From: a virus | DNA length: 64,000 nucleotides | Direction: 5' to 3' (one strand) | Virus record (IMG/VR): IMGVR_UViG_3300024299_000001 | Span: 1-64,000 of that record | In this document: positions 1 through 64,000 of the stretch, one piece after another | Position numbering within the stretch: position 1 is the first letter of the stretch | Layout: each line of letters opens with the position of its first letter | Notes under the pieces: generated by a model | The model's database searches: none | The model's input: only the letters and a program-made list of their open reading frames with translations | Told to the model about the DNA's origin: nothing | Position numbers and translations under genes: made by a program

Positions 1-300
1 TACATCAGACCTTTTGCCAAAGACCAGATTGCCGTAGTTCCACCTTGACAACCATCCAGTTGTTTCATTAACAAAGTCATCGCAGTCGTGGGATTCTTCA
101 ATATATAATCGTCTGTCTGCTGGATTGGCAACACAAACAGGTTTAATCATCTCTGGTTTTATCAACCTAAAAATCATATCATCTTCGTAAATATCAAAGG
201 GATGAATACCTGTGAGTGTTCTTATCCTTTGCCTTGCTTCATAAACTGATATTTCTCTCATTTCACCAAGATCAGGTACAGGAGGATTTAAAATATCTGC
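1..300. repeat. Conserved arm 2, copy A (partner 56802..57101)
   Basis: By-eye alignment shows only scattered substitutions over about 300 nt, followed by rapid divergence. Confidence 0.85.
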
Positions 301-573
301 GTAACCTTGAGCTTTAAACATTGACCAATCCCCTGCAAGCCACGCCACTAATTCATCCCCTGTTATCAACCCCATCGGATTAAGTATCTCAGCAATTAAA
401 ATATCAGGATGGATTGAAGGCTTCGGGCATTTCTCTTTAACAGCGATAGAAACCATCTGAAGCTGTACGCTGTCTGGCTGACCGAAACAAGCTATGCAAT
501 CTGCGTATAGACGTTCGTATTGAGTAAAATGGTAATATCCGCCTTCTATGAGATAGTCTTTAATTGTTTTCAT
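1..573 (-). CDS. Paralog of the 256-aa protein at 56628..57398; C-terminus runs off the left window edge
   Basis: Hand translation from ATG (rc) at 573..571 gives MKTIKDYLIEGGYYHF.... The region encoded by nt 1-300 is almost identical to the 56802..57101 product (GYADILNPPVPDLGEMREISVYEARQ...ESHDCDDFVNETTGWLSRWNYGNLVFG). The N-terminal third is diverged. Confidence 0.75.
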   Translation of the reverse strand, partial: MKTIKDYLIEGGYYHFTQYERLYADCIACFGQPDSVQLQMVSIAVKEKCPKPSIHPDILIAEILNPMGLITGDELVAWLAGDWSMFKAQGYADILNPPVPDLGEMREISVYEARQRIRTLTGIHPFDIYEDDMIFRLIKPEMIKPVCVANPADRRLYIEESHDCDDFVNETTGWLSRWNYGNLVFGKRSDV

Positions 574-631
574 TGCTGCCCACCTGTGCCGTTGCTGTAG
601 TATTGTATTAGTGCTTGTTTAATGTCCATTG

Positions 632-2977
632 TTACTCCGCATATATGTTGTCGAGATAATAGTCTAAGGCAAACGAAAAAGTGTCTGAACCTTGATTGCC
701 AGAGTCTATCCCGTTCAAAGTCCAATCATTAGCATTTCCGCTTACGTCATTTCCCATATCACCAGATGCTGCAAAATCGACATGAAAACCGTTTGTGCCG
801 TATGTCCCAGAGAAAGTCTTTGGAATCAGAACACCACCCTTAGTTTCTGTAAAAGATGCTGGTGTAAGAGCGTACCCATCAATAAAATAAATATCTGCTA
901 TTGCCCCCGTCATCGGAATTAAGCCTGAGTTATATGCCCCTATACCATGAAGTGCGGCACTATTAAATCCAGGCTCTGCATTTTGAACTGGAGTTATAGA
1001 CGTAGTAAGTGCTTGATCCGCTGCGTTAACATATATTTTCATACGGTCAGCAGATGTTGCATTTGCTGAATCGTATACAAGCGTTATATGATACCATGTA
1101 CTTGTTGTATTAAAAGCATTATCCGTGGTAACATTCCCCTTTGCAACACCGCTTGAGTTCATTTCCCAGGTAAATTTGCCTGTTGTATGCCAGTAAACAT
1201 CATCGTGGTTAGTTCCATCAATAGCGTTAAAAACATCTGTTATCGTTGAAAAATCAGTGCTATATACCCACGCACTAAATGTCCATAGTTTCTGGTTTCC
1301 GCTTCCTGGGGTTTGGGTTAAATATTCATCTGTTCCATTTAAAGTACAAGTGTCCATAGTTGGGCCTGTGTCTACAACCTTCGCCTGAATCTGGTCAATA
1401 GCATCCTTATCCGCATCAGCAACCCCTGAGATATCCCACGAGTCTGTTTGGTATGTGTCTGCTGAGGTTATGTCTATTGTGTGGGTTGTGAAAGGGTCTT
1501 TATACAGTGTTGCCGATTCAGCATCTGATATTATTTTATCAAAATATCGAACTTGATCTATTTCGCCATTAAAAAAATGAGAGCCATTAAATGAGCCGAT
1601 CCGTGTATATTGACCATTTGTCCACGCAACACTTGCTTGCCCTGATATCTCAGTTTTAACTCCGTTCATTATTGTCTTTATACTGCCAGAAGAATAATCA
1701 TAAGATATAGTTACAAAATTCCATGCATCTATTGTATAATCATTTGTAGTTAATTCTGCGTATGTCGCACCCGCACCTACGATACCGGCATAACATTGTA
1801 ATTTATAATTACCAGTTGTGTTATTCATACCAATTGAAAAAGTATACGGTGGAACGTGCTCAGTTGAAATTAAAGATTCTATTTCAGCATTAGGTTTGAA
1901 CCACATTGAAATCGTAAAATCTGTAAAGGCTTGGAGAGTGGATTCTTGTGTAGTAGATGTACTACCATTAAAAACAGCACATTGATTATATACCCCATCT
2001 GTGTATGTAATGTCTGTAGGAGTAGCATCGTTATTGCCACTTTCATCTGTTGCATCATTATTAAATAAATATAGGGCTTTACAAGAACTATCAGAAAATA
2101 TGTCAAGTGTTGTTTCATCTGAGTACTCATTCCTGATATTAAACTCCAAATTACTACCAGTGCCAGTTGACCGGGCATCGAGCTTGATTGTGTTCTTGCC
2201 TGTGAGATCGAGAATATCCCCGCCTGTTAAGGTCTTGGTAACTGTTTCGTTAAGGCTGTCTGTTGTCGCTGAGAGTTTAAGTGCGTAATCGCCTTGGGTT
2301 TTTATTGTGGATTCGGAGAATGAGTTTAGGGCTGTGGTTTGGAGTTCTATGTGTCTAACCCCTTGAAATTGGACACCTCCATAATTATCAGCAAACTTAA
2401 ATGCGTAATATCTATAAGCTGTTGAATTTGTAAAAGTTATGTACTTTGGATCAGCTACGTTGGATGCTGTATGTTGGTCAAAAGTAGATTGCGAAAGTCC
2501 GGTAATTTGAGTCCAGTTAGTGTCTGTGGCATATGTTAATTCAGCAAAAGCTGCCGCATTATCTGATCCCCATAAAGTAAAATTCTGGACACCGTTTGTC
2601 GTGCTGTTGCCGGAATCGTGACTATTTTCATAATAAACTCTATTAATTATTTTGCTTGACCCTAAATCAATATGGAATCTCTGATTTGTTATCTCGTCAT
2701 CACTCAACCAGTTTGTATCAGTATCGCTCCCAGTTAAAGATGCAGTAGGGTCTGTCGCAGCCCACGGTGGTGTAGCAGCACTATTATAGGTTGTAGCTTT
2801 AACATAAGTAGTGCTTTGTGCAGTAGGAAACTGCCCCGTATAAGCCGTTGCAGACGTAACATAAGCACTCTGAGCAGCACCGTCTGTGGCGTACTCCATG
2901 TAGTCTATTTCGAGGGCAGCAGGACTTGAACCTCTGATAAAGGCAAGAACTCTTTTATGAGCTAATTGAATAGTCAT
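632..2977 (-). CDS. Distal receptor-binding tip A: discoidin (F5/8 type C)-like domain plus two LamG/concanavalin-like lectin domains
   Basis: The long ORF starts at MTIQLAHK (ATG rc 2977..2975). That is 1 nt after the upstream TAA, with GGAGG inside the upstream C-terminus. The WLSDDEITNQRFHIDLGSSKIINRVYYEN...FTLWGSDN pattern is discoidin-like. FTISMWFKPN and WTFSAWVYSTD blocks are LamG-like. Confidence 0.8.
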   Translation of the reverse strand: MTIQLAHKRVLAFIRGSSPAALEIDYMEYATDGAAQSAYVTSATAYTGQFPTAQSTTYVKATTYNSAATPPWAATDPTASLTGSDTDTNWLSDDEITNQRFHIDLGSSKIINRVYYENSHDSGNSTTNGVQNFTLWGSDNAAAFAELTYATDTNWTQITGLSQSTFDQHTASNVADPKYITFTNSTAYRYYAFKFADNYGGVQFQGVRHIELQTTALNSFSESTIKTQGDYALKLSATTDSLNETVTKTLTGGDILDLTGKNTIKLDARSTGTGSNLEFNIRNEYSDETTLDIFSDSSCKALYLFNNDATDESGNNDATPTDITYTDGVYNQCAVFNGSTSTTQESTLQAFTDFTISMWFKPNAEIESLISTEHVPPYTFSIGMNNTTGNYKLQCYAGIVGAGATYAELTTNDYTIDAWNFVTISYDYSSGSIKTIMNGVKTEISGQASVAWTNGQYTRIGSFNGSHFFNGEIDQVRYFDKIISDAESATLYKDPFTTHTIDITSADTYQTDSWDISGVADADKDAIDQIQAKVVDTGPTMDTCTLNGTDEYLTQTPGSGNQKLWTFSAWVYSTDFSTITDVFNAIDGTNHDDVYWHTTGKFTWEMNSSGVAKGNVTTDNAFNTTSTWYHITLVYDSANATSADRMKIYVNAADQALTTSITPVQNAEPGFNSAALHGIGAYNSGLIPMTGAIADIYFIDGYALTPASFTETKGGVLIPKTFSGTYGTNGFHVDFAASGDMGNDVSGNANDWTLNGIDSGNQGSDTFSFALDYYLDNIYAE

Positions 2978-3300
2978 GTTAAACCTCCGGTGTCCAACCA
3001 TTAGTTGTGATAAGCCAATCGTCTGCTGTGTAGTATTGAAAGACCGCTATATCTCCAGCGGTTGACAAGTTCGTAAGGTTCTTACCTTCAGCGTTTGTTG
3101 TGCCGTCCATTAGATAACCATCATTGGCATTTGTATCTACGATAACCTCTATTGCTCCGAGTGTTATAATGGTGAAGTTCATTCCTGCTACCATTAGCGG
3201 GAGTTGACAAGTGCCGGTTACGTTGCAAATGAACGTACCACCGTAAAGATTAGCTCCGGTAAAGTTTGCTGCGAAATTTGCTGCTGAGTCTGTAACCGGA
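2955..3300. repeat. Conserved arm 1, copy A (partner about 58473..58818); spans the fibre C-terminus, the gene junction and the tip N-terminus
   Basis: By-eye alignment. The encoded 109-aa fibre C-termini differ at only 2 residues (I/V, N/A). Confidence 0.85.
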
Positions 3301-4298
3301 GTAAGACTTGGTAAAGCTCCCGCACTTGTAAGTCCTGTTAATGATGTAATGTCACTATTAGCACCATCTGAAGCAGCATTGGCAACTTTGGCCAAGGGTA
3401 TACCATCGTTGTCAAGACCTGTCATTGAGGTGATGCTAGAGTTAACTGGACTTATACTTGCCACTGCAGCGTCTGCTAATACTACATCTGCGTTAGTTGT
3501 TACTACATCTGCGTTAGTTAGTACTACATCTGCTGCTGTATCTATAGCGTCTTGTGCTGTAGTTGCTGCGTCTGCGGCAGTATCTATGGCGTCTTGTGTC
3601 GTTGTCACTACATCTGCATTTGTTGATACTACATCTGCGTTAGTCAGTACAACATCAGCATTTGTTAGAACTAAATCTGCTGCTGTCGCGATTTCATCAA
3701 GTGCTGTTGCAGCAGCGTCTGCTGTAGTTGTTACTACGTCTGCATTCGTTAGTACAACATCAGCGTTAGTTGATACTACATCAGCATTTGTTGACACCAC
3801 GTCTGCAGCTGTTGCAGTTGCATCTGCGTCAGTTAGTATCTCATCTGCTGCAGCCGCAGCTGCAGACACAGCAGCAGCAGCAGCAGATGCAGCAGCAGCA
3901 GTAGTATATGAAGATACGCTACTCATGAGTATAAACTGAGTATTGGCTAAATCATAGCTCAACATAGCTAAACCAGCTGCAGGTAAGTCACCAGCAGCTA
4001 AAGCTGTACCGTCTGGTTGAACAATTGACTTAACACCAATAGAATCTATATTTATAGTACTAGCACCAGTATTTGCGTCTGTAACACGCATCAAGACGGG
4101 CAAACCATCTGTGTATGAAGTAATTGTATTTGTCATTGCCAGAGTATACGCATCAGCTGCACCGCCAGTATCTACGATTCCATAGTTCTCAAACTTAGCA
4201 GCAAGGCCAAACAATTCTGTCATATCGGCTTGTAATCTTGTTATGAGAATCGTTCCCATAGTGTCTGATGTTGCATAAGTATCTTGTGACACACTCAT
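2979..4298 (-). CDS. Tail fibre A (proximal or shaft protein) with Ala-run and heptad tandem repeats
   Basis: 439-aa ORF with RBS GGAG. It has a poly-Ala tract, a TNADVV(S/L/T) repeat array, and a C-terminal 109 aa shared with the ORF at 58498..59352. Confidence 0.8.
   Translation of the reverse strand: MSVSQDTYATSDTMGTILITRLQADMTELFGLAAKFENYGIVDTGGAADAYTLAMTNTITSYTDGLPVLMRVTDANTGASTINIDSIGVKSIVQPDGTALAAGDLPAAGLAMLSYDLANTQFILMSSVSSYTTAAAASAAAAAVSAAAAAADEILTDADATATAADVVSTNADVVSTNADVVLTNADVVTTTADAAATALDEIATAADLVLTNADVVLTNADVVSTNADVVTTTQDAIDTAADAATTAQDAIDTAADVVLTNADVVTTNADVVLADAAVASISPVNSSITSMTGLDNDGIPLAKVANAASDGANSDITSLTGLTSAGALPSLTPVTDSAANFAANFTGANLYGGTFICNVTGTCQLPLMVAGMNFTIITLGAIEVIVDTNANDGYLMDGTTNAEGKNLTNLSTAGDIAVFQYYTADDWLITTNGWTPEV
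3459..3848. repeat. In-frame 21-bp (7-aa) tandem repeat array inside tail fibre A
   Basis: Repeated units actacatctgcgttagttgtt and variants encode TNADVVS/TNADVVL/TNADVVT, interspersed with DAIDTAAD units. This is about aa 151-280 of the ORF. Confidence 0.85.
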
Positions 4299-4299
4299 A

Positions 4300-6303
4300 T
4301 TAAATCTCCAATTGATAGAATTTAAACATCATTCCGTTTATAAATACTGGCTTTCCAGCTATGTGTATACTTGAAACTTTGACTTGAAATGAATAGCAAT
4401 TTATGTTAAGATCAAAGTACAATAATGAGCCAACTGGAGTCAACGTTACGTTTTCTAAGTCGGCCAGAGGTATATTTTCTATATCAGCTAGTGTAATTGC
4501 GTCCGAGATTGCTAAAGCTAAAGACTTAGTTAACTCAGAAGTGCCTCTCTGGCCGTTCTTGTAGAAGTCAAATACAATATTTGAGCCATTGATACTTGAG
4601 GCCATAATCTGACCTTGTACTAAGTCTCGTGTTCCAAATGGCATTTCTACGTAAGCTGTTTTATAAGACGGTGCTATTTGTGTAGTGCCTAAGTCTTTGT
4701 ACTGTGTAGTACCTATTTCGTACATGTAGCCATCAGAACAACCTATTACAAACTTTGCACCAATTTGTTTAAAAAACGTAGGTGTCACAGGTAATTTATA
4801 CCTCGACCAGGGATAACGTACTTTGCCATTCTTCATTCTAATTGGTTGTTTTGTATGGCATATGTATGTATATGTACCACCTAAGTTTAACCAGTATTGA
4901 CCATCCGCTGCATGATACCCTGCGATAGCTGTACCTGTTACCCAGTTAGTAAAAGCATCTCTTATAGGATCAGAGAATGAGTCTGTACGTAGATCACCAA
5001 ACTCTTGTATACCAGTTAGATTATCTGTGCCTGTCGCTGAGCTAAACCATAAGTCATTATTTGTATTGACCAAAGTTTTAATTGTAGACCAAGACTTCTG
5101 AAACAGTAGTGGAAGTTTATACGTACTTGGAGTCGAGCCTTCTAACTTACACATGAATGAATGTTCTTCTGTACCTAGTACGTAAAGTGTGCCATATAAA
5201 TCTTCAAATCCACCAATCGGGAATGAGTTAGCATTATCGTCTACTACACCAACATAACCACCGCCACCACTTGTAGACCAATCAAGATGTGTTAAGTTAC
5301 CATAGTATGCACGACCTGGTTCATCTGGATTCTTGATCCACGGTCTGTTACCAGCAACTACGCCATAAGATGCTTTAGGCGGACGACCAGGATAAACCTT
5401 CATTATAGGATCACTTGTTGCTGTCTGAGCCCACGATCCTGTCCATACCCATGCAGCACCAGCGCTTGCTACTGTAGTACCTTGAACTAAGAAATTTGAT
5501 CCTTCTAGACAAGCATAGTACGCTGTGCTCGGTAGCATTTCAGATGATACATCTGCACTTGTAAACACTATAGATATATAGTCTGCTGATGCACTTGGTA
5601 CAATGCCTGTATAAGCTTTAGTTGCTACAACTGCGTCTGATGATACAAGTCTTAATGTGGCGGTGATTGCCGCAGTACCGCCTGATTCTTGTACTTTAGC
5701 TTCTATTTTAGTAATTGGAATAGTGTACCCAGCATCCCAAGCTTGACTTGTAAACTTAGCTGCTATGCGATCGTCTGTACCAGCAGTAAGAACTGCTGCA
5801 GCATCGTCTTGACCAGAATAGTTATCGTATTGTGTACCATCGTCGCCACCATCATATGCTATCTTAATTGTAGTTGTATCTTCACAGTATTTAAGATACG
5901 AACCATCACATATTAGCGCTACGTCGTTGTACGATACAAGCGTAGTAAGACCAACCATTGTCTTGGTGTCTACTTGTGTCGGTGTTAGCGTACTCATGTA
6001 ATATACTTTATATACACTACTAGCATTATCAGTACATAGTGTATACTCAGTGCCACCTAGAGTCACTGATGCAGCATCTACGAGTGACCCTATAGCAGTA
6101 TCTGACCATTTATATACTGCACCACGTGTTTCTAACTGGCCGCCTGGATTAAGCTTTAAATCGATACACTCAGCTAGTTCTTCTCGTTCCAGTTGAAAGG
6201 AAGGTACTGATGTATTCTCACCTAGTGGCCACCCAACAAATGCAATACCTTCTTCTTCAAGAGGTTGTGTTTGTGAGTTTATATATGCTGGAATTTCTCT
6301 CAT
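4300..6303 (-). CDS. Large tail structural protein (nozzle / tail-tubular-B position)
   Basis: 667-aa ORF between the adaptor-like gene and the fibre genes. Its start overlaps the upstream stop. Function comes from position and size only. Confidence 0.5.
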   Translation of the reverse strand: MREIPAYINSQTQPLEEEGIAFVGWPLGENTSVPSFQLEREELAECIDLKLNPGGQLETRGAVYKWSDTAIGSLVDAASVTLGGTEYTLCTDNASSVYKVYYMSTLTPTQVDTKTMVGLTTLVSYNDVALICDGSYLKYCEDTTTIKIAYDGGDDGTQYDNYSGQDDAAAVLTAGTDDRIAAKFTSQAWDAGYTIPITKIEAKVQESGGTAAITATLRLVSSDAVVATKAYTGIVPSASADYISIVFTSADVSSEMLPSTAYYACLEGSNFLVQGTTVASAGAAWVWTGSWAQTATSDPIMKVYPGRPPKASYGVVAGNRPWIKNPDEPGRAYYGNLTHLDWSTSGGGGYVGVVDDNANSFPIGGFEDLYGTLYVLGTEEHSFMCKLEGSTPSTYKLPLLFQKSWSTIKTLVNTNNDLWFSSATGTDNLTGIQEFGDLRTDSFSDPIRDAFTNWVTGTAIAGYHAADGQYWLNLGGTYTYICHTKQPIRMKNGKVRYPWSRYKLPVTPTFFKQIGAKFVIGCSDGYMYEIGTTQYKDLGTTQIAPSYKTAYVEMPFGTRDLVQGQIMASSINGSNIVFDFYKNGQRGTSELTKSLALAISDAITLADIENIPLADLENVTLTPVGSLLYFDLNINCYSFQVKVSSIHIAGKPVFINGMMFKFYQLEI

Positions 6304-6911
6304 TAGAAACCTGCGTCTTTAATGGCTTGTTGACGTACTCTACGAACGGTCTTAGATACTATGGTCTGTCTGAAAAACTCATGTAAAGCAAAGTCACCAA
6401 CTATCTTACGTTCATTTCTGTTCTTCGCAATTATTATAACTCCTCCACGGAGTTCGTTGTTAAACTCATCATTGTATGGCATTGAGTTGCCACTAACTAG
6501 AGTTGTAGATTTCTGGTTGTATTGTAAAAAAACTGTTTGCTCTGATGATGCTGTTCTTTCGAAAATCATATTTGTTTTATGAATACCATAGTAACTAGGT
6601 ATTCCAGTAGCGTTTTCTTGGAGTTCTTCATTTATCCAAGCAACACTCTTTTTCACTAAATCTGTATCGTCAATTTGTACTAATATGTCTGTACTGAAGT
6701 CAGTAGGTAGTGCAACACTGCTATTCGATATTGGTAGAGTTAAAGAAGTTGAATTAAATACCCAGTCTGACTGAACTGAGCCAAGGAAAGTTGCTAAGGC
6801 CTCAATTACTCTGTTGTAGAAAGCTAGTACCATAGTAGCTGAGTATTGCGTGGAATCCTCATCGCGTATATCAAACCTTGTCTGTGTTATTTCTGCATCT
6901 ATAGTTGCCAT
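6303..6911 (-). CDS. Head-tail adaptor / tail-tubular-A-position protein
   Basis: 202-aa ORF directly downstream of the capsid block. Function comes from position and size only. Confidence 0.45.
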   Translation of the reverse strand: MATIDAEITQTRFDIRDEDSTQYSATMVLAFYNRVIEALATFLGSVQSDWVFNSTSLTLPISNSSVALPTDFSTDILVQIDDTDLVKKSVAWINEELQENATGIPSYYGIHKTNMIFERTASSEQTVFLQYNQKSTTLVSGNSMPYNDEFNNELRGGVIIIAKNRNERKIVGDFALHEFFRQTIVSKTVRRVRQQAIKDAGF

Positions 6912-6920
6912 GTTAAATAT

Positions 6921-6940
6921 GGGAGGGATTGCTCCCTCCC
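6921..6940 (-). terminator. GC hairpin (GGGAGGGA-ttgc-TCCCTCCC) after the capsid and head-protein block; possible attenuating terminator
   Basis: Perfect 8-bp stem in the 38-nt gap between 6950 and 6911. It is followed on the transcribed strand by an AT-rich stretch rather than a clean U-run. Confidence 0.4.
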
Positions 6941-6949
6941 ATCCTCAAA

Positions 6950-7636
6950 TTAATGATTAATGCAAAGTGCAACTACTTCAAATTTAGCGCCGTCAAGATC
7001 AACGTCACCGTTAGTTGTAGAAGCTACGATGTCAATAGTATCTGCAGAAGCGAAGTACAATGGAGAAGCTGCCCTAGGTGCCTTAAGTACAAAAACCTCT
7101 GCTGTAGCGGACGCTAAATCAATAGCCCCTCCAGTGTTATTTGCAAGTACAACAGACACTGTATCTTCTGCTGTAACAGTTGCTGTAATAACAAGGTCTA
7201 CAAGATCTACACCAAGTGTAACTAAAACAGGATTACCTATCGCAGCACCTGCAACAGTTATATCTTTAACTTCTTCATTACCGTCGTCAATTGACGCTGC
7301 ATCCCATGTAGAAGTCGCTGTTAGAACTGTTGATGCATTACCAGTAGCATCTAAATTGAGGTCTTGGCCCCAGTAATCAGTATCAGAACCATAACCAAGA
7401 TGAACTGTAGCATCTGCTGTTTCCGCTGTAATAACATTAATATACGCATTTAACACTGTAGTGCGAGCTGGAATAGCTAAACACTGCGCTACATCAGTTT
7501 CACCTGCATCAATTGTCTGAATTGAACAGTCAATAGTGTTTCTGCGAACTTGAAAATCTGGGTCAATAAGGAGCTTCTGTGTAGCTGTTGCACCCCCGGT
7601 GACTGAACCATCACAAAAATTATATGTGGTTGCCAT
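6950..7636 (-). CDS. Head-associated structural protein, long paralog (putative decoration or cement protein)
   Basis: 228 aa with a strong RBS (AAAGGAGG). The N-terminal 90 aa are homologous to the 7649..8104 product (MATTYNF.DGS...DVAQCL.IPA.TTVL.AY..V.TAET). It lies directly after the MCP gene. Confidence 0.55.
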   Translation of the reverse strand: MATTYNFCDGSVTGGATATQKLLIDPDFQVRRNTIDCSIQTIDAGETDVAQCLAIPARTTVLNAYINVITAETADATVHLGYGSDTDYWGQDLNLDATGNASTVLTATSTWDAASIDDGNEEVKDITVAGAAIGNPVLVTLGVDLVDLVITATVTAEDTVSVVLANNTGGAIDLASATAEVFVLKAPRAASPLYFASADTIDIVASTTNGDVDLDGAKFEVVALCINH

Positions 7637-7648
7637 GTCTCACCTCCT

Positions 7649-8104
7649 TTAATAAGTGTCGACGTGTTTAAGGCAAACAGCAAAAACTTCTACTTTAAGT
7701 CCGTCCAAGTCAACATCTGCGCCGTCTGTAGTCGCAGTAAGGTCAATAGTGTCAGCAGCAGCGAAATAAACTGGAACATTACTTCCAAGCCCACCTACCG
7801 TTACATCAGCAGCAGCGGCAACATCAAGAGCGTCGCCCCACTGATCAGCGTTTCCACCATAACCTAGGTCAACGGTACCATTAGCGGTTTCTGCAGTCAT
7901 CACTCGTACGTAAGCAGTGAGTACTGTAGTAGCTGCAGGAATAATCAGACACTGCGCGACATCAGCCGCGCCAGCTTCAATATTCTGCAATGAAAAATCA
8001 ACAATGTGCCGGAGTATAGTTAACTCATTTTCCCGAAGGGTAGTCTGAGTCATTCTAGGAACACCAGCGATACTTCCATCTGTAAAATTATATGTGGTTG
8101 CCAT
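7649..8104 (-). CDS. Head-associated structural protein, short paralog (putative decoration or cement protein)
   Basis: 151 aa with RBS AAGGAGG. It is a paralog of 6950..7636. Confidence 0.55.
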   Translation of the reverse strand: MATTYNFTDGSIAGVPRMTQTTLRENELTILRHIVDFSLQNIEAGAADVAQCLIIPAATTVLTAYVRVMTAETANGTVDLGYGGNADQWGDALDVAAAADVTVGGLGSNVPVYFAAADTIDLTATTDGADVDLDGLKVEVFAVCLKHVDTY

Positions 8105-8117
8105 TTAGGTCACCTCC

Positions 8118-9188
8118 TTAACTATGCGCAGCAGCATAAGAGCTAATGGTCATAACCCCAAAGTCTTTGCTGTTGAAACGGGTTTTTTGCATACCAAAAC
8201 AACTGCCGGCTGCAAGACCTTTTTTGTTACCATAATCCTGGCTTTTTTCAACCCAGGTAATATAGTTGTCTTTACCAACTTTCTTTTGGTCCATTCTGTC
8301 ATAAGCATTACCCAACGCAAAAACACCAGCTTGTGCACCCAGGAAGAGATTCCTTCGTACGTTAGTTGTAGGTGTGTAAATACGATTTGATTCATAGATG
8401 ATGCATTTATTGTAAACACCAAGAGCTCCGTTAAAGATCGGATTCTTGAGTCCACGAATATTTGCATACTGCTGAATTTCATGCCATTTAACACTTGAAG
8501 AACCTGTACCAAGGGACAATTTCATGTCAGTCACTGAGTAAGGATGAAGCACAACTACAAAGTAGTCGTCGCCATCGATACGAACAGGACGCATGGGAAC
8601 GTCATTGGTAGTCGCTTTTTCTTTTGCGTAATCAATATCTTCAAGCAGGAATTTATCATTTGAATCCAGGGCGCCAGTGCTTGTTTCAGCAGTTGCGTTA
8701 CCAGAATAAATGATATGATCTGAGTCAGGAGTTCGGCCAGTGTTGCTACCGTGGGTCAACGAGGTGTCACCGCAAAGATACCTGAACATATACTCTTCAA
8801 GCTTGTTGCTCCACCATCTTGACAAGGCCCACTGTCCGTCCTTTCTAAGATTATGAATTGTTCTCTGCTGGGACATTTTTCCAAAGATATGTGCATGTCT
8901 CAGCTGATTGATTTTAATACTGTCCTGATAAAAAGTCAACTGTTCTTCGTTGCCTTCCAGGGTGTTGTCTCCAGTTACGCCAGCGCCTTCCATCTCAACT
9001 AAGAGATCGTAGACTATATTATCACCAGCGTTCTTCTCGAGGTCTTTTGCCATATAAAGGATCGCATCTTCATTAGTTCCGAGAAACTTGCGGAAGAACA
9101 AGGTACCCTTAAGGGCCTCGTACCATGTCTTTTTAGACCAAAGTTTCACCGTTTGACTTGACGATGTGCCGAACTCTGTCTCTGCCAT
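8118..9188 (-). CDS. Major capsid protein (HK97-fold; resembles the N4-gp56/DUF4043-type family from memory)
   Basis: 356 aa, sited after the scaffold gene. The motif pattern GDNIVYDLL...GAGVTGDNTLEGNEEQL...IKINQLRHA is typical of that capsid family. Confidence 0.8.
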   Translation of the reverse strand: MAETEFGTSSSQTVKLWSKKTWYEALKGTLFFRKFLGTNEDAILYMAKDLEKNAGDNIVYDLLVEMEGAGVTGDNTLEGNEEQLTFYQDSIKINQLRHAHIFGKMSQQRTIHNLRKDGQWALSRWWSNKLEEYMFRYLCGDTSLTHGSNTGRTPDSDHIIYSGNATAETSTGALDSNDKFLLEDIDYAKEKATTNDVPMRPVRIDGDDYFVVVLHPYSVTDMKLSLGTGSSSVKWHEIQQYANIRGLKNPIFNGALGVYNKCIIYESNRIYTPTTNVRRNLFLGAQAGVFALGNAYDRMDQKKVGKDNYITWVEKSQDYGNKKGLAAGSCFGMQKTRFNSKDFGVMTISSYAAAHS

Positions 9189-9207
9189 TTGTGACTCCTG
9201 TTAATAA

Positions 9208-9840
9208 TTATGAATATTTATCTTTATACTCCACAACTTTGTGTAGTAGATCTTCGTTTGACTCTATTGTACCTAGTAAAGTATTACATCTAGGACACAG
9301 TAACCCTCTAACCTTATTTGTATCATGGTCATGATCTATGGATGCTCTAGTAGATAACTCACTGAAATCTTTACTGCAAATTTCACAGCAGCCTTTTTGT
9401 TGATTCATCATATCTTGAAAATCAACTTCAGTTAAGCCATAACTTGTTTTAATACTAGCCATACGAAAATAATGATCACGTTGTTTACGTTCAGCATTAT
9501 TTTTTGCACCAGTAGGGTTATACTGTTTTCGTCGTAAGTGCTCACAAGTTTTACAGTTAACCATTAAACCATTTTTATCTCGGTTGTCAACTCCGAATAA
9601 TTTAACTGATAAAGTTTGTTTACACGACGGACAATACTTTTTACCTTGTTTAAGCTGCTGAACGCGTCGATTAGTTTCTTCGACACTTTTCTTGCCTTTA
9701 CCATTTGCCCAGCATTTTTTATTTGACTTACTTGCACATTGTCTACAGTATGATTTTAAACCGTCTTTACTTCGCGCTTGTTTGTTAAACTCAGTAATAC
9801 TTTTTTCTACTTTACATCCACTACACGTTTTAGTCTTCAT
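9208..9840 (-). CDS. Endonuclease VII-family HNH nuclease with repeated zinc-ribbon modules (free-standing, homing-endonuclease-like)
   Basis: SIDHDHDTNKVRGLLCPRCNTLLG matches the DHDH..RGLLC..CN..LG signature. Two upstream CxxC...F...DG...C..C modules are present. The likely start is MKTKTCSGC (ATG rc 9840..9838) rather than the ORF-track start at 9945. Confidence 0.8.
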   Translation of the reverse strand: MKTKTCSGCKVEKSITEFNKQARSKDGLKSYCRQCASKSNKKCWANGKGKKSVEETNRRVQQLKQGKKYCPSCKQTLSVKLFGVDNRDKNGLMVNCKTCEHLRRKQYNPTGAKNNAERKQRDHYFRMASIKTSYGLTEVDFQDMMNQQKGCCEICSKDFSELSTRASIDHDHDTNKVRGLLCPRCNTLLGTIESNEDLLHKVVEYKDKYS

Positions 9841-9956
9841 TTTACTAGCCCTCGCTATTTCCTGTAAAATAAATACGAGGGAAAGAATGTAGGTTGCATC
9901 CCTTTTCGACTTGCATTGTCTATCCCTCATAACTGTATAATTCATATCAGTTTTCC

Positions 9957-10934
9957 TTAACCTGTTTTTTCCAGTAGACGATCGATTTTCGCCATCGTTC
10001 GAGCGTCTAAGTTCATGAATTCTTCAGTCGGCATATTTGCAACTCTAGCAAGTAGAGTCTCGTTTACTTCGCCTCCTGAAGAGTTTGCTCTTGCTAGTGA
10101 AGCTGGTCGATCTGTATCCAATAGTTCATTGGTGTTGTTAGCTTCAGTTATTGCAAGGTTTAAGGCTTTTCGTACATACCGTGGGGTCGCAATCAAGTGC
10201 GCTTCCAAAACACTTTCCATGTTTAAAGACGGAAACTTCTTTGTAAAAGCGTCATTGATTGTTTTCGAGTTCAACGCGATGTCAATAGCTTGATCAGCTG
10301 TAGTAGGCGCTGCAATTCCGCGCTTTACTAAGTAGTCATCAAATAAGTCATCTTTCAAGTAATCCCACGCGCTTGAAACTTTTTTGTGAGCGTCAGCATA
10401 GCCTTCGTTCTCGCTCAATAAAGTGTTTAACGCTTCGCTTTCTGACGCTTTAGTATGCATAGTTGTAGTTGCATTTCGCAACATGTCAACCTGATTCTTA
10501 AGCTCCAAAAGTTCAGCATTATCTCCAGTACTCAGGTTCATCAATTTAGAAGTATCCAGGTAGAGATTCCCTTCTTCATCAAAGTCGATAGGGATGTTGG
10601 AGTACTTCTTGTCATCAAGTTCGTTCTCCAAGTCCTTAGTCTCTTTGAAAGTTGCTACGGCAGTTTTAATTTCATCTAACTGCTCCTGTAGTCCCTGTCT
10701 AATACCTCTTTGTGCTGATAAAGATTTAATTAAACCTTTATTGGCAATTTCTAACTCAGACATCTTCTTAGCAATAGATTGTACGTCGTCTACATCCTGA
10801 TCTGCATCATCATCTGCATCATCATCCACATCATCCACATCTGCAAATTCATCCAACACATCTGTGTCATCAACGTCAACTTCATCTAGTGCTGCGAGTT
10901 CTTCTTTTGTTAGATTTTTGTTATCCTCAGCCAT
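9957..10934 (-). CDS. Scaffolding protein
   Basis: 325 aa with a highly acidic N-terminus and a helical, coiled-coil-like composition. It lies between the portal and capsid genes. Confidence 0.6.
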   Translation of the reverse strand: MAEDNKNLTKEELAALDEVDVDDTDVLDEFADVDDVDDDADDDADQDVDDVQSIAKKMSELEIANKGLIKSLSAQRGIRQGLQEQLDEIKTAVATFKETKDLENELDDKKYSNIPIDFDEEGNLYLDTSKLMNLSTGDNAELLELKNQVDMLRNATTTMHTKASESEALNTLLSENEGYADAHKKVSSAWDYLKDDLFDDYLVKRGIAAPTTADQAIDIALNSKTINDAFTKKFPSLNMESVLEAHLIATPRYVRKALNLAITEANNTNELLDTDRPASLARANSSGGEVNETLLARVANMPTEEFMNLDARTMAKIDRLLEKTG

Positions 10935-10976
10935 ACTAACTCCTTTTCGCCCGATCCCCGGCGTCGGTAGTCACCC

Positions 10977-13064
10977 TTATGTAGGTGTCACATTTGTTGG
11001 TGTATTATTCTGTGGTGCTGCAGCCTGTTTCTCTGACGCACTCACCACAAATTTAAGTAGCTCAAGCATAGAACTTTTCTCGTCTGCGTCCATATCAGCC
11101 ATCTTAGCAGCTAAGTCACGCTTAGAGTCAGTGTCTTTCTGAGCTATTTGCTCCCTTGATATTGCACCGTCTTGCATCTTGCCTTTCGCCATTATTTCTA
11201 ACTTCTTGCTCTCGTTTTGTACCTGTGCTGTTTTATGCTTATCGTCACTTTCCAGCTTTTTGGCTTTCATCTGCATCTCAATACCTTGCAGTTTCTGTTT
11301 GCCTTCTTCTTGTTGCTTAATGTAGTTTTTCCAGTTTGCTTTTTCAATTGGAGATAAATCAAGTTTGTCAATCACAGTGAATGGATCAACTGGGAAGCCT
11401 TTTTCCATCATTTCCATAAAGGTTGCCAGCTCAGCCATCATCTTAGTTAAGCCACCAGGGGCTTCTTCCATTCGAATATTGTAATTTAGGTCACGAATTT
11501 TTCTAATCGGCGCAATCATTCCACGCTGTTGATCTACTATATAACCTTGTTGAAAAGTGTATTTCTCAGTTTCACCGAGTATCTTTCTAATCTGTGTCTC
11601 AGGCATAAAGCGTACGATTATCTCAATCTTCCGCTTGTATACTTCTTTAAGTGCAGCTCGATGATTAGCAAATAACTTAGCCAAGATAGTAAGTCCTTGC
11701 TGTTGTCTCAAACGAAGATTTATTCCTGGTTCACGACGCTGCTGTGCAATACCCATCAAGTCAGGATTCACACCACTGATCATCTTCATTGCTTCCCGGT
11801 TCATCTCTTCAAGCTTCATTGGTGCATCAGGGAATTGTGGAACAGATTTTTCTTTAACCTTGTTCAAACCCCCCTTGGTCATAAACGTAATTGCATCAGG
11901 ATCAGCCCATGAGTCTTGCGCTTGTGTGAGATCATGAAATGCATCAATCTCAGCCATGACGCCAACGCCTTGCTTACCCAGGAGTTTAAGTGTATGCATC
12001 CAACGTCTATTGCATTCTTTCTGTGGGTCAATCATACCCTTCACAAGCCCATAGGCCTTGTGCTGCCGGGTTGATCGATCGATATATGCTCTTGCACGAC
12101 AGAGTGAGAAGTTCTTCTTATAGACAGGTGAATCACCTTCCCACAAAATCCGGTCATGTGTGTAGTGCAGCCAATGAATCTTAGTGTCATATACTTGAGT
12201 CAGTTGACCAGATATTTTTTCTTTCTTCAGGAGGTTGTATTCTTTCTTTGTTAGCTCAGTAATTTCCTTCTTGTCACTTATAAAGTAGTATCGCAGATAC
12301 GCAATTCTGTACTCTAAATGTGAGACCAAAACTCGCTTGTTTTGTGAGTCGTAGAACTCAAAAGAATCTGCTTGCACTACGTCTTGGTCTAGATAACCAA
12401 GAGAGTGATCTGAATGCTTACCTAGTCCTTCCAGGCCATCAGTAAAAATTTCTTCCATATCCTTAATGTGCTTAGGATACCTGATGTGAAAGTCTTCTGC
12501 TGTAATCCACTTCTCATAGATGATGTACCGTGCATCACTAAGGTTCGACTTCCTACACATTGGATCAACTAATACCTCATACCCTTCTAATGAGAATTCG
12601 TAGAACTGAAGTTCTTCAGGATTTGCCGGATCAGGTCCTACGTCGACTACTACATCACCAACACCTGTGATAAGTTCATTCTCAAATAGTGTCTTGTGCT
12701 CATCTGCTGCGTCAAGTTGACTTGTGTCAATGTACTTGACAATATCCTCAAGTACTTCACATAAGAAGTCATCACTCTTCTCAACTGGGTATGGATAAAT
12801 ACGTACTGGATTTTGCGACTCAATCCCAACGGCTAGTTCTACAGTAGGATGGATGTAGTTCCATACTAAAGCTTCACGACCCTGCTGCTCTAGCTTAAAC
12901 TTCTCATCATCACTCCACTGGTCACCGGCTTTAAACTTCTGCGCAAGCTGAGCTGACTCAAGCCACTCTAGATTTGCAGTCCAAGCTTCGTCTCGCATCT
13001 CTTTCGCAACTGTCAGTCGATCTTCTTTTGAGAGCTCAGTAAATGATGTATACCAACCAGCCAT
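10977..13064 (-). CDS. Portal protein
   Basis: 695 aa, immediately downstream of the terminase genes, with a charged C-terminal tail. Function comes from position and size. Confidence 0.7.
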   Translation of the reverse strand: MAGWYTSFTELSKEDRLTVAKEMRDEAWTANLEWLESAQLAQKFKAGDQWSDDEKFKLEQQGREALVWNYIHPTVELAVGIESQNPVRIYPYPVEKSDDFLCEVLEDIVKYIDTSQLDAADEHKTLFENELITGVGDVVVDVGPDPANPEELQFYEFSLEGYEVLVDPMCRKSNLSDARYIIYEKWITAEDFHIRYPKHIKDMEEIFTDGLEGLGKHSDHSLGYLDQDVVQADSFEFYDSQNKRVLVSHLEYRIAYLRYYFISDKKEITELTKKEYNLLKKEKISGQLTQVYDTKIHWLHYTHDRILWEGDSPVYKKNFSLCRARAYIDRSTRQHKAYGLVKGMIDPQKECNRRWMHTLKLLGKQGVGVMAEIDAFHDLTQAQDSWADPDAITFMTKGGLNKVKEKSVPQFPDAPMKLEEMNREAMKMISGVNPDLMGIAQQRREPGINLRLRQQQGLTILAKLFANHRAALKEVYKRKIEIIVRFMPETQIRKILGETEKYTFQQGYIVDQQRGMIAPIRKIRDLNYNIRMEEAPGGLTKMMAELATFMEMMEKGFPVDPFTVIDKLDLSPIEKANWKNYIKQQEEGKQKLQGIEMQMKAKKLESDDKHKTAQVQNESKKLEIMAKGKMQDGAISREQIAQKDTDSKRDLAAKMADMDADEKSSMLELLKFVVSASEKQAAAPQNNTPTNVTPT

Positions 13065-13077
13065 AATAAGTCACCTT

Positions 13078-13299
13078 TTATTTTTTTGGAGTAGGCTTAA
13101 CTGTGCCAACTGCCGGAATCTTCGCAGTTTCTTTTGTACCAATGTAGATGACCGCGGCAGACTTAAGTACATCACCGCTCTCAAGATGCACACTGTTCTC
13201 TACATTTCGTGTAACCATCTTCATCAGTCTCTCATGATCGTACTGAGCCAACTCAATTGTGTTACCGTCAATCATTCTTGCATAGTATCTTGTTCCCAT
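13078..13299 (-). CDS. Hypothetical protein between terminase and portal
   Basis: 73-aa ORF with RBS GGGAG, tightly packed in the operon. Confidence 0.5.
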   Translation of the reverse strand: MGTRYYARMIDGNTIELAQYDHERLMKMVTRNVENSVHLESGDVLKSAAVIYIGTKETAKIPAVGTVKPTPKK

Positions 13300-13311
13300 T
13301 ACTCTTCTCCC

Positions 13312-14766
13312 TTACATTACCATTCTTCGTTGTTTATATTTCGCCATCAGTGCGTCTACTTCATTCAGGCGTTCCTTTGTATAGCCAGAAAGGCCCCTGA
13401 TACGCATCATCACATACTGAAGAGCATCGTGGACATGACTGTACTTATTCTTGGCAGGCGTATCTGCAAATCTCTCTTCACCAACAACCTGCAGTCTTCT
13501 AAACTTATAGCCTCCATTAAATCCCTTTCTCAAATGGTTGCAGTCAGGATGTAAGTTGAATGCAGGCTTGCCGTCCCTGAGTGCAGTAAGATAGAATCGT
13601 ACTGCTTCAAGACGTGGATCTAGCACATTGGTATTTGCTTCTTCACACATGATACCTAAGTCGGCTAGTTCTTTAAAAACTGTTTGTTCGTCTGTTTGTG
13701 CACGTTGATTGCCGGCTGGGTCACCGATGAATGAGATATCTGTGTCGGGGTAGTGCTGCTGAATATGTGGCAGTAAGCAGGTCTCAGCAAACTGCTTAAT
13801 ACCCATGTCAAAGGAGACTACTTCAGACAGCACATTCACACCGCCACGTGTTGTTGGTTGTACAAATACTGCAGAGGGAGTTAAGCCAAAGTCAAGGCCG
13901 CACAGTAATTCCTGATCCTCAACATGCACGATATGTTCATTTAGATGAAGGGCTTCTGACCACTGTTCTTTGTAAATCGGCCTTCCATCTTCAACACTCC
14001 CGAATTGATTTGCTAGGTTGACCTTTATCCAACTGTGTGTCTTACCTTCTTTTCCTCTAGTGTAGTATCCCTCAGGTAAGTTTTGTATGTTCTCAGCCAA
14101 AGGATTGGATTCCCATTCTCTAGTTACGGGGTTCTCTATTAACCCACCAGGTTGTGTAAAAAAGGTCCAGTCCCTTGGCTTGGTAACTTCTTGCAGTTCG
14201 TAAAGCCAGTGATCATCATCCACTTGATTGGTGTCACCGATTATCCCGTACCATGACGGCCCGCCATCAATAGCTGACGGATATCTGCCGATACGAAAGT
14301 CGAGCATATCCAGGATAGCTTTCGGTAATTCTTTTATTTCGTTGAGCCAGGCCCCAGTCAACTGTGATCCCCTCACCTTCTTGACAGCTTGCGGTCTGTC
14401 AAGAGCTATGAAGACTAGGTCTGAGTCAACGATGGTCTTATCTGATAGTTTAAATTTTATATGGTGGTTGGGTGGTTGAATACCAGACCCTTTAGAAAAC
14501 TTCCCTAGATGCTCGAATAAGTCAAGCCAATCCTTGATCGTAGTAGAGAAGAGTTCTCCATATGTGTTCCTGACAGCGTACCATCTACTTTTGCGTATGC
14601 CTTGCCGGTTTGGTCGCTGCTCAGTCATCTGTGTCAAGATGCGTTCACAAGAGCCATAAGTTTTGCCGCTACCTAATGGCCCTGTGATAATACCAACACG
14701 CCCTCGATGATGAATGTAGTCACCGAGTACCTGCCCTTGCGCCTTGGTTTTCATCACAAACTTCAT
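13312..14766 (-). CDS. terL: Terminase large subunit
   Basis: Walker A is GPLGSGKT and the Walker-B-like block is LTGAWLNE. The C-terminal nuclease-type acidic blocks are GLDFG, IGDPAG and HVHDAL. Confidence 0.9.
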   Translation of the reverse strand: MKFVMKTKAQGQVLGDYIHHRGRVGIITGPLGSGKTYGSCERILTQMTEQRPNRQGIRKSRWYAVRNTYGELFSTTIKDWLDLFEHLGKFSKGSGIQPPNHHIKFKLSDKTIVDSDLVFIALDRPQAVKKVRGSQLTGAWLNEIKELPKAILDMLDFRIGRYPSAIDGGPSWYGIIGDTNQVDDDHWLYELQEVTKPRDWTFFTQPGGLIENPVTREWESNPLAENIQNLPEGYYTRGKEGKTHSWIKVNLANQFGSVEDGRPIYKEQWSEALHLNEHIVHVEDQELLCGLDFGLTPSAVFVQPTTRGGVNVLSEVVSFDMGIKQFAETCLLPHIQQHYPDTDISFIGDPAGNQRAQTDEQTVFKELADLGIMCEEANTNVLDPRLEAVRFYLTALRDGKPAFNLHPDCNHLRKGFNGGYKFRRLQVVGEERFADTPAKNKYSHVHDALQYVMMRIRGLSGYTKERLNEVDALMAKYKQRRMVM

Positions 14767-14769
14767 ATC

Positions 14770-15279
14770 TTAAACTCCACTCAAGTCTCGGATGATCACA
14801 GTGGGGAGCCCAGACTCATCTTTGCCCATCGAAATTGCACTGTTGAGTCCCTGAATGTCCTTGGTCAGCGCTTGAAACACGCCAGAGAGTGTGGCAATAT
14901 CTCTAACACTCTCTTCATCGACTGCCTCAATCGCACTGCGAGCTTTTGCCAGTAACTTAGTTTCTAAGTCAGCATATAATTCGACAAGTGCGAGTTGCTT
15001 GGCCATGTTAAACACTTGAAGTCTTTTTCGGTTTTTATCCAGGAATTGATCTGCGCGAACGGTAAAGATATCTTCACCCTCTAAAAGCTCTTCACCCTCT
15101 GTACCTTCAACCAGAGAGAAGGAGGACGAATCGTCTTCTGAAAACCACTGCTGCCATTCTTGTTCTTTGGCAATCTTCTCCATCATAGAGAGAGGTAAAC
15201 CTAGAGTATCTGCAAGATCTTTAAGAGGGACGCCTAGAATCTCGTAAGATAATCTAGGTACTTTCATATTGGTTTCCAT
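14770..15279 (-). CDS. Putative terminase small subunit (N-terminal HTH-like)
   Basis: 169 aa, the first gene of the late arm directly upstream of terL, with RBS AAGGAG. Function comes from position. Confidence 0.5.
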   Translation of the reverse strand: METNMKVPRLSYEILGVPLKDLADTLGLPLSMMEKIAKEQEWQQWFSEDDSSSFSLVEGTEGEELLEGEDIFTVRADQFLDKNRKRLQVFNMAKQLALVELYADLETKLLAKARSAIEAVDEESVRDIATLSGVFQALTKDIQGLNSAISMGKDESGLPTVIIRDLSGV

Positions 15280-15368
15280 ATCAGCTCCTTTTACTTTCTT
15301 ATTTAATTATAAGCTATATATTTGGATTTGTACAGCTTTATTTGAAAATAAAATACAGTAATACCACT

Positions 15369-15757
15369 CGTGGGAAAAGTGTATCATACCATATTATATA
15401 GGCGAATTTTTTCTACAGTTTTGATCTTTTTTAGTATAAGCACATCAGTTTGGCAGAGCAATACACGTATTATAGTATTTTAGTATCGGGGTTATACTTG
15501 TGTAAAAAGTGTATATTTTAGTAAAAACAGAGAAATTTTTTTGTTTAGTTTCTCGGTGTTATACTTGTGTAAAAAGTGTATATTTTAGTAAAAACAGAGA
15601 AATTTTTTTGTTGGGATTCACAGAAGAGTGGTGTAAAAAGTGTATATTTCACTGTGTACGAGAAATTTTTTTGTTGGGATTCACAGAAGAGTGGTGTAAA
15701 AAGTGTATATTCTATTGTTTACGAGAAATTTTTTTGTCGGGATTTACATAAGCAGAG
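15369..15757. repeat. Tandem array of 63-67-bp units (4 good copies plus 1 degenerate) with core GTGTAAAAAGTGTATAT ... GAGAAATTTTTTTGT
   Basis: Cores lie at 15500, 15567, 15631 and 15694, with a degenerate copy at 15372. The array is in the divergent intergenic region. Confidence 0.85.
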
Positions 15758-15786
15758 CTTATTAACCCACGGGCCCCCTATACCCC

Positions 15787-15950
15787 ATATTATATATTTA
15801 TTTTATTTTAAAATATTTTTAAATAAATATTATATTATATATTAAATTTTATTAAAAATATATAAAAATTTATTTAATTTTTTTATTTACAAATTTATTT
15901 TTTTATTATATAATATATATATTAAATAAATAATAATTATTTATTTAATA
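15787..15950. other. 164-nt tract composed of A/T apart from a single C (candidate DNA unwinding element or UP region)
   Basis: Direct reading: only C15890 interrupts the A/T run. Confidence 0.8.
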
Positions 15951-15955
15951 GATCT

Positions 15956-15984
15956 TTGACATAATATAAAAGCTTTTATATGAG
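15956..15984 (+). promoter_or_regulatory. Candidate early promoter: perfect -35 TTGACA, 17-nt spacer, weak -10 TATGAG
   Basis: TTGACA lies at 15956..15961, immediately after the AT tract. The -10 lacks the final T. Confidence 0.3.
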
Positions 15985-16116
15985 AAGGCTAGAAGACTTC
16001 ACTCTTCTGTAAGAAGAGCGCGAGACTGAATAGCCTGCTTATAAGAAGAGTGTATAACTGTGAGACTCTGATACTGAAGAGTCTCACTCGATGGCCTAAG
16101 CACAAGGAGACTTACT

Positions 16117-16302
16117 ATGAAATCACTAAACTTTGAAACTAACGAAGCTTATATCGCATGTGATTTTGAAGAAACATTCGACAGAACACACTTCAACGAA
16201 TACTTGAAGAATACTGAGATACATGATATGACTGAGTATCTCGAAACTCTTGTACCAGTGTACAGAGCATCGCACACTGACTTTGTTAAACGCCCGTACT
16301 AA
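16117..16302 (+). CDS. Early hypothetical protein (acidic)
   Basis: 61 aa with RBS AAGGAG. It is the first ORF of the plus arm. Confidence 0.55.
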   Translation: MKSLNFETNEAYIACDFEETFDRTHFNEYLKNTEIHDMTEYLETLVPVYRASHTDFVKRPY

Positions 16303-16381
16303 TCAACACAAACATCCGAACAGCGCTCGGGCGATGTAAAACTAAGCGCGTTTACAACACTCAACTTATAAGGAGTACATC

Positions 16382-16708
16382 ATGGCCAAAGCAAAAGAAC
16401 AAAGCGTACAGTTGACTAACACTACAGAGCTGAAAAGCTGGACCAAACCTGAACTTGTAACTGCAGTAATTGAGTATGAAGACTTGCTCCTTGCACTTGA
16501 GAGTAAAATCTCAAGTGTGAAGGTGCCTGTAACAGGGCGCAAAGAACAAGTACTGAAAATCTTGAAGTCAGCTGGACACATAAGCGTCTCAGCTATTGCG
16601 ACGCGCATTGGCATCAGCCAACGCAATGTGTCTTCGCAGATGACATACCTCCGCAAGGACGGTCATGCAATCGCGACCGACTCGCTCGGTCGTAAATTTC
16701 TTGAGTAA
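16382..16708 (+). CDS. Winged-helix DNA-binding protein, paralog 1 (SSQMTYLRKDG family)
   Basis: 108 aa with RBS AAGGAG. The C-terminal 55 aa are near-identical in pattern to the 18233..18562 product. Confidence 0.7.
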   Translation: MAKAKEQSVQLTNTTELKSWTKPELVTAVIEYEDLLLALESKISSVKVPVTGRKEQVLKILKSAGHISVSAIATRIGISQRNVSSQMTYLRKDGHAIATDSLGRKFLE

Positions 16709-16734
16709 TTAACTGATGTCTTCTAGCCTTCTAT

Positions 16735-16786
16735 ATGCGCTGCTCAATAACGAGCAGCGCAACCCTTAACAAGGAGAATGACTATG
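16735..16786 (+). promoter_or_regulatory. Intergenic module copy 1: 9-bp GC hairpin (GCGCTGCTC-aataac-GAGCAGCGC) plus AACCCTTAACAAGGAG RBS plus start
   Basis: This is a nearly identical 52-nt block found three times. The hairpin lies at 16737..16760. Confidence 0.8.
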
Positions 16787-16999
16787 GCTATTGTTTATGT
16801 AGTAATGCTTGACGTAAAGTATGAAGGTTCAACACTCAGAAATTTGTTTAGCAATGAAAACGCAGCACGCAAGTACTGCGCGGCTAATGCCAACGACGTC
16901 GAGTATGATGACGTGAGCTTCTCAATTCACGAGATGACTGTGATTGACGAAGTAAATGTTACCGAGGCTGATGACAAGTATGATCATTACGACTACTAA
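16784..16999 (+). CDS. Early hypothetical protein (acidic C-terminus)
   Basis: I chose the second ATG of ATGACTATG as the start, because the first is only 1 nt from the RBS. Confidence 0.55.
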   Translation: MAIVYVVMLDVKYEGSTLRNLFSNENAARKYCAANANDVEYDDVSFSIHEMTVIDEVNVTEADDKYDHYDY

Positions 17000-17006
17000 C
17001 CTTAAC

Positions 17007-17058
17007 ATGCGCTGCTCAATAACGAGCAGCGCAACCCTTAACAAGGAGGATGATTATG
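17007..17058 (+). promoter_or_regulatory. Intergenic hairpin+RBS module copy 2
   Basis: The hairpin lies at 17009..17032 and has the same sequence as copy 1. Confidence 0.8.
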
Positions 17059-17241
17059 ACTAACCCTAACCGATCTAAAGTTCTCAATGCTGTTCAAACA
17101 TCAATCAAATCAAACGGTTATTACCGTAATGATATGATTGCCAAACAACTCGGTATCCCTAAGCGTGAGGTAAGCAAGATGCTTACTTACCTTAGATGCG
17201 ATAACGGCCACGACTTCACGCGGTATAGAATGAACCGCTAA
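17056..17241 (+). CDS. Short winged-helix-like protein, divergent paralog (KMLTYLRCDNG)
   Basis: 61 aa. The pattern IAKQLGIPKREVSKMLTYLR parallels IATRIGISQRNVSSQMTYLR. Confidence 0.5.
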   Translation: MTNPNRSKVLNAVQTSIKSNGYYRNDMIAKQLGIPKREVSKMLTYLRCDNGHDFTRYRMNR

Positions 17242-17249
17242 CCTTTAAC

Positions 17250-17301
17250 ATGCGCTGCTCAATAACGAGCAGCGCAACCCTTAACAAGGAGAATGACTAT
17301 G
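17250..17301 (+). promoter_or_regulatory. Intergenic hairpin+RBS module copy 3
   Basis: The hairpin lies at 17252..17275. Confidence 0.8.
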
Positions 17302-17490
17302 TCTAAACGTGTTAACATTTCAATGCCTGAAGAATTATATGCAGACGTTAAGAAATATAATCTTAATACTTCTAAAGTATGTCAAAAAGCTTTAGAGACT
17401 GCAATACGATTTGAGAAAGGTAAACGCCGACACCGTCAAAGCATGATTGATAATGCTCATCACATTATCAAAGCTTTACAGCGTGCTTAA
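17299..17490 (+). CDS. Ribbon-helix-helix (CopG/Arc-like) small DNA-binding protein
   Basis: KRVNISMPEELYADVKKY..NTSKVCQKALE fits the RHH strand-helix-helix pattern. Confidence 0.45.
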   Translation: MSKRVNISMPEELYADVKKYNLNTSKVCQKALETAIRFEKGKRRHRQSMIDNAHHIIKALQRA

Positions 17491-17573
17491 AACTCAATGC
17501 CTTAACCATCCGACGCGTCTGGGTGATGTAAAACTTGGCGCACTAACTCTAACCCTTAACAAGGAGGATGATT

Positions 17574-17915
17574 ATGACTGAAACATTATTTACATGTATG
17601 ACACTGGCTGAAGCATTAACTAAAGAAGCTGACGCAGTAAGAAAAACTGAAGACGACATGATGTCTTATGTCGAATGTTACAACGGCCTCGAGCGTATAC
17701 ACCACGATCTGTATACACATGCTGAACTCGATGATCTTAGCGAGACGCTTGAAGCGAACGGCACATGTGACATAAGCATGGACCTTGTACGAATAATGAA
17801 CATATGTCTTGACGGCTTCGGTAAATCTGACGTAGCAAATACACTACGACTACCGATTAGCAACAAGATAATGCAACTCGTACACTTTCTTCATTATCTG
17901 CACAACATGAGTTAA
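17574..17915 (+). CDS. Early hypothetical protein
   Basis: 113 aa. It is preceded by the RBS half of the module (AACCCTTAACAAGGAGG) without the hairpin. Confidence 0.55.
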   Translation: MTETLFTCMTLAEALTKEADAVRKTEDDMMSYVECYNGLERIHHDLYTHAELDDLSETLEANGTCDISMDLVRIMNICLDGFGKSDVANTLRLPISNKIMQLVHFLHYLHNMS

Positions 17916-17930
17916 CCACTAACAAACACC

Positions 17931-17986
17931 AATGCCTCATTGCTTATGATTTACTATCATAGGCGGTGAGGCATTGATGATAGTAA
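17931..17986 (+). promoter_or_regulatory. Two interleaved inverted repeats in A-B-A'-B' order (pseudoknot topology)
   Basis: A is AATGCCTCA (17931-39) and A' is TGAGGCATT (17967-75). B is TTACTATCAT (17951-60) and B' is ATGATAGTAA (17977-86). Confidence 0.7.
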
Positions 17987-18120
17987 GCCCGGCCCAGTGG
18001 GAGAGCGCGGCCAAGTATCAACCAGTACAGAAGATCACGGTCCAGCATCAGCTCACCATCGTCCCAATTTACTATCACCCGGCCCCGCTGGAGAGCTCGG
18101 CCAAGCGCGATACCCAGTCC

Positions 18121-18170
18121 CACACCAATTGCACCCGGCTATTTACTTCCCCGTGCTTTGGTGATATAAT
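18121..18170 (+). promoter_or_regulatory. Sigma70-type promoter cassette P1: TTTACT-17 nt-TGaTATAAT with upstream CACCAATT box
   Basis: The -35 is at 18142-47 and the -10 at 18165-70, with extended TG at 18162-63. Confidence 0.8.
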
Positions 18171-18232
18171 TATATTATAAAGAGTGAGGGAATAATCCTT
18201 CATTTAATAAATACCAAGCAAGGAGGTCCAAC

Positions 18233-18562
18233 ATGGCCAAAGAATTGATGAGTATGACCAAAGAAGAATTGGTGGCAATGATTGAAGCACAGTCAGTAGA
18301 GATCAACAAAGTGAAGGATGCAGCTGGTGGCCGGAAACTTCAGGTATTGAAGATACTTCAGACTGGAGACCACACCACAGTGAAAGCCATCGCTGCAAGA
18401 ATCGGTATCTCAGACAGGAATGTCTCATCTCAAATGACGTACCTCCGCAAGGACGGATATGCCATCGCAACAGACAGTCTTGGCCGGAAGTTTCTTGAAT
18501 CCACAGGTCAGGTGCATGAATCAGCTGGAGCCAAGGTTATAACCAGAAAGAAAGCAGTATAA
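18233..18562 (+). CDS. Winged-helix DNA-binding protein, paralog 2
   Basis: 109 aa with RBS AAGGAGG. It contains VKAIAARIGISDRNVSSQMTYLRKDGYAIATDSLGRKFLE. Confidence 0.7.
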   Translation: MAKELMSMTKEELVAMIEAQSVEINKVKDAAGGRKLQVLKILQTGDHTTVKAIAARIGISDRNVSSQMTYLRKDGYAIATDSLGRKFLESTGQVHESAGAKVITRKKAV

Positions 18563-18620
18563 CAAATAACCTGTGCGGTGAGTCTATCTCACCGCACAAT
18601 TTAATCAGGAGGAACTCAGT

Positions 18621-18749
18621 ATGGTTGATTATTATGATGAGTACAGCGACGAAGAGTATGAGGATCTTGACATTGAATTCTTTGTACCCGACTCGCCAGG
18701 TAGACGGTGTAACTGTGAAGACGCACCGTGTTGTGGATGCAATCAATAA
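18621..18749 (+). CDS. Small acidic, Cys-rich protein (42 aa; hand-called)
   Basis: AGGAGGAACTCAGT-ATG has the same RBS and spacer as the next gene. The product is MVDYYDEYSDEEYEDL...CNCEDAPCCGCNQ. It is below the ORF-track size cut-off. Confidence 0.45.
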   Translation: MVDYYDEYSDEEYEDLDIEFFVPDSPGRRCNCEDAPCCGCNQ

Positions 18750-18764
18750 CGGGAGGAACTCAGT

Positions 18765-18953
18765 ATGGCCAAGAAGAGAGTCTTTAAAGAGCATATCGTC
18801 ACGGCTGTGATCATCAATCACCAGCTGTATGTGATGGACTTTGTTGAGCAGTATGAATCAGTAGAACATGCGATCTTTGCAAAGTTCGGCATCGACGCTG
18901 ACAATGAAAATTATCACGTACTGTGGAGTGGTCCACGATACCACATAGGTTAA
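18765..18953 (+). CDS. Hypothetical protein
   Basis: 62 aa with RBS GGGAGGAACTCAGT. Confidence 0.55.
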   Translation: MAKKRVFKEHIVTAVIINHQLYVMDFVEQYESVEHAIFAKFGIDADNENYHVLWSGPRYHIG

Positions 18954-18957
18954 CAGT

Positions 18958-18996
18958 AATGCCCGGGCATCTCAATGTGTCCGGGCATTTTTATTT
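18958..18996 (+). terminator. Rho-independent terminator
   Basis: AATGCCCGG ... CCGGGCATT is a 9-bp stem followed by TTTTATTT. Confidence 0.75.
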
Positions 18997-19050
18997 ACTA
19001 TCATCGGCGGGACTGGAGAGCTCGACCAAATAAGATCTGGATTCTAGAAA

Positions 19051-19068
19051 AATGAGCGACCGCTCATT
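19051..19068. promoter_or_regulatory. 18-bp palindrome AATGAGCG-ac-CGCTCATT (operator-like)
   Basis: Perfect 8-bp arms. GCTCAT half-sites recur at about 19370 and about 19627. Confidence 0.5.
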
Positions 19069-19386
19069 GTGGCTACTTCATAGCTACATTTGCTCTAAGC
19101 TACTGATTTTACTACATATAACCAGAGGTAAAATCGAGCTAAATTTAGGTCTTTTTATATTCTATTAACTCTTTTTATCTAACTACTTGTTTTTATTATA
19201 TATATTAATAAAATTGAAAGAATTAAGAGAAATATAATATAATAGAAATACAAGGTTGTAAAAGACCTGGGGTTATTGTATATATAGGCTACGGTGTATG
19301 TATTATTGATCCTTTTTACCCTTCTGTAGCTTAAAAGGATAGAAAAGTTTTTATTGAAATTAGCTCATGCTCTTCAAAAAAGGACA

Positions 19387-19600
19387 GAATATCTAATAAA
19401 ATCAGCTACTTAGAAAATAAGAGTCATTTTAAGCAAAATGAGAATACCTAGTTATATCAGCTACTTAGAGACAAAGAATTACCGCGAGGCTCTTTGTAGA
19501 CTACGCACTTTTTGAGAGAATACCTAATAAAATCAATAGCTTAGGCCCATTTTCTCGAAATATACACGAAATAAATTATCTAATAATATCAGCTACTTAA
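19387..19600. repeat. Four direct, imperfect 27-bp repeats (GAATAYCTAATAAAATCAGCTACTTAG) separated by 28, 49 and 29 nt; one inverted partial copy at 19095..19111
   Basis: Copies lie at 19387, 19442, 19518 and 19574. They sit inside an 820-bp non-coding region. Confidence 0.8.
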
Positions 19601-19673
19601 GTTTGAGCCGTCATTCATTTTTTATTAGCTCATTTAACCTGAAATATTAACCCACAAACACACAAAGTGCGCT

Positions 19674-19724
19674 CAACACCAATTATCTCTGGCTATTTAC
19701 TTTCCAGCTCTTTGGTGATATAAT
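19674..19724 (+). promoter_or_regulatory. Sigma70-type promoter cassette P2
   Basis: The -35 TTTACT is at 19696-701, the spacer is 17 nt, and TGaTATAAT places the -10 at 19719-24. A CACCAATT box lies upstream. Confidence 0.8.
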
Positions 19725-19779
19725 TATATTATAGAAGTGAGAAGGAATTAAAAATCAACACTTAAGCAAGGAGTCCCGT

Positions 19780-20121
19780 ATGAGAGACACATTAACACTA
19801 GAGGCTATCCGTGAAGACTTAACCAGTGTGCGCAAGCTCATCAGAGTGCGCAAGCCAGAAACAAAAGAGTATGACTTAGACTACTACAACGCAAGAGACT
19901 TACTTATTAGGTTGAACAACAACTTATACACACTACCTATCTCTGGTTGGCTAGAGAATGAAGGCACACTAGATATAGACATGGCACTAATTGATCTAAT
20001 CTACTTCATCAACAACCACAAGCTCAAACAACTCAATGAAGCACTTTATCAAACTATTAATCTGGTTGACGCGATCAGCTACAGATGCGCAACACGATTT
20101 GACTCACTGACCGAGGTATAA
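19780..20121 (+). CDS. Hypothetical protein
   Basis: 113 aa with RBS AAGGAG. Confidence 0.6.
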   Translation: MRDTLTLEAIREDLTSVRKLIRVRKPETKEYDLDYYNARDLLIRLNNNLYTLPISGWLENEGTLDIDMALIDLIYFINNHKLKQLNEALYQTINLVDAISYRCATRFDSLTEV

Positions 20122-20161
20122 CAAAGTTAAAATTAACACCAAAAGCAAGGAGGCCAACATC

Positions 20162-20494
20162 ATGGCACAGCATGATCCAAGACACCGCAACTCACTCCAC
20201 AAGCTAAGTAACAATGAAGCATACCTTAACTTAGGGTTCATACCCATCACGACAGGCAGAGGCCAACAAGCTCTGTACATGGTAACTACGTTCGGCTCCT
20301 ATTTCTGGTTAACAGACTTAAACGGCGACGCTCTGCCCAAGGACTCAGACAAACAACTCTCATTCTGCATGTACGATGGAGACACTAACGCACTGCTCTA
20401 CTACAAAGACATTCCAAACTTAGTTACTAATGTCGTCATGCACATCTCTCTGGCTGTTGATGACTACATACTTAAAACAAGGAGGCCAAACTAA
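20162..20494 (+). CDS. Hypothetical protein
   Basis: 110 aa with RBS AAGGAGG. Confidence 0.6.
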   Translation: MAQHDPRHRNSLHKLSNNEAYLNLGFIPITTGRGQQALYMVTTFGSYFWLTDLNGDALPKDSDKQLSFCMYDGDTNALLYYKDIPNLVTNVVMHISLAVDDYILKTRRPN

Positions 20495-20713
20495 ATGATT
20501 AGCAACGCTGAATTATCACAAAGGCAAACTCTGCGTGACCGTGGCGAAAGCCCTGACAAGTTAGACAAGGAGACGACTGAGGAGTTTCTGCAACGAGGTG
20601 GTAGGATTGCAAAGATTCCGAGGGGTATGAGTGGTGAGACATTTAACGCGTTCCAATGCACGAAGGAGGCACATAAGGATGGCACAGTCAACGATCCAAA
20701 AGAAACAAAATAA
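20495..20713 (+). CDS. Hypothetical small protein
   Basis: 72 aa with RBS AAGGAGG. Confidence 0.55.
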   Translation: MISNAELSQRQTLRDRGESPDKLDKETTEEFLQRGGRIAKIPRGMSGETFNAFQCTKEAHKDGTVNDPKETK

Positions 20714-20742
20714 GAAATCTGTATTTTATTTTTCTCGGGGTA

Positions 20743-20771
20743 TTTACAAACCGGTCTTTTTATGTTATAAT
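20743..20771 (+). promoter_or_regulatory. Sigma70-type promoter P3: TTTACA-17 nt-TGtTATAAT
   Basis: The -35 is at 20743-48 and the -10 at 20766-71. Confidence 0.75.
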
Positions 20772-20821
20772 AAGAAGATAGGGTAAAAGAGGATTAGTAA
20801 GACTCTCCTTGTTGTTGAGTG

Positions 20822-20861
20822 GTTGGAGAAACTTAGAACTAGGCCACTAGGTTTCTCCAAC
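20822..20861 (+). promoter_or_regulatory. Perfect 11-bp stem hairpin in the 5' UTR of the primase-helicase gene
   Basis: GTTGGAGAAAC (20822-32) pairs with GTTTCTCCAAC (20851-61) across an 18-nt loop. Confidence 0.65.
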
Positions 20862-20917
20862 ATCCTAACCAACACTCGCAGCACCCACATATAACTCTAC
20901 AACAACAGAGGATATTT

Positions 20918-23302
20918 ATGGCAACTACAGTACTACGTAAAGACGATCCACATTTACTAACACTCACACAACTCAACTTTAAGAAAATTCCCAACTCCCT
21001 TAAGCAGCATCCCTTCTGGATACTATGGCAACCTCGGCATCAGCACAACTCTACAAAGATACTTAAGACCCCATTCGGTGGCAAAGCATGGCAGAAACAG
21101 ATACAGTCCTGGGATGACATTGTGCCGCACTATGGCAAGCAACAAAAGAACATACCGACTGGACTGGGTTTCGTGTTCACCAAGGACCATCCATTTGTGT
21201 GCATCGACATTGACGACGTCACACCGACCAACTCAAGGATGCAAAAAGAACTTGACTCATACACTGAGCGATCTCCTTCTCTCTTGGGTACGCATGTCTG
21301 GGTGCAGCTCTTCAGCATCAAGGACAAAGCGAAGTTAGAATCCTACTTCGGCACTAAACGATTTAATAAGACACACAAACGTGATTTGTTTATATCATCT
21401 GGCTATTGTACTATCACTGGGGGACATGTCAAGACTACCCCGACTGATGTGCGCATTTACTCCTTTGAGGACTTAGTTGACATACTAGGCCAGTACTTCA
21501 ATCAAAAGATTGTCTCCCTGGAAGAGCACCGTCAAGAAGCAGTTCAAACAAGCAAGGTACTATTCCCCCGCACCAAGCGACAAGCACCAATCTCTGCAGA
21601 ACAAGCAAGACTCCTACTACGTAAAATCGACGTCCGCACCTTGACATCTGACATATTCGACAACTTGACTCATCCTACAAGACTAGCGATCCTAAACCCA
21701 GATGAGACAGAAGAAGCGCGTGAACCATGGATGACAATCTGTCAAGCAATTCATCATAACTTTGGTGGTGAGCCAGATGGTCTTCTACTTCTACATGAGT
21801 GGAGTAAGAAGGGTAACAAGTATGACAAAGAGGCACTCATGTCGGTGTACGAGTCATTCTCTACGGCGCCAGAGTTTCTTAATCAACAAAAACCAATAAC
21901 AATCGGTACACTCATTGCGCTGGTCAAAGCACAGAGACCGGACTTCAACGATCTATCTCCGAAGGGAAAGCCTGTCTCCACAATTCAAAACTTAGAGGCG
22001 TACTTCAAGTTCTACAAGTATCATATGGCGTTTAACATCGTCACACGTGAGGTAGACATAGCGATGCCTAAAGCCATAGTAACAACTCTGGCCGACAAGA
22101 CTATTAGAATCTTTGATATAGACAGAGCATATCGTATCATCGCGTCTGAGTTATTGAAGCTCGGTTTCGCGAATAAGAACTTTATAAATCTAAGAGAGTC
22201 AATTCTAGACTATGCTAAAGTAAACTCATATAATCCAATAGAAAACTACTTTAATAAGATATATGCTGAATATGATGAAGCTCAAGATCCATTAGAGGAT
22301 CTTATGAACACTATCACGTTCGACAATACGATACGGACTAAGAATGCTCAAGCAGCGGTCAAGGTGTTCTTTAAGAAGTGGCTGACACAAGTTGTCGCGG
22401 CGGCGAATACCTCACAAACACACTCGACCAGGATATTCAACAACCTGATGATCTTGATCGGTGAACAGGGTGTAGGTAAGACTAAGTGGGTTGCTTCGCT
22501 CTTTCCAAAAGAGATTCAACAATTCTGTGCAGGTAGTGGCAACTTACAGATTAACCAATTTAGAACTGACAACGTGAAGCAAGCTATTGAGTTACAGCGC
22601 ACGTTGATCTGCAACATCAATGAAGTAGACTTACTGTTCAAGGAAGGCTCGTACTCAAAGTTCAAGCAACTTCTGGATGAGACGACCAACTCGATGGTGT
22701 TACCTTATGGCAAGACTGCTGTGCAGATGACACGACGAACAGTATTTATAGGTAGCACGAACAAGCGTCACTTCTTAGTAGATCAAACAGGTAACAGAAG
22801 GATAACTCTGGTCCATGTTGACGACATGAACTCAGAACATACTATGGACCTAGGGCAACTTTGGGCACATGCTGTGCACTGGTACCGTGAAGAAAAATGC
22901 TGGTGGCTTGACCCTAAGAATCCAGAAGATAAGGTGGCAATTGAGGTGCAAAACAAACTAAATATGCAAGGTATGTACATTGGTGATGACGGCTTGATGG
23001 AAGACTTAGATCACTACTTCAAGCTAGACGCTAAGTCAATCCACTACAAGAAAGTAACATTTAAAGACATACGAATGCTGATGCCAAGTCTACATGGTGT
23101 AAAGCTCAACTCTAGGGCATTCAATGTAGCAAAGATGACTTTTCATAACTGGCTAAATCAAACTAAGTTTGGCGAAGTTATGAAGAAGAAAAGTGGCGTT
23201 CGTGCCCAGCAATTCTATTTAGTTCCCCCTATCCGCGAAAAGAAACAAGCTGCATCATTCAAGCAAGCTGCACTACTAGATGAACTAGAATCTCTCGCCT
23301 AG
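20918..23302 (+). CDS. Bifunctional prim-pol / VirE-D5-type primase-helicase
   Basis: The N-terminal GLGFVFTKDHPFVCIDIDD is a prim-pol DxD block. The middle PWMTICQAIHHNFGG is PriCT-like. The P-loop is LIGEQGVGKT. Confidence 0.85.
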   Translation: MATTVLRKDDPHLLTLTQLNFKKIPNSLKQHPFWILWQPRHQHNSTKILKTPFGGKAWQKQIQSWDDIVPHYGKQQKNIPTGLGFVFTKDHPFVCIDIDDVTPTNSRMQKELDSYTERSPSLLGTHVWVQLFSIKDKAKLESYFGTKRFNKTHKRDLFISSGYCTITGGHVKTTPTDVRIYSFEDLVDILGQYFNQKIVSLEEHRQEAVQTSKVLFPRTKRQAPISAEQARLLLRKIDVRTLTSDIFDNLTHPTRLAILNPDETEEAREPWMTICQAIHHNFGGEPDGLLLLHEWSKKGNKYDKEALMSVYESFSTAPEFLNQQKPITIGTLIALVKAQRPDFNDLSPKGKPVSTIQNLEAYFKFYKYHMAFNIVTREVDIAMPKAIVTTLADKTIRIFDIDRAYRIIASELLKLGFANKNFINLRESILDYAKVNSYNPIENYFNKIYAEYDEAQDPLEDLMNTITFDNTIRTKNAQAAVKVFFKKWLTQVVAAANTSQTHSTRIFNNLMILIGEQGVGKTKWVASLFPKEIQQFCAGSGNLQINQFRTDNVKQAIELQRTLICNINEVDLLFKEGSYSKFKQLLDETTNSMVLPYGKTAVQMTRRTVFIGSTNKRHFLVDQTGNRRITLVHVDDMNSEHTMDLGQLWAHAVHWYREEKCWWLDPKNPEDKVAIEVQNKLNMQGMYIGDDGLMEDLDHYFKLDAKSIHYKKVTFKDIRMLMPSLHGVKLNSRAFNVAKMTFHNWLNQTKFGEVMKKKSGVRAQQFYLVPPIREKKQAASFKQAALLDELESLA

Positions 23303-23350
23303 CACCAATTCTCTCCAGCTATTTACAATTCAGTACTTTGGTGATATAAT
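23301..23350 (+). promoter_or_regulatory. Sigma70-type promoter cassette P4
   Basis: The -35 TTTACA is at 23322-27, the spacer is 17 nt, and TGaTATAAT places the -10 at 23345-50. A CACCAATT box lies upstream. Confidence 0.8.
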
Positions 23351-23405
23351 TATTTTATAAGTTGATGAAGGTAAAAACTTTAACTACAAAACGAGGAGGC
23401 TTAGT

Positions 23406-23615
23406 ATGATTAAATGGTTAGGTGAAACAGAATGTAATGTATGCCACAAAGATGCTACAAAAGCCAAGTGGTTTGCTGATGCAAAGACCAAGTACGGTCC
23501 CTGGGCATTAGTATGTGACAAATGCTGTAAGAAGCACTGCATAGCTGTTGGACAGATGTATGATCCAAAGACAAAGGAAAAGATATGCGATTTAAAACAA
23601 GAACATATGTCGTAA
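23406..23615 (+). CDS. Small Cys-rich (zinc-ribbon-like) protein
   Basis: 69 aa with CNVC...CDKCC pairs and RBS GAGGAGG. Confidence 0.55.
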   Translation: MIKWLGETECNVCHKDATKAKWFADAKTKYGPWALVCDKCCKKHCIAVGQMYDPKTKEKICDLKQEHMS

Positions 23616-23639
23616 ACACAAGAACTTACAGGAGGCCTA

Positions 23640-23786
23640 ATGTTAAGATTCTGGAAAGTCTGTCTGGTAATTCACTTCTGCTTATTAATAAGCTCCGCAA
23701 ATGTCTATACAAGCTCGATCTTATTGGTCACATTCTTAATTAGTGGCGTAGGCTACTACACAACAAAGGAGAGACTAGATGTCTAA
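23640..23786 (+). CDS. Small membrane protein (48 aa; hand-called)
   Basis: MLRFWKVCLVIHFCLLISS...ILLVTFLISGVGYY contains two hydrophobic segments. GGAGG lies 4 nt upstream. Confidence 0.35.
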   Translation: MLRFWKVCLVIHFCLLISSANVYTSSILLVTFLISGVGYYTTKERLDV

Positions 23787-23982
23787 TGTAGAATACTTAG
23801 AAATAAGCGAACTTGTAAGTGAAAAAGGTTGGTACTTCTGGGATGAAACAGGAGACGCAATCGGACCATGGAAAAACAAGTGGGCTGCAGAAAAAGTTTT
23901 TTCAGCGTATATTTTTAATGTAATTGAAGGTCAAGACTTTCTTCATTTACATCTTGACAAATTCTTACAACTAAGTCGGTAA
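23779..23982 (+). CDS. Hypothetical protein
   Basis: 67 aa with RBS AAAGGAG. Confidence 0.55.
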   Translation: MSNVEYLEISELVSEKGWYFWDETGDAIGPWKNKWAAEKVFSAYIFNVIEGQDFLHLHLDKFLQLSR

Positions 23983-23995
23983 AGGAGAGATTAAC

Positions 23996-24466
23996 ATGAC
24001 AAGCAAACCATTTTACTATGAACACATAGAGCTGGAAAAAAAAGCAGCCAAACGAACTTATGAAAATAGTCTTGCAGACATTACTAGTACCAGGGAAGAC
24101 TTCTACAATGTTGTAAGAGATGTGGCTGAGGAACTTGAGTTGGTTGATTATAAATCTACTATAATGATTGGCTCATGGCCCAAACGAGCATACGTCAGTG
24201 TCAAGTTGAAGAAACACGATACTATCACCAATGGGGTCAATGAGGTTATAGATACTGTTGAAGAGATTCTTACACCACTTGACTTTAAGATGGACTTAGA
24301 CTGCTCCAAACAACAAGAAGGTTACTATGAACTATACTACAATAAAGGTGTGTTTGTAATTAACATATCTGTATTTATTGCGTCATCAGATAAGTGCAAA
24401 GCTAGACAAGTAGAAGTGACAAAGACTAATACAGAAACAATCTATACATGTGAGGAGGTTGAATAA
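23996..24466 (+). CDS. Hypothetical protein
   Basis: 156 aa with RBS AAAGGAG. Confidence 0.6.
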   Translation: MTSKPFYYEHIELEKKAAKRTYENSLADITSTREDFYNVVRDVAEELELVDYKSTIMIGSWPKRAYVSVKLKKHDTITNGVNEVIDTVEEILTPLDFKMDLDCSKQQEGYYELYYNKGVFVINISVFIASSDKCKARQVEVTKTNTETIYTCEEVE

Positions 24467-24636
24467 TGTATTTCTATAAAAACAACTGGTACAAAAAGAA
24501 CAAACAAGGTATGTGGATGATCGGGTGTTACGGCAACACAAAGTCTAAGACTGCCAAGACATGGTTTAGGTATACAGGCCGATCAGACTTTATGAAAAAA
24601 GTGATGAAAGATGGAGACTGCCTTCATGAACTTTAA
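24466..24636 (+). CDS. Small basic protein (56 aa; hand-called)
   Basis: TAATG overlap with the upstream stop, and GAGGAGG upstream. The product is MYFYKNNWYKKNKQGMW.... Confidence 0.45.
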   Translation: MYFYKNNWYKKNKQGMWMIGCYGNTKSKTAKTWFRYTGRSDFMKKVMKDGDCLHEL

Positions 24637-24808
24637 TACTTTTTTACTGATACTGATTCTGCTATGCATTTGTGTAGTAGCTAAAGGCTTAGATATATAT
24701 AACGCAAATATCCAAGCTCAGTTAAACACGATACAGTATCAAACTTCTGGTTGCTATCCGCATCCAACAGAGATACTTAAAGACGTGAAACTAAAGGAGA
24801 AGAACTAA
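24611..24808 (+). CDS. Small membrane protein (start may be the ATG at 24626)
   Basis: NFNTFLLILILLCICVVAKG is a hydrophobic N-terminus. Confidence 0.5.
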   Translation: METAFMNFNTFLLILILLCICVVAKGLDIYNANIQAQLNTIQYQTSGCYPHPTEILKDVKLKEKN

Positions 24809-24809
24809 T

Positions 24810-25139
24810 ATGAGACATCACTCAACACAACTACAAATCTTTAAGGCCCAAACGTACTTACAGGAACATAGAGCTGAGCTTGAAGTAATGAAGCTCGCAG
24901 ACGCCACAAGAGCAATCAACACTGCATGTGCCACAGCTGTGTCAGCGAATACAGTTAAGAACTGGTCTATTATGTTCAGCATCACATTCGCCAAGTCGTA
25001 CAACAAAGGTATGAACAAAACAAACTGTCGTATCAAAACTCTGGCCAACGCTATTGCAGAACTTTATGAGGACGTAGGTTCTAAACAGCATCCTGGAGTT
25101 GCAAAGATTCTTGAAGACTTGAATGGAGGCGACAAATGA
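24810..25139 (+). CDS. Hypothetical protein
   Basis: 109 aa with RBS AAAGGAG. Confidence 0.6.
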   Translation: MRHHSTQLQIFKAQTYLQEHRAELEVMKLADATRAINTACATAVSANTVKNWSIMFSITFAKSYNKGMNKTNCRIKTLANAIAELYEDVGSKQHPGVAKILEDLNGGDK

Positions 25140-25324
25140 ATCCAGACATAATGAAACAAGCAGGCTTTGGTGAAGAATTAAAAGCTGTTAACATGGGTAA
25201 GTGTCCTGGCTGTCACGAAGATGTAGGGCCAAACGACTTCAGAGATACACTATCACGCAAGGAGTACTTTATCTCAGGACTCTGCCAACAATGCCAAGAC
25301 AAAGTATTTGGAGGAGGTGAGTAA
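25136..25324 (+). CDS. Small zinc-ribbon protein
   Basis: 62 aa containing CPGCHEDV...CQQCQDK. Confidence 0.55.
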   Translation: MNPDIMKQAGFGEELKAVNMGKCPGCHEDVGPNDFRDTLSRKEYFISGLCQQCQDKVFGGGE

Positions 25325-25467
25325 TGAATACTGCTTTATGGCAAAAATGGCTAAACGAAGATGTAGATGATCTTAAAGAGGCTTTACTATACTACGGTAT
25401 AACTGGAATCCTGGCTCGCTTTGAAGATTGGTTAAAGTTTAACAAACACTTAATAAAGGAGGACTAA
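25324..25467 (+). CDS. Small protein (47 aa; hand-called), paralog of 33503..33655
   Basis: MNTALWQKWLNEDVDDLKEALLYYGITGILARFEDWLKFN aligns with MDESLYDKWVEEEIEDMQTALLHRGVDGLFFEFERWVKEN. It has TAATG overlaps at both ends. Confidence 0.5.
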   Translation: MNTALWQKWLNEDVDDLKEALLYYGITGILARFEDWLKFNKHLIKED

Positions 25468-26660
25468 TGCACAGTAAGTATTCACCCTCACAACTACCTA
25501 GGATCGTAACATGTCCAGGAAGTGTGATTAGTACAAAGGACGTATCAAAAGAGACTTCTTCATACGCTGAGGAAGGTACAATGCTGCATGCTGTAGTGGA
25601 AGAATGTTTGACTCTGAATGAGCACACAATACCAGAGGCCACGAAACTGAACTTCAACATCGCTGATGATGAGAGCAAGGAACTTGTTGAGGCAGTCCAA
25701 GAAGTACTAGACTGGGTTGTATCTCTACGACTGAAGTACGCTGACTATGAAGATGCGTATGAAGTAGTAGAGCAGCGAGTGTACATGTCACCGTACATCA
25801 AGGCAACAGGTTGTCAGATGCTCAATGATGTACACGGCACACTTGACTACTCCTTCATCATACCATCTGCAGGAGTTGTGTACATCGTAGACTGGAAATT
25901 TGGTAAAGGAGTAGAGGTGTGGCCAGACTCAGAGCAACTATACGCCTATGCTCTTGGCAAGTTAGCGTCCGTGAAGTTCGAAGTCAAGAAAGTATTTCTG
26001 GTCATTGGACAACCAAGATTATATTCAGGTGAACTATTCAAGATTGTTGAAACTACACCTGAAGCACTTAAGTCTTGGTTAGTGTCATCCCTGGTTCCTG
26101 CACTGAACAACAGCATGTCTAAGCACCCAATCTATAAGCCAACAGAGAAGGCTTGTATGTGGTGCGCGATAAAACGTACATGTAAGTATCGTAAAGACAT
26201 GGCGATGCAAGCTGCAGCAGATGTATTTAAGATTCACGCAAAGCTGCCTGACAAAACAGACGATGAAGAGTTATCAGACTTCTTATTCAAGCTACCTGAC
26301 TTAAAGAAGTACATTAGCGACATTGAGTTATATGCTATGAACATCTTAAGAGCAGGTCGTGACCTTCCTAAATGGAAACTTGTTGCAGGACGCAGCATTC
26401 GCAAATGGAAGGATGAAAAAGAAGCTAAGTTATTTTATGCAAACTTGGAAGAGTATGATGCCGAAGACCTTACTATCACCAAGTTCAAGAGTCCTACACA
26501 GATTGAGAAACTGGTAGGGAAGAAAAATGTTACAGAAGAAATGCTGGCGTTAGTGGTTAAGCCACCTGGCAAGCCAACGCTAGTACGTGAGACTGATAAA
26601 CGCCCCGCACTCGAGTTTGAGACAGCAGAAGATAAGTTCAAATCATATGTGGAAGATTAA
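25467..26660 (+). CDS. PD-(D/E)XK nuclease, DUF2800/Cas4-like (C-terminal Cys cluster)
   Basis: VYIVDWKFGKG is the D..K core and CMWCAIKRTCKY is the cysteine cluster. It sits in the typical neighbourhood with a DUF2815 SSB and a PolA. Confidence 0.75.
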   Translation: MHSKYSPSQLPRIVTCPGSVISTKDVSKETSSYAEEGTMLHAVVEECLTLNEHTIPEATKLNFNIADDESKELVEAVQEVLDWVVSLRLKYADYEDAYEVVEQRVYMSPYIKATGCQMLNDVHGTLDYSFIIPSAGVVYIVDWKFGKGVEVWPDSEQLYAYALGKLASVKFEVKKVFLVIGQPRLYSGELFKIVETTPEALKSWLVSSLVPALNNSMSKHPIYKPTEKACMWCAIKRTCKYRKDMAMQAAADVFKIHAKLPDKTDDEELSDFLFKLPDLKKYISDIELYAMNILRAGRDLPKWKLVAGRSIRKWKDEKEAKLFYANLEEYDAEDLTITKFKSPTQIEKLVGKKNVTEEMLALVVKPPGKPTLVRETDKRPALEFETAEDKFKSYVED

Positions 26661-26669
26661 GGAGGAGAT

Positions 26670-26945
26670 ATGCAAGGAGAAGGAAGTGCTAAAATGCCTA
26701 AAAAAACTATGCAAATACGTGAGCAGACTGACATACTTGAGAACAGCACTGCTACAATACTCGACCAAGTTAGTAACTTAGAAGGTCGGTTACAAGCCAT
26801 ACTGCTGCCGTCAGACTGTACTGCTGAAAATGACTCGCCAGAACCATGTCTTGTACCATTGGCTTATAAGATATGGCAAGTAAATGAAAACTTAGCACGA
26901 GTTATGACAAGACTGAGCTCGTTGACGGAAAGACTAGAGCTATGA
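26670..26945 (+). CDS. Hypothetical protein
   Basis: 91 aa with RBS AAGGAGG. Confidence 0.55.
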   Translation: MQGEGSAKMPKKTMQIREQTDILENSTATILDQVSNLEGRLQAILLPSDCTAENDSPEPCLVPLAYKIWQVNENLARVMTRLSSLTERLEL

Positions 26946-26985
26946 TGTAGCTATAAAATTATTTTCTAAAAAGTGAAAATAATTG

Positions 26986-27014
26986 TTTACTTTCCCGCAC
27001 TTTGGTGCTATTAT
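26986..27014 (+). promoter_or_regulatory. Sigma70-type promoter P5: TTTACT-17 nt-TGcTATTAT
   Basis: The -35 is at 26986-91 and the -10 at 27009-14. Confidence 0.7.
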
Positions 27015-27078
27015 AAAGATAATAAATGAATAAGAATAGTTCTTATTTTGCACTAAACAATTTAATTGGAGAAGAAGA

Positions 27079-27591
27079 ATGGCTGAAAAAATCAACAGAA
27101 GACAGCAGGTAATCGATGCAATCACAACAGGTGAAATGACAAAGAAAGAGATCGCAGAGCAGATCGGTGTCAAAGAATCAGGCATCAGTTCACAGATGAC
27201 GTACCTCAGATGGATGGGATACTTCATTATCTTTGATGACGACAAAAAACTGTCCTTCACTGATGAAGCAGGATTCGCTGACTGGGAGGCTGATAAAAAA
27301 GCCAACCGTAAAACCAAATCTACCTCAACAAAGACACCAGCTGAACAGCACGCCACGTTGACCAAGACCATCGCCAACCAGGAAAAAGCAATGGCTAAGT
27401 TTGTTGACAAACAGACCTTGCTTGCTGACGAAGAAGATGCAGATGAAGATACTGTCAATGAAGTGGATGCGAACATCACACTCCTGGATATCAAGATCAG
27501 GCGCAATGAAGCAAAACTCGACAACATTGATCTGAGTGATGAACCTGACGCTGAGCCAGAACCTGACGACGAAGACGAAGAACTTCTTTAA
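27079..27591 (+). CDS. Winged-helix protein, paralog 3, with Lys-rich middle and acidic C-terminal tail
   Basis: 170 aa. KKEIAEQIGVKESGISSQMTYLRWMGY is the shared winged-helix block. The C-terminus is DEPDAEPEPDDEDEELL. Confidence 0.65.
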   Translation: MAEKINRRQQVIDAITTGEMTKKEIAEQIGVKESGISSQMTYLRWMGYFIIFDDDKKLSFTDEAGFADWEADKKANRKTKSTSTKTPAEQHATLTKTIANQEKAMAKFVDKQTLLADEEDADEDTVNEVDANITLLDIKIRRNEAKLDNIDLSDEPDAEPEPDDEDEELL

Positions 27592-27600
27592 CTGACACTC

Positions 27601-27622
27601 GAGGGGAGGTAACACTCTCCTC
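27601..27622 (+). terminator. Hairpin GAGGGGAG-gtaaca-CTCTCCTC (weak terminator or processing site)
   Basis: 8-bp stem with one G-U pair and no U-run. Confidence 0.3.
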
Positions 27623-27646
27623 ATTCAACAATGAAAGGTTTTGCTT

Positions 27647-28321
27647 ATGGAAATAAAAGTGTACGACCAGATGACTATTGAGCTGATGCAACAGCCTAAG
27701 TATCCTGCTGAGATAATAGCCATTGCCTTGAACCTCACAATGAAGTCAGACCCTACATTTGTACCAGCAAAGTTCACTGAGAAGCTCGGTAAGTTTCTAT
27801 TGGATGCAGATCACACATCGCCACTAGAACATATCAACTACACAATACTTATTCAAAATGTATCACGATCATTCCTTGCACAGATAACACGGCACCGCAT
27901 GGGCTCCTTCACTTCTGCATCACAACATTATCAATACTATGACGACTACCCAGTCATCATGGAGAAGTATAAAGAAGAGATGGAGTTTGCCTGTCAGACT
28001 GCGTTCACTATATATCGCAGCTTAGTTGACAAGGGTGTTAGAAAAGAAGAAGCTCGGCAAGTACTACCTAATGCTGCGGCTGTTAATCTACTCTGGACTG
28101 TGAATGCACGGTCATTGATTAACTTCTTTAGGCAACGACTATGCCTGAGAAATGTTAAAGAGATGCGGATGTTTGCCCAACGGTTACTATCATTGGCTGA
28201 GCCCACCTTCCCTGAGCTCTTCAAACACGTCGGGCCGCAATGCTACGAAGGCAAGTGTAAGCAAGGTAAGATGAGCTGCGGCATTGGTCCTTGGGTTAAG
28301 TGGAATAAAAAGGAGAAGTAA
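27647..28321 (+). CDS. thyX: FAD-dependent thymidylate synthase ThyX
   Basis: RHRMGSFTSASQHY matches the ThyX RHRxxSxxxxSxRY signature with one substitution. The size fits at about 225 aa. Confidence 0.85.
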   Translation: MEIKVYDQMTIELMQQPKYPAEIIAIALNLTMKSDPTFVPAKFTEKLGKFLLDADHTSPLEHINYTILIQNVSRSFLAQITRHRMGSFTSASQHYQYYDDYPVIMEKYKEEMEFACQTAFTIYRSLVDKGVRKEEARQVLPNAAAVNLLWTVNARSLINFFRQRLCLRNVKEMRMFAQRLLSLAEPTFPELFKHVGPQCYEGKCKQGKMSCGIGPWVKWNKKEK

Positions 28322-28665
28322 TGGAAGAAATACTTGTACGAATATCTGAGTACCAAAAAGCTATGGGGTATGACTTTGAGAACATGACTCTGCAAGCTCG
28401 GATGCAGGCGTTTAGAAACTACGTATTTGCTTTAGCTGTTGAACAAGCCGAGCTTGCAACAGAGCTGCCAATTAAGCCCTGGAGACCATACAAAGATCAG
28501 CTGTACTCAGCTCCCGAAGTACTTGCTGAGGAGTGGGTAGACTGTCTGTTCTTTCTGGTCGATCAAGCCTTGGTTCTGCAGCTTCCACATGATGTGATTA
28601 GAAAAGCATTTGAAGACAAAATGACAAAAAATTATAAACGTATAAAGGACGGCTATAATGGGTAG
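28321..28665 (+). CDS. MazG-like / all-alpha NTP pyrophosphohydrolase (dimeric-dUTPase-like)
   Basis: 114 aa. The acidic helices EQAELATELPIKPW and EEWVDCLFF resemble the MazG/dUTPase_2 pattern from memory. Confidence 0.45.
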   Translation: MEEILVRISEYQKAMGYDFENMTLQARMQAFRNYVFALAVEQAELATELPIKPWRPYKDQLYSAPEVLAEEWVDCLFFLVDQALVLQLPHDVIRKAFEDKMTKNYKRIKDGYNG

Positions 28666-28888
28666 CATGACTGACAAGCAGACCAAAGAAGTTGAGGGTC
28701 ATATTAAAGATGCGTCCAGAGAAGAGTATAAGTGCAAGCTTACGATTTTGAAAGAGCAGTACTCTGTAATACTTGGTGAGAAAAGGCGGCACTTAGCTGA
28801 CGCTGCGCATTGTGATAAAGGTTTAAATAATGTTGAACTACGTTTAATCGAACTAGTGAAAGGAGGGCTTATGCATAACGGAAGATAA
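28658..28888 (+). CDS. Hypothetical protein
   Basis: 76-aa ORF in the operon. Confidence 0.5.
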   Translation: MGSMTDKQTKEVEGHIKDASREEYKCKLTILKEQYSVILGEKRRHLADAAHCDKGLNNVELRLIELVKGGLMHNGR

Positions 28889-28940
28889 GACCAAAACGGC
28901 AAACACGCAAAACTATTAAAACTTTAAACAGGAGAAACAA

Positions 28941-29489
28941 ATGATCACAGGAGAAGTTATTATAAGCTACCCAGCTATCTGGGAGCCAAAAGCAAACCCA
29001 AGTGGTGCGATGAAATTTTCTTGCTCAGTTCTTATTGATAAGAAAGACAAAGCCACAGTTAAAGACTTCCAAGACGCTATTGCCAAAGCCACTGCAAAGG
29101 GCAAAGGTTCTATTTGGAACAACAAAATACCAAACTTCAGGTACAAACCATTGAGAGACGGCGATGAAGAACTCGAGTCTGGTGAGAAGACAGACAAAGT
29201 GTACAAAGGTAAGTACTTCATCAACTGCTCCTCAAATGACGCTCCAGGAGTTGTAGGTCCTGATGCTAAACCACTCATGGATCAAGATGAGCTATATGCA
29301 GGCTGTATTGTACGCCTCGATGTGAACCCGTTCCCGTACAAAAACTCAGGTAACTCAGGGATTGGGTGGGGTCTAAATAATTTAATGCTTGTAAGAGAAG
29401 GCCCAAGACTCGACGGGCGACAAAGAGCTGTGGACGCGTTTGGCTCTTATGCGTCTAATGAAGTTAATGACGAAAATGATTTAATGTAG
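28941..29489 (+). CDS. ssDNA-binding protein, DUF2815 type
   Basis: VIISYPAIWEPKANPSG..KFSCSVLIDKKDKATVKDFQDAI is the typical DUF2815 N-terminus. The C-terminal tail is acidic. Confidence 0.7.
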   Translation: MITGEVIISYPAIWEPKANPSGAMKFSCSVLIDKKDKATVKDFQDAIAKATAKGKGSIWNNKIPNFRYKPLRDGDEELESGEKTDKVYKGKYFINCSSNDAPGVVGPDAKPLMDQDELYAGCIVRLDVNPFPYKNSGNSGIGWGLNNLMLVREGPRLDGRQRAVDAFGSYASNEVNDENDLM

Positions 29490-29495
29490 TACTAC

Positions 29496-29524
29496 GAAGG
29501 GGAGTGGCTGTTACACTCCCCTTC
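29496..29524 (+). terminator. Hairpin gaaGGGGAGTG-gctgtta-CACTCCCCttc
   Basis: 11-bp stem after the SSB stop, with a weak T-tract (TTCAATTTA). Confidence 0.5.
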
Positions 29525-29556
29525 AATTTAACCACGAATATACACTTTTTACGCTT

Positions 29557-29606
29557 AGCACCAATTAATTCCAGCTATTTACTTCTTGGTGTTTTGGTGA
29601 TATAAT
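29557..29606 (+). promoter_or_regulatory. Sigma70-type promoter cassette P6
   Basis: The -35 TTTACT is at 29578-83, the spacer is 17 nt, and TGaTATAAT places the -10 at 29601-06. A CACCAATT box lies upstream. Confidence 0.8.
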
Positions 29607-29661
29607 TATTATATAAGTGAAAGAAGTATCTTTCATACAACACTTAACGAGGAGTGACACT

Positions 29662-30339
29662 ATGCATGAACTAAATCGCATCAACAAACAAATCTTTGAC
29701 TTACAGGCCCATAAGCGTCAGATTAAAGAAGCAATCCAGGTCATTGATACAAGCAACATGACCAAGCAAGAGATCATCGACAAAGCCATGACACTGCCCG
29801 AGATACCAGAGCATCTCTGGGAAGCTATGCAAGACTTCGGTTTTCAGACAGGCTCCTCAGTATTTGGCAATATAAACACTCCATCAGATATTGACTGGGT
29901 CGTGAACCTCCCAGCCTATGCCTTCTATTATTCTGGTTGTGCCTTAACGTGTGGCAAAATACAGGCCAACTACATTGACGAAGGCAGCAAAGACTTTGTT
30001 CCGTTCTATGCAAACAAAGACGGTAAGCTATACAACATCATCTGCATCGGAAGTTACTACAAGCTGGAAGCGTGGAAAGAAACCACAAGGATTATGACTG
30101 ACTTATCTAACTATGACGCACTTAAAGACATCATGAAGACTAAGTGGAAACGTGTCAGGTTGTTCAGAGCCTTGACTGACGTCTTTGAGCCTGTCAAACC
30201 GCTGTATCATCGTCTTGATATCGCAGAAGCTCATCAATATGACATATGCTGCAGCTGTGGTCGTGAAGCCGTGAACTTTACATGCAAGGCTGCCAAGGAT
30301 CATTACAAGGCAACAGGTGTTTGTGAGAGGTGTGCATAA
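29662..30339 (+). CDS. Pol-beta-superfamily nucleotidyltransferase-like protein with C-terminal Cys cluster
   Basis: TGSSVFGNINTPSDIDWVV fits G[GS]-x9-13-DhDh. The C-terminus is CCSCGREAVNFTC...CERC. The start is set at MHELNR (RBS GAGGAG), because the ORF-track GTG start overlaps the transcription start. Confidence 0.55.
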   Translation: MHELNRINKQIFDLQAHKRQIKEAIQVIDTSNMTKQEIIDKAMTLPEIPEHLWEAMQDFGFQTGSSVFGNINTPSDIDWVVNLPAYAFYYSGCALTCGKIQANYIDEGSKDFVPFYANKDGKLYNIICIGSYYKLEAWKETTRIMTDLSNYDALKDIMKTKWKRVRLFRALTDVFEPVKPLYHRLDIAEAHQYDICCSCGREAVNFTCKAAKDHYKATGVCERCA

Positions 30340-30650
30340 TGGATGTTAAAGAAACTTTGAAGGAAAGACAAGGCACACACGGCGCCTTTAGTGAGAACGC
30401 TGTGGCGTCTCAAGCCTTAAAGACTACTATCACTAACCAGAAAAGTACTCATGTGTACCTAGACGCCGTACAACAAGAAGTGCTGGATGTTATATGTGCC
30501 AAGATTGCACGAATCATAACAGGCGATCCAGACCATACTGACTCATGGCACGATATAGCTGGCTATGCTATGCTTGCGGAGCAAGATATAACTGATAAGT
30601 ATAAAGACACAGGCAAAGAACCATGGGTAGGACACGTAGATGAACAGTAA
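30339..30650 (+). CDS. Hypothetical protein (DUF6378-like pattern)
   Basis: RQGTHGAFSENA...KIARIITGDPDHTDSWHDIAGYAMLA resembles a small family commonly found next to phage polymerases. This is from memory only. Confidence 0.35.
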   Translation: MDVKETLKERQGTHGAFSENAVASQALKTTITNQKSTHVYLDAVQQEVLDVICAKIARIITGDPDHTDSWHDIAGYAMLAEQDITDKYKDTGKEPWVGHVDEQ

Positions 30651-32604
30651 ACTCTGGCTTGACTTTGAGTCGTACAGCGAAGTGGACCTGCGAAAGCATG
30701 GCTCACTTCGCTATGCACATCATGAGTCAACAAACGTAATTTGTCTAGGGTACGCTTTCGACGATGAACTTACACAACTGTGGACTCCTGCTCAAGAGTT
30801 TCCAGAAGCTATACGTGCATACATGGAGAATGGAGGACCTGTGTATGCACACAATGCGATATTTGACTACCGTATATGGAATGAAGTGTTAGTTCCGTCC
30901 TTTGATGAAATCCCCACCATGTCTCTACATCAGTGTGTAGACACCGCTGCGCTTTGTCTTACCTACACACTCCCAGCATCTCTGGCTAAAGCTGGTGCTG
31001 CGTTGAACATTAGCTTACCAAAACTTGAAGAGGGTGTGAGACTAATCAACAAGTGTTGCAAGCCTAACAAAGCTGGCGAGCAGCCATCATACTTTGATAT
31101 ACCTGATACTTTCAAAGAACTATTCATGTACTGTAAAAGAGACGTTGACGCAATGCGTGAGATTGTCAACACTCTACCTCGGCAAGAGCTGCTTCCTATA
31201 GAACAAGAAGTATGGGAACTCACTGCCAGCATGAATAGAACTGGACTACCTGTTGACATACGTACTGTACGAAATGTCTTAGCGTACTTAAACAAGTATG
31301 TTAAAACAGAGATGTCCAAGGTTGCTACTATCACTGGGGGTCGTATACAGACTGTTGGTCAAACACAGAAGATAAGAGACTGGTGTGAAGAGAAAGGTGT
31401 TGTACTACCTAACTTACAAGCACCAACAGTTGCTGAAGCTATATCAGATGAACGTCTGCCAGAAGAAGTACTTAGCCTATTGAAGCTTAGACAAGAACTT
31501 GGTAGAACATCTACAGCCAAGTTTAAGAAGATCAAAGAACTTGAGATGGATGGTTACGTACACGATAACATTCAGTACCATGGAAGTAACACTGGTCGAT
31601 GGGCTGGTCGAGGCTTCCAGATGCATAACTTGCCTCGTGCCAAAGTTCCTAACCCAGAGCACTATATAGAGATGTTTAAAAGTAAGAAGATTATAGATGA
31701 TCCAGTTACGATCGGAAAAGCTCTTATAAGGCCTATGATCTTAGCTCCTAAAGGTATGATGCTTATGGTATCAGATTATAGTTCTATTGAGAATAGGATA
31801 CTAGCATGGCTTGCTGGAGACACTCATACACTAGATGTTTTTAGACAAGGCTTAGATCAATATAAGGACATGGCAACGCATCTTTATAAAGTAGAGTATG
31901 ACGACGTTACCAAAGCACAGCGCCAGATGGCCAAGATGGTGGTTTTGGGATGCGGCTACCAAATGGGCTGGCGAAGGTTTAAAGAATCAGCTCAAGACTG
32001 GGACGTGTATCTAACAGACGAAGAAGCCAAGCATATAGTGGACATGTATCGAGAGAAGTACGACCTCATTGTAGACATGTGGAACGACCTGAAGCTAGCA
32101 GGTATCAGAGCTATAATAACTGGTAAGAAACAAACCTTTGGTCAACTGAATCTAGGTACAGCACGTGTCAATGGTATACGATGGCTGGCGATGCAACTCC
32201 CTTCTGGAAAGAGCATCTATTATATGAACCCAAGTGTGCAAGAGAAGTACATCCCTGGGTATGAGACGATGGGTAAGGTGCCTACTATCATGCACTGGGG
32301 AGTAAATCCATACAGCAAGAAATGGAGTGAACTTAAAGTAACTCCTGGTCGACTGACTGAGAATGCAACACAAGCCACAGCTCGTGAAGTTATGGCATAT
32401 GGTATGCTGAATGTCCAGAAGAATATGCCTGAGGCTACACTGATAGGAACAGTACACGATGAGGCGTTAAGTTTGATTGATGAGAAACTCGCTGTGTCAG
32501 AAACCATGGATAAGTTTAACCTTGAGTTGTGCACTGTACCATGGGCTAAGGACTGTCCTCTGGCAGCAGAAGGATACTTTGAGAAACGTTATAAGAAAGA
32601 CTAA
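30640..32604 (+). CDS. Family A DNA polymerase with 3'-5' exonuclease domain
   Basis: The exonuclease motifs are LDFESYS, HNAIFDYRI and YCKRDVDAM. The polymerase motifs are A (DYSSIENRILAWLAGD), B (RQMAKMVVLGCGYQMG) and C (VHDEAL). Confidence 0.92.
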   Translation: MNSKLWLDFESYSEVDLRKHGSLRYAHHESTNVICLGYAFDDELTQLWTPAQEFPEAIRAYMENGGPVYAHNAIFDYRIWNEVLVPSFDEIPTMSLHQCVDTAALCLTYTLPASLAKAGAALNISLPKLEEGVRLINKCCKPNKAGEQPSYFDIPDTFKELFMYCKRDVDAMREIVNTLPRQELLPIEQEVWELTASMNRTGLPVDIRTVRNVLAYLNKYVKTEMSKVATITGGRIQTVGQTQKIRDWCEEKGVVLPNLQAPTVAEAISDERLPEEVLSLLKLRQELGRTSTAKFKKIKELEMDGYVHDNIQYHGSNTGRWAGRGFQMHNLPRAKVPNPEHYIEMFKSKKIIDDPVTIGKALIRPMILAPKGMMLMVSDYSSIENRILAWLAGDTHTLDVFRQGLDQYKDMATHLYKVEYDDVTKAQRQMAKMVVLGCGYQMGWRRFKESAQDWDVYLTDEEAKHIVDMYREKYDLIVDMWNDLKLAGIRAIITGKKQTFGQLNLGTARVNGIRWLAMQLPSGKSIYYMNPSVQEKYIPGYETMGKVPTIMHWGVNPYSKKWSELKVTPGRLTENATQATAREVMAYGMLNVQKNMPEATLIGTVHDEALSLIDEKLAVSETMDKFNLELCTVPWAKDCPLAAEGYFEKRYKKD

Positions 32605-32640
32605 AGGAAAATAAAAAAATGCTTAATCCTTTTAAAAAAG
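32603..32640. repeat. Direct repeat copy 1 (AAAGGAAAATAAAAA(AA)TGCTTAATCCTTTTAAAAAAG)
   Basis: It covers the RBS region plus the first 7 codons (MLNPFKK). Confidence 0.85.
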
Positions 32641-32933
32641 CGATGCTTGAATGTGATGATCAGGATGGAAAAGAAAGACTGTGGGGATGGTTTGAATTAA
32701 GTTATGCCAGTTTTTTAGTTATTCCAAGAGTTTTGATGCACTCGATGCCCGATGATTGGCAGAACCAAATGGCTTCCTTGCTTGAAGAATATCAAGACAC
32801 CTTTCCAAACCAACCTCATATCGGAACAAGGGTTCAGGCCACAAAGAACGGCAAGCTTACTAAAATGCCAGAATTTTTAAAAAACTATCGGCACCCTGAT
32901 CATAGGGTTATCGAAAAGATGAAAGGAAAATAA
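32619..32933 (+). CDS. Hypothetical protein (MLNPFKK N-terminus)
   Basis: 104-aa ORF. Confidence 0.55.
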   Translation: MLNPFKKAMLECDDQDGKERLWGWFELSYASFLVIPRVLMHSMPDDWQNQMASLLEEYQDTFPNQPHIGTRVQATKNGKLTKMPEFLKNYRHPDHRVIEKMKGK

Positions 32934-32957
32934 AAATGCTTAATCCTTTTAAAAAAG
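32923..32957. repeat. Direct repeat copy 2
   Basis: Same block as 32603..32640, minus 2 A residues. Confidence 0.85.
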
Positions 32958-33211
32958 AACGCTTCATAGTTTGGCACAATGATACTGCTGATCGTGTGAT
33001 TGTTGAAAGAAATTGGTTTCAACGGTTGTTGTATCCTATTTGTTTTGCAACTTGTACCGAAATTATGAAGTCAAGCCAGATTAAAATAAAAATAGATTCT
33101 GCTGAAAAGTTTGTTGAGCATATAAAATCACATCTTGCCGATGATGAATATGTAGTTTGTAAGATATGTGGAAAATCCGTTGAAGAAATATATATAGATT
33201 CAACTAACTAA
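32936..33211 (+). CDS. Hypothetical Cys-containing protein (MLNPFKK N-terminus)
   Basis: 91-aa ORF. Confidence 0.55.
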   Translation: MLNPFKKERFIVWHNDTADRVIVERNWFQRLLYPICFATCTEIMKSSQIKIKIDSAEKFVEHIKSHLADDEYVVCKICGKSVEEIYIDSTN

Positions 33212-33238
33212 TATATATAATTTAAAGAGGTGGTTATT

Positions 33239-33499
33239 ATGACGTTTAGGCAAAAAGTTTTAAAACTTGCAAAAAGTTTTAAAGCTGCGGTGACTGTAGA
33301 CAAAACAGAAAATGAGTTTGATATAGAAGTTCTCGCACCGGCTGGCTTCTATTGGGCAGAAGGTGGGGATTGTCATATACTCGTAGCAAATAAATACTAC
33401 ACTGAAAGTATTAAAACCGAAAACCTTTGGAAAGACCTTTATTTAAGAATGTCTGAAGGTTTAGAAAATTGTAAAAATCATAAATGCGAATGGGCGTAA
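33239..33499 (+). CDS. Hypothetical protein
   Basis: ATG at 33239, 5 nt after AAAGAGGTGG. Confidence 0.55.
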   Translation: MTFRQKVLKLAKSFKAAVTVDKTENEFDIEVLAPAGFYWAEGGDCHILVANKYYTESIKTENLWKDLYLRMSEGLENCKNHKCEWA

Positions 33500-33502
33500 A
33501 CT

Positions 33503-33655
33503 ATGGATGAATCTTTATATGATAAATGGGTAGAAGAAGAAATAGAAGATATGCAAACAGCATTATTACATCGTGGTGTTGATGGATTGTTTTTTGAGTT
33601 TGAACGATGGGTTAAAGAAAATTATAACGTAACCCAAAAGGATAAAAAAATATGA
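33503..33655 (+). CDS. Small protein (50 aa; hand-called), paralog of 25324..25467
   Basis: See 25324..25467. Confidence 0.5.
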   Translation: MDESLYDKWVEEEIEDMQTALLHRGVDGLFFEFERWVKENYNVTQKDKKI

Positions 33656-33783
33656 CAAGAGGTGGTCAAAGAAAAGGTGCAGGGCGAAAGCCCTCACCTG
33701 ACAAAAAGAAAGGCTATTCGACTAAGCTAAGATCATTGTGCAATGGGTTCAATAATAAACGTAGAACAATTGGACATATTTAG
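33652..33783 (+). CDS. Small basic ORF MTRGGQRKGAGRKP... (43 aa; possibly degraded)
   Basis: ATGA overlap with the upstream stop. It is followed by about 90 nt of non-coding sequence containing hairpins. Confidence 0.3.
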   Translation: MTRGGQRKGAGRKPSPDKKKGYSTKLRSLCNGFNNKRRTIGHI

Positions 33784-33878
33784 CGGCGTTGCTGGAAAAT
33801 CCAGCCAATAAGCCATTGCAGCAGGCTGCGCAAGCTTGCTGCTGAATTTAATATTATAAAAATTGCTTGGAGGTAAAA

Positions 33879-34103
33879 ATGGAAAGATACAAAGTTGATG
33901 AGCGTGTGGGGTGTATCGCAATTCTTGACACTGATATACCAACACCCAGTAACGGTTTGCATAGTGATGACAGACACATCGTAAAATACTGGCAGGGTGT
34001 CAATCTTTATAAGTGTTACAATAATCAAACCATGTGGCATGTGCCTGTTTTCCTTCGTCGTAGGGCCAGGAAGCTTTGTTATGCTATGAACGCAATTTTA
34101 TAA
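33879..34103 (+). CDS. Hypothetical protein
   Basis: MERYKVDERVGCIAILD..., with RBS GGAGG 6 nt upstream. Confidence 0.55.
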   Translation: MERYKVDERVGCIAILDTDIPTPSNGLHSDDRHIVKYWQGVNLYKCYNNQTMWHVPVFLRRRARKLCYAMNAIL

Positions 34104-34158
34104 TAAGCCGTTACACCTGATTGCTTCGCACAGGTGAACTTCTTATTGGACGGACTAA

Positions 34159-34344
34159 ATGAATAATGAACCGTGGTGCAAAAAACATAATACCTTCTTA
34201 TGGGACTGTGGATGCCCTGATCCAAGGGCCGTCCAATACTCAGATGCAACGAGTTTAAAGCCCTGCGCTCGTTCCTACCATAAGAAATGGCAAAAAAAGG
34301 GTTTCGATTTCTGCCCAAAGTGTGGAAGGGCTTTAAATCGGTGA
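34159..34344 (+). CDS. Small zinc-ribbon protein
   Basis: It contains WDCGCPDP ... FCPKCGRAL. Confidence 0.5.
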   Translation: MNNEPWCKKHNTFLWDCGCPDPRAVQYSDATSLKPCARSYHKKWQKKGFDFCPKCGRALNR

Positions 34345-34374
34345 TCCCCGACATTATTTTTCTTGGAGGCTTCG

Positions 34375-34560
34375 ATGAAAATTGTAATTCGTATAACCAG
34401 AACGAACAAGGAAGAGGCATACACCGAATACACATCAACCGGGGTAATGCCATCTATAAAAACCAAAACAACTTTTACCACTGTTGATATTCCTGATGAT
34501 GATGACCGATTCGTCTTCGACAGCGTTTCAGTAGAGGAGCGCAAAGTATGGATAAAATAA
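34375..34560 (+). CDS. Hypothetical protein
   Basis: MKIVIRITR..., with RBS GGAGG. Confidence 0.5.
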   Translation: MKIVIRITRTNKEEAYTEYTSTGVMPSIKTKTTFTTVDIPDDDDRFVFDSVSVEERKVWIK

Positions 34561-34817
34561 CAGAGGATTTTTTAAAGCATAGCAATATTAAAACATCGCT
34601 AAAAGGTATGGACAACAACACAATATGTAAGATGATATTAACTCATGTATGGTGCAGCTTAGACAGTACCTCTATAGAAGCTGCTTTATTAGGCGAAGCA
34701 ATTCATAGGCTTAAAGAGGCTGATAAAAAATACGATTGTTCAGCATGGCATGAAGCCAATCAGGATAAAGACGATATATGCTGCTATTGTAATAAACCTC
34801 TTAACCCAGATTTTTAA
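34548..34817 (+). CDS. Hypothetical protein
   Basis: 89-aa ORF. Confidence 0.5.
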   Translation: MDKITEDFLKHSNIKTSLKGMDNNTICKMILTHVWCSLDSTSIEAALLGEAIHRLKEADKKYDCSAWHEANQDKDDICCYCNKPLNPDF

Positions 34818-34835
34818 CCTTATTATATAGGAGGT

Positions 34836-35294
34836 ATGATGTACACTGACTATGAGTTTCTTGACAAGACAGCTTTTGTCAAGATGAAGCGTAATATTTC
34901 CAATTGGAATAAGACCGCAAGTATCATCTACAATACAACAGATCTTGATATAATAAGGCATGTGTTGTATGTTGAGAAGACTGTGTATTCACGTGAGTAT
35001 AACAAGCAACGTATTTACATGCGGTTTAGTAGAGTTAGAAGTGATTGGGAAAAGCGGCATATGAGTCTGTTCCTCAAAGACGTGGAAGTTGAATCTACTT
35101 ATCAAGATGTGCTTAAGAGTCAATACACATTGGCACACTATTTAAAGCATTGGCGTGTTAACATTAACAGAACTCTTGCGCTTCTTAAGACTGAGTATGA
35201 AGGTCAACGCCGTCCTCATATAATGAAGGCCCTTCATAGCAGACTTAATAAGCTTAGGAAAAAACAGGATATGGTGAGCATGGATGGAATCTGA
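34836..35294 (+). CDS. Hypothetical protein
   Basis: 152 aa with RBS AGGAGG. Confidence 0.6.
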   Translation: MMYTDYEFLDKTAFVKMKRNISNWNKTASIIYNTTDLDIIRHVLYVEKTVYSREYNKQRIYMRFSRVRSDWEKRHMSLFLKDVEVESTYQDVLKSQYTLAHYLKHWRVNINRTLALLKTEYEGQRRPHIMKALHSRLNKLRKKQDMVSMDGI

Positions 35295-35583
35295 GAAAGA
35301 TGTAGAAAGGTATTTAGTAGAACAAGTAGAGGCAATTGGAGGCTTATGCCGCAAGTACGTATCACCAGGTGTAAGAGGAGTTCCTGACCGCTTATGCTTT
35401 ATGCCTGGTGCATTTCTTATGGCTGTCGAGTTAAAATCTGAGACTGAAGAACCAACAACGCAACAAGAACGCGAGCATACGCGTATAAGAAGCTGTGGGT
35501 TTAAAGTTTATGTAGTTGATACAAAGGTAAAAGTAGATAAACTCTTACGAGAATGGATATATGAATACGGACAAACAGATTAA
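35284..35583 (+). CDS. VRR-NUC domain nuclease
   Basis: GVPDRLCFMPGAFLMAVELKSE...TQQE is the PD-ExK core typical of VRR-NUC. Confidence 0.75.
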   Translation: MESEKDVERYLVEQVEAIGGLCRKYVSPGVRGVPDRLCFMPGAFLMAVELKSETEEPTTQQEREHTRIRSCGFKVYVVDTKVKVDKLLREWIYEYGQTD

Positions 35584-35594
35584 GGAGATGAATA

Positions 35595-36758
35595 ATGAAT
35601 CACATTGAAACATTCAAAGCTTTACGTGCAACACGAAGTCGTAATGAAAAAATTGACATACTCAAACAATCAGATGATATAACACAGTACATACTAGCAG
35701 CTGCATATAATCCATTTCTACATTACTTCATTAATAAGAAGTTAGTGTACAAGCCAGAGGATATGATACTGTACACATTAGATAGCGCGCCAGGTTTTGC
35801 AAGAATACTAAGCCGACTTTCTACTAGGATATTATCTGGTCATGATGCCATCACAGCAGCTACACGATTTATGAATACTTTGCAAAAAGATGACGCCGAG
35901 CTATTCATGCAGATTCTTAAAAAGGACCTTCGCTGTGGTATATCTGCAAAGACTATCAACGCTGCAATTCCAGGACTCATTCCTGAGTTTGGTGCTATGT
36001 TAGCGAAGAAGTGGGAAGAGAGTCGGTTCAACAAGAACTTAGTTATGTCACTCAAGTATGACGGCTTACGTGCCATATTTAAAGGAGGCAAGTTTTACTC
36101 TCGCAACGGTCATGAATTCCAAGGGCTACAACACCTCGAGCAAATCATACCCAAAGAATATTCATTTGACGGTGAGCTACTCATGCCAGGTGAACACTTT
36201 CAGGACTCATCAGGCAAGCTGCGTAGTGATGATCCTACTCCTGGAGCAGTCTACATGGTGTTTGACATACCTGAGAGTACCATGGAATTTACTCGACGCT
36301 ATCAGCTATACAAAGATGTATGTGAGCAACTGGACAGTAGTTTTGTGAAGCCTGTTAAGCACATCAACGTACGAAGCCTAGGACATATAGACCGTACATT
36401 TGAGATGTCTCTCGACAAGAAGTATGAGGGCTTAGTCATCAAGACAAAGGGTCATCGGTATCAAACCAAAAGATCCTGGGACTGGATGAAGCTCAAGGCA
36501 CAGAATGATGAAGACTTAGAAATTGTAGAGTATTATGAAGGCGAAGGAAAGTATGAAGGCATGCTAGGTGGTTTTATTGTGGACTATAAAGGAAAAGAAG
36601 TACGCGTAGGAAGTGGCTTCAGTGACGCAGAACGACACGATTTATGGTTTAGTAAACATAGCCAGATAGGTAATATTATTGAAGTAAAGTATCATGAGGT
36701 GACTCCAGATGGAAGCTTACGTCATCCTGTATTTGGCGGATTTAGATATGACAAGTAA
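35595..36758 (+). CDS. ATP-dependent DNA ligase
   Basis: Motif I is KYDGLR (adenylation lysine), motif IV is EGLVIK and motif V is WMKLK. Confidence 0.88.
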   Translation: MNHIETFKALRATRSRNEKIDILKQSDDITQYILAAAYNPFLHYFINKKLVYKPEDMILYTLDSAPGFARILSRLSTRILSGHDAITAATRFMNTLQKDDAELFMQILKKDLRCGISAKTINAAIPGLIPEFGAMLAKKWEESRFNKNLVMSLKYDGLRAIFKGGKFYSRNGHEFQGLQHLEQIIPKEYSFDGELLMPGEHFQDSSGKLRSDDPTPGAVYMVFDIPESTMEFTRRYQLYKDVCEQLDSSFVKPVKHINVRSLGHIDRTFEMSLDKKYEGLVIKTKGHRYQTKRSWDWMKLKAQNDEDLEIVEYYEGEGKYEGMLGGFIVDYKGKEVRVGSGFSDAERHDLWFSKHSQIGNIIEVKYHEVTPDGSLRHPVFGGFRYDK

Positions 36759-36946
36759 TGGCATCTGACAACGAGCACAGTGATAAAGACATCACAATAG
36801 CGAGGTGTCCTAGATGTGGAAGACTTCACAAAGTCTTTATCTTCTGGACTGGTCGAGGCAGGCCACGCATATACTGTGAATCATGTCTTGCTATACTGGC
36901 ACAGAGAGATAACGTAAGATACCACGTACACTTAAAGGATGATTAA
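36758..36946 (+). CDS. Small zinc-ribbon protein
   Basis: It contains CPRCGRLH...YCESC, with a TAATG overlap. Confidence 0.5.
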   Translation: MASDNEHSDKDITIARCPRCGRLHKVFIFWTGRGRPRIYCESCLAILAQRDNVRYHVHLKDD

Positions 36947-38311
36947 ATGACACTACCAAAGATGCATCCATACCAAACTAAAGCTTTGCAGTTTAGCTTA
37001 GTCAACCCTCAAACTTATCTGGCGTTAGATATGGGGCTCGGAAAAACTCGCATAGCTTTAGAATGGGCAAAACCAAAGTTAGACAAAGGAGTGCTTGTCA
37101 TAGCTCCACTAAAAGCCATCTATACTACATGGCCAGATGAAATCGAGAAGTGGGAGTTTGGCTACTCGTACACTATACTTCATGACACTGAGAAGCTTGA
37201 TAGGTTAGGGTTGAAACGTGACATGTACTTTCTTAACTTTGAAGGCATACAGTGGCTATTTGACTCTATGAAGCAGCTCTACAAGTTAACCAAGAGAGTA
37301 CCATTTAGATACATCATAATTGATGAAGGCTCAATGATCAAGAGCCCCAAGACTAAGCGGTTCAAGGTAATGCGTAAGCTCAGAGATATATTTCATGGAG
37401 CTACGATCTTGAGTGGCACACCTGCACCTCAATCTCTACTAAATCTCTGGTCACAGTATTTCTTTCTGGATGGTGGTGTTCGTCTAGGTAAGACGTATGG
37501 TAAATTTCAAGAGAAGTACTTCATGCCTCTGGACTATAAGCAGTTCACTTGGGGCATACAAAGTGAAGAGAAGAAGCAAGAGATATATGAGCGGATCAAG
37601 GACATCACGTATAGACTTGATGCAGGTGACTACATTAAGTTGCCACCTAGGATTGACAACATCATCAAGCTCAAGATGCCGCCTGAACACATGGCGCAGT
37701 ACAAGACACTCGAGAAGAAGTTCTTCCTGAAGCTGGAAGAGTCTGAGATTGAAGTATTTAACTCTGCAGCTCTGTCAATGAAGCTTCGGCAGTTTATACA
37801 AGGCGGAGTATACACAGATAAGAAAGGTACTTACGAGATAATCCACAAAGAGAAACTTGAGAAGCTTAAAGAGCTTGTTGAAGCTGCAAATGGCCAGGGG
37901 ATACTCTGTCCTATCCAATTTAAGTTTGAGCTTGAGATGATCAAGAAAGTGTGGCCCAAGGTACCTGCTCTAGTGGGTGGCATAGCAATCAAGGAATCTG
38001 CTAAGCACATTAGGAATTGGAACAAAGGCAAGATTCCTCTACTGATATGCCATCCCAAGAGTGTAAGTCATGCTCTCAACCTGCAGACAGGATCACACTT
38101 AATTGTGTGGTACGGCTTGACCTGGAGCACAGAGCAATACTTACAACTTAACAAGCGTGTACATCGACAAGGACAGAAGAACACAGTCATTGTACATCAC
38201 TTAGTTATGCAGAATACTATCGACACGTCAATCATGAACGCACTTAAGGCTAACATTAAGACACAAGCGGAGTTATTAGACTTTATTAAAAACTATAGAG
38301 AGGAAGAATAA
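36947..38311 (+). CDS. SNF2/DEAD-like superfamily 2 helicase
   Basis: The helicase motifs present are DMGLGKT (I), IIIDEGS (II), LSGTP (III) and HRQGQ (VI). Confidence 0.85.
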   Translation: MTLPKMHPYQTKALQFSLVNPQTYLALDMGLGKTRIALEWAKPKLDKGVLVIAPLKAIYTTWPDEIEKWEFGYSYTILHDTEKLDRLGLKRDMYFLNFEGIQWLFDSMKQLYKLTKRVPFRYIIIDEGSMIKSPKTKRFKVMRKLRDIFHGATILSGTPAPQSLLNLWSQYFFLDGGVRLGKTYGKFQEKYFMPLDYKQFTWGIQSEEKKQEIYERIKDITYRLDAGDYIKLPPRIDNIIKLKMPPEHMAQYKTLEKKFFLKLEESEIEVFNSAALSMKLRQFIQGGVYTDKKGTYEIIHKEKLEKLKELVEAANGQGILCPIQFKFELEMIKKVWPKVPALVGGIAIKESAKHIRNWNKGKIPLLICHPKSVSHALNLQTGSHLIVWYGLTWSTEQYLQLNKRVHRQGQKNTVIVHHLVMQNTIDTSIMNALKANIKTQAELLDFIKNYREEE

Positions 38312-38538
38312 TGAAGCTCATTAAAGACTTAGATGAAGATATTGAGTATCTTGACCTGGAAGAAACAGATATAGATTGTCACGATATGCATATACATAAT
38401 TGTGATGGATACGGCGCCTATGATGTTCAAGTATTAGATTATATACTAACTTGGGCACAAGTCGACGTACTTAAGAACGGTATCGCCGAAGCTGAGAGAT
38501 TATGGAGAAAAGATAATAAATCGGATAAAAGCGAGTAG
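38311..38538 (+). CDS. Small acidic protein
   Basis: 75-aa D/E-rich ORF. Confidence 0.5.
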   Translation: MKLIKDLDEDIEYLDLEETDIDCHDMHIHNCDGYGAYDVQVLDYILTWAQVDVLKNGIAEAERLWRKDNKSDKSE

Positions 38539-38671
38539 AAAAGATGAAAAATCATTTATCTCGGAGCCACCACTATAGCCAGAAACTCGTTTTCAGCTTT
38601 TCTGAGTATAGTAGATCGAGTAAATGAGAGATATGGAATTTGTGTATATTAACTAAAATAAGGAGAAACAC

Positions 38672-38893
38672 ATGGGAGATGAAATTAAAATTAAAATTGA
38701 CAATAAGTTGTATTCAGTGGAAGACGCTAAAGCAATTTTTCAAGCGTTAAAAGATGTTTTTGAACCTACACCAGCGCCAGTGCATATCTGGTATCCTGTA
38801 GCATACCCAGCATACCCAACATATCCTGACCCAATGAATCCGCTTCCAATTACATATAGTCCATCTACAGGAACATCAAATGGAAACAACTAA
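38672..38893 (+). CDS. Hypothetical protein (Pro/Tyr-rich C-terminus)
   Basis: 73 aa with RBS AAGGAG. Confidence 0.5.
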   Translation: MGDEIKIKIDNKLYSVEDAKAIFQALKDVFEPTPAPVHIWYPVAYPAYPTYPDPMNPLPITYSPSTGTSNGNN

Positions 38894-39308
38894 GCAAGCT
38901 TTATGGGATAAAAGGCACTTAGGCTTGGCAAGACATGTAGCAGGGTGGTCAAAGGACCCAAGAAAACGAGTTGGATCAGTGGTGACCAAAGATAATTACG
39001 TTAGAGGAGTCGGCTACAATGGCTTTCCCCGAGGCATAGCTGACACTAAGGCGAGACTTGCCGATCCTGCTATCAAGCTTGCTCTGATCATACACGCTGA
39101 AGTGAATGCCTTAGCAGCGGCAGAGGACGGTGACTGCATATACGTGTACCCCTGTTTACCTTGTACACTGTGCCTCGGACAGATCATACAACGCGGCATC
39201 AAGCGGATTGTGACCATGAAAAGCAAGCCTAAGACAAAGTGGTCACCCGACTTGGTACTATCACTGGCTGAAGAAGCTGACATGGAAGTTGTGATTATTA
39301 AAATATAA
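38880..39308 (+). CDS. dCMP deaminase (CDA fold)
   Basis: It carries the HAEVNAL and PCLPCTLC zinc-binding motifs. Confidence 0.85.
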   Translation: METTKQALWDKRHLGLARHVAGWSKDPRKRVGSVVTKDNYVRGVGYNGFPRGIADTKARLADPAIKLALIIHAEVNALAAAEDGDCIYVYPCLPCTLCLGQIIQRGIKRIVTMKSKPKTKWSPDLVLSLAEEADMEVVIIKI

Positions 39309-39317
39309 GGAGGTAAT

Positions 39318-39431
39318 ATGAGAGCTGCGTGGATACTAGTAATTATATTTTCGTGCATAGGGCTTGGTGTAACTACTGTCGGAATATTATGGGTAGTTAG
39401 TAAAATATTACAACTAATACTAGGAGGTTAA
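39318..39431 (+). CDS. Small single-pass membrane peptide (37 aa; hand-called)
   Basis: MRAAWILVIIFSCIGLGVTTVGILWVV..., with RBS AAGGAGG. Confidence 0.4.
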   Translation: MRAAWILVIIFSCIGLGVTTVGILWVVSKILQLILGG

Positions 39432-39610
39432 AATGGGTTATAAAAAGTTTTTTGAACGACATGGTGAGGATAACTTAATGTATCACGACTACCCTGAGCA
39501 TGGTCCAGGGGTATTAAAGTAGAGGATATGTACAAAGCTTTTAAAGAGCGGATACTTAATGAACATAACATAGTGCTGAAGTGGTACTTAGAAGGGCACG
39601 AGGAGGCTAA

Positions 39611-39805
39611 ATGACTGAACTTAAGTACTTTGAAGAAAAAGCAACTGAGTGTCATTACGGTAAGCAAGGTATTGTTCTAGGCCGGATATTTTCTCTTCGA
39701 AAGACTAAGAATACAATTGTAATCACAGAAGATGGCTATAAGCTACACTGTAATAGACAAGGTATCTCGACAAGAGATACTAGGCTATACAGCATATTGG
39801 GATAA
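39611..39805 (+). CDS. Hypothetical protein (last plus-strand gene)
   Basis: 64 aa with RBS GAGGAGG. Confidence 0.5.
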   Translation: MTELKYFEEKATECHYGKQGIVLGRIFSLRKTKNTIVITEDGYKLHCNRQGISTRDTRLYSILG

Positions 39806-39846
39806 ACAAAGAGAAAAACAGGCTCCCAAGCAGCGGGAGAAGAGGA

Positions 39847-40077
39847 CTACTTGATCCGCCGGTTCTTCTCTTTGGCCATTACGGCAAGGTTACCGAGAGA
39901 GCTATTCTTGACATTACGATCTTTATGATGAACATCCTTGCCATCGCCTTTTCGGACCTTACCTTTTCGTGCCATCATACGACGTGCTTTGTTACGCAGA
40001 GCACGTCGTTTTATTTCTTTTTTCTTTCCGTGATATAATTCATATTCTCGCTTGTAGTTTCGTTTCTTAGGCATCAC
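39847..40077 (-). CDS. Small, very basic protein with HNH-like KGDGKDVHHKD...N motif
   Basis: 76 aa. The motif is KGDGKDVHHKDRNVKNSSLGNLAVMAKEKN. Confidence 0.5.
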   Translation of the reverse strand: MMPKKRNYKREYELYHGKKKEIKRRALRNKARRMMARKGKVRKGDGKDVHHKDRNVKNSSLGNLAVMAKEKNRRIK

Positions 40078-40625
40078 GTCTCTCCTTGCTGAATGATAAA
40101 TCCACCAGCAGCTTGAATTAAGTTAACACATAATGTAGGATGAACAGTCCAAGGTCTCACAGTACTCCACTTCAGTGCTTTGACGATAGGAGTAATAAGT
40201 TCCTCTGAGCAGAAAGTTTTCTCTGGGTCTTCTTTGATGAATTTGTATCTAAAGTTGACAATACCGGCCCAGTCGTATTCTTTCTTATCTTCACATGACT
40301 TAACATAATGCGCTAAGCAGTACTCCCAGTCAAGTCTTGACATATTAAGTGCCCATATCTCATAAGGTGTTCCTGAAGTGTGGTCGTGCATGTCATTGTA
40401 GTCCATCCAGGATTTTATACGACCGCTATGCGGCCACTGCTCCATTAAGTTCATCTGATCAAGCTTTATCTTGGTTGCTCGTTCTTCGCCGATAAGAGTC
40501 TTGATATATAGACGTTCTGCGTCATCAATATAAACTGCGCTGTGTGAGTAAGGTCCTGTCTGATTCTGAATAACTTTTGATATAGTTGATAATCCGTAGA
40601 AGTGTGCTGATTTCAGTGTGATCAT
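40074..40625 (-). CDS. Permuted papain-fold (YiiX/C92-like) amidase; candidate endolysin
   Basis: YSHSAVYID ... YDWAGIVNFRYKF...FCSEELI shows a His-then-Cys order typical of the permuted family. It sits next to small TM proteins. Confidence 0.5.
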   Translation of the reverse strand: MITLKSAHFYGLSTISKVIQNQTGPYSHSAVYIDDAERLYIKTLIGEERATKIKLDQMNLMEQWPHSGRIKSWMDYNDMHDHTSGTPYEIWALNMSRLDWEYCLAHYVKSCEDKKEYDWAGIVNFRYKFIKEDPEKTFCSEELITPIVKALKWSTVRPWTVHPTLCVNLIQAAGGFIIQQGET

Positions 40626-40780
40626 TTCTTAGCGTCCTTTACTTTATCAAATAAACTTAACAGCAGATCAAAGTCACCAGAATATGCTGCAGCAATAATA
40701 AGTGTTACTAATATTAATGTGATACAACCCATAGCCCATCTCTTTGTCGCTGGTTCCCAGTCTTTAATCCACTTAATCAT
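40622..40780 (-). CDS. Small TM protein (52 aa; hand-called); holin or spanin candidate
   Basis: MIKWIKDWEPATKRWAMGCITLILVTLIIAAAY.... GGAG lies 6 nt upstream, and there is an ATGA overlap with the amidase start. Confidence 0.45.
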   Translation of the reverse strand: MIKWIKDWEPATKRWAMGCITLILVTLIIAAAYSGDFDLLLSLFDKVKDAKK

Positions 40781-40782
40781 AA

Positions 40783-41229
40783 TTAACTCCGTTCTACATA
40801 GAAGGGATCACTAAATGCAGTCACAGTGACCTCTCTTAAAGGATTTACTTTATATACGCCTTCCCACTTAAACACATACTCCCCTGGTTCTGCTGAACTC
40901 GGAATCTTAAGTTTGACTTTCATTTTTCTCTTACCTACAGGTATATTTCCGTATATAGGAGAGTACGTAATAATGAAGTCGTTGATAAGCTGTTTGTTTA
41001 TCACAGCCGCCAAGGGTAATTTTTTATCTACATCCATTTCATACACCAAGTATTGTCCAGGCTGTACAACTCGATCTGAGTTACAAATCTTTATATTGTT
41101 AACCACAAATGGATTATAGGGCCAGAATAGCCAGAAGGTTACAATACAATAGCCGCTGATAACAAGAGCTGAGATGCATCTGTGTCTCAGTAGTTTAAAA
41201 CGTGATTTATCTGTTCTACGCTTATTCAT
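40783..41229 (-). CDS. Membrane-anchored protein (lysis cassette member?)
   Basis: 148 aa with an N-terminal TM segment (ISALVISGYCIVTFWLFW). Confidence 0.5.
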   Translation of the reverse strand: MNKRRTDKSRFKLLRHRCISALVISGYCIVTFWLFWPYNPFVVNNIKICNSDRVVQPGQYLVYEMDVDKKLPLAAVINKQLINDFIITYSPIYGNIPVGKRKMKVKLKIPSSAEPGEYVFKWEGVYKVNPLREVTVTAFSDPFYVERS

Positions 41230-41450
41230 GGTATAATTACCTCGCCTCCTGGTTTAGAGTGTTTATGTTTGAAGAGCTTCTTAAGAGTTTCAGTTCGCTC
41301 AACACAAGTATCAACTGTAACTTTACTGTTTAACCTCACCTCTATTTTATCCACGTCTTTATTAAGCTTGATCATCCAACTTTTGACAAAGAACCCAGAT
41401 ATTACAAATAGAAATGAAATCGCGCCCCATAGCATTTGTTCTTTCGTCAT
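41226..41450 (-). CDS. Small TM protein (holin or spanin candidate)
   Basis: 74 aa containing WGAISFLFVISGFFV. Confidence 0.5.
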   Translation of the reverse strand: MTKEQMLWGAISFLFVISGFFVKSWMIKLNKDVDKIEVRLNSKVTVDTCVERTETLKKLFKHKHSKPGGEVIIP

Positions 41451-41693
41451 ATAAAACTCCTTAATAAGTCTCTGTACTCAACGATAAGCCACCGAGCTGA
41501 TAAACCAAATAGCCGGTATACCCAGGGATTGTTATTAGTATTCATACAGTACTAGTACACTATGTGAGGTTTCTTTGCACTGATAAAATGAACGAAAAAT
41601 ATAATAATGCAACTCCTGACTAAAACAACACACCCATTCTCATCTTGGAGCTTCATACCGTCTGTTGTTCCACCGCTTATACCAACCATTGTG

Positions 41694-41963
41694 TTACCTC
41701 AGTACCATCAAAACTAGATTTGGTGTACCAGCAGACGCTTTAGCGTAAAATATAGTCTCACCTTTAGCTTGTGCTATATCTATATTAAAAGTTTGATTTG
41801 CTAAAGTTAAGCCATTTACTGTACCTGCTGTAGTATCAGATATATAAAATGCTGTTCCGTCGTCTACCCAAAAACTAATTGACCCGCAGCTTTGTGAAGC
41901 ACCTAGCGATATAGCAGTGTAGGTACTTGTGTTTAGCGCTGTTACGACCAGAGGTTGAATCAT
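41694..41963 (-). CDS. Small beta-rich structural protein
   Basis: 89 aa. Its ATG overlaps the stop of the giant gene. Confidence 0.5.
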   Translation of the reverse strand: MIQPLVVTALNTSTYTAISLGASQSCGSISFWVDDGTAFYISDTTAGTVNGLTLANQTFNIDIAQAKGETIFYAKASAGTPNLVLMVLR

Positions 41964-44900
41964 AATGTACTCCTTTGTTTTTCGTACTTGTTTGGTTTAA
42001 AAGTTTGCTTCAAATTTCTATTTAGCCATTTGCCAGTTATATAAGGTATCAAGAGCTTGGGCTTAGAAGTATACACTGCATTGTTGTATGCACGTATCTT
42101 GTCTGCTAAGTCCATTAATATTTCTGGGTCTTGCTTATATAGTGGCAAAGTGTAAAATCTGTTGTAGCGTCGTAGTATGTCAGACCGGTCTGCAGTGTAC
42201 TCTCTACGTTCTTGCGTCTCTGACCATTGACGGTCACGGATAGCCGAGAGTCTTGACGGACTGAATGAGAAGAGTCTGAGTATAACTTCATACGGTGTGC
42301 TCTTCAGTGGTGTCGTACCGTGATACACAGGTGCATATGAACCAGTAGTAAGTCCTTCAGTAAACTCTCGTTTACCCTTGATGATATTACCCAGTGCTCT
42401 AGGTGCTAAGTCCTCAAGTCCTTTCTCAGTTTCACCAAATGTGAAGTGCTCGTACGCTTTGGCAAAGTCTGACCATATGGCAAGTGGTGCACCACCAATC
42501 TCTATGACCTTCTTAGGAAATGGACTATTCATCTGGAGTGATCCAGTCATGTCTATTCCAGTTGTTGCACCAATTAAACCTGTACGAGCTATAGTATCTG
42601 ATCCAGTTAAGTCTTCAATAAATTGGTAGAACCTTTCTTCTGGGTCTTCGTGTCCTGGCCACATAGCTTTGATAAGTGTAGTTAACATAGTAGCTGGTAC
42701 TCCAGCCAATAGAGCTGGCGCCATCAGCATATACAGTGGCGCAATAATCTGTTTCTTGTTAAGTCCAAGGTCAAGCATGTTCAGTATGTAGTTGTGCTGA
42801 AACTTCATAAATGTAAAGGGCAAGTCAAGTAGTCGTATCTTCTGGATAACCCAAGGCTTGGCTGCTTTACCATATGTACCATGAGCTTGACTTGATATTT
42901 CTTTGGCATGCTGCAGCAGTTCTTTATGCGCTTTCTCAATCAGCTTGGGGTCTTTAGAAGAGTTCAAGGTAGTGTTAATTCTCTTATACATCTCCTTATC
43001 AGACTGTCTTAGAGCTTTATAAGCAGCAAATATAGTTGTAGCACGATTCACCTTCTCAGTTGCTCCAAACATGACCATAGCGTGTTTTAGAATCTCATTA
43101 AAGACTCTAGAACCTATACCTTGTATTACACGAGCAGCCTCATAGTTGAAATTTGCTTCATCCCAGCCTTGACTTGTTATGTAGTCAAATATCGCCTTAT
43201 CTTCAGCTGATAACGTGCCTGAACCAACCAGACTATGTATACCTAGTTTCTTAGATAAGCCAGCTCTGTATTTTGTATACTGAGTAACACTGTTTGCTAC
43301 ATGCTTTCCAGACTGTGCAAGATTTAAGCCAGTGTAACCAGTAATTGTAGCAGGTACAGCAAGTACCATATTTGTCAAGTTGACTGCTGCTGAACTTACA
43401 CGACCACCTAAGTACATGACGACTGCTAAAGCTTTGAAGTAACCAACAGCTCTGTCAAACCCTGTATCAGGCTTTAAGAAGAACTGCATGTATAAACGTG
43501 TTGCTTTATATAATCCTTTCTGGGTAGTAGGATCAATTGCTTTTTTCTTTACTTCAGTCAAGTAGTCCGTGTACGTGCCTTTCTTGTTAGTCTTCTGCCA
43601 GTCTTTAAATGACGTTTCACGACCTGTAAAAGCTAGGAGCATGTTACGTGTTGTTGTACGACGTGCTTCACCAGCAGCAAGTCGCTGTGCGTAACTTGTA
43701 AAAGCTTTATTCATGTCAGTCTCGAAGCCAGCGTAGTATCTTTTAGATCGCTGTTTACGTGATGTCAGTCTACCTTTTATCTTATACACGTCTGCAATGT
43801 TCTGCGCCATTTGATTGTGTATAGACTGCAGTACTTTAGTATCAGCGTCTTTCTTAACATTTTCTTCTGCGTTCTTAAGTAACGAGTCCATAGATGTTAT
43901 GAGCCCAGGAACATCAAAGATCACATCAGTAGGTGTAGGAGTTACTTTTATACTTACGTCATAACCGAGTGCTTTAAGACGTCTTGCTTCCACACCAACT
44001 GGCATTCTTGTATTAATCAACTGACGTGTCTTATTTACCCAAGGAGAAGACAATACGTTCTGTGGCAGATACCCTGAGTAAGTCTTTGTCACTAACTTAC
44101 CGTTTGAGTGCTCCGCTTTTAGAACATAGGCTTTACTCTGTCGTTCTCTAGGAAAGTAAGTACCTCGTAAGTCGCCTATCCTTGTTATTAACTGGCTAAT
44201 GGCGAGCTGCCGTGTTTTGCCTTTGTCATCTGTATATTGTGCTGTAGGAGCTTTAAGTCCATTCTCTTTGGCACTTGCAACTTGGCGTCTTAGCTCTTCT
44301 GTTAGTAGTGTAAAGCCTCGGTCAGTCAACAAACGTGCTTCTTTCACCATGTCCAGAGATGCTTGATTGAACTTGCGTTTCTTGAGCATCTGCTGCTCGA
44401 ATGATATCATCTTGCGTGTGGCTTCTTCTTCAGTCTTAGCTCTTCCAACAACTTTGTTAGATGGGTTCATCACTAGCCATGTAGTCTTCACCACTTTAGC
44501 GTTCTCAGTCTTTGTCACTGTGCTCTTAGTCTTTACTGAATATCCTCTACCTGTTGCATCTGTCTGCAGTAAGTAGTCATTAGCAATCTTGTAAGCTTTC
44601 TTGTAGCCACTAGTCTTCTTAAGATTCTTAATCAAGTTAGTCCAGTTACCGAGCACGAACTTCTCAATAGTATATTTAAGGTTATCTTCTCGTAATGCAT
44701 GACTCATAACCTTCTTGGCTTGTGCACCACGTCTCAAGTAATACTCAGGAGAGTTAAACAGTAAGCCCATGATACCGATGTTCTGCTCATGTGCTTTCCT
44801 TGTGAAGCCGTCACTTTCATCAAGCTTGTCAGATTCGTCAATCACGTTGTTGAATAGCTTAGCAATCTTAGCACGTAAAGGCACTTTAGAGGTTTCTTGA

Positions 44901-47900
44901 TCTTTCATCACGTCTCTAAAGAGCTTCTCTGCCTCTGCCTTATTGTCACCCAATATCTCGCCATCTAGTTTAGCTTGTTCAGCTTTAGTACGCACCTTAG
45001 CTGCGAGTGGTACTTTATCAGCAGATACGGTGTCGATAAGCTCTTGATTAAACTCAAACGAATTAAATTCTTTACCTGCTTTTGCGTAGTCTTTTATCTT
45101 GGTTGTAGTTAACTTACCACCGCCATATGGTTTAAATAACTTAGTAATAGTTTGTGGAAGATACTCTGTGTACTTCTTTACTATACCATCAACTATTTGA
45201 ATACCTTCAGTTGAGTCATATATCCATTTACCATCAGCATCTTGTCTAAAATTACTAGGCCAACCTTCTATAGCTGCTACATGATAAGGAGTCTTTGCCC
45301 AGATAAGTTTTGTGTGTCCTAGTGCTACGGCTTCCATAACCGCTCGTTTAAGAGCTAACTGAGTAGAATTGTCTTTAAATGGAAGATCGGGCTGTGCTCT
45401 AAGACTTTTTTTAGCTAAGAATGCTGGTTCTATAAGTTTTTCCATAACTTTTGAATCACGAATTATACTTTCTACGTCTTGTACAGAGATAGATTTACGT
45501 ACGTCTCTAGACAATCCACGTATTATATTAATCGCTAAATCTTCTGCGTCTACGTAAATAGCGGGACTATATGGACCAAAAGGACCAAAGAAACGTCCTT
45601 CCACGTGTATTTTAAAGTTTCTTTTTACGTCTTTATCATCTAAGTTTTTCTTCGTTATAGGAATAGTATCGTGCATCTTATTGACTATATAGTTTACATA
45701 ATGTTTAACTTTGGCATTTCCAGGTTCAGTTAACTGCCTTAGTTTAAGCGTATTTTTATCATATGTTTTTTTATCAGTATACCCGTACTTCTTTGCGTCT
45801 TGATGAGTATCAGACTGAATCTCGTGTATATATAATCCGTCACCTATAGAAGATACACGTAAATGTACTACTTCATTTTCTAACCTAAAGTGTTTACCTT
45901 TTTTACTAAGTTCAGTGTCTTTTATAGCTGGAATTTGTATAATTATCTCTTGGTAGTCTTTTAAACCTGTGGCTGTTGGTAAAGTAACATAGTCAGCTTC
46001 AACAGGCGCATTTCTATAAGCATCGCTAAATAAGGCGTCTTGTACCTCAGTTAAGTAACCTTGATCTTGTACAGCGTCTCGAATAATTCGCCAGTCTTCT
46101 ACTAAGTCTTCGTCAGCAAGTAAAAAGTCTTTGCTTTGTTTACTCATTAAGTCAGAGCTAATTGGAGCTAAACTATCTCTAAGAGAATTACTGTCTAAAG
46201 ATGTGTCGTTTAAAACATTAATTAAAAGATGATCCCGTACTTCAGGATATACACCTAAATTGTCTAACTTATCACGAATTATGTCTCTGAATACTATATA
46301 CTTATCATCCACAGCTACAATTAGTGTAGCAAAAGTATAAGACTCGCCTTTATTAAAATCACCATTTATATCTGGATACTCAGTTTCATTAATAGGCTTT
46401 GTTAAAAGTTCATTAACTCTATTAACAGCAGGTCCCGAAAACCCACTAGCTCGTTCAGCTATATAGTCTTCTGGATTTATACCTTCTTCATGTAACTGAT
46501 CAAATAGTGTTATATCGCGACCACCTAGTACAGTCTCATCCATTCTTGCTTTTAGGCCGTACTTAGCTAAGTGGTCCATAACTTGCTGCTTAGTAACTTT
46601 GCCTTTCTGTTTCTGCATCCACTCACGTAAATTAGAAAAGAAGAACTCTTCTTTTACATGAATCGGCATAGACTTGTTTGTCCAAGACTTAAATGTGTTA
46701 AGCCAGTTTTCAGGAGTCGCTTTACCTGGACCCTTAGCTTGTATGAAGTCGTCTTCAAGTCGTGAAGAAAACTTAGGTGCCAACTTAGAAGCTTTAGGTT
46801 TCGTTGGCGGTTTTAAAGGCAGTATATCAGCGTTCTTTCTGTCTTTGGCTTTCTCTAGTACGGTAATATTTCCAGGTGTTGTCATACCACCCTGAGGCTT
46901 AGCTTTATAACCACCAAAAGCGTCATCATATACTTTTGCAAAAGCTATCATGCCAGAAGTTAAAAAATCATATCGTTGTTCTAACTCAGCTTTTAACTTC
47001 GTGTACTCCCTAAATTTAAAAATACCTATTTCAGCTGTTAAAGCTTGCTTAGCATTCCATATTTTCTTTCTAGCTTGTACGTCAGTATCTTCAGCTTTTA
47101 TACCTGTTGCAGCGTCCCAAATTTTAAAAACTTCAGGTCGCATAGCATAATAAACTCGATCAGCTACTTCTACAGGAGTAATTGCAATTCTGTCGTTTAC
47201 CGACGTTTTATCGTAAGCCGACTTTGCAGGGAATTTTATTATTTTAGAAGCTAAGGGAATATCATTACGTTTTTTAACTACAGTTTGATTTAGTATTTTT
47301 TGATCCCATATAACGTAGTTAAAAGTTTTTCTTTCGTATCTTTTATACCGCGTCCAACCATCAATGAAACGTAAACCTGGAATACCAAATTTTTTAAACT
47401 CTAATGACGCAGCTTTATCTGATCCAAGCGCTTTAGATACGGCTCTGTATATATAACTACCTAGAGTATTATTATTTATACGCCGCATGTGAAGCTTGTT
47501 TTTGTATGGCACACTGTTTTTTCTTTGTACACTGTTAATAAGCTTGTGCATCTTTGCTCGTGCCATTGGTTTTTGTTGACCTAATGTTCTATCCCAATGA
47601 AAAAGTTGACTTATAGCAGGCGAAGGCATTTCTAACTTATACAAAGACGCGTCTTTATTAGTTGAGCGCGTAAAGTTTATCTTAGCTTGTTTAAGTTTCC
47701 AAGCATTTATAAGATGCCCTGCTTGATCATATAAAGGCAGTAGCCGTGCATTTTCAAAAGATGCTTGATCACGACGTAAGGCTTCAAGTTCAATATCTAA
47801 ATACCACAAAGCATCTTCATATATTTCTTGTGTGTCGTGTATATGTGTAGTACCATTAAATGCAAATCCTACATATGCAAGTGCTATATCTTCAGCAGTA

Positions 47901-50900
47901 TTAGCGTCAACAAACTGGCCGAATAAAATTTTAGTATTATATGCAGTAGGATTGAACTTAATTTTCTTGCCATTTACTGTTACACCTGTTATATTATACG
48001 CTGGAAACTGAAAATACTTATAGTAGTCTAATCCAGTAGCCTTCATTTGGGCCCCATAAAAACCCCAACCATAAGTTTGTACGCCTGATCCAGTACTCAT
48101 TTTATCTAAACGCGGTCTACCGTGTTTAAATCTTGATTCTTTTTGCCAAGTAACTGGACTGCCATGATATACTCTAGACGCAAGTGGAGCTGAACTTGTT
48201 AGTGTAGTATGTCCAAGCTTATTTCTGAGAATGTTACCGACGATCAAACCCATCTCATATCCAGATAAGTTCTCGGTCATGCCTAACTTACGTTTCAACC
48301 AAGCTTTAAGCTTGAAAACCATCTCTTTATAGAACGGGAGCTTTGTGTTAGCTTCATTCTGGATGTAGTGCATCAGAGTTTCTTCTTCCCATACTTCTGG
48401 TTTACTAGGATACTGTTCCTTTACCCAGTTATGTATATCGAGCAGGACTTTATCTGTCTTGATTCTCTTGGCTGCTGACGCTATGAAGCTGTTATACATT
48501 GCTTTGAATTGCTTGTCTGAAGCCAAAAGTAGATGACCGCCTTCATGGAGTATAACACCCTTGGCTCCACCAGCTCTCACAAGATTCTCAAGCACTAAAT
48601 ATAGCTTGCCTTTCCAGTAAACACCAGCAACTCTGTTCTTTTCACCTTTGGAGTACTTAGGATCGTCAAAGTCAAGTTCCTGAGTTGAGTCATATTCTTC
48701 GAGGTTAAACTCTTTCTTCACTCCATCTGGTAAGTCTTCCTGGTAGTCTACTGCCTCTACTTTTGACAGGGGGTCATCGATACCCATGTCTTGCATATCC
48801 TGCACAACTTGTGACTCTACGCCTCGAATTTTTATTTGTTCAGCTTTAGTTCTTTTAATGACTTTTTTCTTAGGTTTGGAGCCTTTCTTAGCTGGTTTCG
48901 AGCTCTTTTTAGCTTTCTTAGTAGTAGCGCTAGTCTTCTTCTTTTTAGTCGATTTTTGGCTATCTATAGGCTCCGACTTTTCTACTTTTTTCTTAGCTTC
49001 GCTCTGTGATTCAAGCTCGCGTATTTTATCTTCTATTTGTTTAGCAAATTCAGGGTCTTTCTTCTTATACTCAGTCAGCATACCTTTTAATTCAGCTATG
49101 CGCTTGTTAATAGCTTTAACAGATGGAGTACCACCAAAGAACCTATCAATAGCTGCACTCATTTCTTTTTTATCGGTGATAGGAGAAGATTCTTCTTTTT
49201 TAGCTTCGCTCTGTGATTTCTTAAGGTTCATTGTAGCATGCAGACGCTTTACTTTTAAATCATGAATTATCTTTTTTGTATCAGTTATAACGTCTTTATG
49301 TGCGCCACCTTCTTTGGCATGCTTTAATACATACTGCTGCCCGGCTATCTTGGCGTTAATTTTATCTAACTCAGATTGTTCTTTTGATATTACTTTTGTG
49401 TCTTTATTCTTTGGCTTTGGAAGCTTGGTACTCTTCTTTTTTGTCTTTGGCTTTTCTACTTTCGTCTTCTCTTTAGACTTAACCTGGCCTTTCTTATCTT
49501 TTGTAATTGTCTTCTCTTTGAACTTGGGTTTCCAGTCAATTGGTACCCAGCGAACTCTGCCGTCATCAAACTCAGCTCGTTTTATAAAACCTTTTTTCTC
49601 AAGGACTTTAAATGTCTGTGCAGTAACACCAGTTTTAGGACGCTCTTCTTTTTCCATGGCGTCAATGGCTTTTTGATTAAGCCACTTGAAATTACCAACA
49701 ATTTTCTTACCATCCATAATTACAGGATAAGGCTTATAATCGTTTTCATCCAGGAGAGATTCCTGTATTTGACCTAAAGCTAGACGTTGAAATTTACTCA
49801 GAGGCTTTTGCTCGCTTGCTTCAGCAGCGTTAAACGGTGTAAACTCTTTCTCTGTTTCATTCGATTGTACATATGGGCCAACTTTAGTCTTAGTATTTTG
49901 TTTTTTAAGCTGAGCTGAATATACTGTACTTGCAAACTCCGCTTGCATTACTTGTACTTCTTTTTTGTCTTTTGGTAGTCCTGTGTCATTCGTTTTTTTA
50001 TTTACATACGCAGTAAAGCTGGAGTGCTTCTTAGCAAAAGTTAACTTTTGAGCAAGAGACATCTTACCCCATTTTATAGTATCTGGCACAGGTAGTATAG
50101 AGTCTTTGTCTTTTACTTCTTCTGTCTCTTTCTTTAAGCCCTTAGTCTCGACCTTAATACTCTTCATATTAGCTTCGCCACGTAACTCATTCTTCTGAGC
50201 TGCTGAGTATCCTTTCCAGTCTTCTTCTGTTACGTTGGCAAGCTTGATTACTTCAGCATCAGATAGCTTCTTCGGCTTAGGTGTTTTCTTGGGTGCAGCT
50301 TCTGCTTCACCAGTGTCTTCACGTATAACAAAACCACCCTTAACTTGCTGAACTTTAAACTTTTTCTCTGGATCAAGCTTCCGTATCTTAAGAGCACCTT
50401 CTGCTTTTTTCTTTGTTGTATATGGCTTAGTACTACGTGCAGGAAGTAAGTCACTTTCAAGCATGTCACTTAAGTCTTCTTCAGTGATTACTTCTTCTGC
50501 ATCTGTGGTTTCTTCAGTTTCTTCTTCCTCTGTTTCTTCTATTGTTTCTTCTTCAGCATTCTCAGCAAACTGAGTAGTAGTTGGTTCTTGCTGTACTTCG
50601 TCTTGAATACTGTCAGGTACAGATAAGTCTTTTTTAATACCTGACTTAGTTGCTGCTACAAATGCACCAGCACCGCCTATAGCACCACCTGATACACCAG
50701 ATTCTACTATACGTTTTATATTCTCAGGTGTCAGAAACTTCTCATCTGTATTAGCAACAATATTAAGTATTGAACTTACTTCCTGACCAGCTTCCTGTAA
50801 CATTTCTGATGGTATATTTGTAAGCAGTTTTTTAGCAGCACGTTTTAAGTATGACCCAGGCATGCCTTTAGCAATAGCACCTACAAAGTCGTCAACTAAA

Positions 50901-51787
50901 CCGATATTGCCACCTGCGAGTTCCATAAGACCAGAAAGAACGCCAAAACCTAGTGAAGACATAGGAGCGTCTACGCCGTGCTCAGTCAAAAGCTCTCCGT
51001 AATTAAGACCTGCTTCAAGCTGAGATACTGTACCAACCATACCAGCTTTAGTAAGCTTCGCAACAGTTTTACGACCGCTAGCCTTCATATAGCCTTTAAG
51101 TAAGGCTTTTTCGAGTTGTTTCTCAGTAGCCTCTCGTGCAGTTTCTTTTATGACCTTATTTTTGATTTGGTGTGCAACTGCTGCCTTAGCTTTTTCTCTG
51201 ACCATTTTTCTCAAGCCATGTTTTACTACAGAGTATCCGACACCAGCAGATAGAGTTGTACCGATAATTGTTTCAGCTATAATAGGAACTTGGGATGCAA
51301 TTAAACCTTGAAACCAATCTACTCCTGTTCCTATACCTTTTACTTCATCAAGACTCAGAGTAGGATACTGACTTGCTTCGTCTTCGTACTGCGCGTACTT
51401 ATCCATACTAAAATCTTGAACAGCACTACCAGTGTCTTTAACAATGTCTATACCAAGTTTTTCTCCTGCGTACTTTGCTAAAGAACCAAGCACACCACCA
51501 AAGCCAGCCACACCTTGTTTAGTCGTAGCTATACCTTGTTTTAGACCGCGCTCTACATCTCCTAAGCGCAGCTTATTTGCTTCAGCTTGACGCTGTCTTA
51601 AAAGCTGGTGCTGCCAGTCTTCTTCATTAATACCAGACATAGTACGCGCGATTTGACCAAAGGGAACGCCTTGCTCAACAAGTGGTCGAATATCTACACC
51701 TTGATTTACTGCTAGACCTATAGCGATCTCTTGATCTGACATACCTTCTTGTAAGGCCGTCATATAATTTTCAGGAGTAAAGGGCAT
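41960..51787 (-). CDS. Giant (3275 aa) multidomain virion, ejection or polyvalent-type protein
   Basis: Single uninterrupted ORF with an RBS. It has hydrophobic Gly-rich N-terminal segments, an acidic linker and a Lys-rich region of about 550 aa. HEGGH lies at aa 1081 and YHGSP...YGWGFYGA at aa 1207. C-terminal TM helices are present. Confidence 0.85.
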   Translation of the reverse strand: MPFTPENYMTALQEGMSDQEIAIGLAVNQGVDIRPLVEQGVPFGQIARTMSGINEEDWQHQLLRQRQAEANKLRLGDVERGLKQGIATTKQGVAGFGGVLGSLAKYAGEKLGIDIVKDTGSAVQDFSMDKYAQYEDEASQYPTLSLDEVKGIGTGVDWFQGLIASQVPIIAETIIGTTLSAGVGYSVVKHGLRKMVREKAKAAVAHQIKNKVIKETAREATEKQLEKALLKGYMKASGRKTVAKLTKAGMVGTVSQLEAGLNYGELLTEHGVDAPMSSLGFGVLSGLMELAGGNIGLVDDFVGAIAKGMPGSYLKRAAKKLLTNIPSEMLQEAGQEVSSILNIVANTDEKFLTPENIKRIVESGVSGGAIGGAGAFVAATKSGIKKDLSVPDSIQDEVQQEPTTTQFAENAEEETIEETEEEETEETTDAEEVITEEDLSDMLESDLLPARSTKPYTTKKKAEGALKIRKLDPEKKFKVQQVKGGFVIREDTGEAEAAPKKTPKPKKLSDAEVIKLANVTEEDWKGYSAAQKNELRGEANMKSIKVETKGLKKETEEVKDKDSILPVPDTIKWGKMSLAQKLTFAKKHSSFTAYVNKKTNDTGLPKDKKEVQVMQAEFASTVYSAQLKKQNTKTKVGPYVQSNETEKEFTPFNAAEASEQKPLSKFQRLALGQIQESLLDENDYKPYPVIMDGKKIVGNFKWLNQKAIDAMEKEERPKTGVTAQTFKVLEKKGFIKRAEFDDGRVRWVPIDWKPKFKEKTITKDKKGQVKSKEKTKVEKPKTKKKSTKLPKPKNKDTKVISKEQSELDKINAKIAGQQYVLKHAKEGGAHKDVITDTKKIIHDLKVKRLHATMNLKKSQSEAKKEESSPITDKKEMSAAIDRFFGGTPSVKAINKRIAELKGMLTEYKKKDPEFAKQIEDKIRELESQSEAKKKVEKSEPIDSQKSTKKKKTSATTKKAKKSSKPAKKGSKPKKKVIKRTKAEQIKIRGVESQVVQDMQDMGIDDPLSKVEAVDYQEDLPDGVKKEFNLEEYDSTQELDFDDPKYSKGEKNRVAGVYWKGKLYLVLENLVRAGGAKGVILHEGGHLLLASDKQFKAMYNSFIASAAKRIKTDKVLLDIHNWVKEQYPSKPEVWEEETLMHYIQNEANTKLPFYKEMVFKLKAWLKRKLGMTENLSGYEMGLIVGNILRNKLGHTTLTSSAPLASRVYHGSPVTWQKESRFKHGRPRLDKMSTGSGVQTYGWGFYGAQMKATGLDYYKYFQFPAYNITGVTVNGKKIKFNPTAYNTKILFGQFVDANTAEDIALAYVGFAFNGTTHIHDTQEIYEDALWYLDIELEALRRDQASFENARLLPLYDQAGHLINAWKLKQAKINFTRSTNKDASLYKLEMPSPAISQLFHWDRTLGQQKPMARAKMHKLINSVQRKNSVPYKNKLHMRRINNNTLGSYIYRAVSKALGSDKAASLEFKKFGIPGLRFIDGWTRYKRYERKTFNYVIWDQKILNQTVVKKRNDIPLASKIIKFPAKSAYDKTSVNDRIAITPVEVADRVYYAMRPEVFKIWDAATGIKAEDTDVQARKKIWNAKQALTAEIGIFKFREYTKLKAELEQRYDFLTSGMIAFAKVYDDAFGGYKAKPQGGMTTPGNITVLEKAKDRKNADILPLKPPTKPKASKLAPKFSSRLEDDFIQAKGPGKATPENWLNTFKSWTNKSMPIHVKEEFFFSNLREWMQKQKGKVTKQQVMDHLAKYGLKARMDETVLGGRDITLFDQLHEEGINPEDYIAERASGFSGPAVNRVNELLTKPINETEYPDINGDFNKGESYTFATLIVAVDDKYIVFRDIIRDKLDNLGVYPEVRDHLLINVLNDTSLDSNSLRDSLAPISSDLMSKQSKDFLLADEDLVEDWRIIRDAVQDQGYLTEVQDALFSDAYRNAPVEADYVTLPTATGLKDYQEIIIQIPAIKDTELSKKGKHFRLENEVVHLRVSSIGDGLYIHEIQSDTHQDAKKYGYTDKKTYDKNTLKLRQLTEPGNAKVKHYVNYIVNKMHDTIPITKKNLDDKDVKRNFKIHVEGRFFGPFGPYSPAIYVDAEDLAINIIRGLSRDVRKSISVQDVESIIRDSKVMEKLIEPAFLAKKSLRAQPDLPFKDNSTQLALKRAVMEAVALGHTKLIWAKTPYHVAAIEGWPSNFRQDADGKWIYDSTEGIQIVDGIVKKYTEYLPQTITKLFKPYGGGKLTTTKIKDYAKAGKEFNSFEFNQELIDTVSADKVPLAAKVRTKAEQAKLDGEILGDNKAEAEKLFRDVMKDQETSKVPLRAKIAKLFNNVIDESDKLDESDGFTRKAHEQNIGIMGLLFNSPEYYLRRGAQAKKVMSHALREDNLKYTIEKFVLGNWTNLIKNLKKTSGYKKAYKIANDYLLQTDATGRGYSVKTKSTVTKTENAKVVKTTWLVMNPSNKVVGRAKTEEEATRKMISFEQQMLKKRKFNQASLDMVKEARLLTDRGFTLLTEELRRQVASAKENGLKAPTAQYTDDKGKTRQLAISQLITRIGDLRGTYFPRERQSKAYVLKAEHSNGKLVTKTYSGYLPQNVLSSPWVNKTRQLINTRMPVGVEARRLKALGYDVSIKVTPTPTDVIFDVPGLITSMDSLLKNAEENVKKDADTKVLQSIHNQMAQNIADVYKIKGRLTSRKQRSKRYYAGFETDMNKAFTSYAQRLAAGEARRTTTRNMLLAFTGRETSFKDWQKTNKKGTYTDYLTEVKKKAIDPTTQKGLYKATRLYMQFFLKPDTGFDRAVGYFKALAVVMYLGGRVSSAAVNLTNMVLAVPATITGYTGLNLAQSGKHVANSVTQYTKYRAGLSKKLGIHSLVGSGTLSAEDKAIFDYITSQGWDEANFNYEAARVIQGIGSRVFNEILKHAMVMFGATEKVNRATTIFAAYKALRQSDKEMYKRINTTLNSSKDPKLIEKAHKELLQHAKEISSQAHGTYGKAAKPWVIQKIRLLDLPFTFMKFQHNYILNMLDLGLNKKQIIAPLYMLMAPALLAGVPATMLTTLIKAMWPGHEDPEERFYQFIEDLTGSDTIARTGLIGATTGIDMTGSLQMNSPFPKKVIEIGGAPLAIWSDFAKAYEHFTFGETEKGLEDLAPRALGNIIKGKREFTEGLTTGSYAPVYHGTTPLKSTPYEVILRLFSFSPSRLSAIRDRQWSETQERREYTADRSDILRRYNRFYTLPLYKQDPEILMDLADKIRAYNNAVYTSKPKLLIPYITGKWLNRNLKQTFKPNKYEKQRSTL

Positions 51788-51797
51788 ATATCCTCTC

Positions 51798-53402
51798 TTA
51801 TGCTTGTACTGCTTGTGAACGTTCCTGAGCTATTTGAGCGATAGCCAGTTTAATAATCTGGTCTTTCGTGTTCAAAGGCTCTCCTGACTCTTCTTTTGCA
51901 ATAAGTTTTCTAAGCCAATTTTGTATTATAGCCATTCCGCCTTTTTTTAATTCTTCTGCTGTGCTTTGCACGGCAGCTTGTATTTTAGGCGACAACTGTT
52001 GCTGACCTGGCTGACTAGCAGTATTACCTTTTAAGATATTATCAAGCGCTCCGCCAGGTATAGTTTCAGAACTTATAGGGTTGTTTTGCTGTGTAGCTGG
52101 TCCAGTAGGTATTCCAGAAGAATGGAATTTATCAAGAACTGATTTAGCTTTAATTGAAGCTGGGACTGGGTCAGTTAAGTCTTGTATTGTTATGCCATCT
52201 ACTGTCATTGTAGGCGCTGGAGCATTAGTAGGTATCGTGCCAGCGTCTGTAGGTACTGTCCCGCCTGCAAATGCAGGTATACCTGATGTGCTAGTAGGTG
52301 CTTGAGCATTAACTGTAGGTCTTATTGAAGATGGTATCGCACCTCCTGCACTAGCTGGTATACTTGATGTATCAATAGGTGTTTGTTTTACGGGTGTATT
52401 TACTACATGACTTGGTAAAGCTTCTTTAGGAGCTTCTGACTGTGCTTGTATAAGTGCTAATTTCTTTGCAGAGTCTTTAGGAGTTAAAGTTGCAGGCGTA
52501 TCACTTGGATTGTCACCTACTATTTTTGCCACATTTGGATTAGCCATTTTTAAAGCCATTAGTCGTACTGCAACTGGATCAGCTCCGACTTTAAACCAAT
52601 GTCCTTCATTTCCGTTTACTTTTTCTTGTTTACTTTTACCAAATGTTTTAAGACCCATAGATTTTAACATGGTTCTAAATTCTTTTATATCACTTATTTT
52701 TGCGTCTTTAGGACTTAACGGAATATGTATTCTGTAAGAATTTGGACTACCAGCCATACCTGGTACAGTTTCTGTGGGCCAAATTACACCAGTTGCTTTA
52801 GATACATAACCGTTAATCTCATTTATTCGGTTATTAATAACTGAAGTAGCGTACTCTAGTTGATCTTTATTAGACGCATTTAAAGGAGGCGGTGTTTCGC
52901 GTTCTTTTATTTGGGATAGTATATTTAACTTATCTAAATGTGCTTTTGATGCTGCTGTTTTATTAGCTGACTGAGTCTGCACATCTGTTAAGTATGTGGC
53001 TGGACTATTTGTTTTAAGTTTATCTGTATAGTTAGCTATGGCATCTACGTTACCTGTTCGTCTAGCCTCAGTAAGATTTGCCAAAGTCTTAGTTGTTTTA
53101 TTTGCATTCACACGTGACTGACCCTCAAACATATCTCTACCGACTGCCATAGCTGTCTTAACTGCTGCCATTACAACAGGTGCAGGATACCCTTTACTTT
53201 GTAGCGCTTGCAGTACCTTACTCATAACATCTGAGTTAGTTTTTTCTTCATCTGACAAGCCACCTAGCATCTGCAACACATCTTGAGCTGCAGCTGTTAC
53301 TTGATCACGTAGTGTACTAGCTTCTCTTCTATCAGCAAAATTTGCCATTGTAGTAGCAAAACTCGATGCGTTAGTGGATGATTGTGGACTAAAAAATGCC
53401 AT
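51798..53402 (-). CDS. Internal virion or ejection-type protein with Pro/Ala/Thr-rich repeats
   Basis: 534 aa containing IPASAGGAIPSS...GIPAFAGGTVPTDAGTIPTNAPAP. Function comes from context. Confidence 0.55.
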   Translation of the reverse strand: MAFFSPQSSTNASSFATTMANFADRREASTLRDQVTAAAQDVLQMLGGLSDEEKTNSDVMSKVLQALQSKGYPAPVVMAAVKTAMAVGRDMFEGQSRVNANKTTKTLANLTEARRTGNVDAIANYTDKLKTNSPATYLTDVQTQSANKTAASKAHLDKLNILSQIKERETPPPLNASNKDQLEYATSVINNRINEINGYVSKATGVIWPTETVPGMAGSPNSYRIHIPLSPKDAKISDIKEFRTMLKSMGLKTFGKSKQEKVNGNEGHWFKVGADPVAVRLMALKMANPNVAKIVGDNPSDTPATLTPKDSAKKLALIQAQSEAPKEALPSHVVNTPVKQTPIDTSSIPASAGGAIPSSIRPTVNAQAPTSTSGIPAFAGGTVPTDAGTIPTNAPAPTMTVDGITIQDLTDPVPASIKAKSVLDKFHSSGIPTGPATQQNNPISSETIPGGALDNILKGNTASQPGQQQLSPKIQAAVQSTAEELKKGGMAIIQNWLRKLIAKEESGEPLNTKDQIIKLAIAQIAQERSQAVQA

Positions 53403-54855
53403 ATTTTGTCTCCTTGTCTAATCCTGTAATAGCGCCCCATAGGTCAACTAAGCCAGTGCTTGCTTTACCCAGAGATAATATATTGTCAAATAATCCTGGT
53501 TTGTTTGCATCTATTTTTACATTCGCAATGTCTACGTCCTTGTCGATGCCGTACTTCTTGAGTGCAAGTTCTATATTGCCCAAGTTAAGTGTTTCATCCC
53601 GCACACCAGTTGCTCCTAGCAGAGCTAAGTACTGTAGTATGCCTTTAGCAGGTGAACGGTCACTCACAGTTGCGTACTTCTTATCTTCTGCATTGATTGA
53701 GTTGGTCATCTGATTGGCAGCCAGAAGAGCTTGAAGTGCCCCTTCGTCTTTCTTGAACTTAGGAATGTATGAGTAGTCTTTGCCACCTATGTTTACGGTA
53801 GTAGGAGTATACGCACCTGTGCCAGTAGCTAAGTTCTTTTCAAGGCCTTGTAGAACTGCGTTGTTCTTATTCGTAGCTGTGTCAATTGCAGTGCCGTAAC
53901 CCTCAGCTTCTGTCTTCTTGAAGTTCGCATCATTCTTAATTGCTTCTTCTGCTTCAGCAGTAAACTTATCTATATAAGTATCCCACATAGACATTGGATC
54001 ACTTGGGTCACTTGTTGTGCCTGTTGTATCAGCTGTCACGAGATTTCCGTCCTTATCCAAAGATAGCTTACCTAAGGTGTCTAACCCTCCTGGTGTATTT
54101 GTGTTCAGTCCGTTATTTTTTGATACTCTTGAATTGTTAAGGTAGTCTTTAAGCCATTTGGGAGTACCAACCTCTCTTGCTTTATCCCAGGCCCCTGAAC
54201 CTGTGTTCCAGTTTTGAACAAGGGTATCTACTTGTTGGTTGTAATCTTGGAGGTCTTTACCACCAGCAGGAGGAGGCCCCATCACTACTTGAGCCATGAT
54301 CTTGTCAGCCTCTTTCTGTGGCAGCGTTCCATCTAAGGCACTCTGAATTTTTGCGTCATTCAAAACAGACTTCATGTATGTTAATTTATCTGGTCGACTG
54401 TCTTGATCTAACGCACTCCACGCAGCACTTACCTCAGCAAGAATCTCATTGCCAGTCTTTTCACCATAGTTAGCAAGTATAGCGTCATTTGCTGCTTTAA
54501 TAGTCTTCATGTTATTAAAACTATCAATTAGTAATGAAAGCTTACTTAAGCCCCACTTAGCAGATTTCTTAAACATCTTTTTACCAAGACTAGATAGAAG
54601 TGCTAGCTGAGCTTCAATAGCTTGGTTCTTCTCAAAGTCATTGATATATTTAGCAGCTGCATTTGGGTCACCTTCAAACGCTGGAACACTTCCCATAATA
54701 CTAGCCATCTGAGACGCTCCAAAGCCAACAGGAGGACCACTACCAGAGCCACCTCCAACGTTGCCACCATCTGACGCACCGCCTTGAGGACCGTCAACTC
54801 CAGGGCCATAAGAGTTAATCAGCCAATGGAGTTTCTTTGAGTTATTAAAAATCAT
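53389..54855 (-). CDS. Internal virion or ejection-type protein (Gly-rich N-terminus)
   Basis: 488-aa ORF. Function comes from context. Confidence 0.55.
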   Translation of the reverse strand: MIFNNSKKLHWLINSYGPGVDGPQGGASDGGNVGGGSGSGPPVGFGASQMASIMGSVPAFEGDPNAAAKYINDFEKNQAIEAQLALLSSLGKKMFKKSAKWGLSKLSLLIDSFNNMKTIKAANDAILANYGEKTGNEILAEVSAAWSALDQDSRPDKLTYMKSVLNDAKIQSALDGTLPQKEADKIMAQVVMGPPPAGGKDLQDYNQQVDTLVQNWNTGSGAWDKAREVGTPKWLKDYLNNSRVSKNNGLNTNTPGGLDTLGKLSLDKDGNLVTADTTGTTSDPSDPMSMWDTYIDKFTAEAEEAIKNDANFKKTEAEGYGTAIDTATNKNNAVLQGLEKNLATGTGAYTPTTVNIGGKDYSYIPKFKKDEGALQALLAANQMTNSINAEDKKYATVSDRSPAKGILQYLALLGATGVRDETLNLGNIELALKKYGIDKDVDIANVKIDANKPGLFDNILSLGKASTGLVDLWGAITGLDKETKYGIF

Positions 54856-54867
54856 ACGATGCTCCTT

Positions 54868-55950
54868 TTAATTTCCGTAAATATCTTTTGATAAAGCTGT
54901 TAGCATTAATTCTAAAGGTAGTAAAAATTGTGTAGCAGTCTGTGCGTTTGTATTGAGTGCCTGTGACATAAGTTCTGGAATCTTCATCTTCAGTTCTGCG
55001 CCTTTCATGACCGCATCACTTGACTTGCTTGCTACGTCAGTTGCTATCTTACTCAAAGCTGAACTCATAGTGTCTGATGTTATACTAGACTTGAGCATAT
55101 TCTTGGTTGCCATTTCATCAAGCACACTCTGACTGACACCCTTGATCATGTTACGACCTTCTGATCGCGCACCTTGTTGTGCTGCAGCGATGTACTTATC
55201 TATATCGTCATTTAGACCAGTTATTTTAGTTTGTAAAGCTGTGTTAAGAGCTGAGTTATCAAACGTATTACTATCGATATAGCCTTGTATTTGTTCTATA
55301 ATTCCTGCGAATGGTGACTGTTGTCCGGTGTTGGGGTCTACTCCTGGATCGGGCCCTGGTGAAGGCTTCCCTGGGTCAAGGTGTATTTTCATGTTAGCCT
55401 TTAAAGTATCATATGGTATACCTGTAAGGTTCGCCATGTCGATATAAGATGCACCTGTTGTGTTCATATACGCAGAAATAAACTCATTTTTATCGGGAGC
55501 CGCATCATAAAGTTTTGTGAACCCTGCCTGGTCATTGGTGAAAAATTCAGTGCCTTGCTGAGTTGTTGTGTTGCCACCTGACACTCGGTTCACTGCATTA
55601 ATCAAGTCCTGTTTAGAGGCTCCGTATGTGCCTAAGTCTTGGTAAACTTGAGTAGGAGTGGCAGTTTTAATATAGTCTGATACATCGTTTTCAGTGCCTG
55701 ACCATGTGCCTATTGTTACAGGTTTTGATGGTTCAGGTGCTTTTGGCAACACACCATAATCTATAAAGGAATCCGCTTGAGATGCTGTATAATCAGAACC
55801 AGGGTTAAGGTCATTTATAATATTCGACAATGTAGCACCTGATACACCGTATTTAATTGCATCACTTCTAATTTGGCCCGGTGTATTTCCAGCGAAATAA
55901 GACTTTAAATCGTCTGCTGTATAGTCCGTCCCACCTATATTATATGCCAT
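54868..55950 (-). CDS. Virion-associated protein with three N-terminal repeats of about 40 aa
   Basis: 360 aa. The repeated pattern is D..(S/Y)Y....TP.Q...D....G.S...L.N.VN. Confidence 0.55.
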   Translation of the reverse strand: MAYNIGGTDYTADDLKSYFAGNTPGQIRSDAIKYGVSGATLSNIINDLNPGSDYTASQADSFIDYGVLPKAPEPSKPVTIGTWSGTENDVSDYIKTATPTQVYQDLGTYGASKQDLINAVNRVSGGNTTTQQGTEFFTNDQAGFTKLYDAAPDKNEFISAYMNTTGASYIDMANLTGIPYDTLKANMKIHLDPGKPSPGPDPGVDPNTGQQSPFAGIIEQIQGYIDSNTFDNSALNTALQTKITGLNDDIDKYIAAAQQGARSEGRNMIKGVSQSVLDEMATKNMLKSSITSDTMSSALSKIATDVASKSSDAVMKGAELKMKIPELMSQALNTNAQTATQFLLPLELMLTALSKDIYGN

Positions 55951-56170
55951 TTTACCCTTTCTCCTACATTACTATATTAATTATATCCATTCTATCCACG
56001 TCACCAATTATAGGAAGATTAACAAGGTCTCCATAATCCCATTTGATTGCTGTATTTTGGCTGTCCCTGAATCTTATAACCTTTTCTCCGTCTGGTTTTA
56101 CACAAACTGCAATCCTGAAAGAGTGACCGCAACTGCGTATCGCTGTAAGCTTTTCCGTTTAATAAGTAAC

Positions 56171-56533
56171 TCACAATGTTCTCCTTGTGTTTTGGTGCAC
56201 TTGTATATGAAAATGTAAAACTCCGGTTTTTGTTTTATGTAATAAAGCTACTCTCATAGTTGGTCTCTCATAGTCATATACCCAGTTATCGTTAATCCAA
56301 CGCTCTATTTCTTTTGGTTCTAAATAAACCCATTCTGTTAAGTCTATCGCTCTTACTGGTCGTACGCCGTGTAGATCGTTTCTGTGCATCTTTGGTCTGT
56401 ATGACTCTGACATTCTGAGTCCAAACTTATCAGCTATAGCGCATATAATATTAACCAAAAGAGGCTCATAATTATACTCCATTAGACCACGTAGAACACT
56501 AGTATCTTTTATTACTATTTTGCCTGGTTTCAT
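56171..56533 (-). CDS. Possible peptidase-M15-like cell-wall hydrolase
   Basis: 120 aa. DLHGVRPVRAIDL and GVLHFHIQVH loosely resemble the H..G.A.D and H.H zinc ligand blocks. Confidence 0.35.
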   Translation of the reverse strand: MKPGKIVIKDTSVLRGLMEYNYEPLLVNIICAIADKFGLRMSESYRPKMHRNDLHGVRPVRAIDLTEWVYLEPKEIERWINDNWVYDYERPTMRVALLHKTKTGVLHFHIQVHQNTRRTL

Positions 56534-56627
56534 ATACCCAAAATATAACTAAAATGTTTCCCCATACTAGTAAGCATACCACTAGAGCTCCGATCGTTAT
56601 TGCAATACAGCCAATGAGCTGTTCCAT
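56499..56627 (-). CDS. Small TM peptide (42 aa; hand-called)
   Basis: MEQLIGCIAITIGALVVCLLVWGNILVIFWVY.... Its ATG directly follows the TGA of the upstream gene. Confidence 0.3.
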   Translation of the reverse strand: MEQLIGCIAITIGALVVCLLVWGNILVIFWVYETRQNSNKRY

Positions 56628-57398
56628 TCATACTGTCATCCTTAAAATTCTTATTTCATCATATTTGGAATAAGGTGGTTTATCTCCATATTTCCAAACA
56701 AAAGTTTCCACCTGTGGATCGTACATCCATAGATCCATGTTGTCATCAAGGATATGAGTGATTGCGTGTTTAATTATATCCTGCCCTTCATACCTTAATA
56801 TTACATCAGACCTTTTGCCAAAGACCAGATTGCCGTAGTTCCACCTTGACAACCATCCAGTTGTTTCATTAACAAAGTCATCGCAGTCGTGGGATTCTTC
56901 AATATATAATCGTCTGTCTGCTGGATTAGCAACGCAAACAGGTTTAATCATCTCTGGTTTAATTAACCTGAAAATCATATCATCTTCGTAAATATCAAAG
57001 GGATGAATACCTGTGAGTGTTCTTATCTTTTGCCTTGCTTCATAAACTGATATTTCTCTCATTTCACCAAGATCAGGTACAGGAGGATTTAAAATGTCTG
57101 CATACCCTTGAGTATTGAACATTGACCAATCACCGTCCAACCATCCGACAAGATTTGGCCCTGTTACTATTCCCATTGGATTAAGAATTACAGAGATTAA
57201 AAGATTTGGATCAAGCAATGGATTAGGGCATATTTCTTTTGCACAAATAGCAACTATTTGGAGTTGAATACTATTAGGAATACCAAAACAATTTTGAGTA
57301 TCAGCATACAATCGTTTAGATCCATTGTAATTATAGTACCCACCGTCTTCAAGATAGTTTTTAATTGTCTTTACCATTGCTTGTTTTATTGTTGTCAT
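56628..57398 (-). CDS. Cassette-associated 256-aa protein with Cys..His..Asp arrangement (possible papain-like fold)
   Basis: It is a paralog of 1..573. It contains ESHDCDDFVNETTGW, KHAITHIL and MYDPQ. The start may be the MVKTIK Met at 57377. Confidence 0.7.
   Translation of the reverse strand: MTTIKQAMVKTIKNYLEDGGYYNYNGSKRLYADTQNCFGIPNSIQLQIVAICAKEICPNPLLDPNLLISVILNPMGIVTGPNLVGWLDGDWSMFNTQGYADILNPPVPDLGEMREISVYEARQKIRTLTGIHPFDIYEDDMIFRLIKPEMIKPVCVANPADRRLYIEESHDCDDFVNETTGWLSRWNYGNLVFGKRSDVILRYEGQDIIKHAITHILDDNMDLWMYDPQVETFVWKYGDKPPYSKYDEIRILRMTV
56802..57101. repeat. Conserved arm 2, copy B
   Basis: Partner of 1..300. Confidence 0.85.
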
Positions 57399-57406
57399 GG
57401 TTTATC

Positions 57407-57529
57407 CTATTGGTTCGATCTCTTACGCCTGTCACCATTCCGCAATTCTTGAGAAGTGAAGTAACTCTTAGCATGATGAGATGTTATACCAGATCGTCTT
57501 TGTTTTTTTCTTCTGTTATTTTGTCCCAT
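57407..57529 (-). CDS. Very basic 40-aa ORF (hand-called), absent from cassette copy A
   Basis: The product is MGQNNRRKKQRRSGITSHHAKSYFTSQELRNGDRRKRSNQ. Confidence 0.3.
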   Translation of the reverse strand: MGQNNRRKKQRRSGITSHHAKSYFTSQELRNGDRRKRSNQ

Positions 57530-57538
57530 TGCTTACCC

Positions 57539-57628
57539 TTATTGAAACTTATATTTTATAACCACTATTCCTGAACCACCTGTGCCTGAGCTGTAGTATT
57601 GTATTAGTGCTTGTTTTATTGTTGTCAT
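57539..57628 (-). CDS. 29-aa mini-ORF joining the shared N-terminal leader to the C-terminal strand of the glycine-rich family
   Basis: Its product MTTIKQALIQYYSSGTGGSGIVVIKYKFQ compares with the GGSGIVIIRYQFQ end of the 57636..58496 product. The copy-A counterpart is at 570..629 (MDIKQALIQYYSNGTGGQQ). Confidence 0.35.
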   Translation of the reverse strand: MTTIKQALIQYYSSGTGGSGIVVIKYKFQ

Positions 57629-57635
57629 GGTTTCC

Positions 57636-58496
57636 TTATTGGAACTGATAACGGATTATAACAATACCTGAGCCGCCCGCTGCTCCGAGCCCGCTAAAAG
57701 ACCCGCTTTCACCGTTTCCGCCGCCACCGCCGCCTAAATTATCTGTCCCTGCTATTGCCTGTGTCGTACCGTTAGCACCAGCACCACCACCACCAGTACC
57801 ACCAGGAGCCACCCCCCCTGATTGAGCACCACCGCCGCCGCCGCCGCAATAAACAACGGCACTTCCCGTTATTGAGTTAGATGTACCATCTCCACCATCT
57901 CCAGGATTACCTGCCCCGGAATCTTCTCCAGCTTGAGAGTGTCCTCCACCGCCTGCACCAAAACCAACACTGGCATTTCCAGTTCCTCCATCACTACCTT
58001 GATCTCCTGTACCTTTGGCATTACTACCTGTGCCCAAACCAGTACCGCCGCCGCCAGAACCTCCATTGCCGCCAGGATAGGTTGTTCTCGTACCACCAGA
58101 ACCGCCACCATTAGCAGTTATAGAGCTAAACACTGAGTCTTCACCAGTGCCAGCAGGACCAGTACCATTAGGGCCACCCGCACCACCATCTCCAACTGTG
58201 ATTTCATACGCCTGGGCTGTTACAGCAAAACCAGAAGCAGTTCTATAACCACCAGCACCACCACCACCCGCAAAAGCTGCTCCTCCTCCTCCACCACCAC
58301 CTGCAACAACCAAATATTCAACAGTCCCAATACTACCAAGAGTTGTTACTGTAAAATCAGTACCAGTATCAGCAAGAAGAAATTCATGTACTTTATAATC
58401 ACCGTCTGTGGTTATGGTTCCACCTGTGGCTGTCATGTAGGACACAGCGCCTTTAAGACGAGCCAACACCGCTTTATGGGCTAATTGAATAGTCAT
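57636..58496 (-). CDS. Distal tip B: glycine-rich domain protein
   Basis: The start at MTIQLAHK (ATG rc 58496..58494) lies 1 nt after the upstream TAA. Long GGGG/GGxG tracts are present. Confidence 0.75.
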   Translation of the reverse strand: MTIQLAHKAVLARLKGAVSYMTATGGTITTDGDYKVHEFLLADTGTDFTVTTLGSIGTVEYLVVAGGGGGGGAAFAGGGGAGGYRTASGFAVTAQAYEITVGDGGAGGPNGTGPAGTGEDSVFSSITANGGGSGGTRTTYPGGNGGSGGGGTGLGTGSNAKGTGDQGSDGGTGNASVGFGAGGGGHSQAGEDSGAGNPGDGGDGTSNSITGSAVVYCGGGGGGAQSGGVAPGGTGGGGAGANGTTQAIAGTDNLGGGGGGNGESGSFSGLGAAGGSGIVIIRYQFQ

Positions 58497-58818
58497 GTTA
58501 AACCTCCGGCGTCCAACCATTAGTTGTAATAAGCCAATCATCTGCTGTGTAGTATTGAAAGACCGCTATATCTCCGGCGGTTGACAAGTTCGTTAGGTTC
58601 TTACCTTCAGCGTTTGTTGTGCCATCCATTAAGTATCCGTCAGCAGCGTTTGTATCAACGATAACTTCTATTGCTCCGAGTGTTATAATGGTGAAGTTCA
58701 TTCCTGCTACCATTAGCGGGAGTTGACAAGTGCCGGTTACGTTACAAACAAACGTACCACCGTAAAGATTAGCTCCGGTAAAGTTCGCTGCGAAATTTGC
58801 TGCTGAGTCTGTGACTGG
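58473..58818. repeat. Conserved arm 1, copy B
   Basis: Partner of 2955..3300. Confidence 0.85.
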
Positions 58819-59352
58819 TGTTAATGATGCTGTACTACCTGTTATTATACCATTCACTTCTAACTCTGTGGCTGGACTCGCAGTCCCTATGCCTACGTTG
58901 CCTGTATCACCCTCAACAACCAGTTTATCAGTATCAACCGCAAAATCATCTCCGGCATCGTTGTGAAGGTTTATGTTCACCCCTGCCCCTGTTGATTCGA
59001 TTGTGATATCTGCTGCGTTTGAGATTGAAGTTAGAGCGGTTGTGCCAGTTATGTCCGTATTAGAGCCTTTTCCAGCATAAAGAGTGTCTAAATAAGTTTT
59101 AAGAGTAGCTTTAATATTAGCCCAAGTAAGTTTCTTAAGAACACTAGAAGCAGCACTATCAGAAATACCGATAACATCAGCGTCAACTGGAGTTGTCTTT
59201 CCGGTAGCTGTGTTAATTGGTTTTGCTAAAGCATTACTTAAAGTTACTTTTTTCTGTAATGGTGAGCCACCAGGATCGTTGACTACATATATTAAATCAT
59301 CGCCTGTTGGAGCAGTGTCTTCTGTCAGTGCTGTTAATTTTGAGTCAGCCAT
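58498..59352 (-). CDS. Tail fibre B (short shaft) sharing the 109-aa C-terminal domain with fibre A
   Basis: 284 aa with RBS AGGAG. The N-terminus ADSKLTALTEDTAPTGDDLIYVV is typical of phage fibre N-termini. Confidence 0.8.
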   Translation of the reverse strand: MADSKLTALTEDTAPTGDDLIYVVNDPGGSPLQKKVTLSNALAKPINTATGKTTPVDADVIGISDSAASSVLKKLTWANIKATLKTYLDTLYAGKGSNTDITGTTALTSISNAADITIESTGAGVNINLHNDAGDDFAVDTDKLVVEGDTGNVGIGTASPATELEVNGIITGSTASLTPVTDSAANFAANFTGANLYGGTFVCNVTGTCQLPLMVAGMNFTIITLGAIEVIVDTNAADGYLMDGTTNAEGKNLTNLSTAGDIAVFQYYTADDWLITTNGWTPEV

Positions 59353-59374
59353 AATAACTCCTATGTATTAAAAT

Positions 59375-62300
59375 TTATTTACTAAAAAACATTTTTAAAT
59401 AATTAACTGGAAGTATGCTATCAACCGAGTCTACAAAGAAACTGAAAGGATTACCAAAATTTGAAAACATATTCTTTGTTACTCCTGGGATAGAATTATT
59501 AATATTATCTGCACCTATATGTGTAGATAAAAATAAAGCTGCAGCTACATCAAACGGTTTATCCATTGCATTATTTTTAATTACTTTAAGTATTCTTATC
59601 GCATATTTTGTAAAGCGTAGCAAGCCGATACTATTTAAGTATTCCACCATACGGTGGGTTGGGACTGCAAAATTAACAAATTCTTCTATTGCTTCGGCAA
59701 CTGCTTCTTCATGAGACATCTGTTCATCACCCCGGGCACTTGAAGTGTAATAATGGTACAACACGTGTCTTGCTACAAAATCGGTCATTTTAACGGCATT
59801 GTTAAGAACCTGGTATGCTTGGGTGTCTTGAGTCAGAAACGTAACCTTTCCTACGTTCTGCACGATCTGAGGTAGCTTATCTGTTAGCTTAGTAACTCCC
59901 TTCTCAAATTCACTTGGAAAATTTGAACCAGAAATAGTAGTATTAACATCATCAATAAACTGAGGCATTAGACCTGCTTCAATGGTTTTTGTTGTTGGGT
60001 TAATTTCAATAGTATTTTTAAGACGCATTATTTGGTTATCCAAGTCAAGTAATGACTGAGGAGCAGCACCTTTACGTTTAGCCAGCATTCTACGTTTTAC
60101 TTCAAGATCAGCTAATTTCTGTATATCAGCTTGGTATTTGAGTCCCATAGAGAAAGCTTCCCAAGCTGATTTAATTATAACATTAAAAGGTATTCCTTTG
60201 CTTCTAAGTACAAATAAGTTACTGCCAAAGTTATTTAATGTAACTGATAGAGACCTTACTATAATATTATTCTTAGCAAGTTTGGCCAACTCAATCATAG
60301 CCCCTTCTAAAGTATGTGCTCGGCGTACTCCTTTTACCTCTCCACCAAACAGACTCACTATGCCAATAAGAAGTCTTTCTAGTTTAGCTCTATCTTCAGG
60401 ATTCTTTGCAAAGGACTCCACTATGTTGTACTGCCGGTAACCAAAAGAAATATCTAACACGTCTTTAGGAATAAACATTGAGGGTCCGCCCCAAACTGTG
60501 TCAACAGTTTGTTTGGCTTTATCTGGCATCATATGGTATATGTCTCTTAGTTTTGGGTCAGGTGAGTTGGGCCCAATTTCTATGAAACCTCCAGGATTAC
60601 TCTGGTAATCAGCATCAAACATATCTTTTAAAAGGACAATTAGTTCTTCATTAATTATTGGTGTCCTTTCTTTATCAATTATCTGCCCAGCCATGGCACC
60701 CATGATTTTATCATACTCATTAACTTTTTCTAAAAAATTATCTTTAGTAGTTTCAGCCATCATGTATCTGTATTTTGTGGTAATTCCATTTTCATCAACT
60801 TGTGGAATCATCTGATTACTTGGTTTTAATTCAGGCTTAATATTAGGATTAGCCATATCACGAATTATCTTTGCTTTATATTTAATTATTTTAGCATTAT
60901 TCTTTTTACCTTCTTTAGTGGATATATCCATTTGCTGAGCTATTGTAAGTGGATCAGTACCTTTACCTCTGTTACCGGTATAAGAGAAAATAGTTGATAG
61001 TAAATCATTTATACGACCCGTTTGAGCAGTGTACACATAAATGTCTATATGTTTTAATGGATCTGCCTCATCCCGATCAATAGGAAATTCACTTCTACTA
61101 TAGCCTATTTGTGCAAGTTCCTCTTCTTCAGCTAAAGTACCATATTGGTAATTAGTACGGGTATTAACGATTTCTTTAGTATACCCTTTAATAAATTTAC
61201 GCTCATCTCCGTTAAAAGCTTTCTGTAAAGAGTCCTCTTTAAGAACTTGATGTAATTCAAAGAATTTATTAACTCCTTCAGGATCAGTATCAATTAATTC
61301 TTTAAATACCTGCCTGGAAGCTTTATCGGTATGTTGCAAAGCATATAGTGAACCAAGTTGATTAATTAGTTCTTCAGCCCTTAAAACCTCAGCGGCTGTT
61401 AATGGAACTGTTACATCATCTCTAGCTTTCATTTCAGCAATAACCAGGGCATTCTGAAAAACCTCTTCACCTGTTCTGCCTCTACTATGAATCATAAAAT
61501 GCCCCATGGCATCGGCTGCTTGCTTATAATAAGTTAAATGAGGCGCTAGAGCTGTATCAGTTTTAATTTGGTTAAGTACATTATTGATTGCTTTTCTTAA
61601 TTCATTTGGATCACCTAAAACTTTACTAATTCCATCCATACTAAGAGAATCTAATAAAGCAACTGTATCAGGCTTTAAACCAATTTTAGTTACTACTACT
61701 TTTTCTGCATCAGTAAGTTTGGTTTGCTTTGGATCCCGGAACTTAGTAAACAGTTTACCTGCTATACCGGAGTACTGTGCAATAGTAAATTCTTTAGCAC
61801 TGTCCAACCAAACTCCTCTTCTGTTCAGTAATTGATATATTGGGGCAAGTCGGTCAGTACGTCCTCTTAATTCTGTAACTAAAGATTTAAATAACCCATA
61901 CTCCAGTCTATCATAATCATTAGTCATCTTTCGTAGCTGATCACCAGCTAAAGAGTCTTTATCTTTATGGGTTTTAACTGCAGTCTTTAAACCTTTAACA
62001 ATTTTTAAAGGCCCTGAAGTAGCAGCTTTCTTGATATACTTATTAGAGAGATCAGCTACTTTTCTGTATTGTTGTTCAAATTTACTTTGGGTTTCAAATA
62101 ATTTATTTTTATGGTTCGAGTCTATTTTAGAAAGTAGAATGGCTAAGCGCTCTAGTTCTCGATCCATTCTTAAGTCATTTTTACTGGCATTAAATTTACT
62201 GTAAAAGAAATCAAATATCTTTTGAGCAATATTAAGAAGAGTCTGTTGGATATTACCTGCCTGAATATCTGACCAAGTACTGGTTGTATACATTCTTTCA

Positions 62301-64000
62301 GGTAGTGCTATACCAGATAAAGCTTTCAAGAAATTTTCATTAGTTAAACCAAGAATAACAAATTCAGCTAAATGGGGAGAGTGTCCTGATTCCCGGGTAA
62401 TCTTTGTTGCAGTGTCTGTTTGTTCAGATGCTTTGCGTTGAGCAGCAGTCCTGGTGTTACGAAAGATATAATTATATCTTTTCTGGGCAGCTTCAATTTC
62501 ATATTGATTTGCAGGATCATTCAACCAAGCAGCATTTACAGTTGGGTCGTTTAAAAAAGCTCTATAATCAAGCTTTCGGTAAGCCAGTTCATATAAGGTA
62601 TCCACTTGAGCACCTAATCTTGCATTAAGGCGTAAACCAGCTTCAAGTACCGGATGTAATAATTCATGGGTGTATACTTCACCAGAAGACATCCGGATAC
62701 CATTATTTAGGGCCCCAGTTATTGGGGCTGCAATTTGATTAGTCATAAAGACCTGACGAGTCTGGGATACAAATTTTCCTTCTGGTTCAGCATAAGGATT
62801 AGTTTTCATATACAGATCAACCGGCTGGAACACTGAATGTATCAAAGTCTTTAGAATTCGTTGCAGGTGATTATCATGCTGTACACTGTCTGTTACAGTG
62901 CTTTCACCCTTAATGTCATTGTAAACCTCTAATACATTCTTACTGCTTATTTCCTGAGCCCTGCCATATTTAGCTGGATCAATGGAAAGAGTGGAATCAT
63001 CTTTTGAACCAAGAGAATCGTTCGAATCTTCTTTAAGCATCTCAGCAATAAAAGCTTCTTCCAGTTCTTGTACAGAAAGATTATAATCAGCAAGAGCTTG
63101 TTGGTTAATTGTTGCTTGTGAGTACAAACCAGGCTCTGTTTTTGTTTCTACTATATTTACACCACCTATACTGGTTTGAGGAGCATTACCAGTTTTCCAT
63201 GCACCATCTCTATGAAAATAATGGTTAAAAGCAGTAACTGCATTCAGAACTCTGGCTTTATTTATTTTGGTTACTCTTACAATTTCCTTAATACCAAATT
63301 TCTTTTTACGTTTACCTTTCTCAGGAACACCATTTACTGTTTCATCCACTACTTGCTGTACTGATTTAGTCCAAGTTTTATTGTTGTAAGAAGAAACACC
63401 TTCTGTTAAACCCATTTCTTTAAAAACTTTTTGAAGTACTCTGTCTTTCTTTTCTTCTCGGGCAGGGTTTTCATTTGCGAATTCTGTAAAAGCTTCTATG
63501 GAAGTGGTAAAGGCTTCTACAATTTTTTCAGGTATACTGTCCAAAGACATATCGGTATAGAGGCTTTTATTTATAATTTGACCCATTGCGCCACCATTGG
63601 TAATGGCAACATAAAAACCATCATGAACTCCTAATACACCAACTCCCTGGTTATTGCCCATTGCTCTATTAGCAGAACTAGAATCATAATTTTGCACACT
63701 TATAATAACCGGTTTTACACTGGGATCTCCTAGTGTACTGAGTTTCTTTGCTCTATTATGCATTGGCTGGTAATGTACATTACTACCATCTGGTTGATAA
63801 GACTGAGTAGAGGTTCCTTCTACAGCAGTAGTATATTCAAGATTTGTAGCAAATTCAGCTAAAGGAACTTTCCCACCTAAAGAAGATTTTAAAACAGGAA
63901 AGATTTTCTTTATTCTATCACGAATTTGTTGTAACTGCTCTTGGGTCATTACACTACCAAATTTAGCAACATGCTCTTGAACTAACATTTTCTGCGCAGC
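59375..64000 (-). CDS. C-terminal 1541 or more codons of a giant virion-type protein; reading frame open to the right window edge
   Basis: There is no stop in the 12 nt upstream of the first Met and no RBS before it. HELLH is encoded at 62654..62668, and GVLGVHDGFYV lies near the window edge. Confidence 0.8.
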   Translation of the reverse strand, partial: AAQKMLVQEHVAKFGSVMTQEQLQQIRDRIKKIFPVLKSSLGGKVPLAEFATNLEYTTAVEGTSTQSYQPDGSNVHYQPMHNRAKKLSTLGDPSVKPVIISVQNYDSSSANRAMGNNQGVGVLGVHDGFYVAITNGGAMGQIINKSLYTDMSLDSIPEKIVEAFTTSIEAFTEFANENPAREEKKDRVLQKVFKEMGLTEGVSSYNNKTWTKSVQQVVDETVNGVPEKGKRKKKFGIKEIVRVTKINKARVLNAVTAFNHYFHRDGAWKTGNAPQTSIGGVNIVETKTEPGLYSQATINQQALADYNLSVQELEEAFIAEMLKEDSNDSLGSKDDSTLSIDPAKYGRAQEISSKNVLEVYNDIKGESTVTDSVQHDNHLQRILKTLIHSVFQPVDLYMKTNPYAEPEGKFVSQTRQVFMTNQIAAPITGALNNGIRMSSGEVYTHELLHPVLEAGLRLNARLGAQVDTLYELAYRKLDYRAFLNDPTVNAAWLNDPANQYEIEAAQKRYNYIFRNTRTAAQRKASEQTDTATKITRESGHSPHLAEFVILGLTNENFLKALSGIALPERMYTTSTWSDIQAGNIQQTLLNIAQKIFDFFYSKFNASKNDLRMDRELERLAILLSKIDSNHKNKLFETQSKFEQQYRKVADLSNKYIKKAATSGPLKIVKGLKTAVKTHKDKDSLAGDQLRKMTNDYDRLEYGLFKSLVTELRGRTDRLAPIYQLLNRRGVWLDSAKEFTIAQYSGIAGKLFTKFRDPKQTKLTDAEKVVVTKIGLKPDTVALLDSLSMDGISKVLGDPNELRKAINNVLNQIKTDTALAPHLTYYKQAADAMGHFMIHSRGRTGEEVFQNALVIAEMKARDDVTVPLTAAEVLRAEELINQLGSLYALQHTDKASRQVFKELIDTDPEGVNKFFELHQVLKEDSLQKAFNGDERKFIKGYTKEIVNTRTNYQYGTLAEEEELAQIGYSRSEFPIDRDEADPLKHIDIYVYTAQTGRINDLLSTIFSYTGNRGKGTDPLTIAQQMDISTKEGKKNNAKIIKYKAKIIRDMANPNIKPELKPSNQMIPQVDENGITTKYRYMMAETTKDNFLEKVNEYDKIMGAMAGQIIDKERTPIINEELIVLLKDMFDADYQSNPGGFIEIGPNSPDPKLRDIYHMMPDKAKQTVDTVWGGPSMFIPKDVLDISFGYRQYNIVESFAKNPEDRAKLERLLIGIVSLFGGEVKGVRRAHTLEGAMIELAKLAKNNIIVRSLSVTLNNFGSNLFVLRSKGIPFNVIIKSAWEAFSMGLKYQADIQKLADLEVKRRMLAKRKGAAPQSLLDLDNQIMRLKNTIEINPTTKTIEAGLMPQFIDDVNTTISGSNFPSEFEKGVTKLTDKLPQIVQNVGKVTFLTQDTQAYQVLNNAVKMTDFVARHVLYHYYTSSARGDEQMSHEEAVAEAIEEFVNFAVPTHRMVEYLNSIGLLRFTKYAIRILKVIKNNAMDKPFDVAAALFLSTHIGADNINNSIPGVTKNMFSNFGNPFSFFVDSVDSILPVNYLKMFFSK

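Follow-up and report, generated by a model that had tools for sequence, protein, structure and literature searches.

T7 RNA polymerase is a protein of 883 amino acids that is not packaged in virions, uses double-stranded promoters, and lacks giant N- or C-terminal domains. The virion RNA polymerase (vRNAP) of coliphage N4, gp50, has 3,500 amino acids. As references for this protein we used structures of the mini-vRNAP (2PO4, 3C2P, and 3Q0A) and of near-full-length gp50 (9PNQ, 9PNR, and 11GP). A published superposition of the N4 and T7 polymerases links the vRNAP motifs to those of T7 RNA polymerase (PMC4496689). The HExxH region of N4 gp50 has also been described, as a zincin-like metallopeptidase (MPTase) motif, and region 2130-2448 of N4 vRNAP was named as an MPTase member (PMC5512222). 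Marine N4-like vRNAPs are encoded by Vibrio phages PJN101, VBP47, pVa5, and phi 1, and by Pseudoalteromonas phage pYD6-A.

Here, we analysed a 64,000-nucleotide window at the start of a 131-kb viral contig. A minus strand reading frame is open at the window edge. Very probably, this is the 3' part of a gene encoding a single-subunit vRNAP that is packaged in virions and injected, and that is homologous to gp50; the gene belongs to an uncultured marine phage of the N4-like group (Schitoviridae). The protein is divergent but ordinary for its kind. Most of the window outside this frame is from a second, unrelated phage, joined by an assembly error.

Results

The open frame is the 3' part of a vRNAP gene

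The stop codon of the frame is at positions 59375-59377, with no interruption up to the window edge. In our reading of the whole contig, the gene starts beyond the window, with an ATG at contig position 70186 and AGGA 5 nt upstream. The full product has 3,603 amino acids and the window holds the 3' 43% of the gene. The preliminary description put the protein at more than 1537 amino acids, and was correct because the frame continues to this ATG. It also considered the gene more AT-rich than its neighbours. The difference is real; GC content is 35.6-36.1% in the gene and 40.5% in positions 1-56801. Note that this contrast arises because the window neighbours belong to another phage (see below). 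The gene fits the GC content of its own genome (36.3%).

The same description read the protein as a virion RNA polymerase of the N4/T7 type, and homology searches agree. The 'virion RNA polymerase' family phrog_2206 is matched by the part in the window (E 5e-226) and by the whole protein (1,048 bits, E=0). Profile A3, made from relatives of the protein, matches N4 gp50 structures (E 2e-126) and the three mini-vRNAP structures (E 2e-41). The latter match covers mini-vRNAP residues 316-992, which contain all four polymerase motifs. A local profile matches N4 gp50 residues 1311-1992 (E 6e-73) and, using phmmer against the PDB, the C-terminal part finds 11gp, 9pnq, and 9pnr (E ~1e-30 to 1e-31). 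Searches with tblastn returned 471 phage records, all N4-like, at 26-28% identity, with vRNAP annotations among the matches listed. Over the C-terminal 1,400 residues, the best database matches are the marine N4-like vRNAPs, but identity is again only 26-28%. For the central domain, HMMER found 364 relatives among 1.8 billion proteins; of the 150 listed, the majority have 2,400-4,300 amino acids.

Pairwise similarity to N4 is much lower. Identity to gp50 is ~22-24% where the proteins can be aligned, and the polymerase domain escapes pairwise HMMER comparison. In this region, BLASTP gives a pairwise E of only 2e-5, with 23% identity. The central domain alone had no PDB match by phmmer at E<=1, and the protein had no Pfam match at E<=0.1. 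Hence, identification of the polymerase is based on profile-level, not pairwise, homology.

As in N4 gp50, an N-terminal domain, here an ejection or membrane domain, is followed by a T7-like polymerase (residues ~1240-2345) and then a sizeable C-terminal domain. The end of the polymerase, at about residue 2345, was set by offset from N4 residue 2103. When the polymerase domain was modelled by AF2 from its sequence alone, confidence was low (pLDDT 35). Features within the window are listed in Table 1.

Table 1. Coordinates of features in the window
Feature	Position	Strand	Evidence
vRNAP gene, C-terminal 1,541 residues (2063-3603)	59375..64000	minus	frame reading and phrog_2206 match
T7/N4-type polymerase domain, last ~283 residues (palm, pre-motif C, motif C)	63152..64000	minus	family profile match to 2PO4; local profile match to N4 gp50
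Pre-motif C, QNYDSSSANRAMGN, conserved Asp D2168	63653..63694	minus	Asp column conserved in relatives
Motif C, GVLGVHDGFYV, catalytic Asp D2189 (codon 63620-63622)	63608..63640	minus	aligned to N4 gp50
Zincin-like metallopeptidase (MPTase-type) module, residues 2435-2625	62312..62884	minus	alignments, AF2 model, PMC5512222
HELLH (H2507, E2508, H2511), HExxH metal-binding and catalytic motif	62654..62668	minus	invariant in alignments A1, A2, and A3
EFVILGLTN, with invariant E2608, F2609, and N2616	62339..62365	minus	alignments
Best-conserved part of C-terminal domain, residues 3148-3546	59549..60745	minus	phmmer against PDB (11gp, 9pnq, 9pnr)
138-nt exact repeat inside 256-aa tail-fibre-like gene	56790..56927		sequence repeat; crossing point between phage genomes

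The preliminary description saw only a loose resemblance of GVLGVHDGFYV to motif C. It is a true motif C. The Asp of HDG, D2189, aligns with N4 gp50 D1948 (mini-vRNAP D951) and the column is Asp in 138/138 relatives. For D2168, the Asp of NYD in pre-motif C, the figure is 134/138. The N4 counterpart of this element is TGDGMMM and that of T7 is, presumably, SQDGSHL. Motifs T/DxxGR, A, and B, on whose presence upstream the preliminary description made the polymerase reading depend, were all found 400-1,200 nt past the window edge. All catalytic residues are there, so the set is complete, as in N4. Motif T/DxxGR is ATGR (R1668, aligned with N4 R1421), motif A is VEIDGQANG (D1820, aligned with N4 D1556), and motif B is RKLAKNRAVGALYG, where R1920, K1924, and Y1932 align with N4 R1663, K1667, and Y1675. 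We take the T7 patterns for motifs A (DG..G), B (R...K.......YG), and C (HD.F) to be the same. Unlike in N4, Ile replaces T/D in T/DxxGR (IATGR). After motif C there are 1,414 residues, compared with 1,552 in N4 gp50; the preliminary description put both at about 1400-1500.

The C-terminal domain opens with a zincin-like module

The C-terminal domain begins with a zincin-like module (H2507, E2508, H2511, and E2608) and ends in a conserved helical region. HELLH is 318 residues past the motif C Asp, as the earlier estimate of about 300 had it. Both here and in N4 gp50, an HExxH module follows the polymerase. However, the present protein has one such module and N4 has two: an extra C1 (2124-2375), keeping HELVH, and then a degenerate FQMVT (~2460) at the head of C2. 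Exactly one intact HExxH follows the polymerase domain in 132/134 relatives, and the one-module architecture is shared with the closest metagenomic representatives, P0005-P0007.

In the AF2 model of the module (pLDDT 74.6), an N-terminal helix and three-stranded sheet precede the HExxH helix, which is followed by an insert and a helix with an invariant Glu. This Glu, E2608, is a candidate third metal ligand. It lies in an EFxAxGLxN motif common to the present protein and N4 C1 (LNEFMAWGLAN). Polyvalent-protein MPTase domains likewise have an HExxH helix after a three-stranded sheet and N-terminal helix, an invariant Glu on a later helix, and a giant, injected protein as fusion partner (Iyer et al. 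2017, PMC5512222). The present module differs from them in its long insert, ~95 residues between the HExxH and Glu helices, and in having no Pfam match. Structural searches of BFVD gave vRNAPs of marine N4-like phages as best matches (E 3e-9 to 6e-6).

The C-terminal ~400 residues are conserved between the present protein and N4 gp50; residues 3148-3546 are homologous to N4 gp50 3052-3444, within subdomain C2. N4 needs its counterpart of the helical region for encapsidation, and the region here may serve likewise.

The contig joins two phages

The contig starts in, is crossed by, and finishes in one 138-nt exact repeat; the second copy spans the contig ends. We conclude that the contig is a figure-8 mis-join, through this repeat, of a 74,358-bp N4-like phage and an unrelated phage of 56,801 bp. 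Since the repeat copy inside the window is the assembler's crossing point, the vRNAP phage accounts for all DNA to its right. Assemblies made with k=141, which exceeds the repeat length, separate the two phages. Two contigs, assembled independently and each 74,499 nt long (74,358 plus the k-mer of 141), hold the vRNAP phage alone and encode the identical vRNAP. In the same sample, the other phage is found alone on a contig of 55,432 nt; the length of a further, 56,939-nt JGI contig is exactly 56,801+138.

Were the contig instead one real genome, the vRNAP would serve the early region at 15.5-39 kb and the phage would have two giant virion proteins. In keeping with this, the junction is also present on a 97,263-nt JGI contig, in the order vRNAP block, 256-aa gene, and then genes of 120, 360, 488, 534, and 3275 aa. 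In addition, a single exact promoter-like 14-mer, CCTCTGGTTATAT, is in the other half (minus strand, 5' end 19128). Besides the repeat and the separate assemblies, the gene content contradicts such a genome. Two complete, unrelated sets are present. In one, the head, portal, and TerL are phrog_334, phrog_156, and phrog_2; in the other, they are phrog_1357, phrog_1216, and phrog_38. DNA polymerase, ligase, and the primase or helicase set likewise each occur twice, with no paralogy between the two gene sets of the contig. GC content is 36.3% in the vRNAP phage and 40.5% in the other half; tetranucleotide correlations are 0.88-0.99 within halves and 0.77-0.85 between them. Furthermore, most relatives in IMG/VR and GenBank that look complete measure ~66-79 kb, with 92.9 kb for the largest contig. 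We therefore regard a single genome as very unlikely.

The vRNAP phage has an N4-like genome with candidate hairpin promoters

As in N4, the vRNAP gene heads the late (virion) block. Upstream are N4-type late genes: phrog_2220, phrog_2050, major head phrog_1357, gp57-like phrog_2120, portal phrog_1216, and TerL phrog_38. Like N4, the phage also has both RNAPII subunits (phrog_2166 and phrog_2051), together with an N4-type primase and exonuclease. Its 74,358 bp are typical of a schitovirus. Because its best matches are at 26-28% identity, and the phage collection contains no nucleotide-level match, the phage represents a new genus at the least, and a new lineage at subfamily level is probable. 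By analogy with N4, a few vRNAP copies would be carried inside the capsid and ejected along with the DNA. The enzyme would then transcribe the early genes, including those for the two-subunit RNAPII of the phage, from small DNA hairpin promoters.

A proposed link between the vRNAP and hairpin and ATTTACTATCA elements, in the early region of the window, fails because that region belongs to the second phage. Exact ATTTACTATCA is found at three sites in the 17.9-19.0 kb stretch and at one site within the vRNAP gene (60995-61005). With one-mismatch copies there are six; 6/100 shuffles reach this number, so it is not clearly above chance. The N4-style hairpin elements of the vRNAP phage itself are at 91.0-93.4 kb of the contig, outside the window. 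These candidate promoters have the pattern CCTCYGG-YTATAT. There are four copies of CCTCYGGYTATAT, every one on the coding strand and upstream of small early ORFs. In the candidates, the loop on the template strand reads GGA or AGA; GGA also forms the loop of N4 P2 (GAAGC-TCC-GCTTC, position 559 of the N4 genome). Unlike in N4 promoters, template position -8 is C rather than G and the start-region spacing differs, with TGG 3 nt farther from the loop. Stems are also shorter (3-4 bp only) and, as single-stranded DNA, the hairpins fold no better than shuffled sequence.

Is the polymerase active, and the module a peptidase?

Conceivably, the protein descends from a polymerase but has lost transcription, and is now an ejection or polyvalent protein, an inactive vRNAP relic. 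The great divergence of the central domain from N4, with no pairwise PDB match, would fit, as would the Ile in T/DxxGR and the presence in the protein family of another effector-type domain, here the MPTase. Yet every residue with a known need in catalysis by N4 mini-vRNAP is present, and conservation across 138 sequences is 99-100% in the two Arg columns, the Lys column, and the two Asp columns (Tyr, 72%). Moreover, a relic would leave the phage with no other starter for an N4-style cascade, although RNAPII and the hairpin elements have been kept. We consider loss of transcription highly improbable and favour an active vRNAP. The role of the HExxH module is less clear-cut. To our knowledge, peptidase activity has been shown for no vRNAP. 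The module could well bind metal in a structural role, or serve the C-terminal domain without proteolysis, for example in docking or autoinhibition; we lean only slightly towards an active peptidase. In favour of a non-peptidase role, packaged N4 vRNAP was found unprocessed (PMC5512222), and the N4 C-terminal domain inhibits the polymerase allosterically (PMC13434306). Foldseek returned no solved zincin for the module, the best PDB match being N4 gp50 (E 0.03), and Pfam, whose models leave the protein unmatched, should include MPTase-PolyVal. Conversely, alignments A1, A2, and A3 show no variation at H, E, H, or the downstream Glu. The N4-type lineage has a duplicated module, and there the copy that has lost HExxH always occurs together with an intact one (46/46), a pattern expected for a catalytic site under selection. 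The modelled topology, of helix, three strands, and HExxH helix, matches the zincin core as published (PMC5512222).

The open reading frame encodes a divergent virion RNA polymerase

The frame described as open at the window edge is on the minus strand. From its stop codon, no further stop occurs up to base 64000, giving 1,541 residues. In the complete contig, IMGVR_UViG_3300024299_000001 (131,274 nt), the frame starts at an ATG with AGGA ahead of it, and the full protein has 3,603 amino acids. The preliminary description was therefore right that the protein is longer than the part it could see. This size is within the ~3,000-3,700 aa of the family of gp50, the virion RNA polymerase (vRNAP) of coliphage N4. 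The central polymerase domain spans residues ~1240-2345 (residue numbers are those of the whole protein unless stated). The part inside the window matches phrog_2206, the PHROG family 'virion RNA polymerase', at E 5e-226. For the whole protein the match is at E=0 (1,048 bits). Similarly, the C-terminal region matches the N4 gp50 structures 11GP, 9PNQ and 9PNR at ~E 1e-31 (phmmer). A tblastn search gave matches in 471 phage records. All of the records are N4-like, and the matches listed include vRNAP annotations. The best matches, from marine Vibrio and Pseudoalteromonas phages, are just 26-28% identical, and no nucleotide-level match to the gene was found in the phage collection by megablast. 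Judged by these nearest relatives, the host is likely a marine gammaproteobacterium.

Note that the polymerase domain has diverged beyond the reach of pairwise searches, so profiles were needed. With phmmer the domain had no match in the PDB, and BLASTP against N4 gave E 2e-5. Neither the window part nor the whole protein matched a Pfam family at E<=0.1. A word-indexed homologue search with the central domain returned just 3 proteins, and scanning viral contigs with the single protein recovered the same phage alone; the wider set required an alignment as query. With residues 1240-2345 as the query, exhaustive searching by HMMER yielded 364 relatives and, among the 150 listed, most have 2,400-4,300 aa. 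The profile made from central-domain relatives matches N4 gp50 residues 1311-1992 at E 6e-73. Against the PDB, a full-length family alignment of 14 sequences matches N4 gp50 (E 2e-126) and its polymerase-domain crystal structures, called mini-vRNAP (2PO4, 3C2P and 3Q0A; E 2e-41). The latter match covers mini-vRNAP residues 316-992, which hold all catalytic motifs. For the polymerase domain, AF2 modelling from a single sequence reached a pLDDT of just 35. The right-hand palm, fingers and thumb fold of this domain is thus a prediction, made via profile homology to 2PO4 only. We conclude that the protein is a divergent vRNAP of the Schitoviridae gp50 family, which is already well known. It comes from an uncultured marine phage seen in metagenomes alone. 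The phrog_2206 match, and the family-profile matches to gp50 and 2PO4, bear out the earlier reading of the gene as a virion polymerase.

The homology extends to domain order and to an intact set of catalytic residues. Using gp50 from NC_008720 as the reference, we confirmed that the published mini-vRNAP residues R424, D559, R666, K670, Y678 and D951 are gp50 R1421, D1556, R1663, K1667, Y1675 and D1948. Profile alignment pairs each catalytic residue of motifs T/DxxGR, A, B and C with the same residue in gp50, and the T/D position is Ile (see table). Conservation is 99-100% in the columns of both Arg, both Asp and the Lys (n=138 relatives), and the pre-motif C Asp (NYD, D2168) is kept in 134 of the 138. 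The strings picked out by eye in the window are where they had been placed, and the assignment of pre-motif C and motif C was correct. Motifs T/DxxGR, A and B, for which a search upstream had been proposed, are all present; B and A lie ~400 and ~730 nt past the window edge.

Coordinates of features in the contig, of which the window is bases 1-64000. Paired motifs are from profile alignment with N4 gp50.
Feature	Position	Strand	Sequence, residues or size	N4 gp50 counterpart, or other match (phrog family or contig position)
Block 1, non-N4-like phage	1-56801		56,801 bp
Block 2, N4-like phage	56802-131159		74,358 bp
138-nt exact repeat, copy across contig ends	131148-131159 plus 1-126		last 12 nt plus first 126 nt
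138-nt exact repeat, internal copy	56790-56927		inside 256-aa tail-fibre-like gene
Shared tail-fibre-like segment	1-577			56802-57381 (82-96% nucleotide identity over the three pairs)
Shared tail-fibre-like segment	2954-3302			58473-58821
Shared tail-fibre-like segment	56626-56916			130984-131274
vRNAP start codon	70186	-	ATG
Motif T/DxxGR		-	FIATGRMQQ (R1668)	MTRVGRMQM (R1421)
Motif A		-	PVEIDGQANGP (D1820)	YVEADGVTNGP (D1556)
Motif B		-	VRKLAKNRAVGALYGSG (R1920, K1924, Y1932)	KRGIAKNPLTITIYGSG (R1663, K1667, Y1675)
Motif string	63653-63694	-	QNYDSSSANRAMGN
Motif C	63608-63640	-	GVLGVHDGFYV (D2189)	NTLKIFDGMNI (D1948)
HExxH	62654-62668	-	HELLH
Module bearing HExxH	62312-62884	-		~2404-2647, head of C2 (local HMM E 6e-36)
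Part of CTD matching phrog_19273	59375-61740	-	window-part residues 754-1474	phrog_19273 (E 2e-37)
vRNAP stop codon	59375-59377	-
Giant ORF, block 1	41960-51787	-	3,275 aa
Endonuclease VII / HNH-type gene, block 1	9208-9945	-	245 aa
Promoter-like 14-mer, block 1	19116-19128 (5' end 19128)	-	CCTCTGGTTATAT
Hairpin elements, block 2	91,048; 91,606; 92,032; 93,421	+	CCTCYGGYTATAT
DNA polymerase ORFs, block 2	109152-110108; 110760-112394	+	318 aa; 544 aa	phrog_17

The contig joins two phage genomes

The vRNAP gene had appeared more AT-rich than its neighbours. The impression was accurate (35.6% GC, compared to 40.5% for the rest of the window) and arises because the gene has the composition of its own phage, while its neighbours belong to another. 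The 'circular' 131-kb contig is two phage genomes joined via a 138-nt repeat. Its reading as one real jumbo N4-like phage is rejected. The contig has two gene sets that are complete and unrelated. Block 1 encodes a head protein (phrog_334), portal (phrog_156) and TerL (phrog_2), its own primase-helicase, DNA polymerase and ligase, and the 3,275-aa ORF. Block 2 encodes an N4-type head protein (phrog_1357), a portal (phrog_1216) and TerL (phrog_38), with its own DNA polymerase, ligase and primase, a gp57-like protein (phrog_2120), vRNAP, and both subunits of RNAPII, the N4-type two-subunit phage RNA polymerase. No paralogy was found between the two sets. A tandem dimer is similarly rejected, since the halves are not alike and have just short repeats in common. 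Base composition also separates them: GC content is 36.3% in block 2 and 40.5% in block 1, and tetranucleotide correlations are 0.88-0.99 within halves but 0.77-0.85 between them.

The repeat accounts for the junction. One copy spans the contig ends and the other is internal. The contig thus traces a figure of eight, from the repeat through 56,801 bp back to the repeat, then through 74,358 bp and back to it once more. Proof of the alternative paths comes from other assemblies. Two contigs of 74,499 nt (74,358+141), assembled by MEGAHIT with k=141, bear an identical vRNAP and, in these, the 256-aa gene is directly followed by the genes at 130.8-123.7 kb. A 55,432-nt contig from the same sample contains block 1 alone. 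A 56,939-nt JGI contig, exactly 56,801+138, stops at the repeat. Note that a k-mer of 141 is longer than the 138-nt repeat; for this reason, the k=141 assemblies alone resolve the two phages. The vRNAP gene is thus within an N4-type genome, a 74,358-bp unit (N4-type genomes are ~60-80 kb) with a late block encoding the N4 head, portal and TerL, and with homologues of the RNAPII subunits gp15 and gp16.

The most useful by-product of the analysis is the resolution of the contig into two phages, so that every finding assuming one '97-131 kb N4-like phage' must be read differently. The early region in the window and what it contains (sigma70-like promoters, hairpins and ATTTACTATCA copies) are from the other phage and give no information on vRNAP. 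The proposed link between vRNAP and those hairpin and ATTTACTATCA elements is hence not supported. Similarly, the 3,275-aa polyvalent protein, which has no Pfam or PHROG match, is assigned to the 56.8-kb, non-N4-like phage; placing it in the N4-like phage rests on the chimeric contig.

The two unrelated phages have near-identical tail-fibre segments, suggesting that they infect a common host and have recently exchanged receptor-binding parts. Two tail-fibre-like proteins, of 439 and 284 aa, are 95.6% identical over their C-terminal 113 aa. In the 56.8-kb phage, the endonuclease VII / HNH-type gene is flanked by the major head gene and the structural gene that comes next, and is likely a homing-endonuclease insertion. 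In the N4-like phage, a 221-aa ORF separates the two ORFs of the DNA polymerase.

Candidate vRNAP promoters in the N4-like phage

The early region of the vRNAP phage begins near 90.7 kb. Here, four conserved hairpin elements, CCTCYGGYTATAT, are found on the coding strand, ahead of small early ORFs. Their template-strand sequence is ACC-GGA-GGT or GCC-GGA-GGC, with the loop AGA in one copy. Their stems have only 3-4 bp, with covariation from A:T to G:C. In N4, promoter P2 is GAAGC-TCC-GCTTC (position 559) and P1 is GTTGC-TTC-GCAAC (position 90). The hairpins share with P2 the 3-nt loop (template GGA) and the closing C:G pair. However, they differ from N4 at the -8 base and in spacing to the downstream TGG. 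Folded as single-stranded DNA, the candidate promoter hairpins showed no signal in folding energy. Given this, and the short stems, we rate the elements as probable, not proven, vRNAP promoters.

By analogy with N4, vRNAP would be carried in the capsid and leave it together with the ejected DNA (PMC4496689, PMC13434306). It would then transcribe early genes from supercoil-extruded hairpins, presumably those described here. The early genes would include those leading to RNAPII-dependent middle transcription.

An exact copy of the promoter-like 14-mer CCTCTGGTTATAT occurs in a non-coding island of block 1. By chance, ~0.008 copies are expected, for a pattern defined after the fact. The copy could reflect chance or cross-talk between co-infecting phages.

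A single HExxH motif is maintained among vRNAPs

The HELLH sequence is 318 residues past the motif C Asp, in agreement with the ~300 first estimated. Across three alignments, residues H2507, E2508 and H2511 are invariant, and so is a Glu further downstream (E2608, within EFVILGLTN). In 88 of 134 relatives, including our vRNAP, HExxH is on a single module ~300 residues after motif C. The remaining 46, which include N4, have lost the motif from that module (FQMVT, at ~2460 in N4). All 46 have an extra module, ~220 residues upstream, that bears HExxH (HELVH at 2228 in N4). Overall, exactly one intact HExxH is present in 132 of the 134 vRNAPs. The pattern argues for a functional metal site and supports selection on it.

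The motif itself is already in the literature for N4 gp50; the pattern of one intact copy across 134 relatives is new here. Residues 2130-2448 of N4 gp50, with a 'highly conserved HEXXH', have been unified with zincin-like metallopeptidases (Iyer et al. 2017, PMC5512222). A 2026 structure paper places the HExxH in subdomain C1 of the N4 C-terminal domain (CTD), and finds the polymerase autoinhibited by the CTD (PMC13434306). The head of subdomain C2, described in 2026 as without structural homologue ('orphan-fold' C2), is homologous to our HExxH module and has lost the motif. From sequence, it looks like a decayed second copy of the zincin-like metallopeptidase (MPTase) module.

An AF2 model of the module (residues 2380-2780, 32-sequence alignment) had a pLDDT of 74.6 and a pTM of 0.68. 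In the numbering of the model, a helix (56-70) precedes three strands (77-83, 90-94 and 99-104) and a helix bearing HExxH (122-141). This predicted order is the zincin core topology according to Iyer et al. In the PDB, Foldseek matched N4 gp50 alone (E 0.03), and no solved zincin. In BFVD, it matched N4-like vRNAPs (E 3e-9); non-significant hits were to a crAss 'zincin protease' and SprT-like proteins (weak, E 0.2-0.5). Against the curated Pfam models, which presumably include MPTase-PolyVal, the window part and the whole protein matched no family at E<=0.1. The zincin assignment is thus best treated as a remote-homology claim.

Autoinhibition by the CTD would apply to our vRNAP by analogy with N4, and any peptidase activity of the module is putative. 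In one scenario, which we think unlikely, the module would act as a peptidase once injected. It would cut vRNAP, or a host protein, and so free the polymerase from the autoinhibitory CTD. If true, the metal site would be a required part of switching on these polymerases. The one-HExxH rule, together with the apparently decayed copy in N4 C2, offers a concrete site-directed test for an unexplained CTD. Further along, the CTD matches phrog_19273, a family of unknown function with a profile length of 4,846. The C2 region of vRNAP is thus common to another family of still larger phage proteins.
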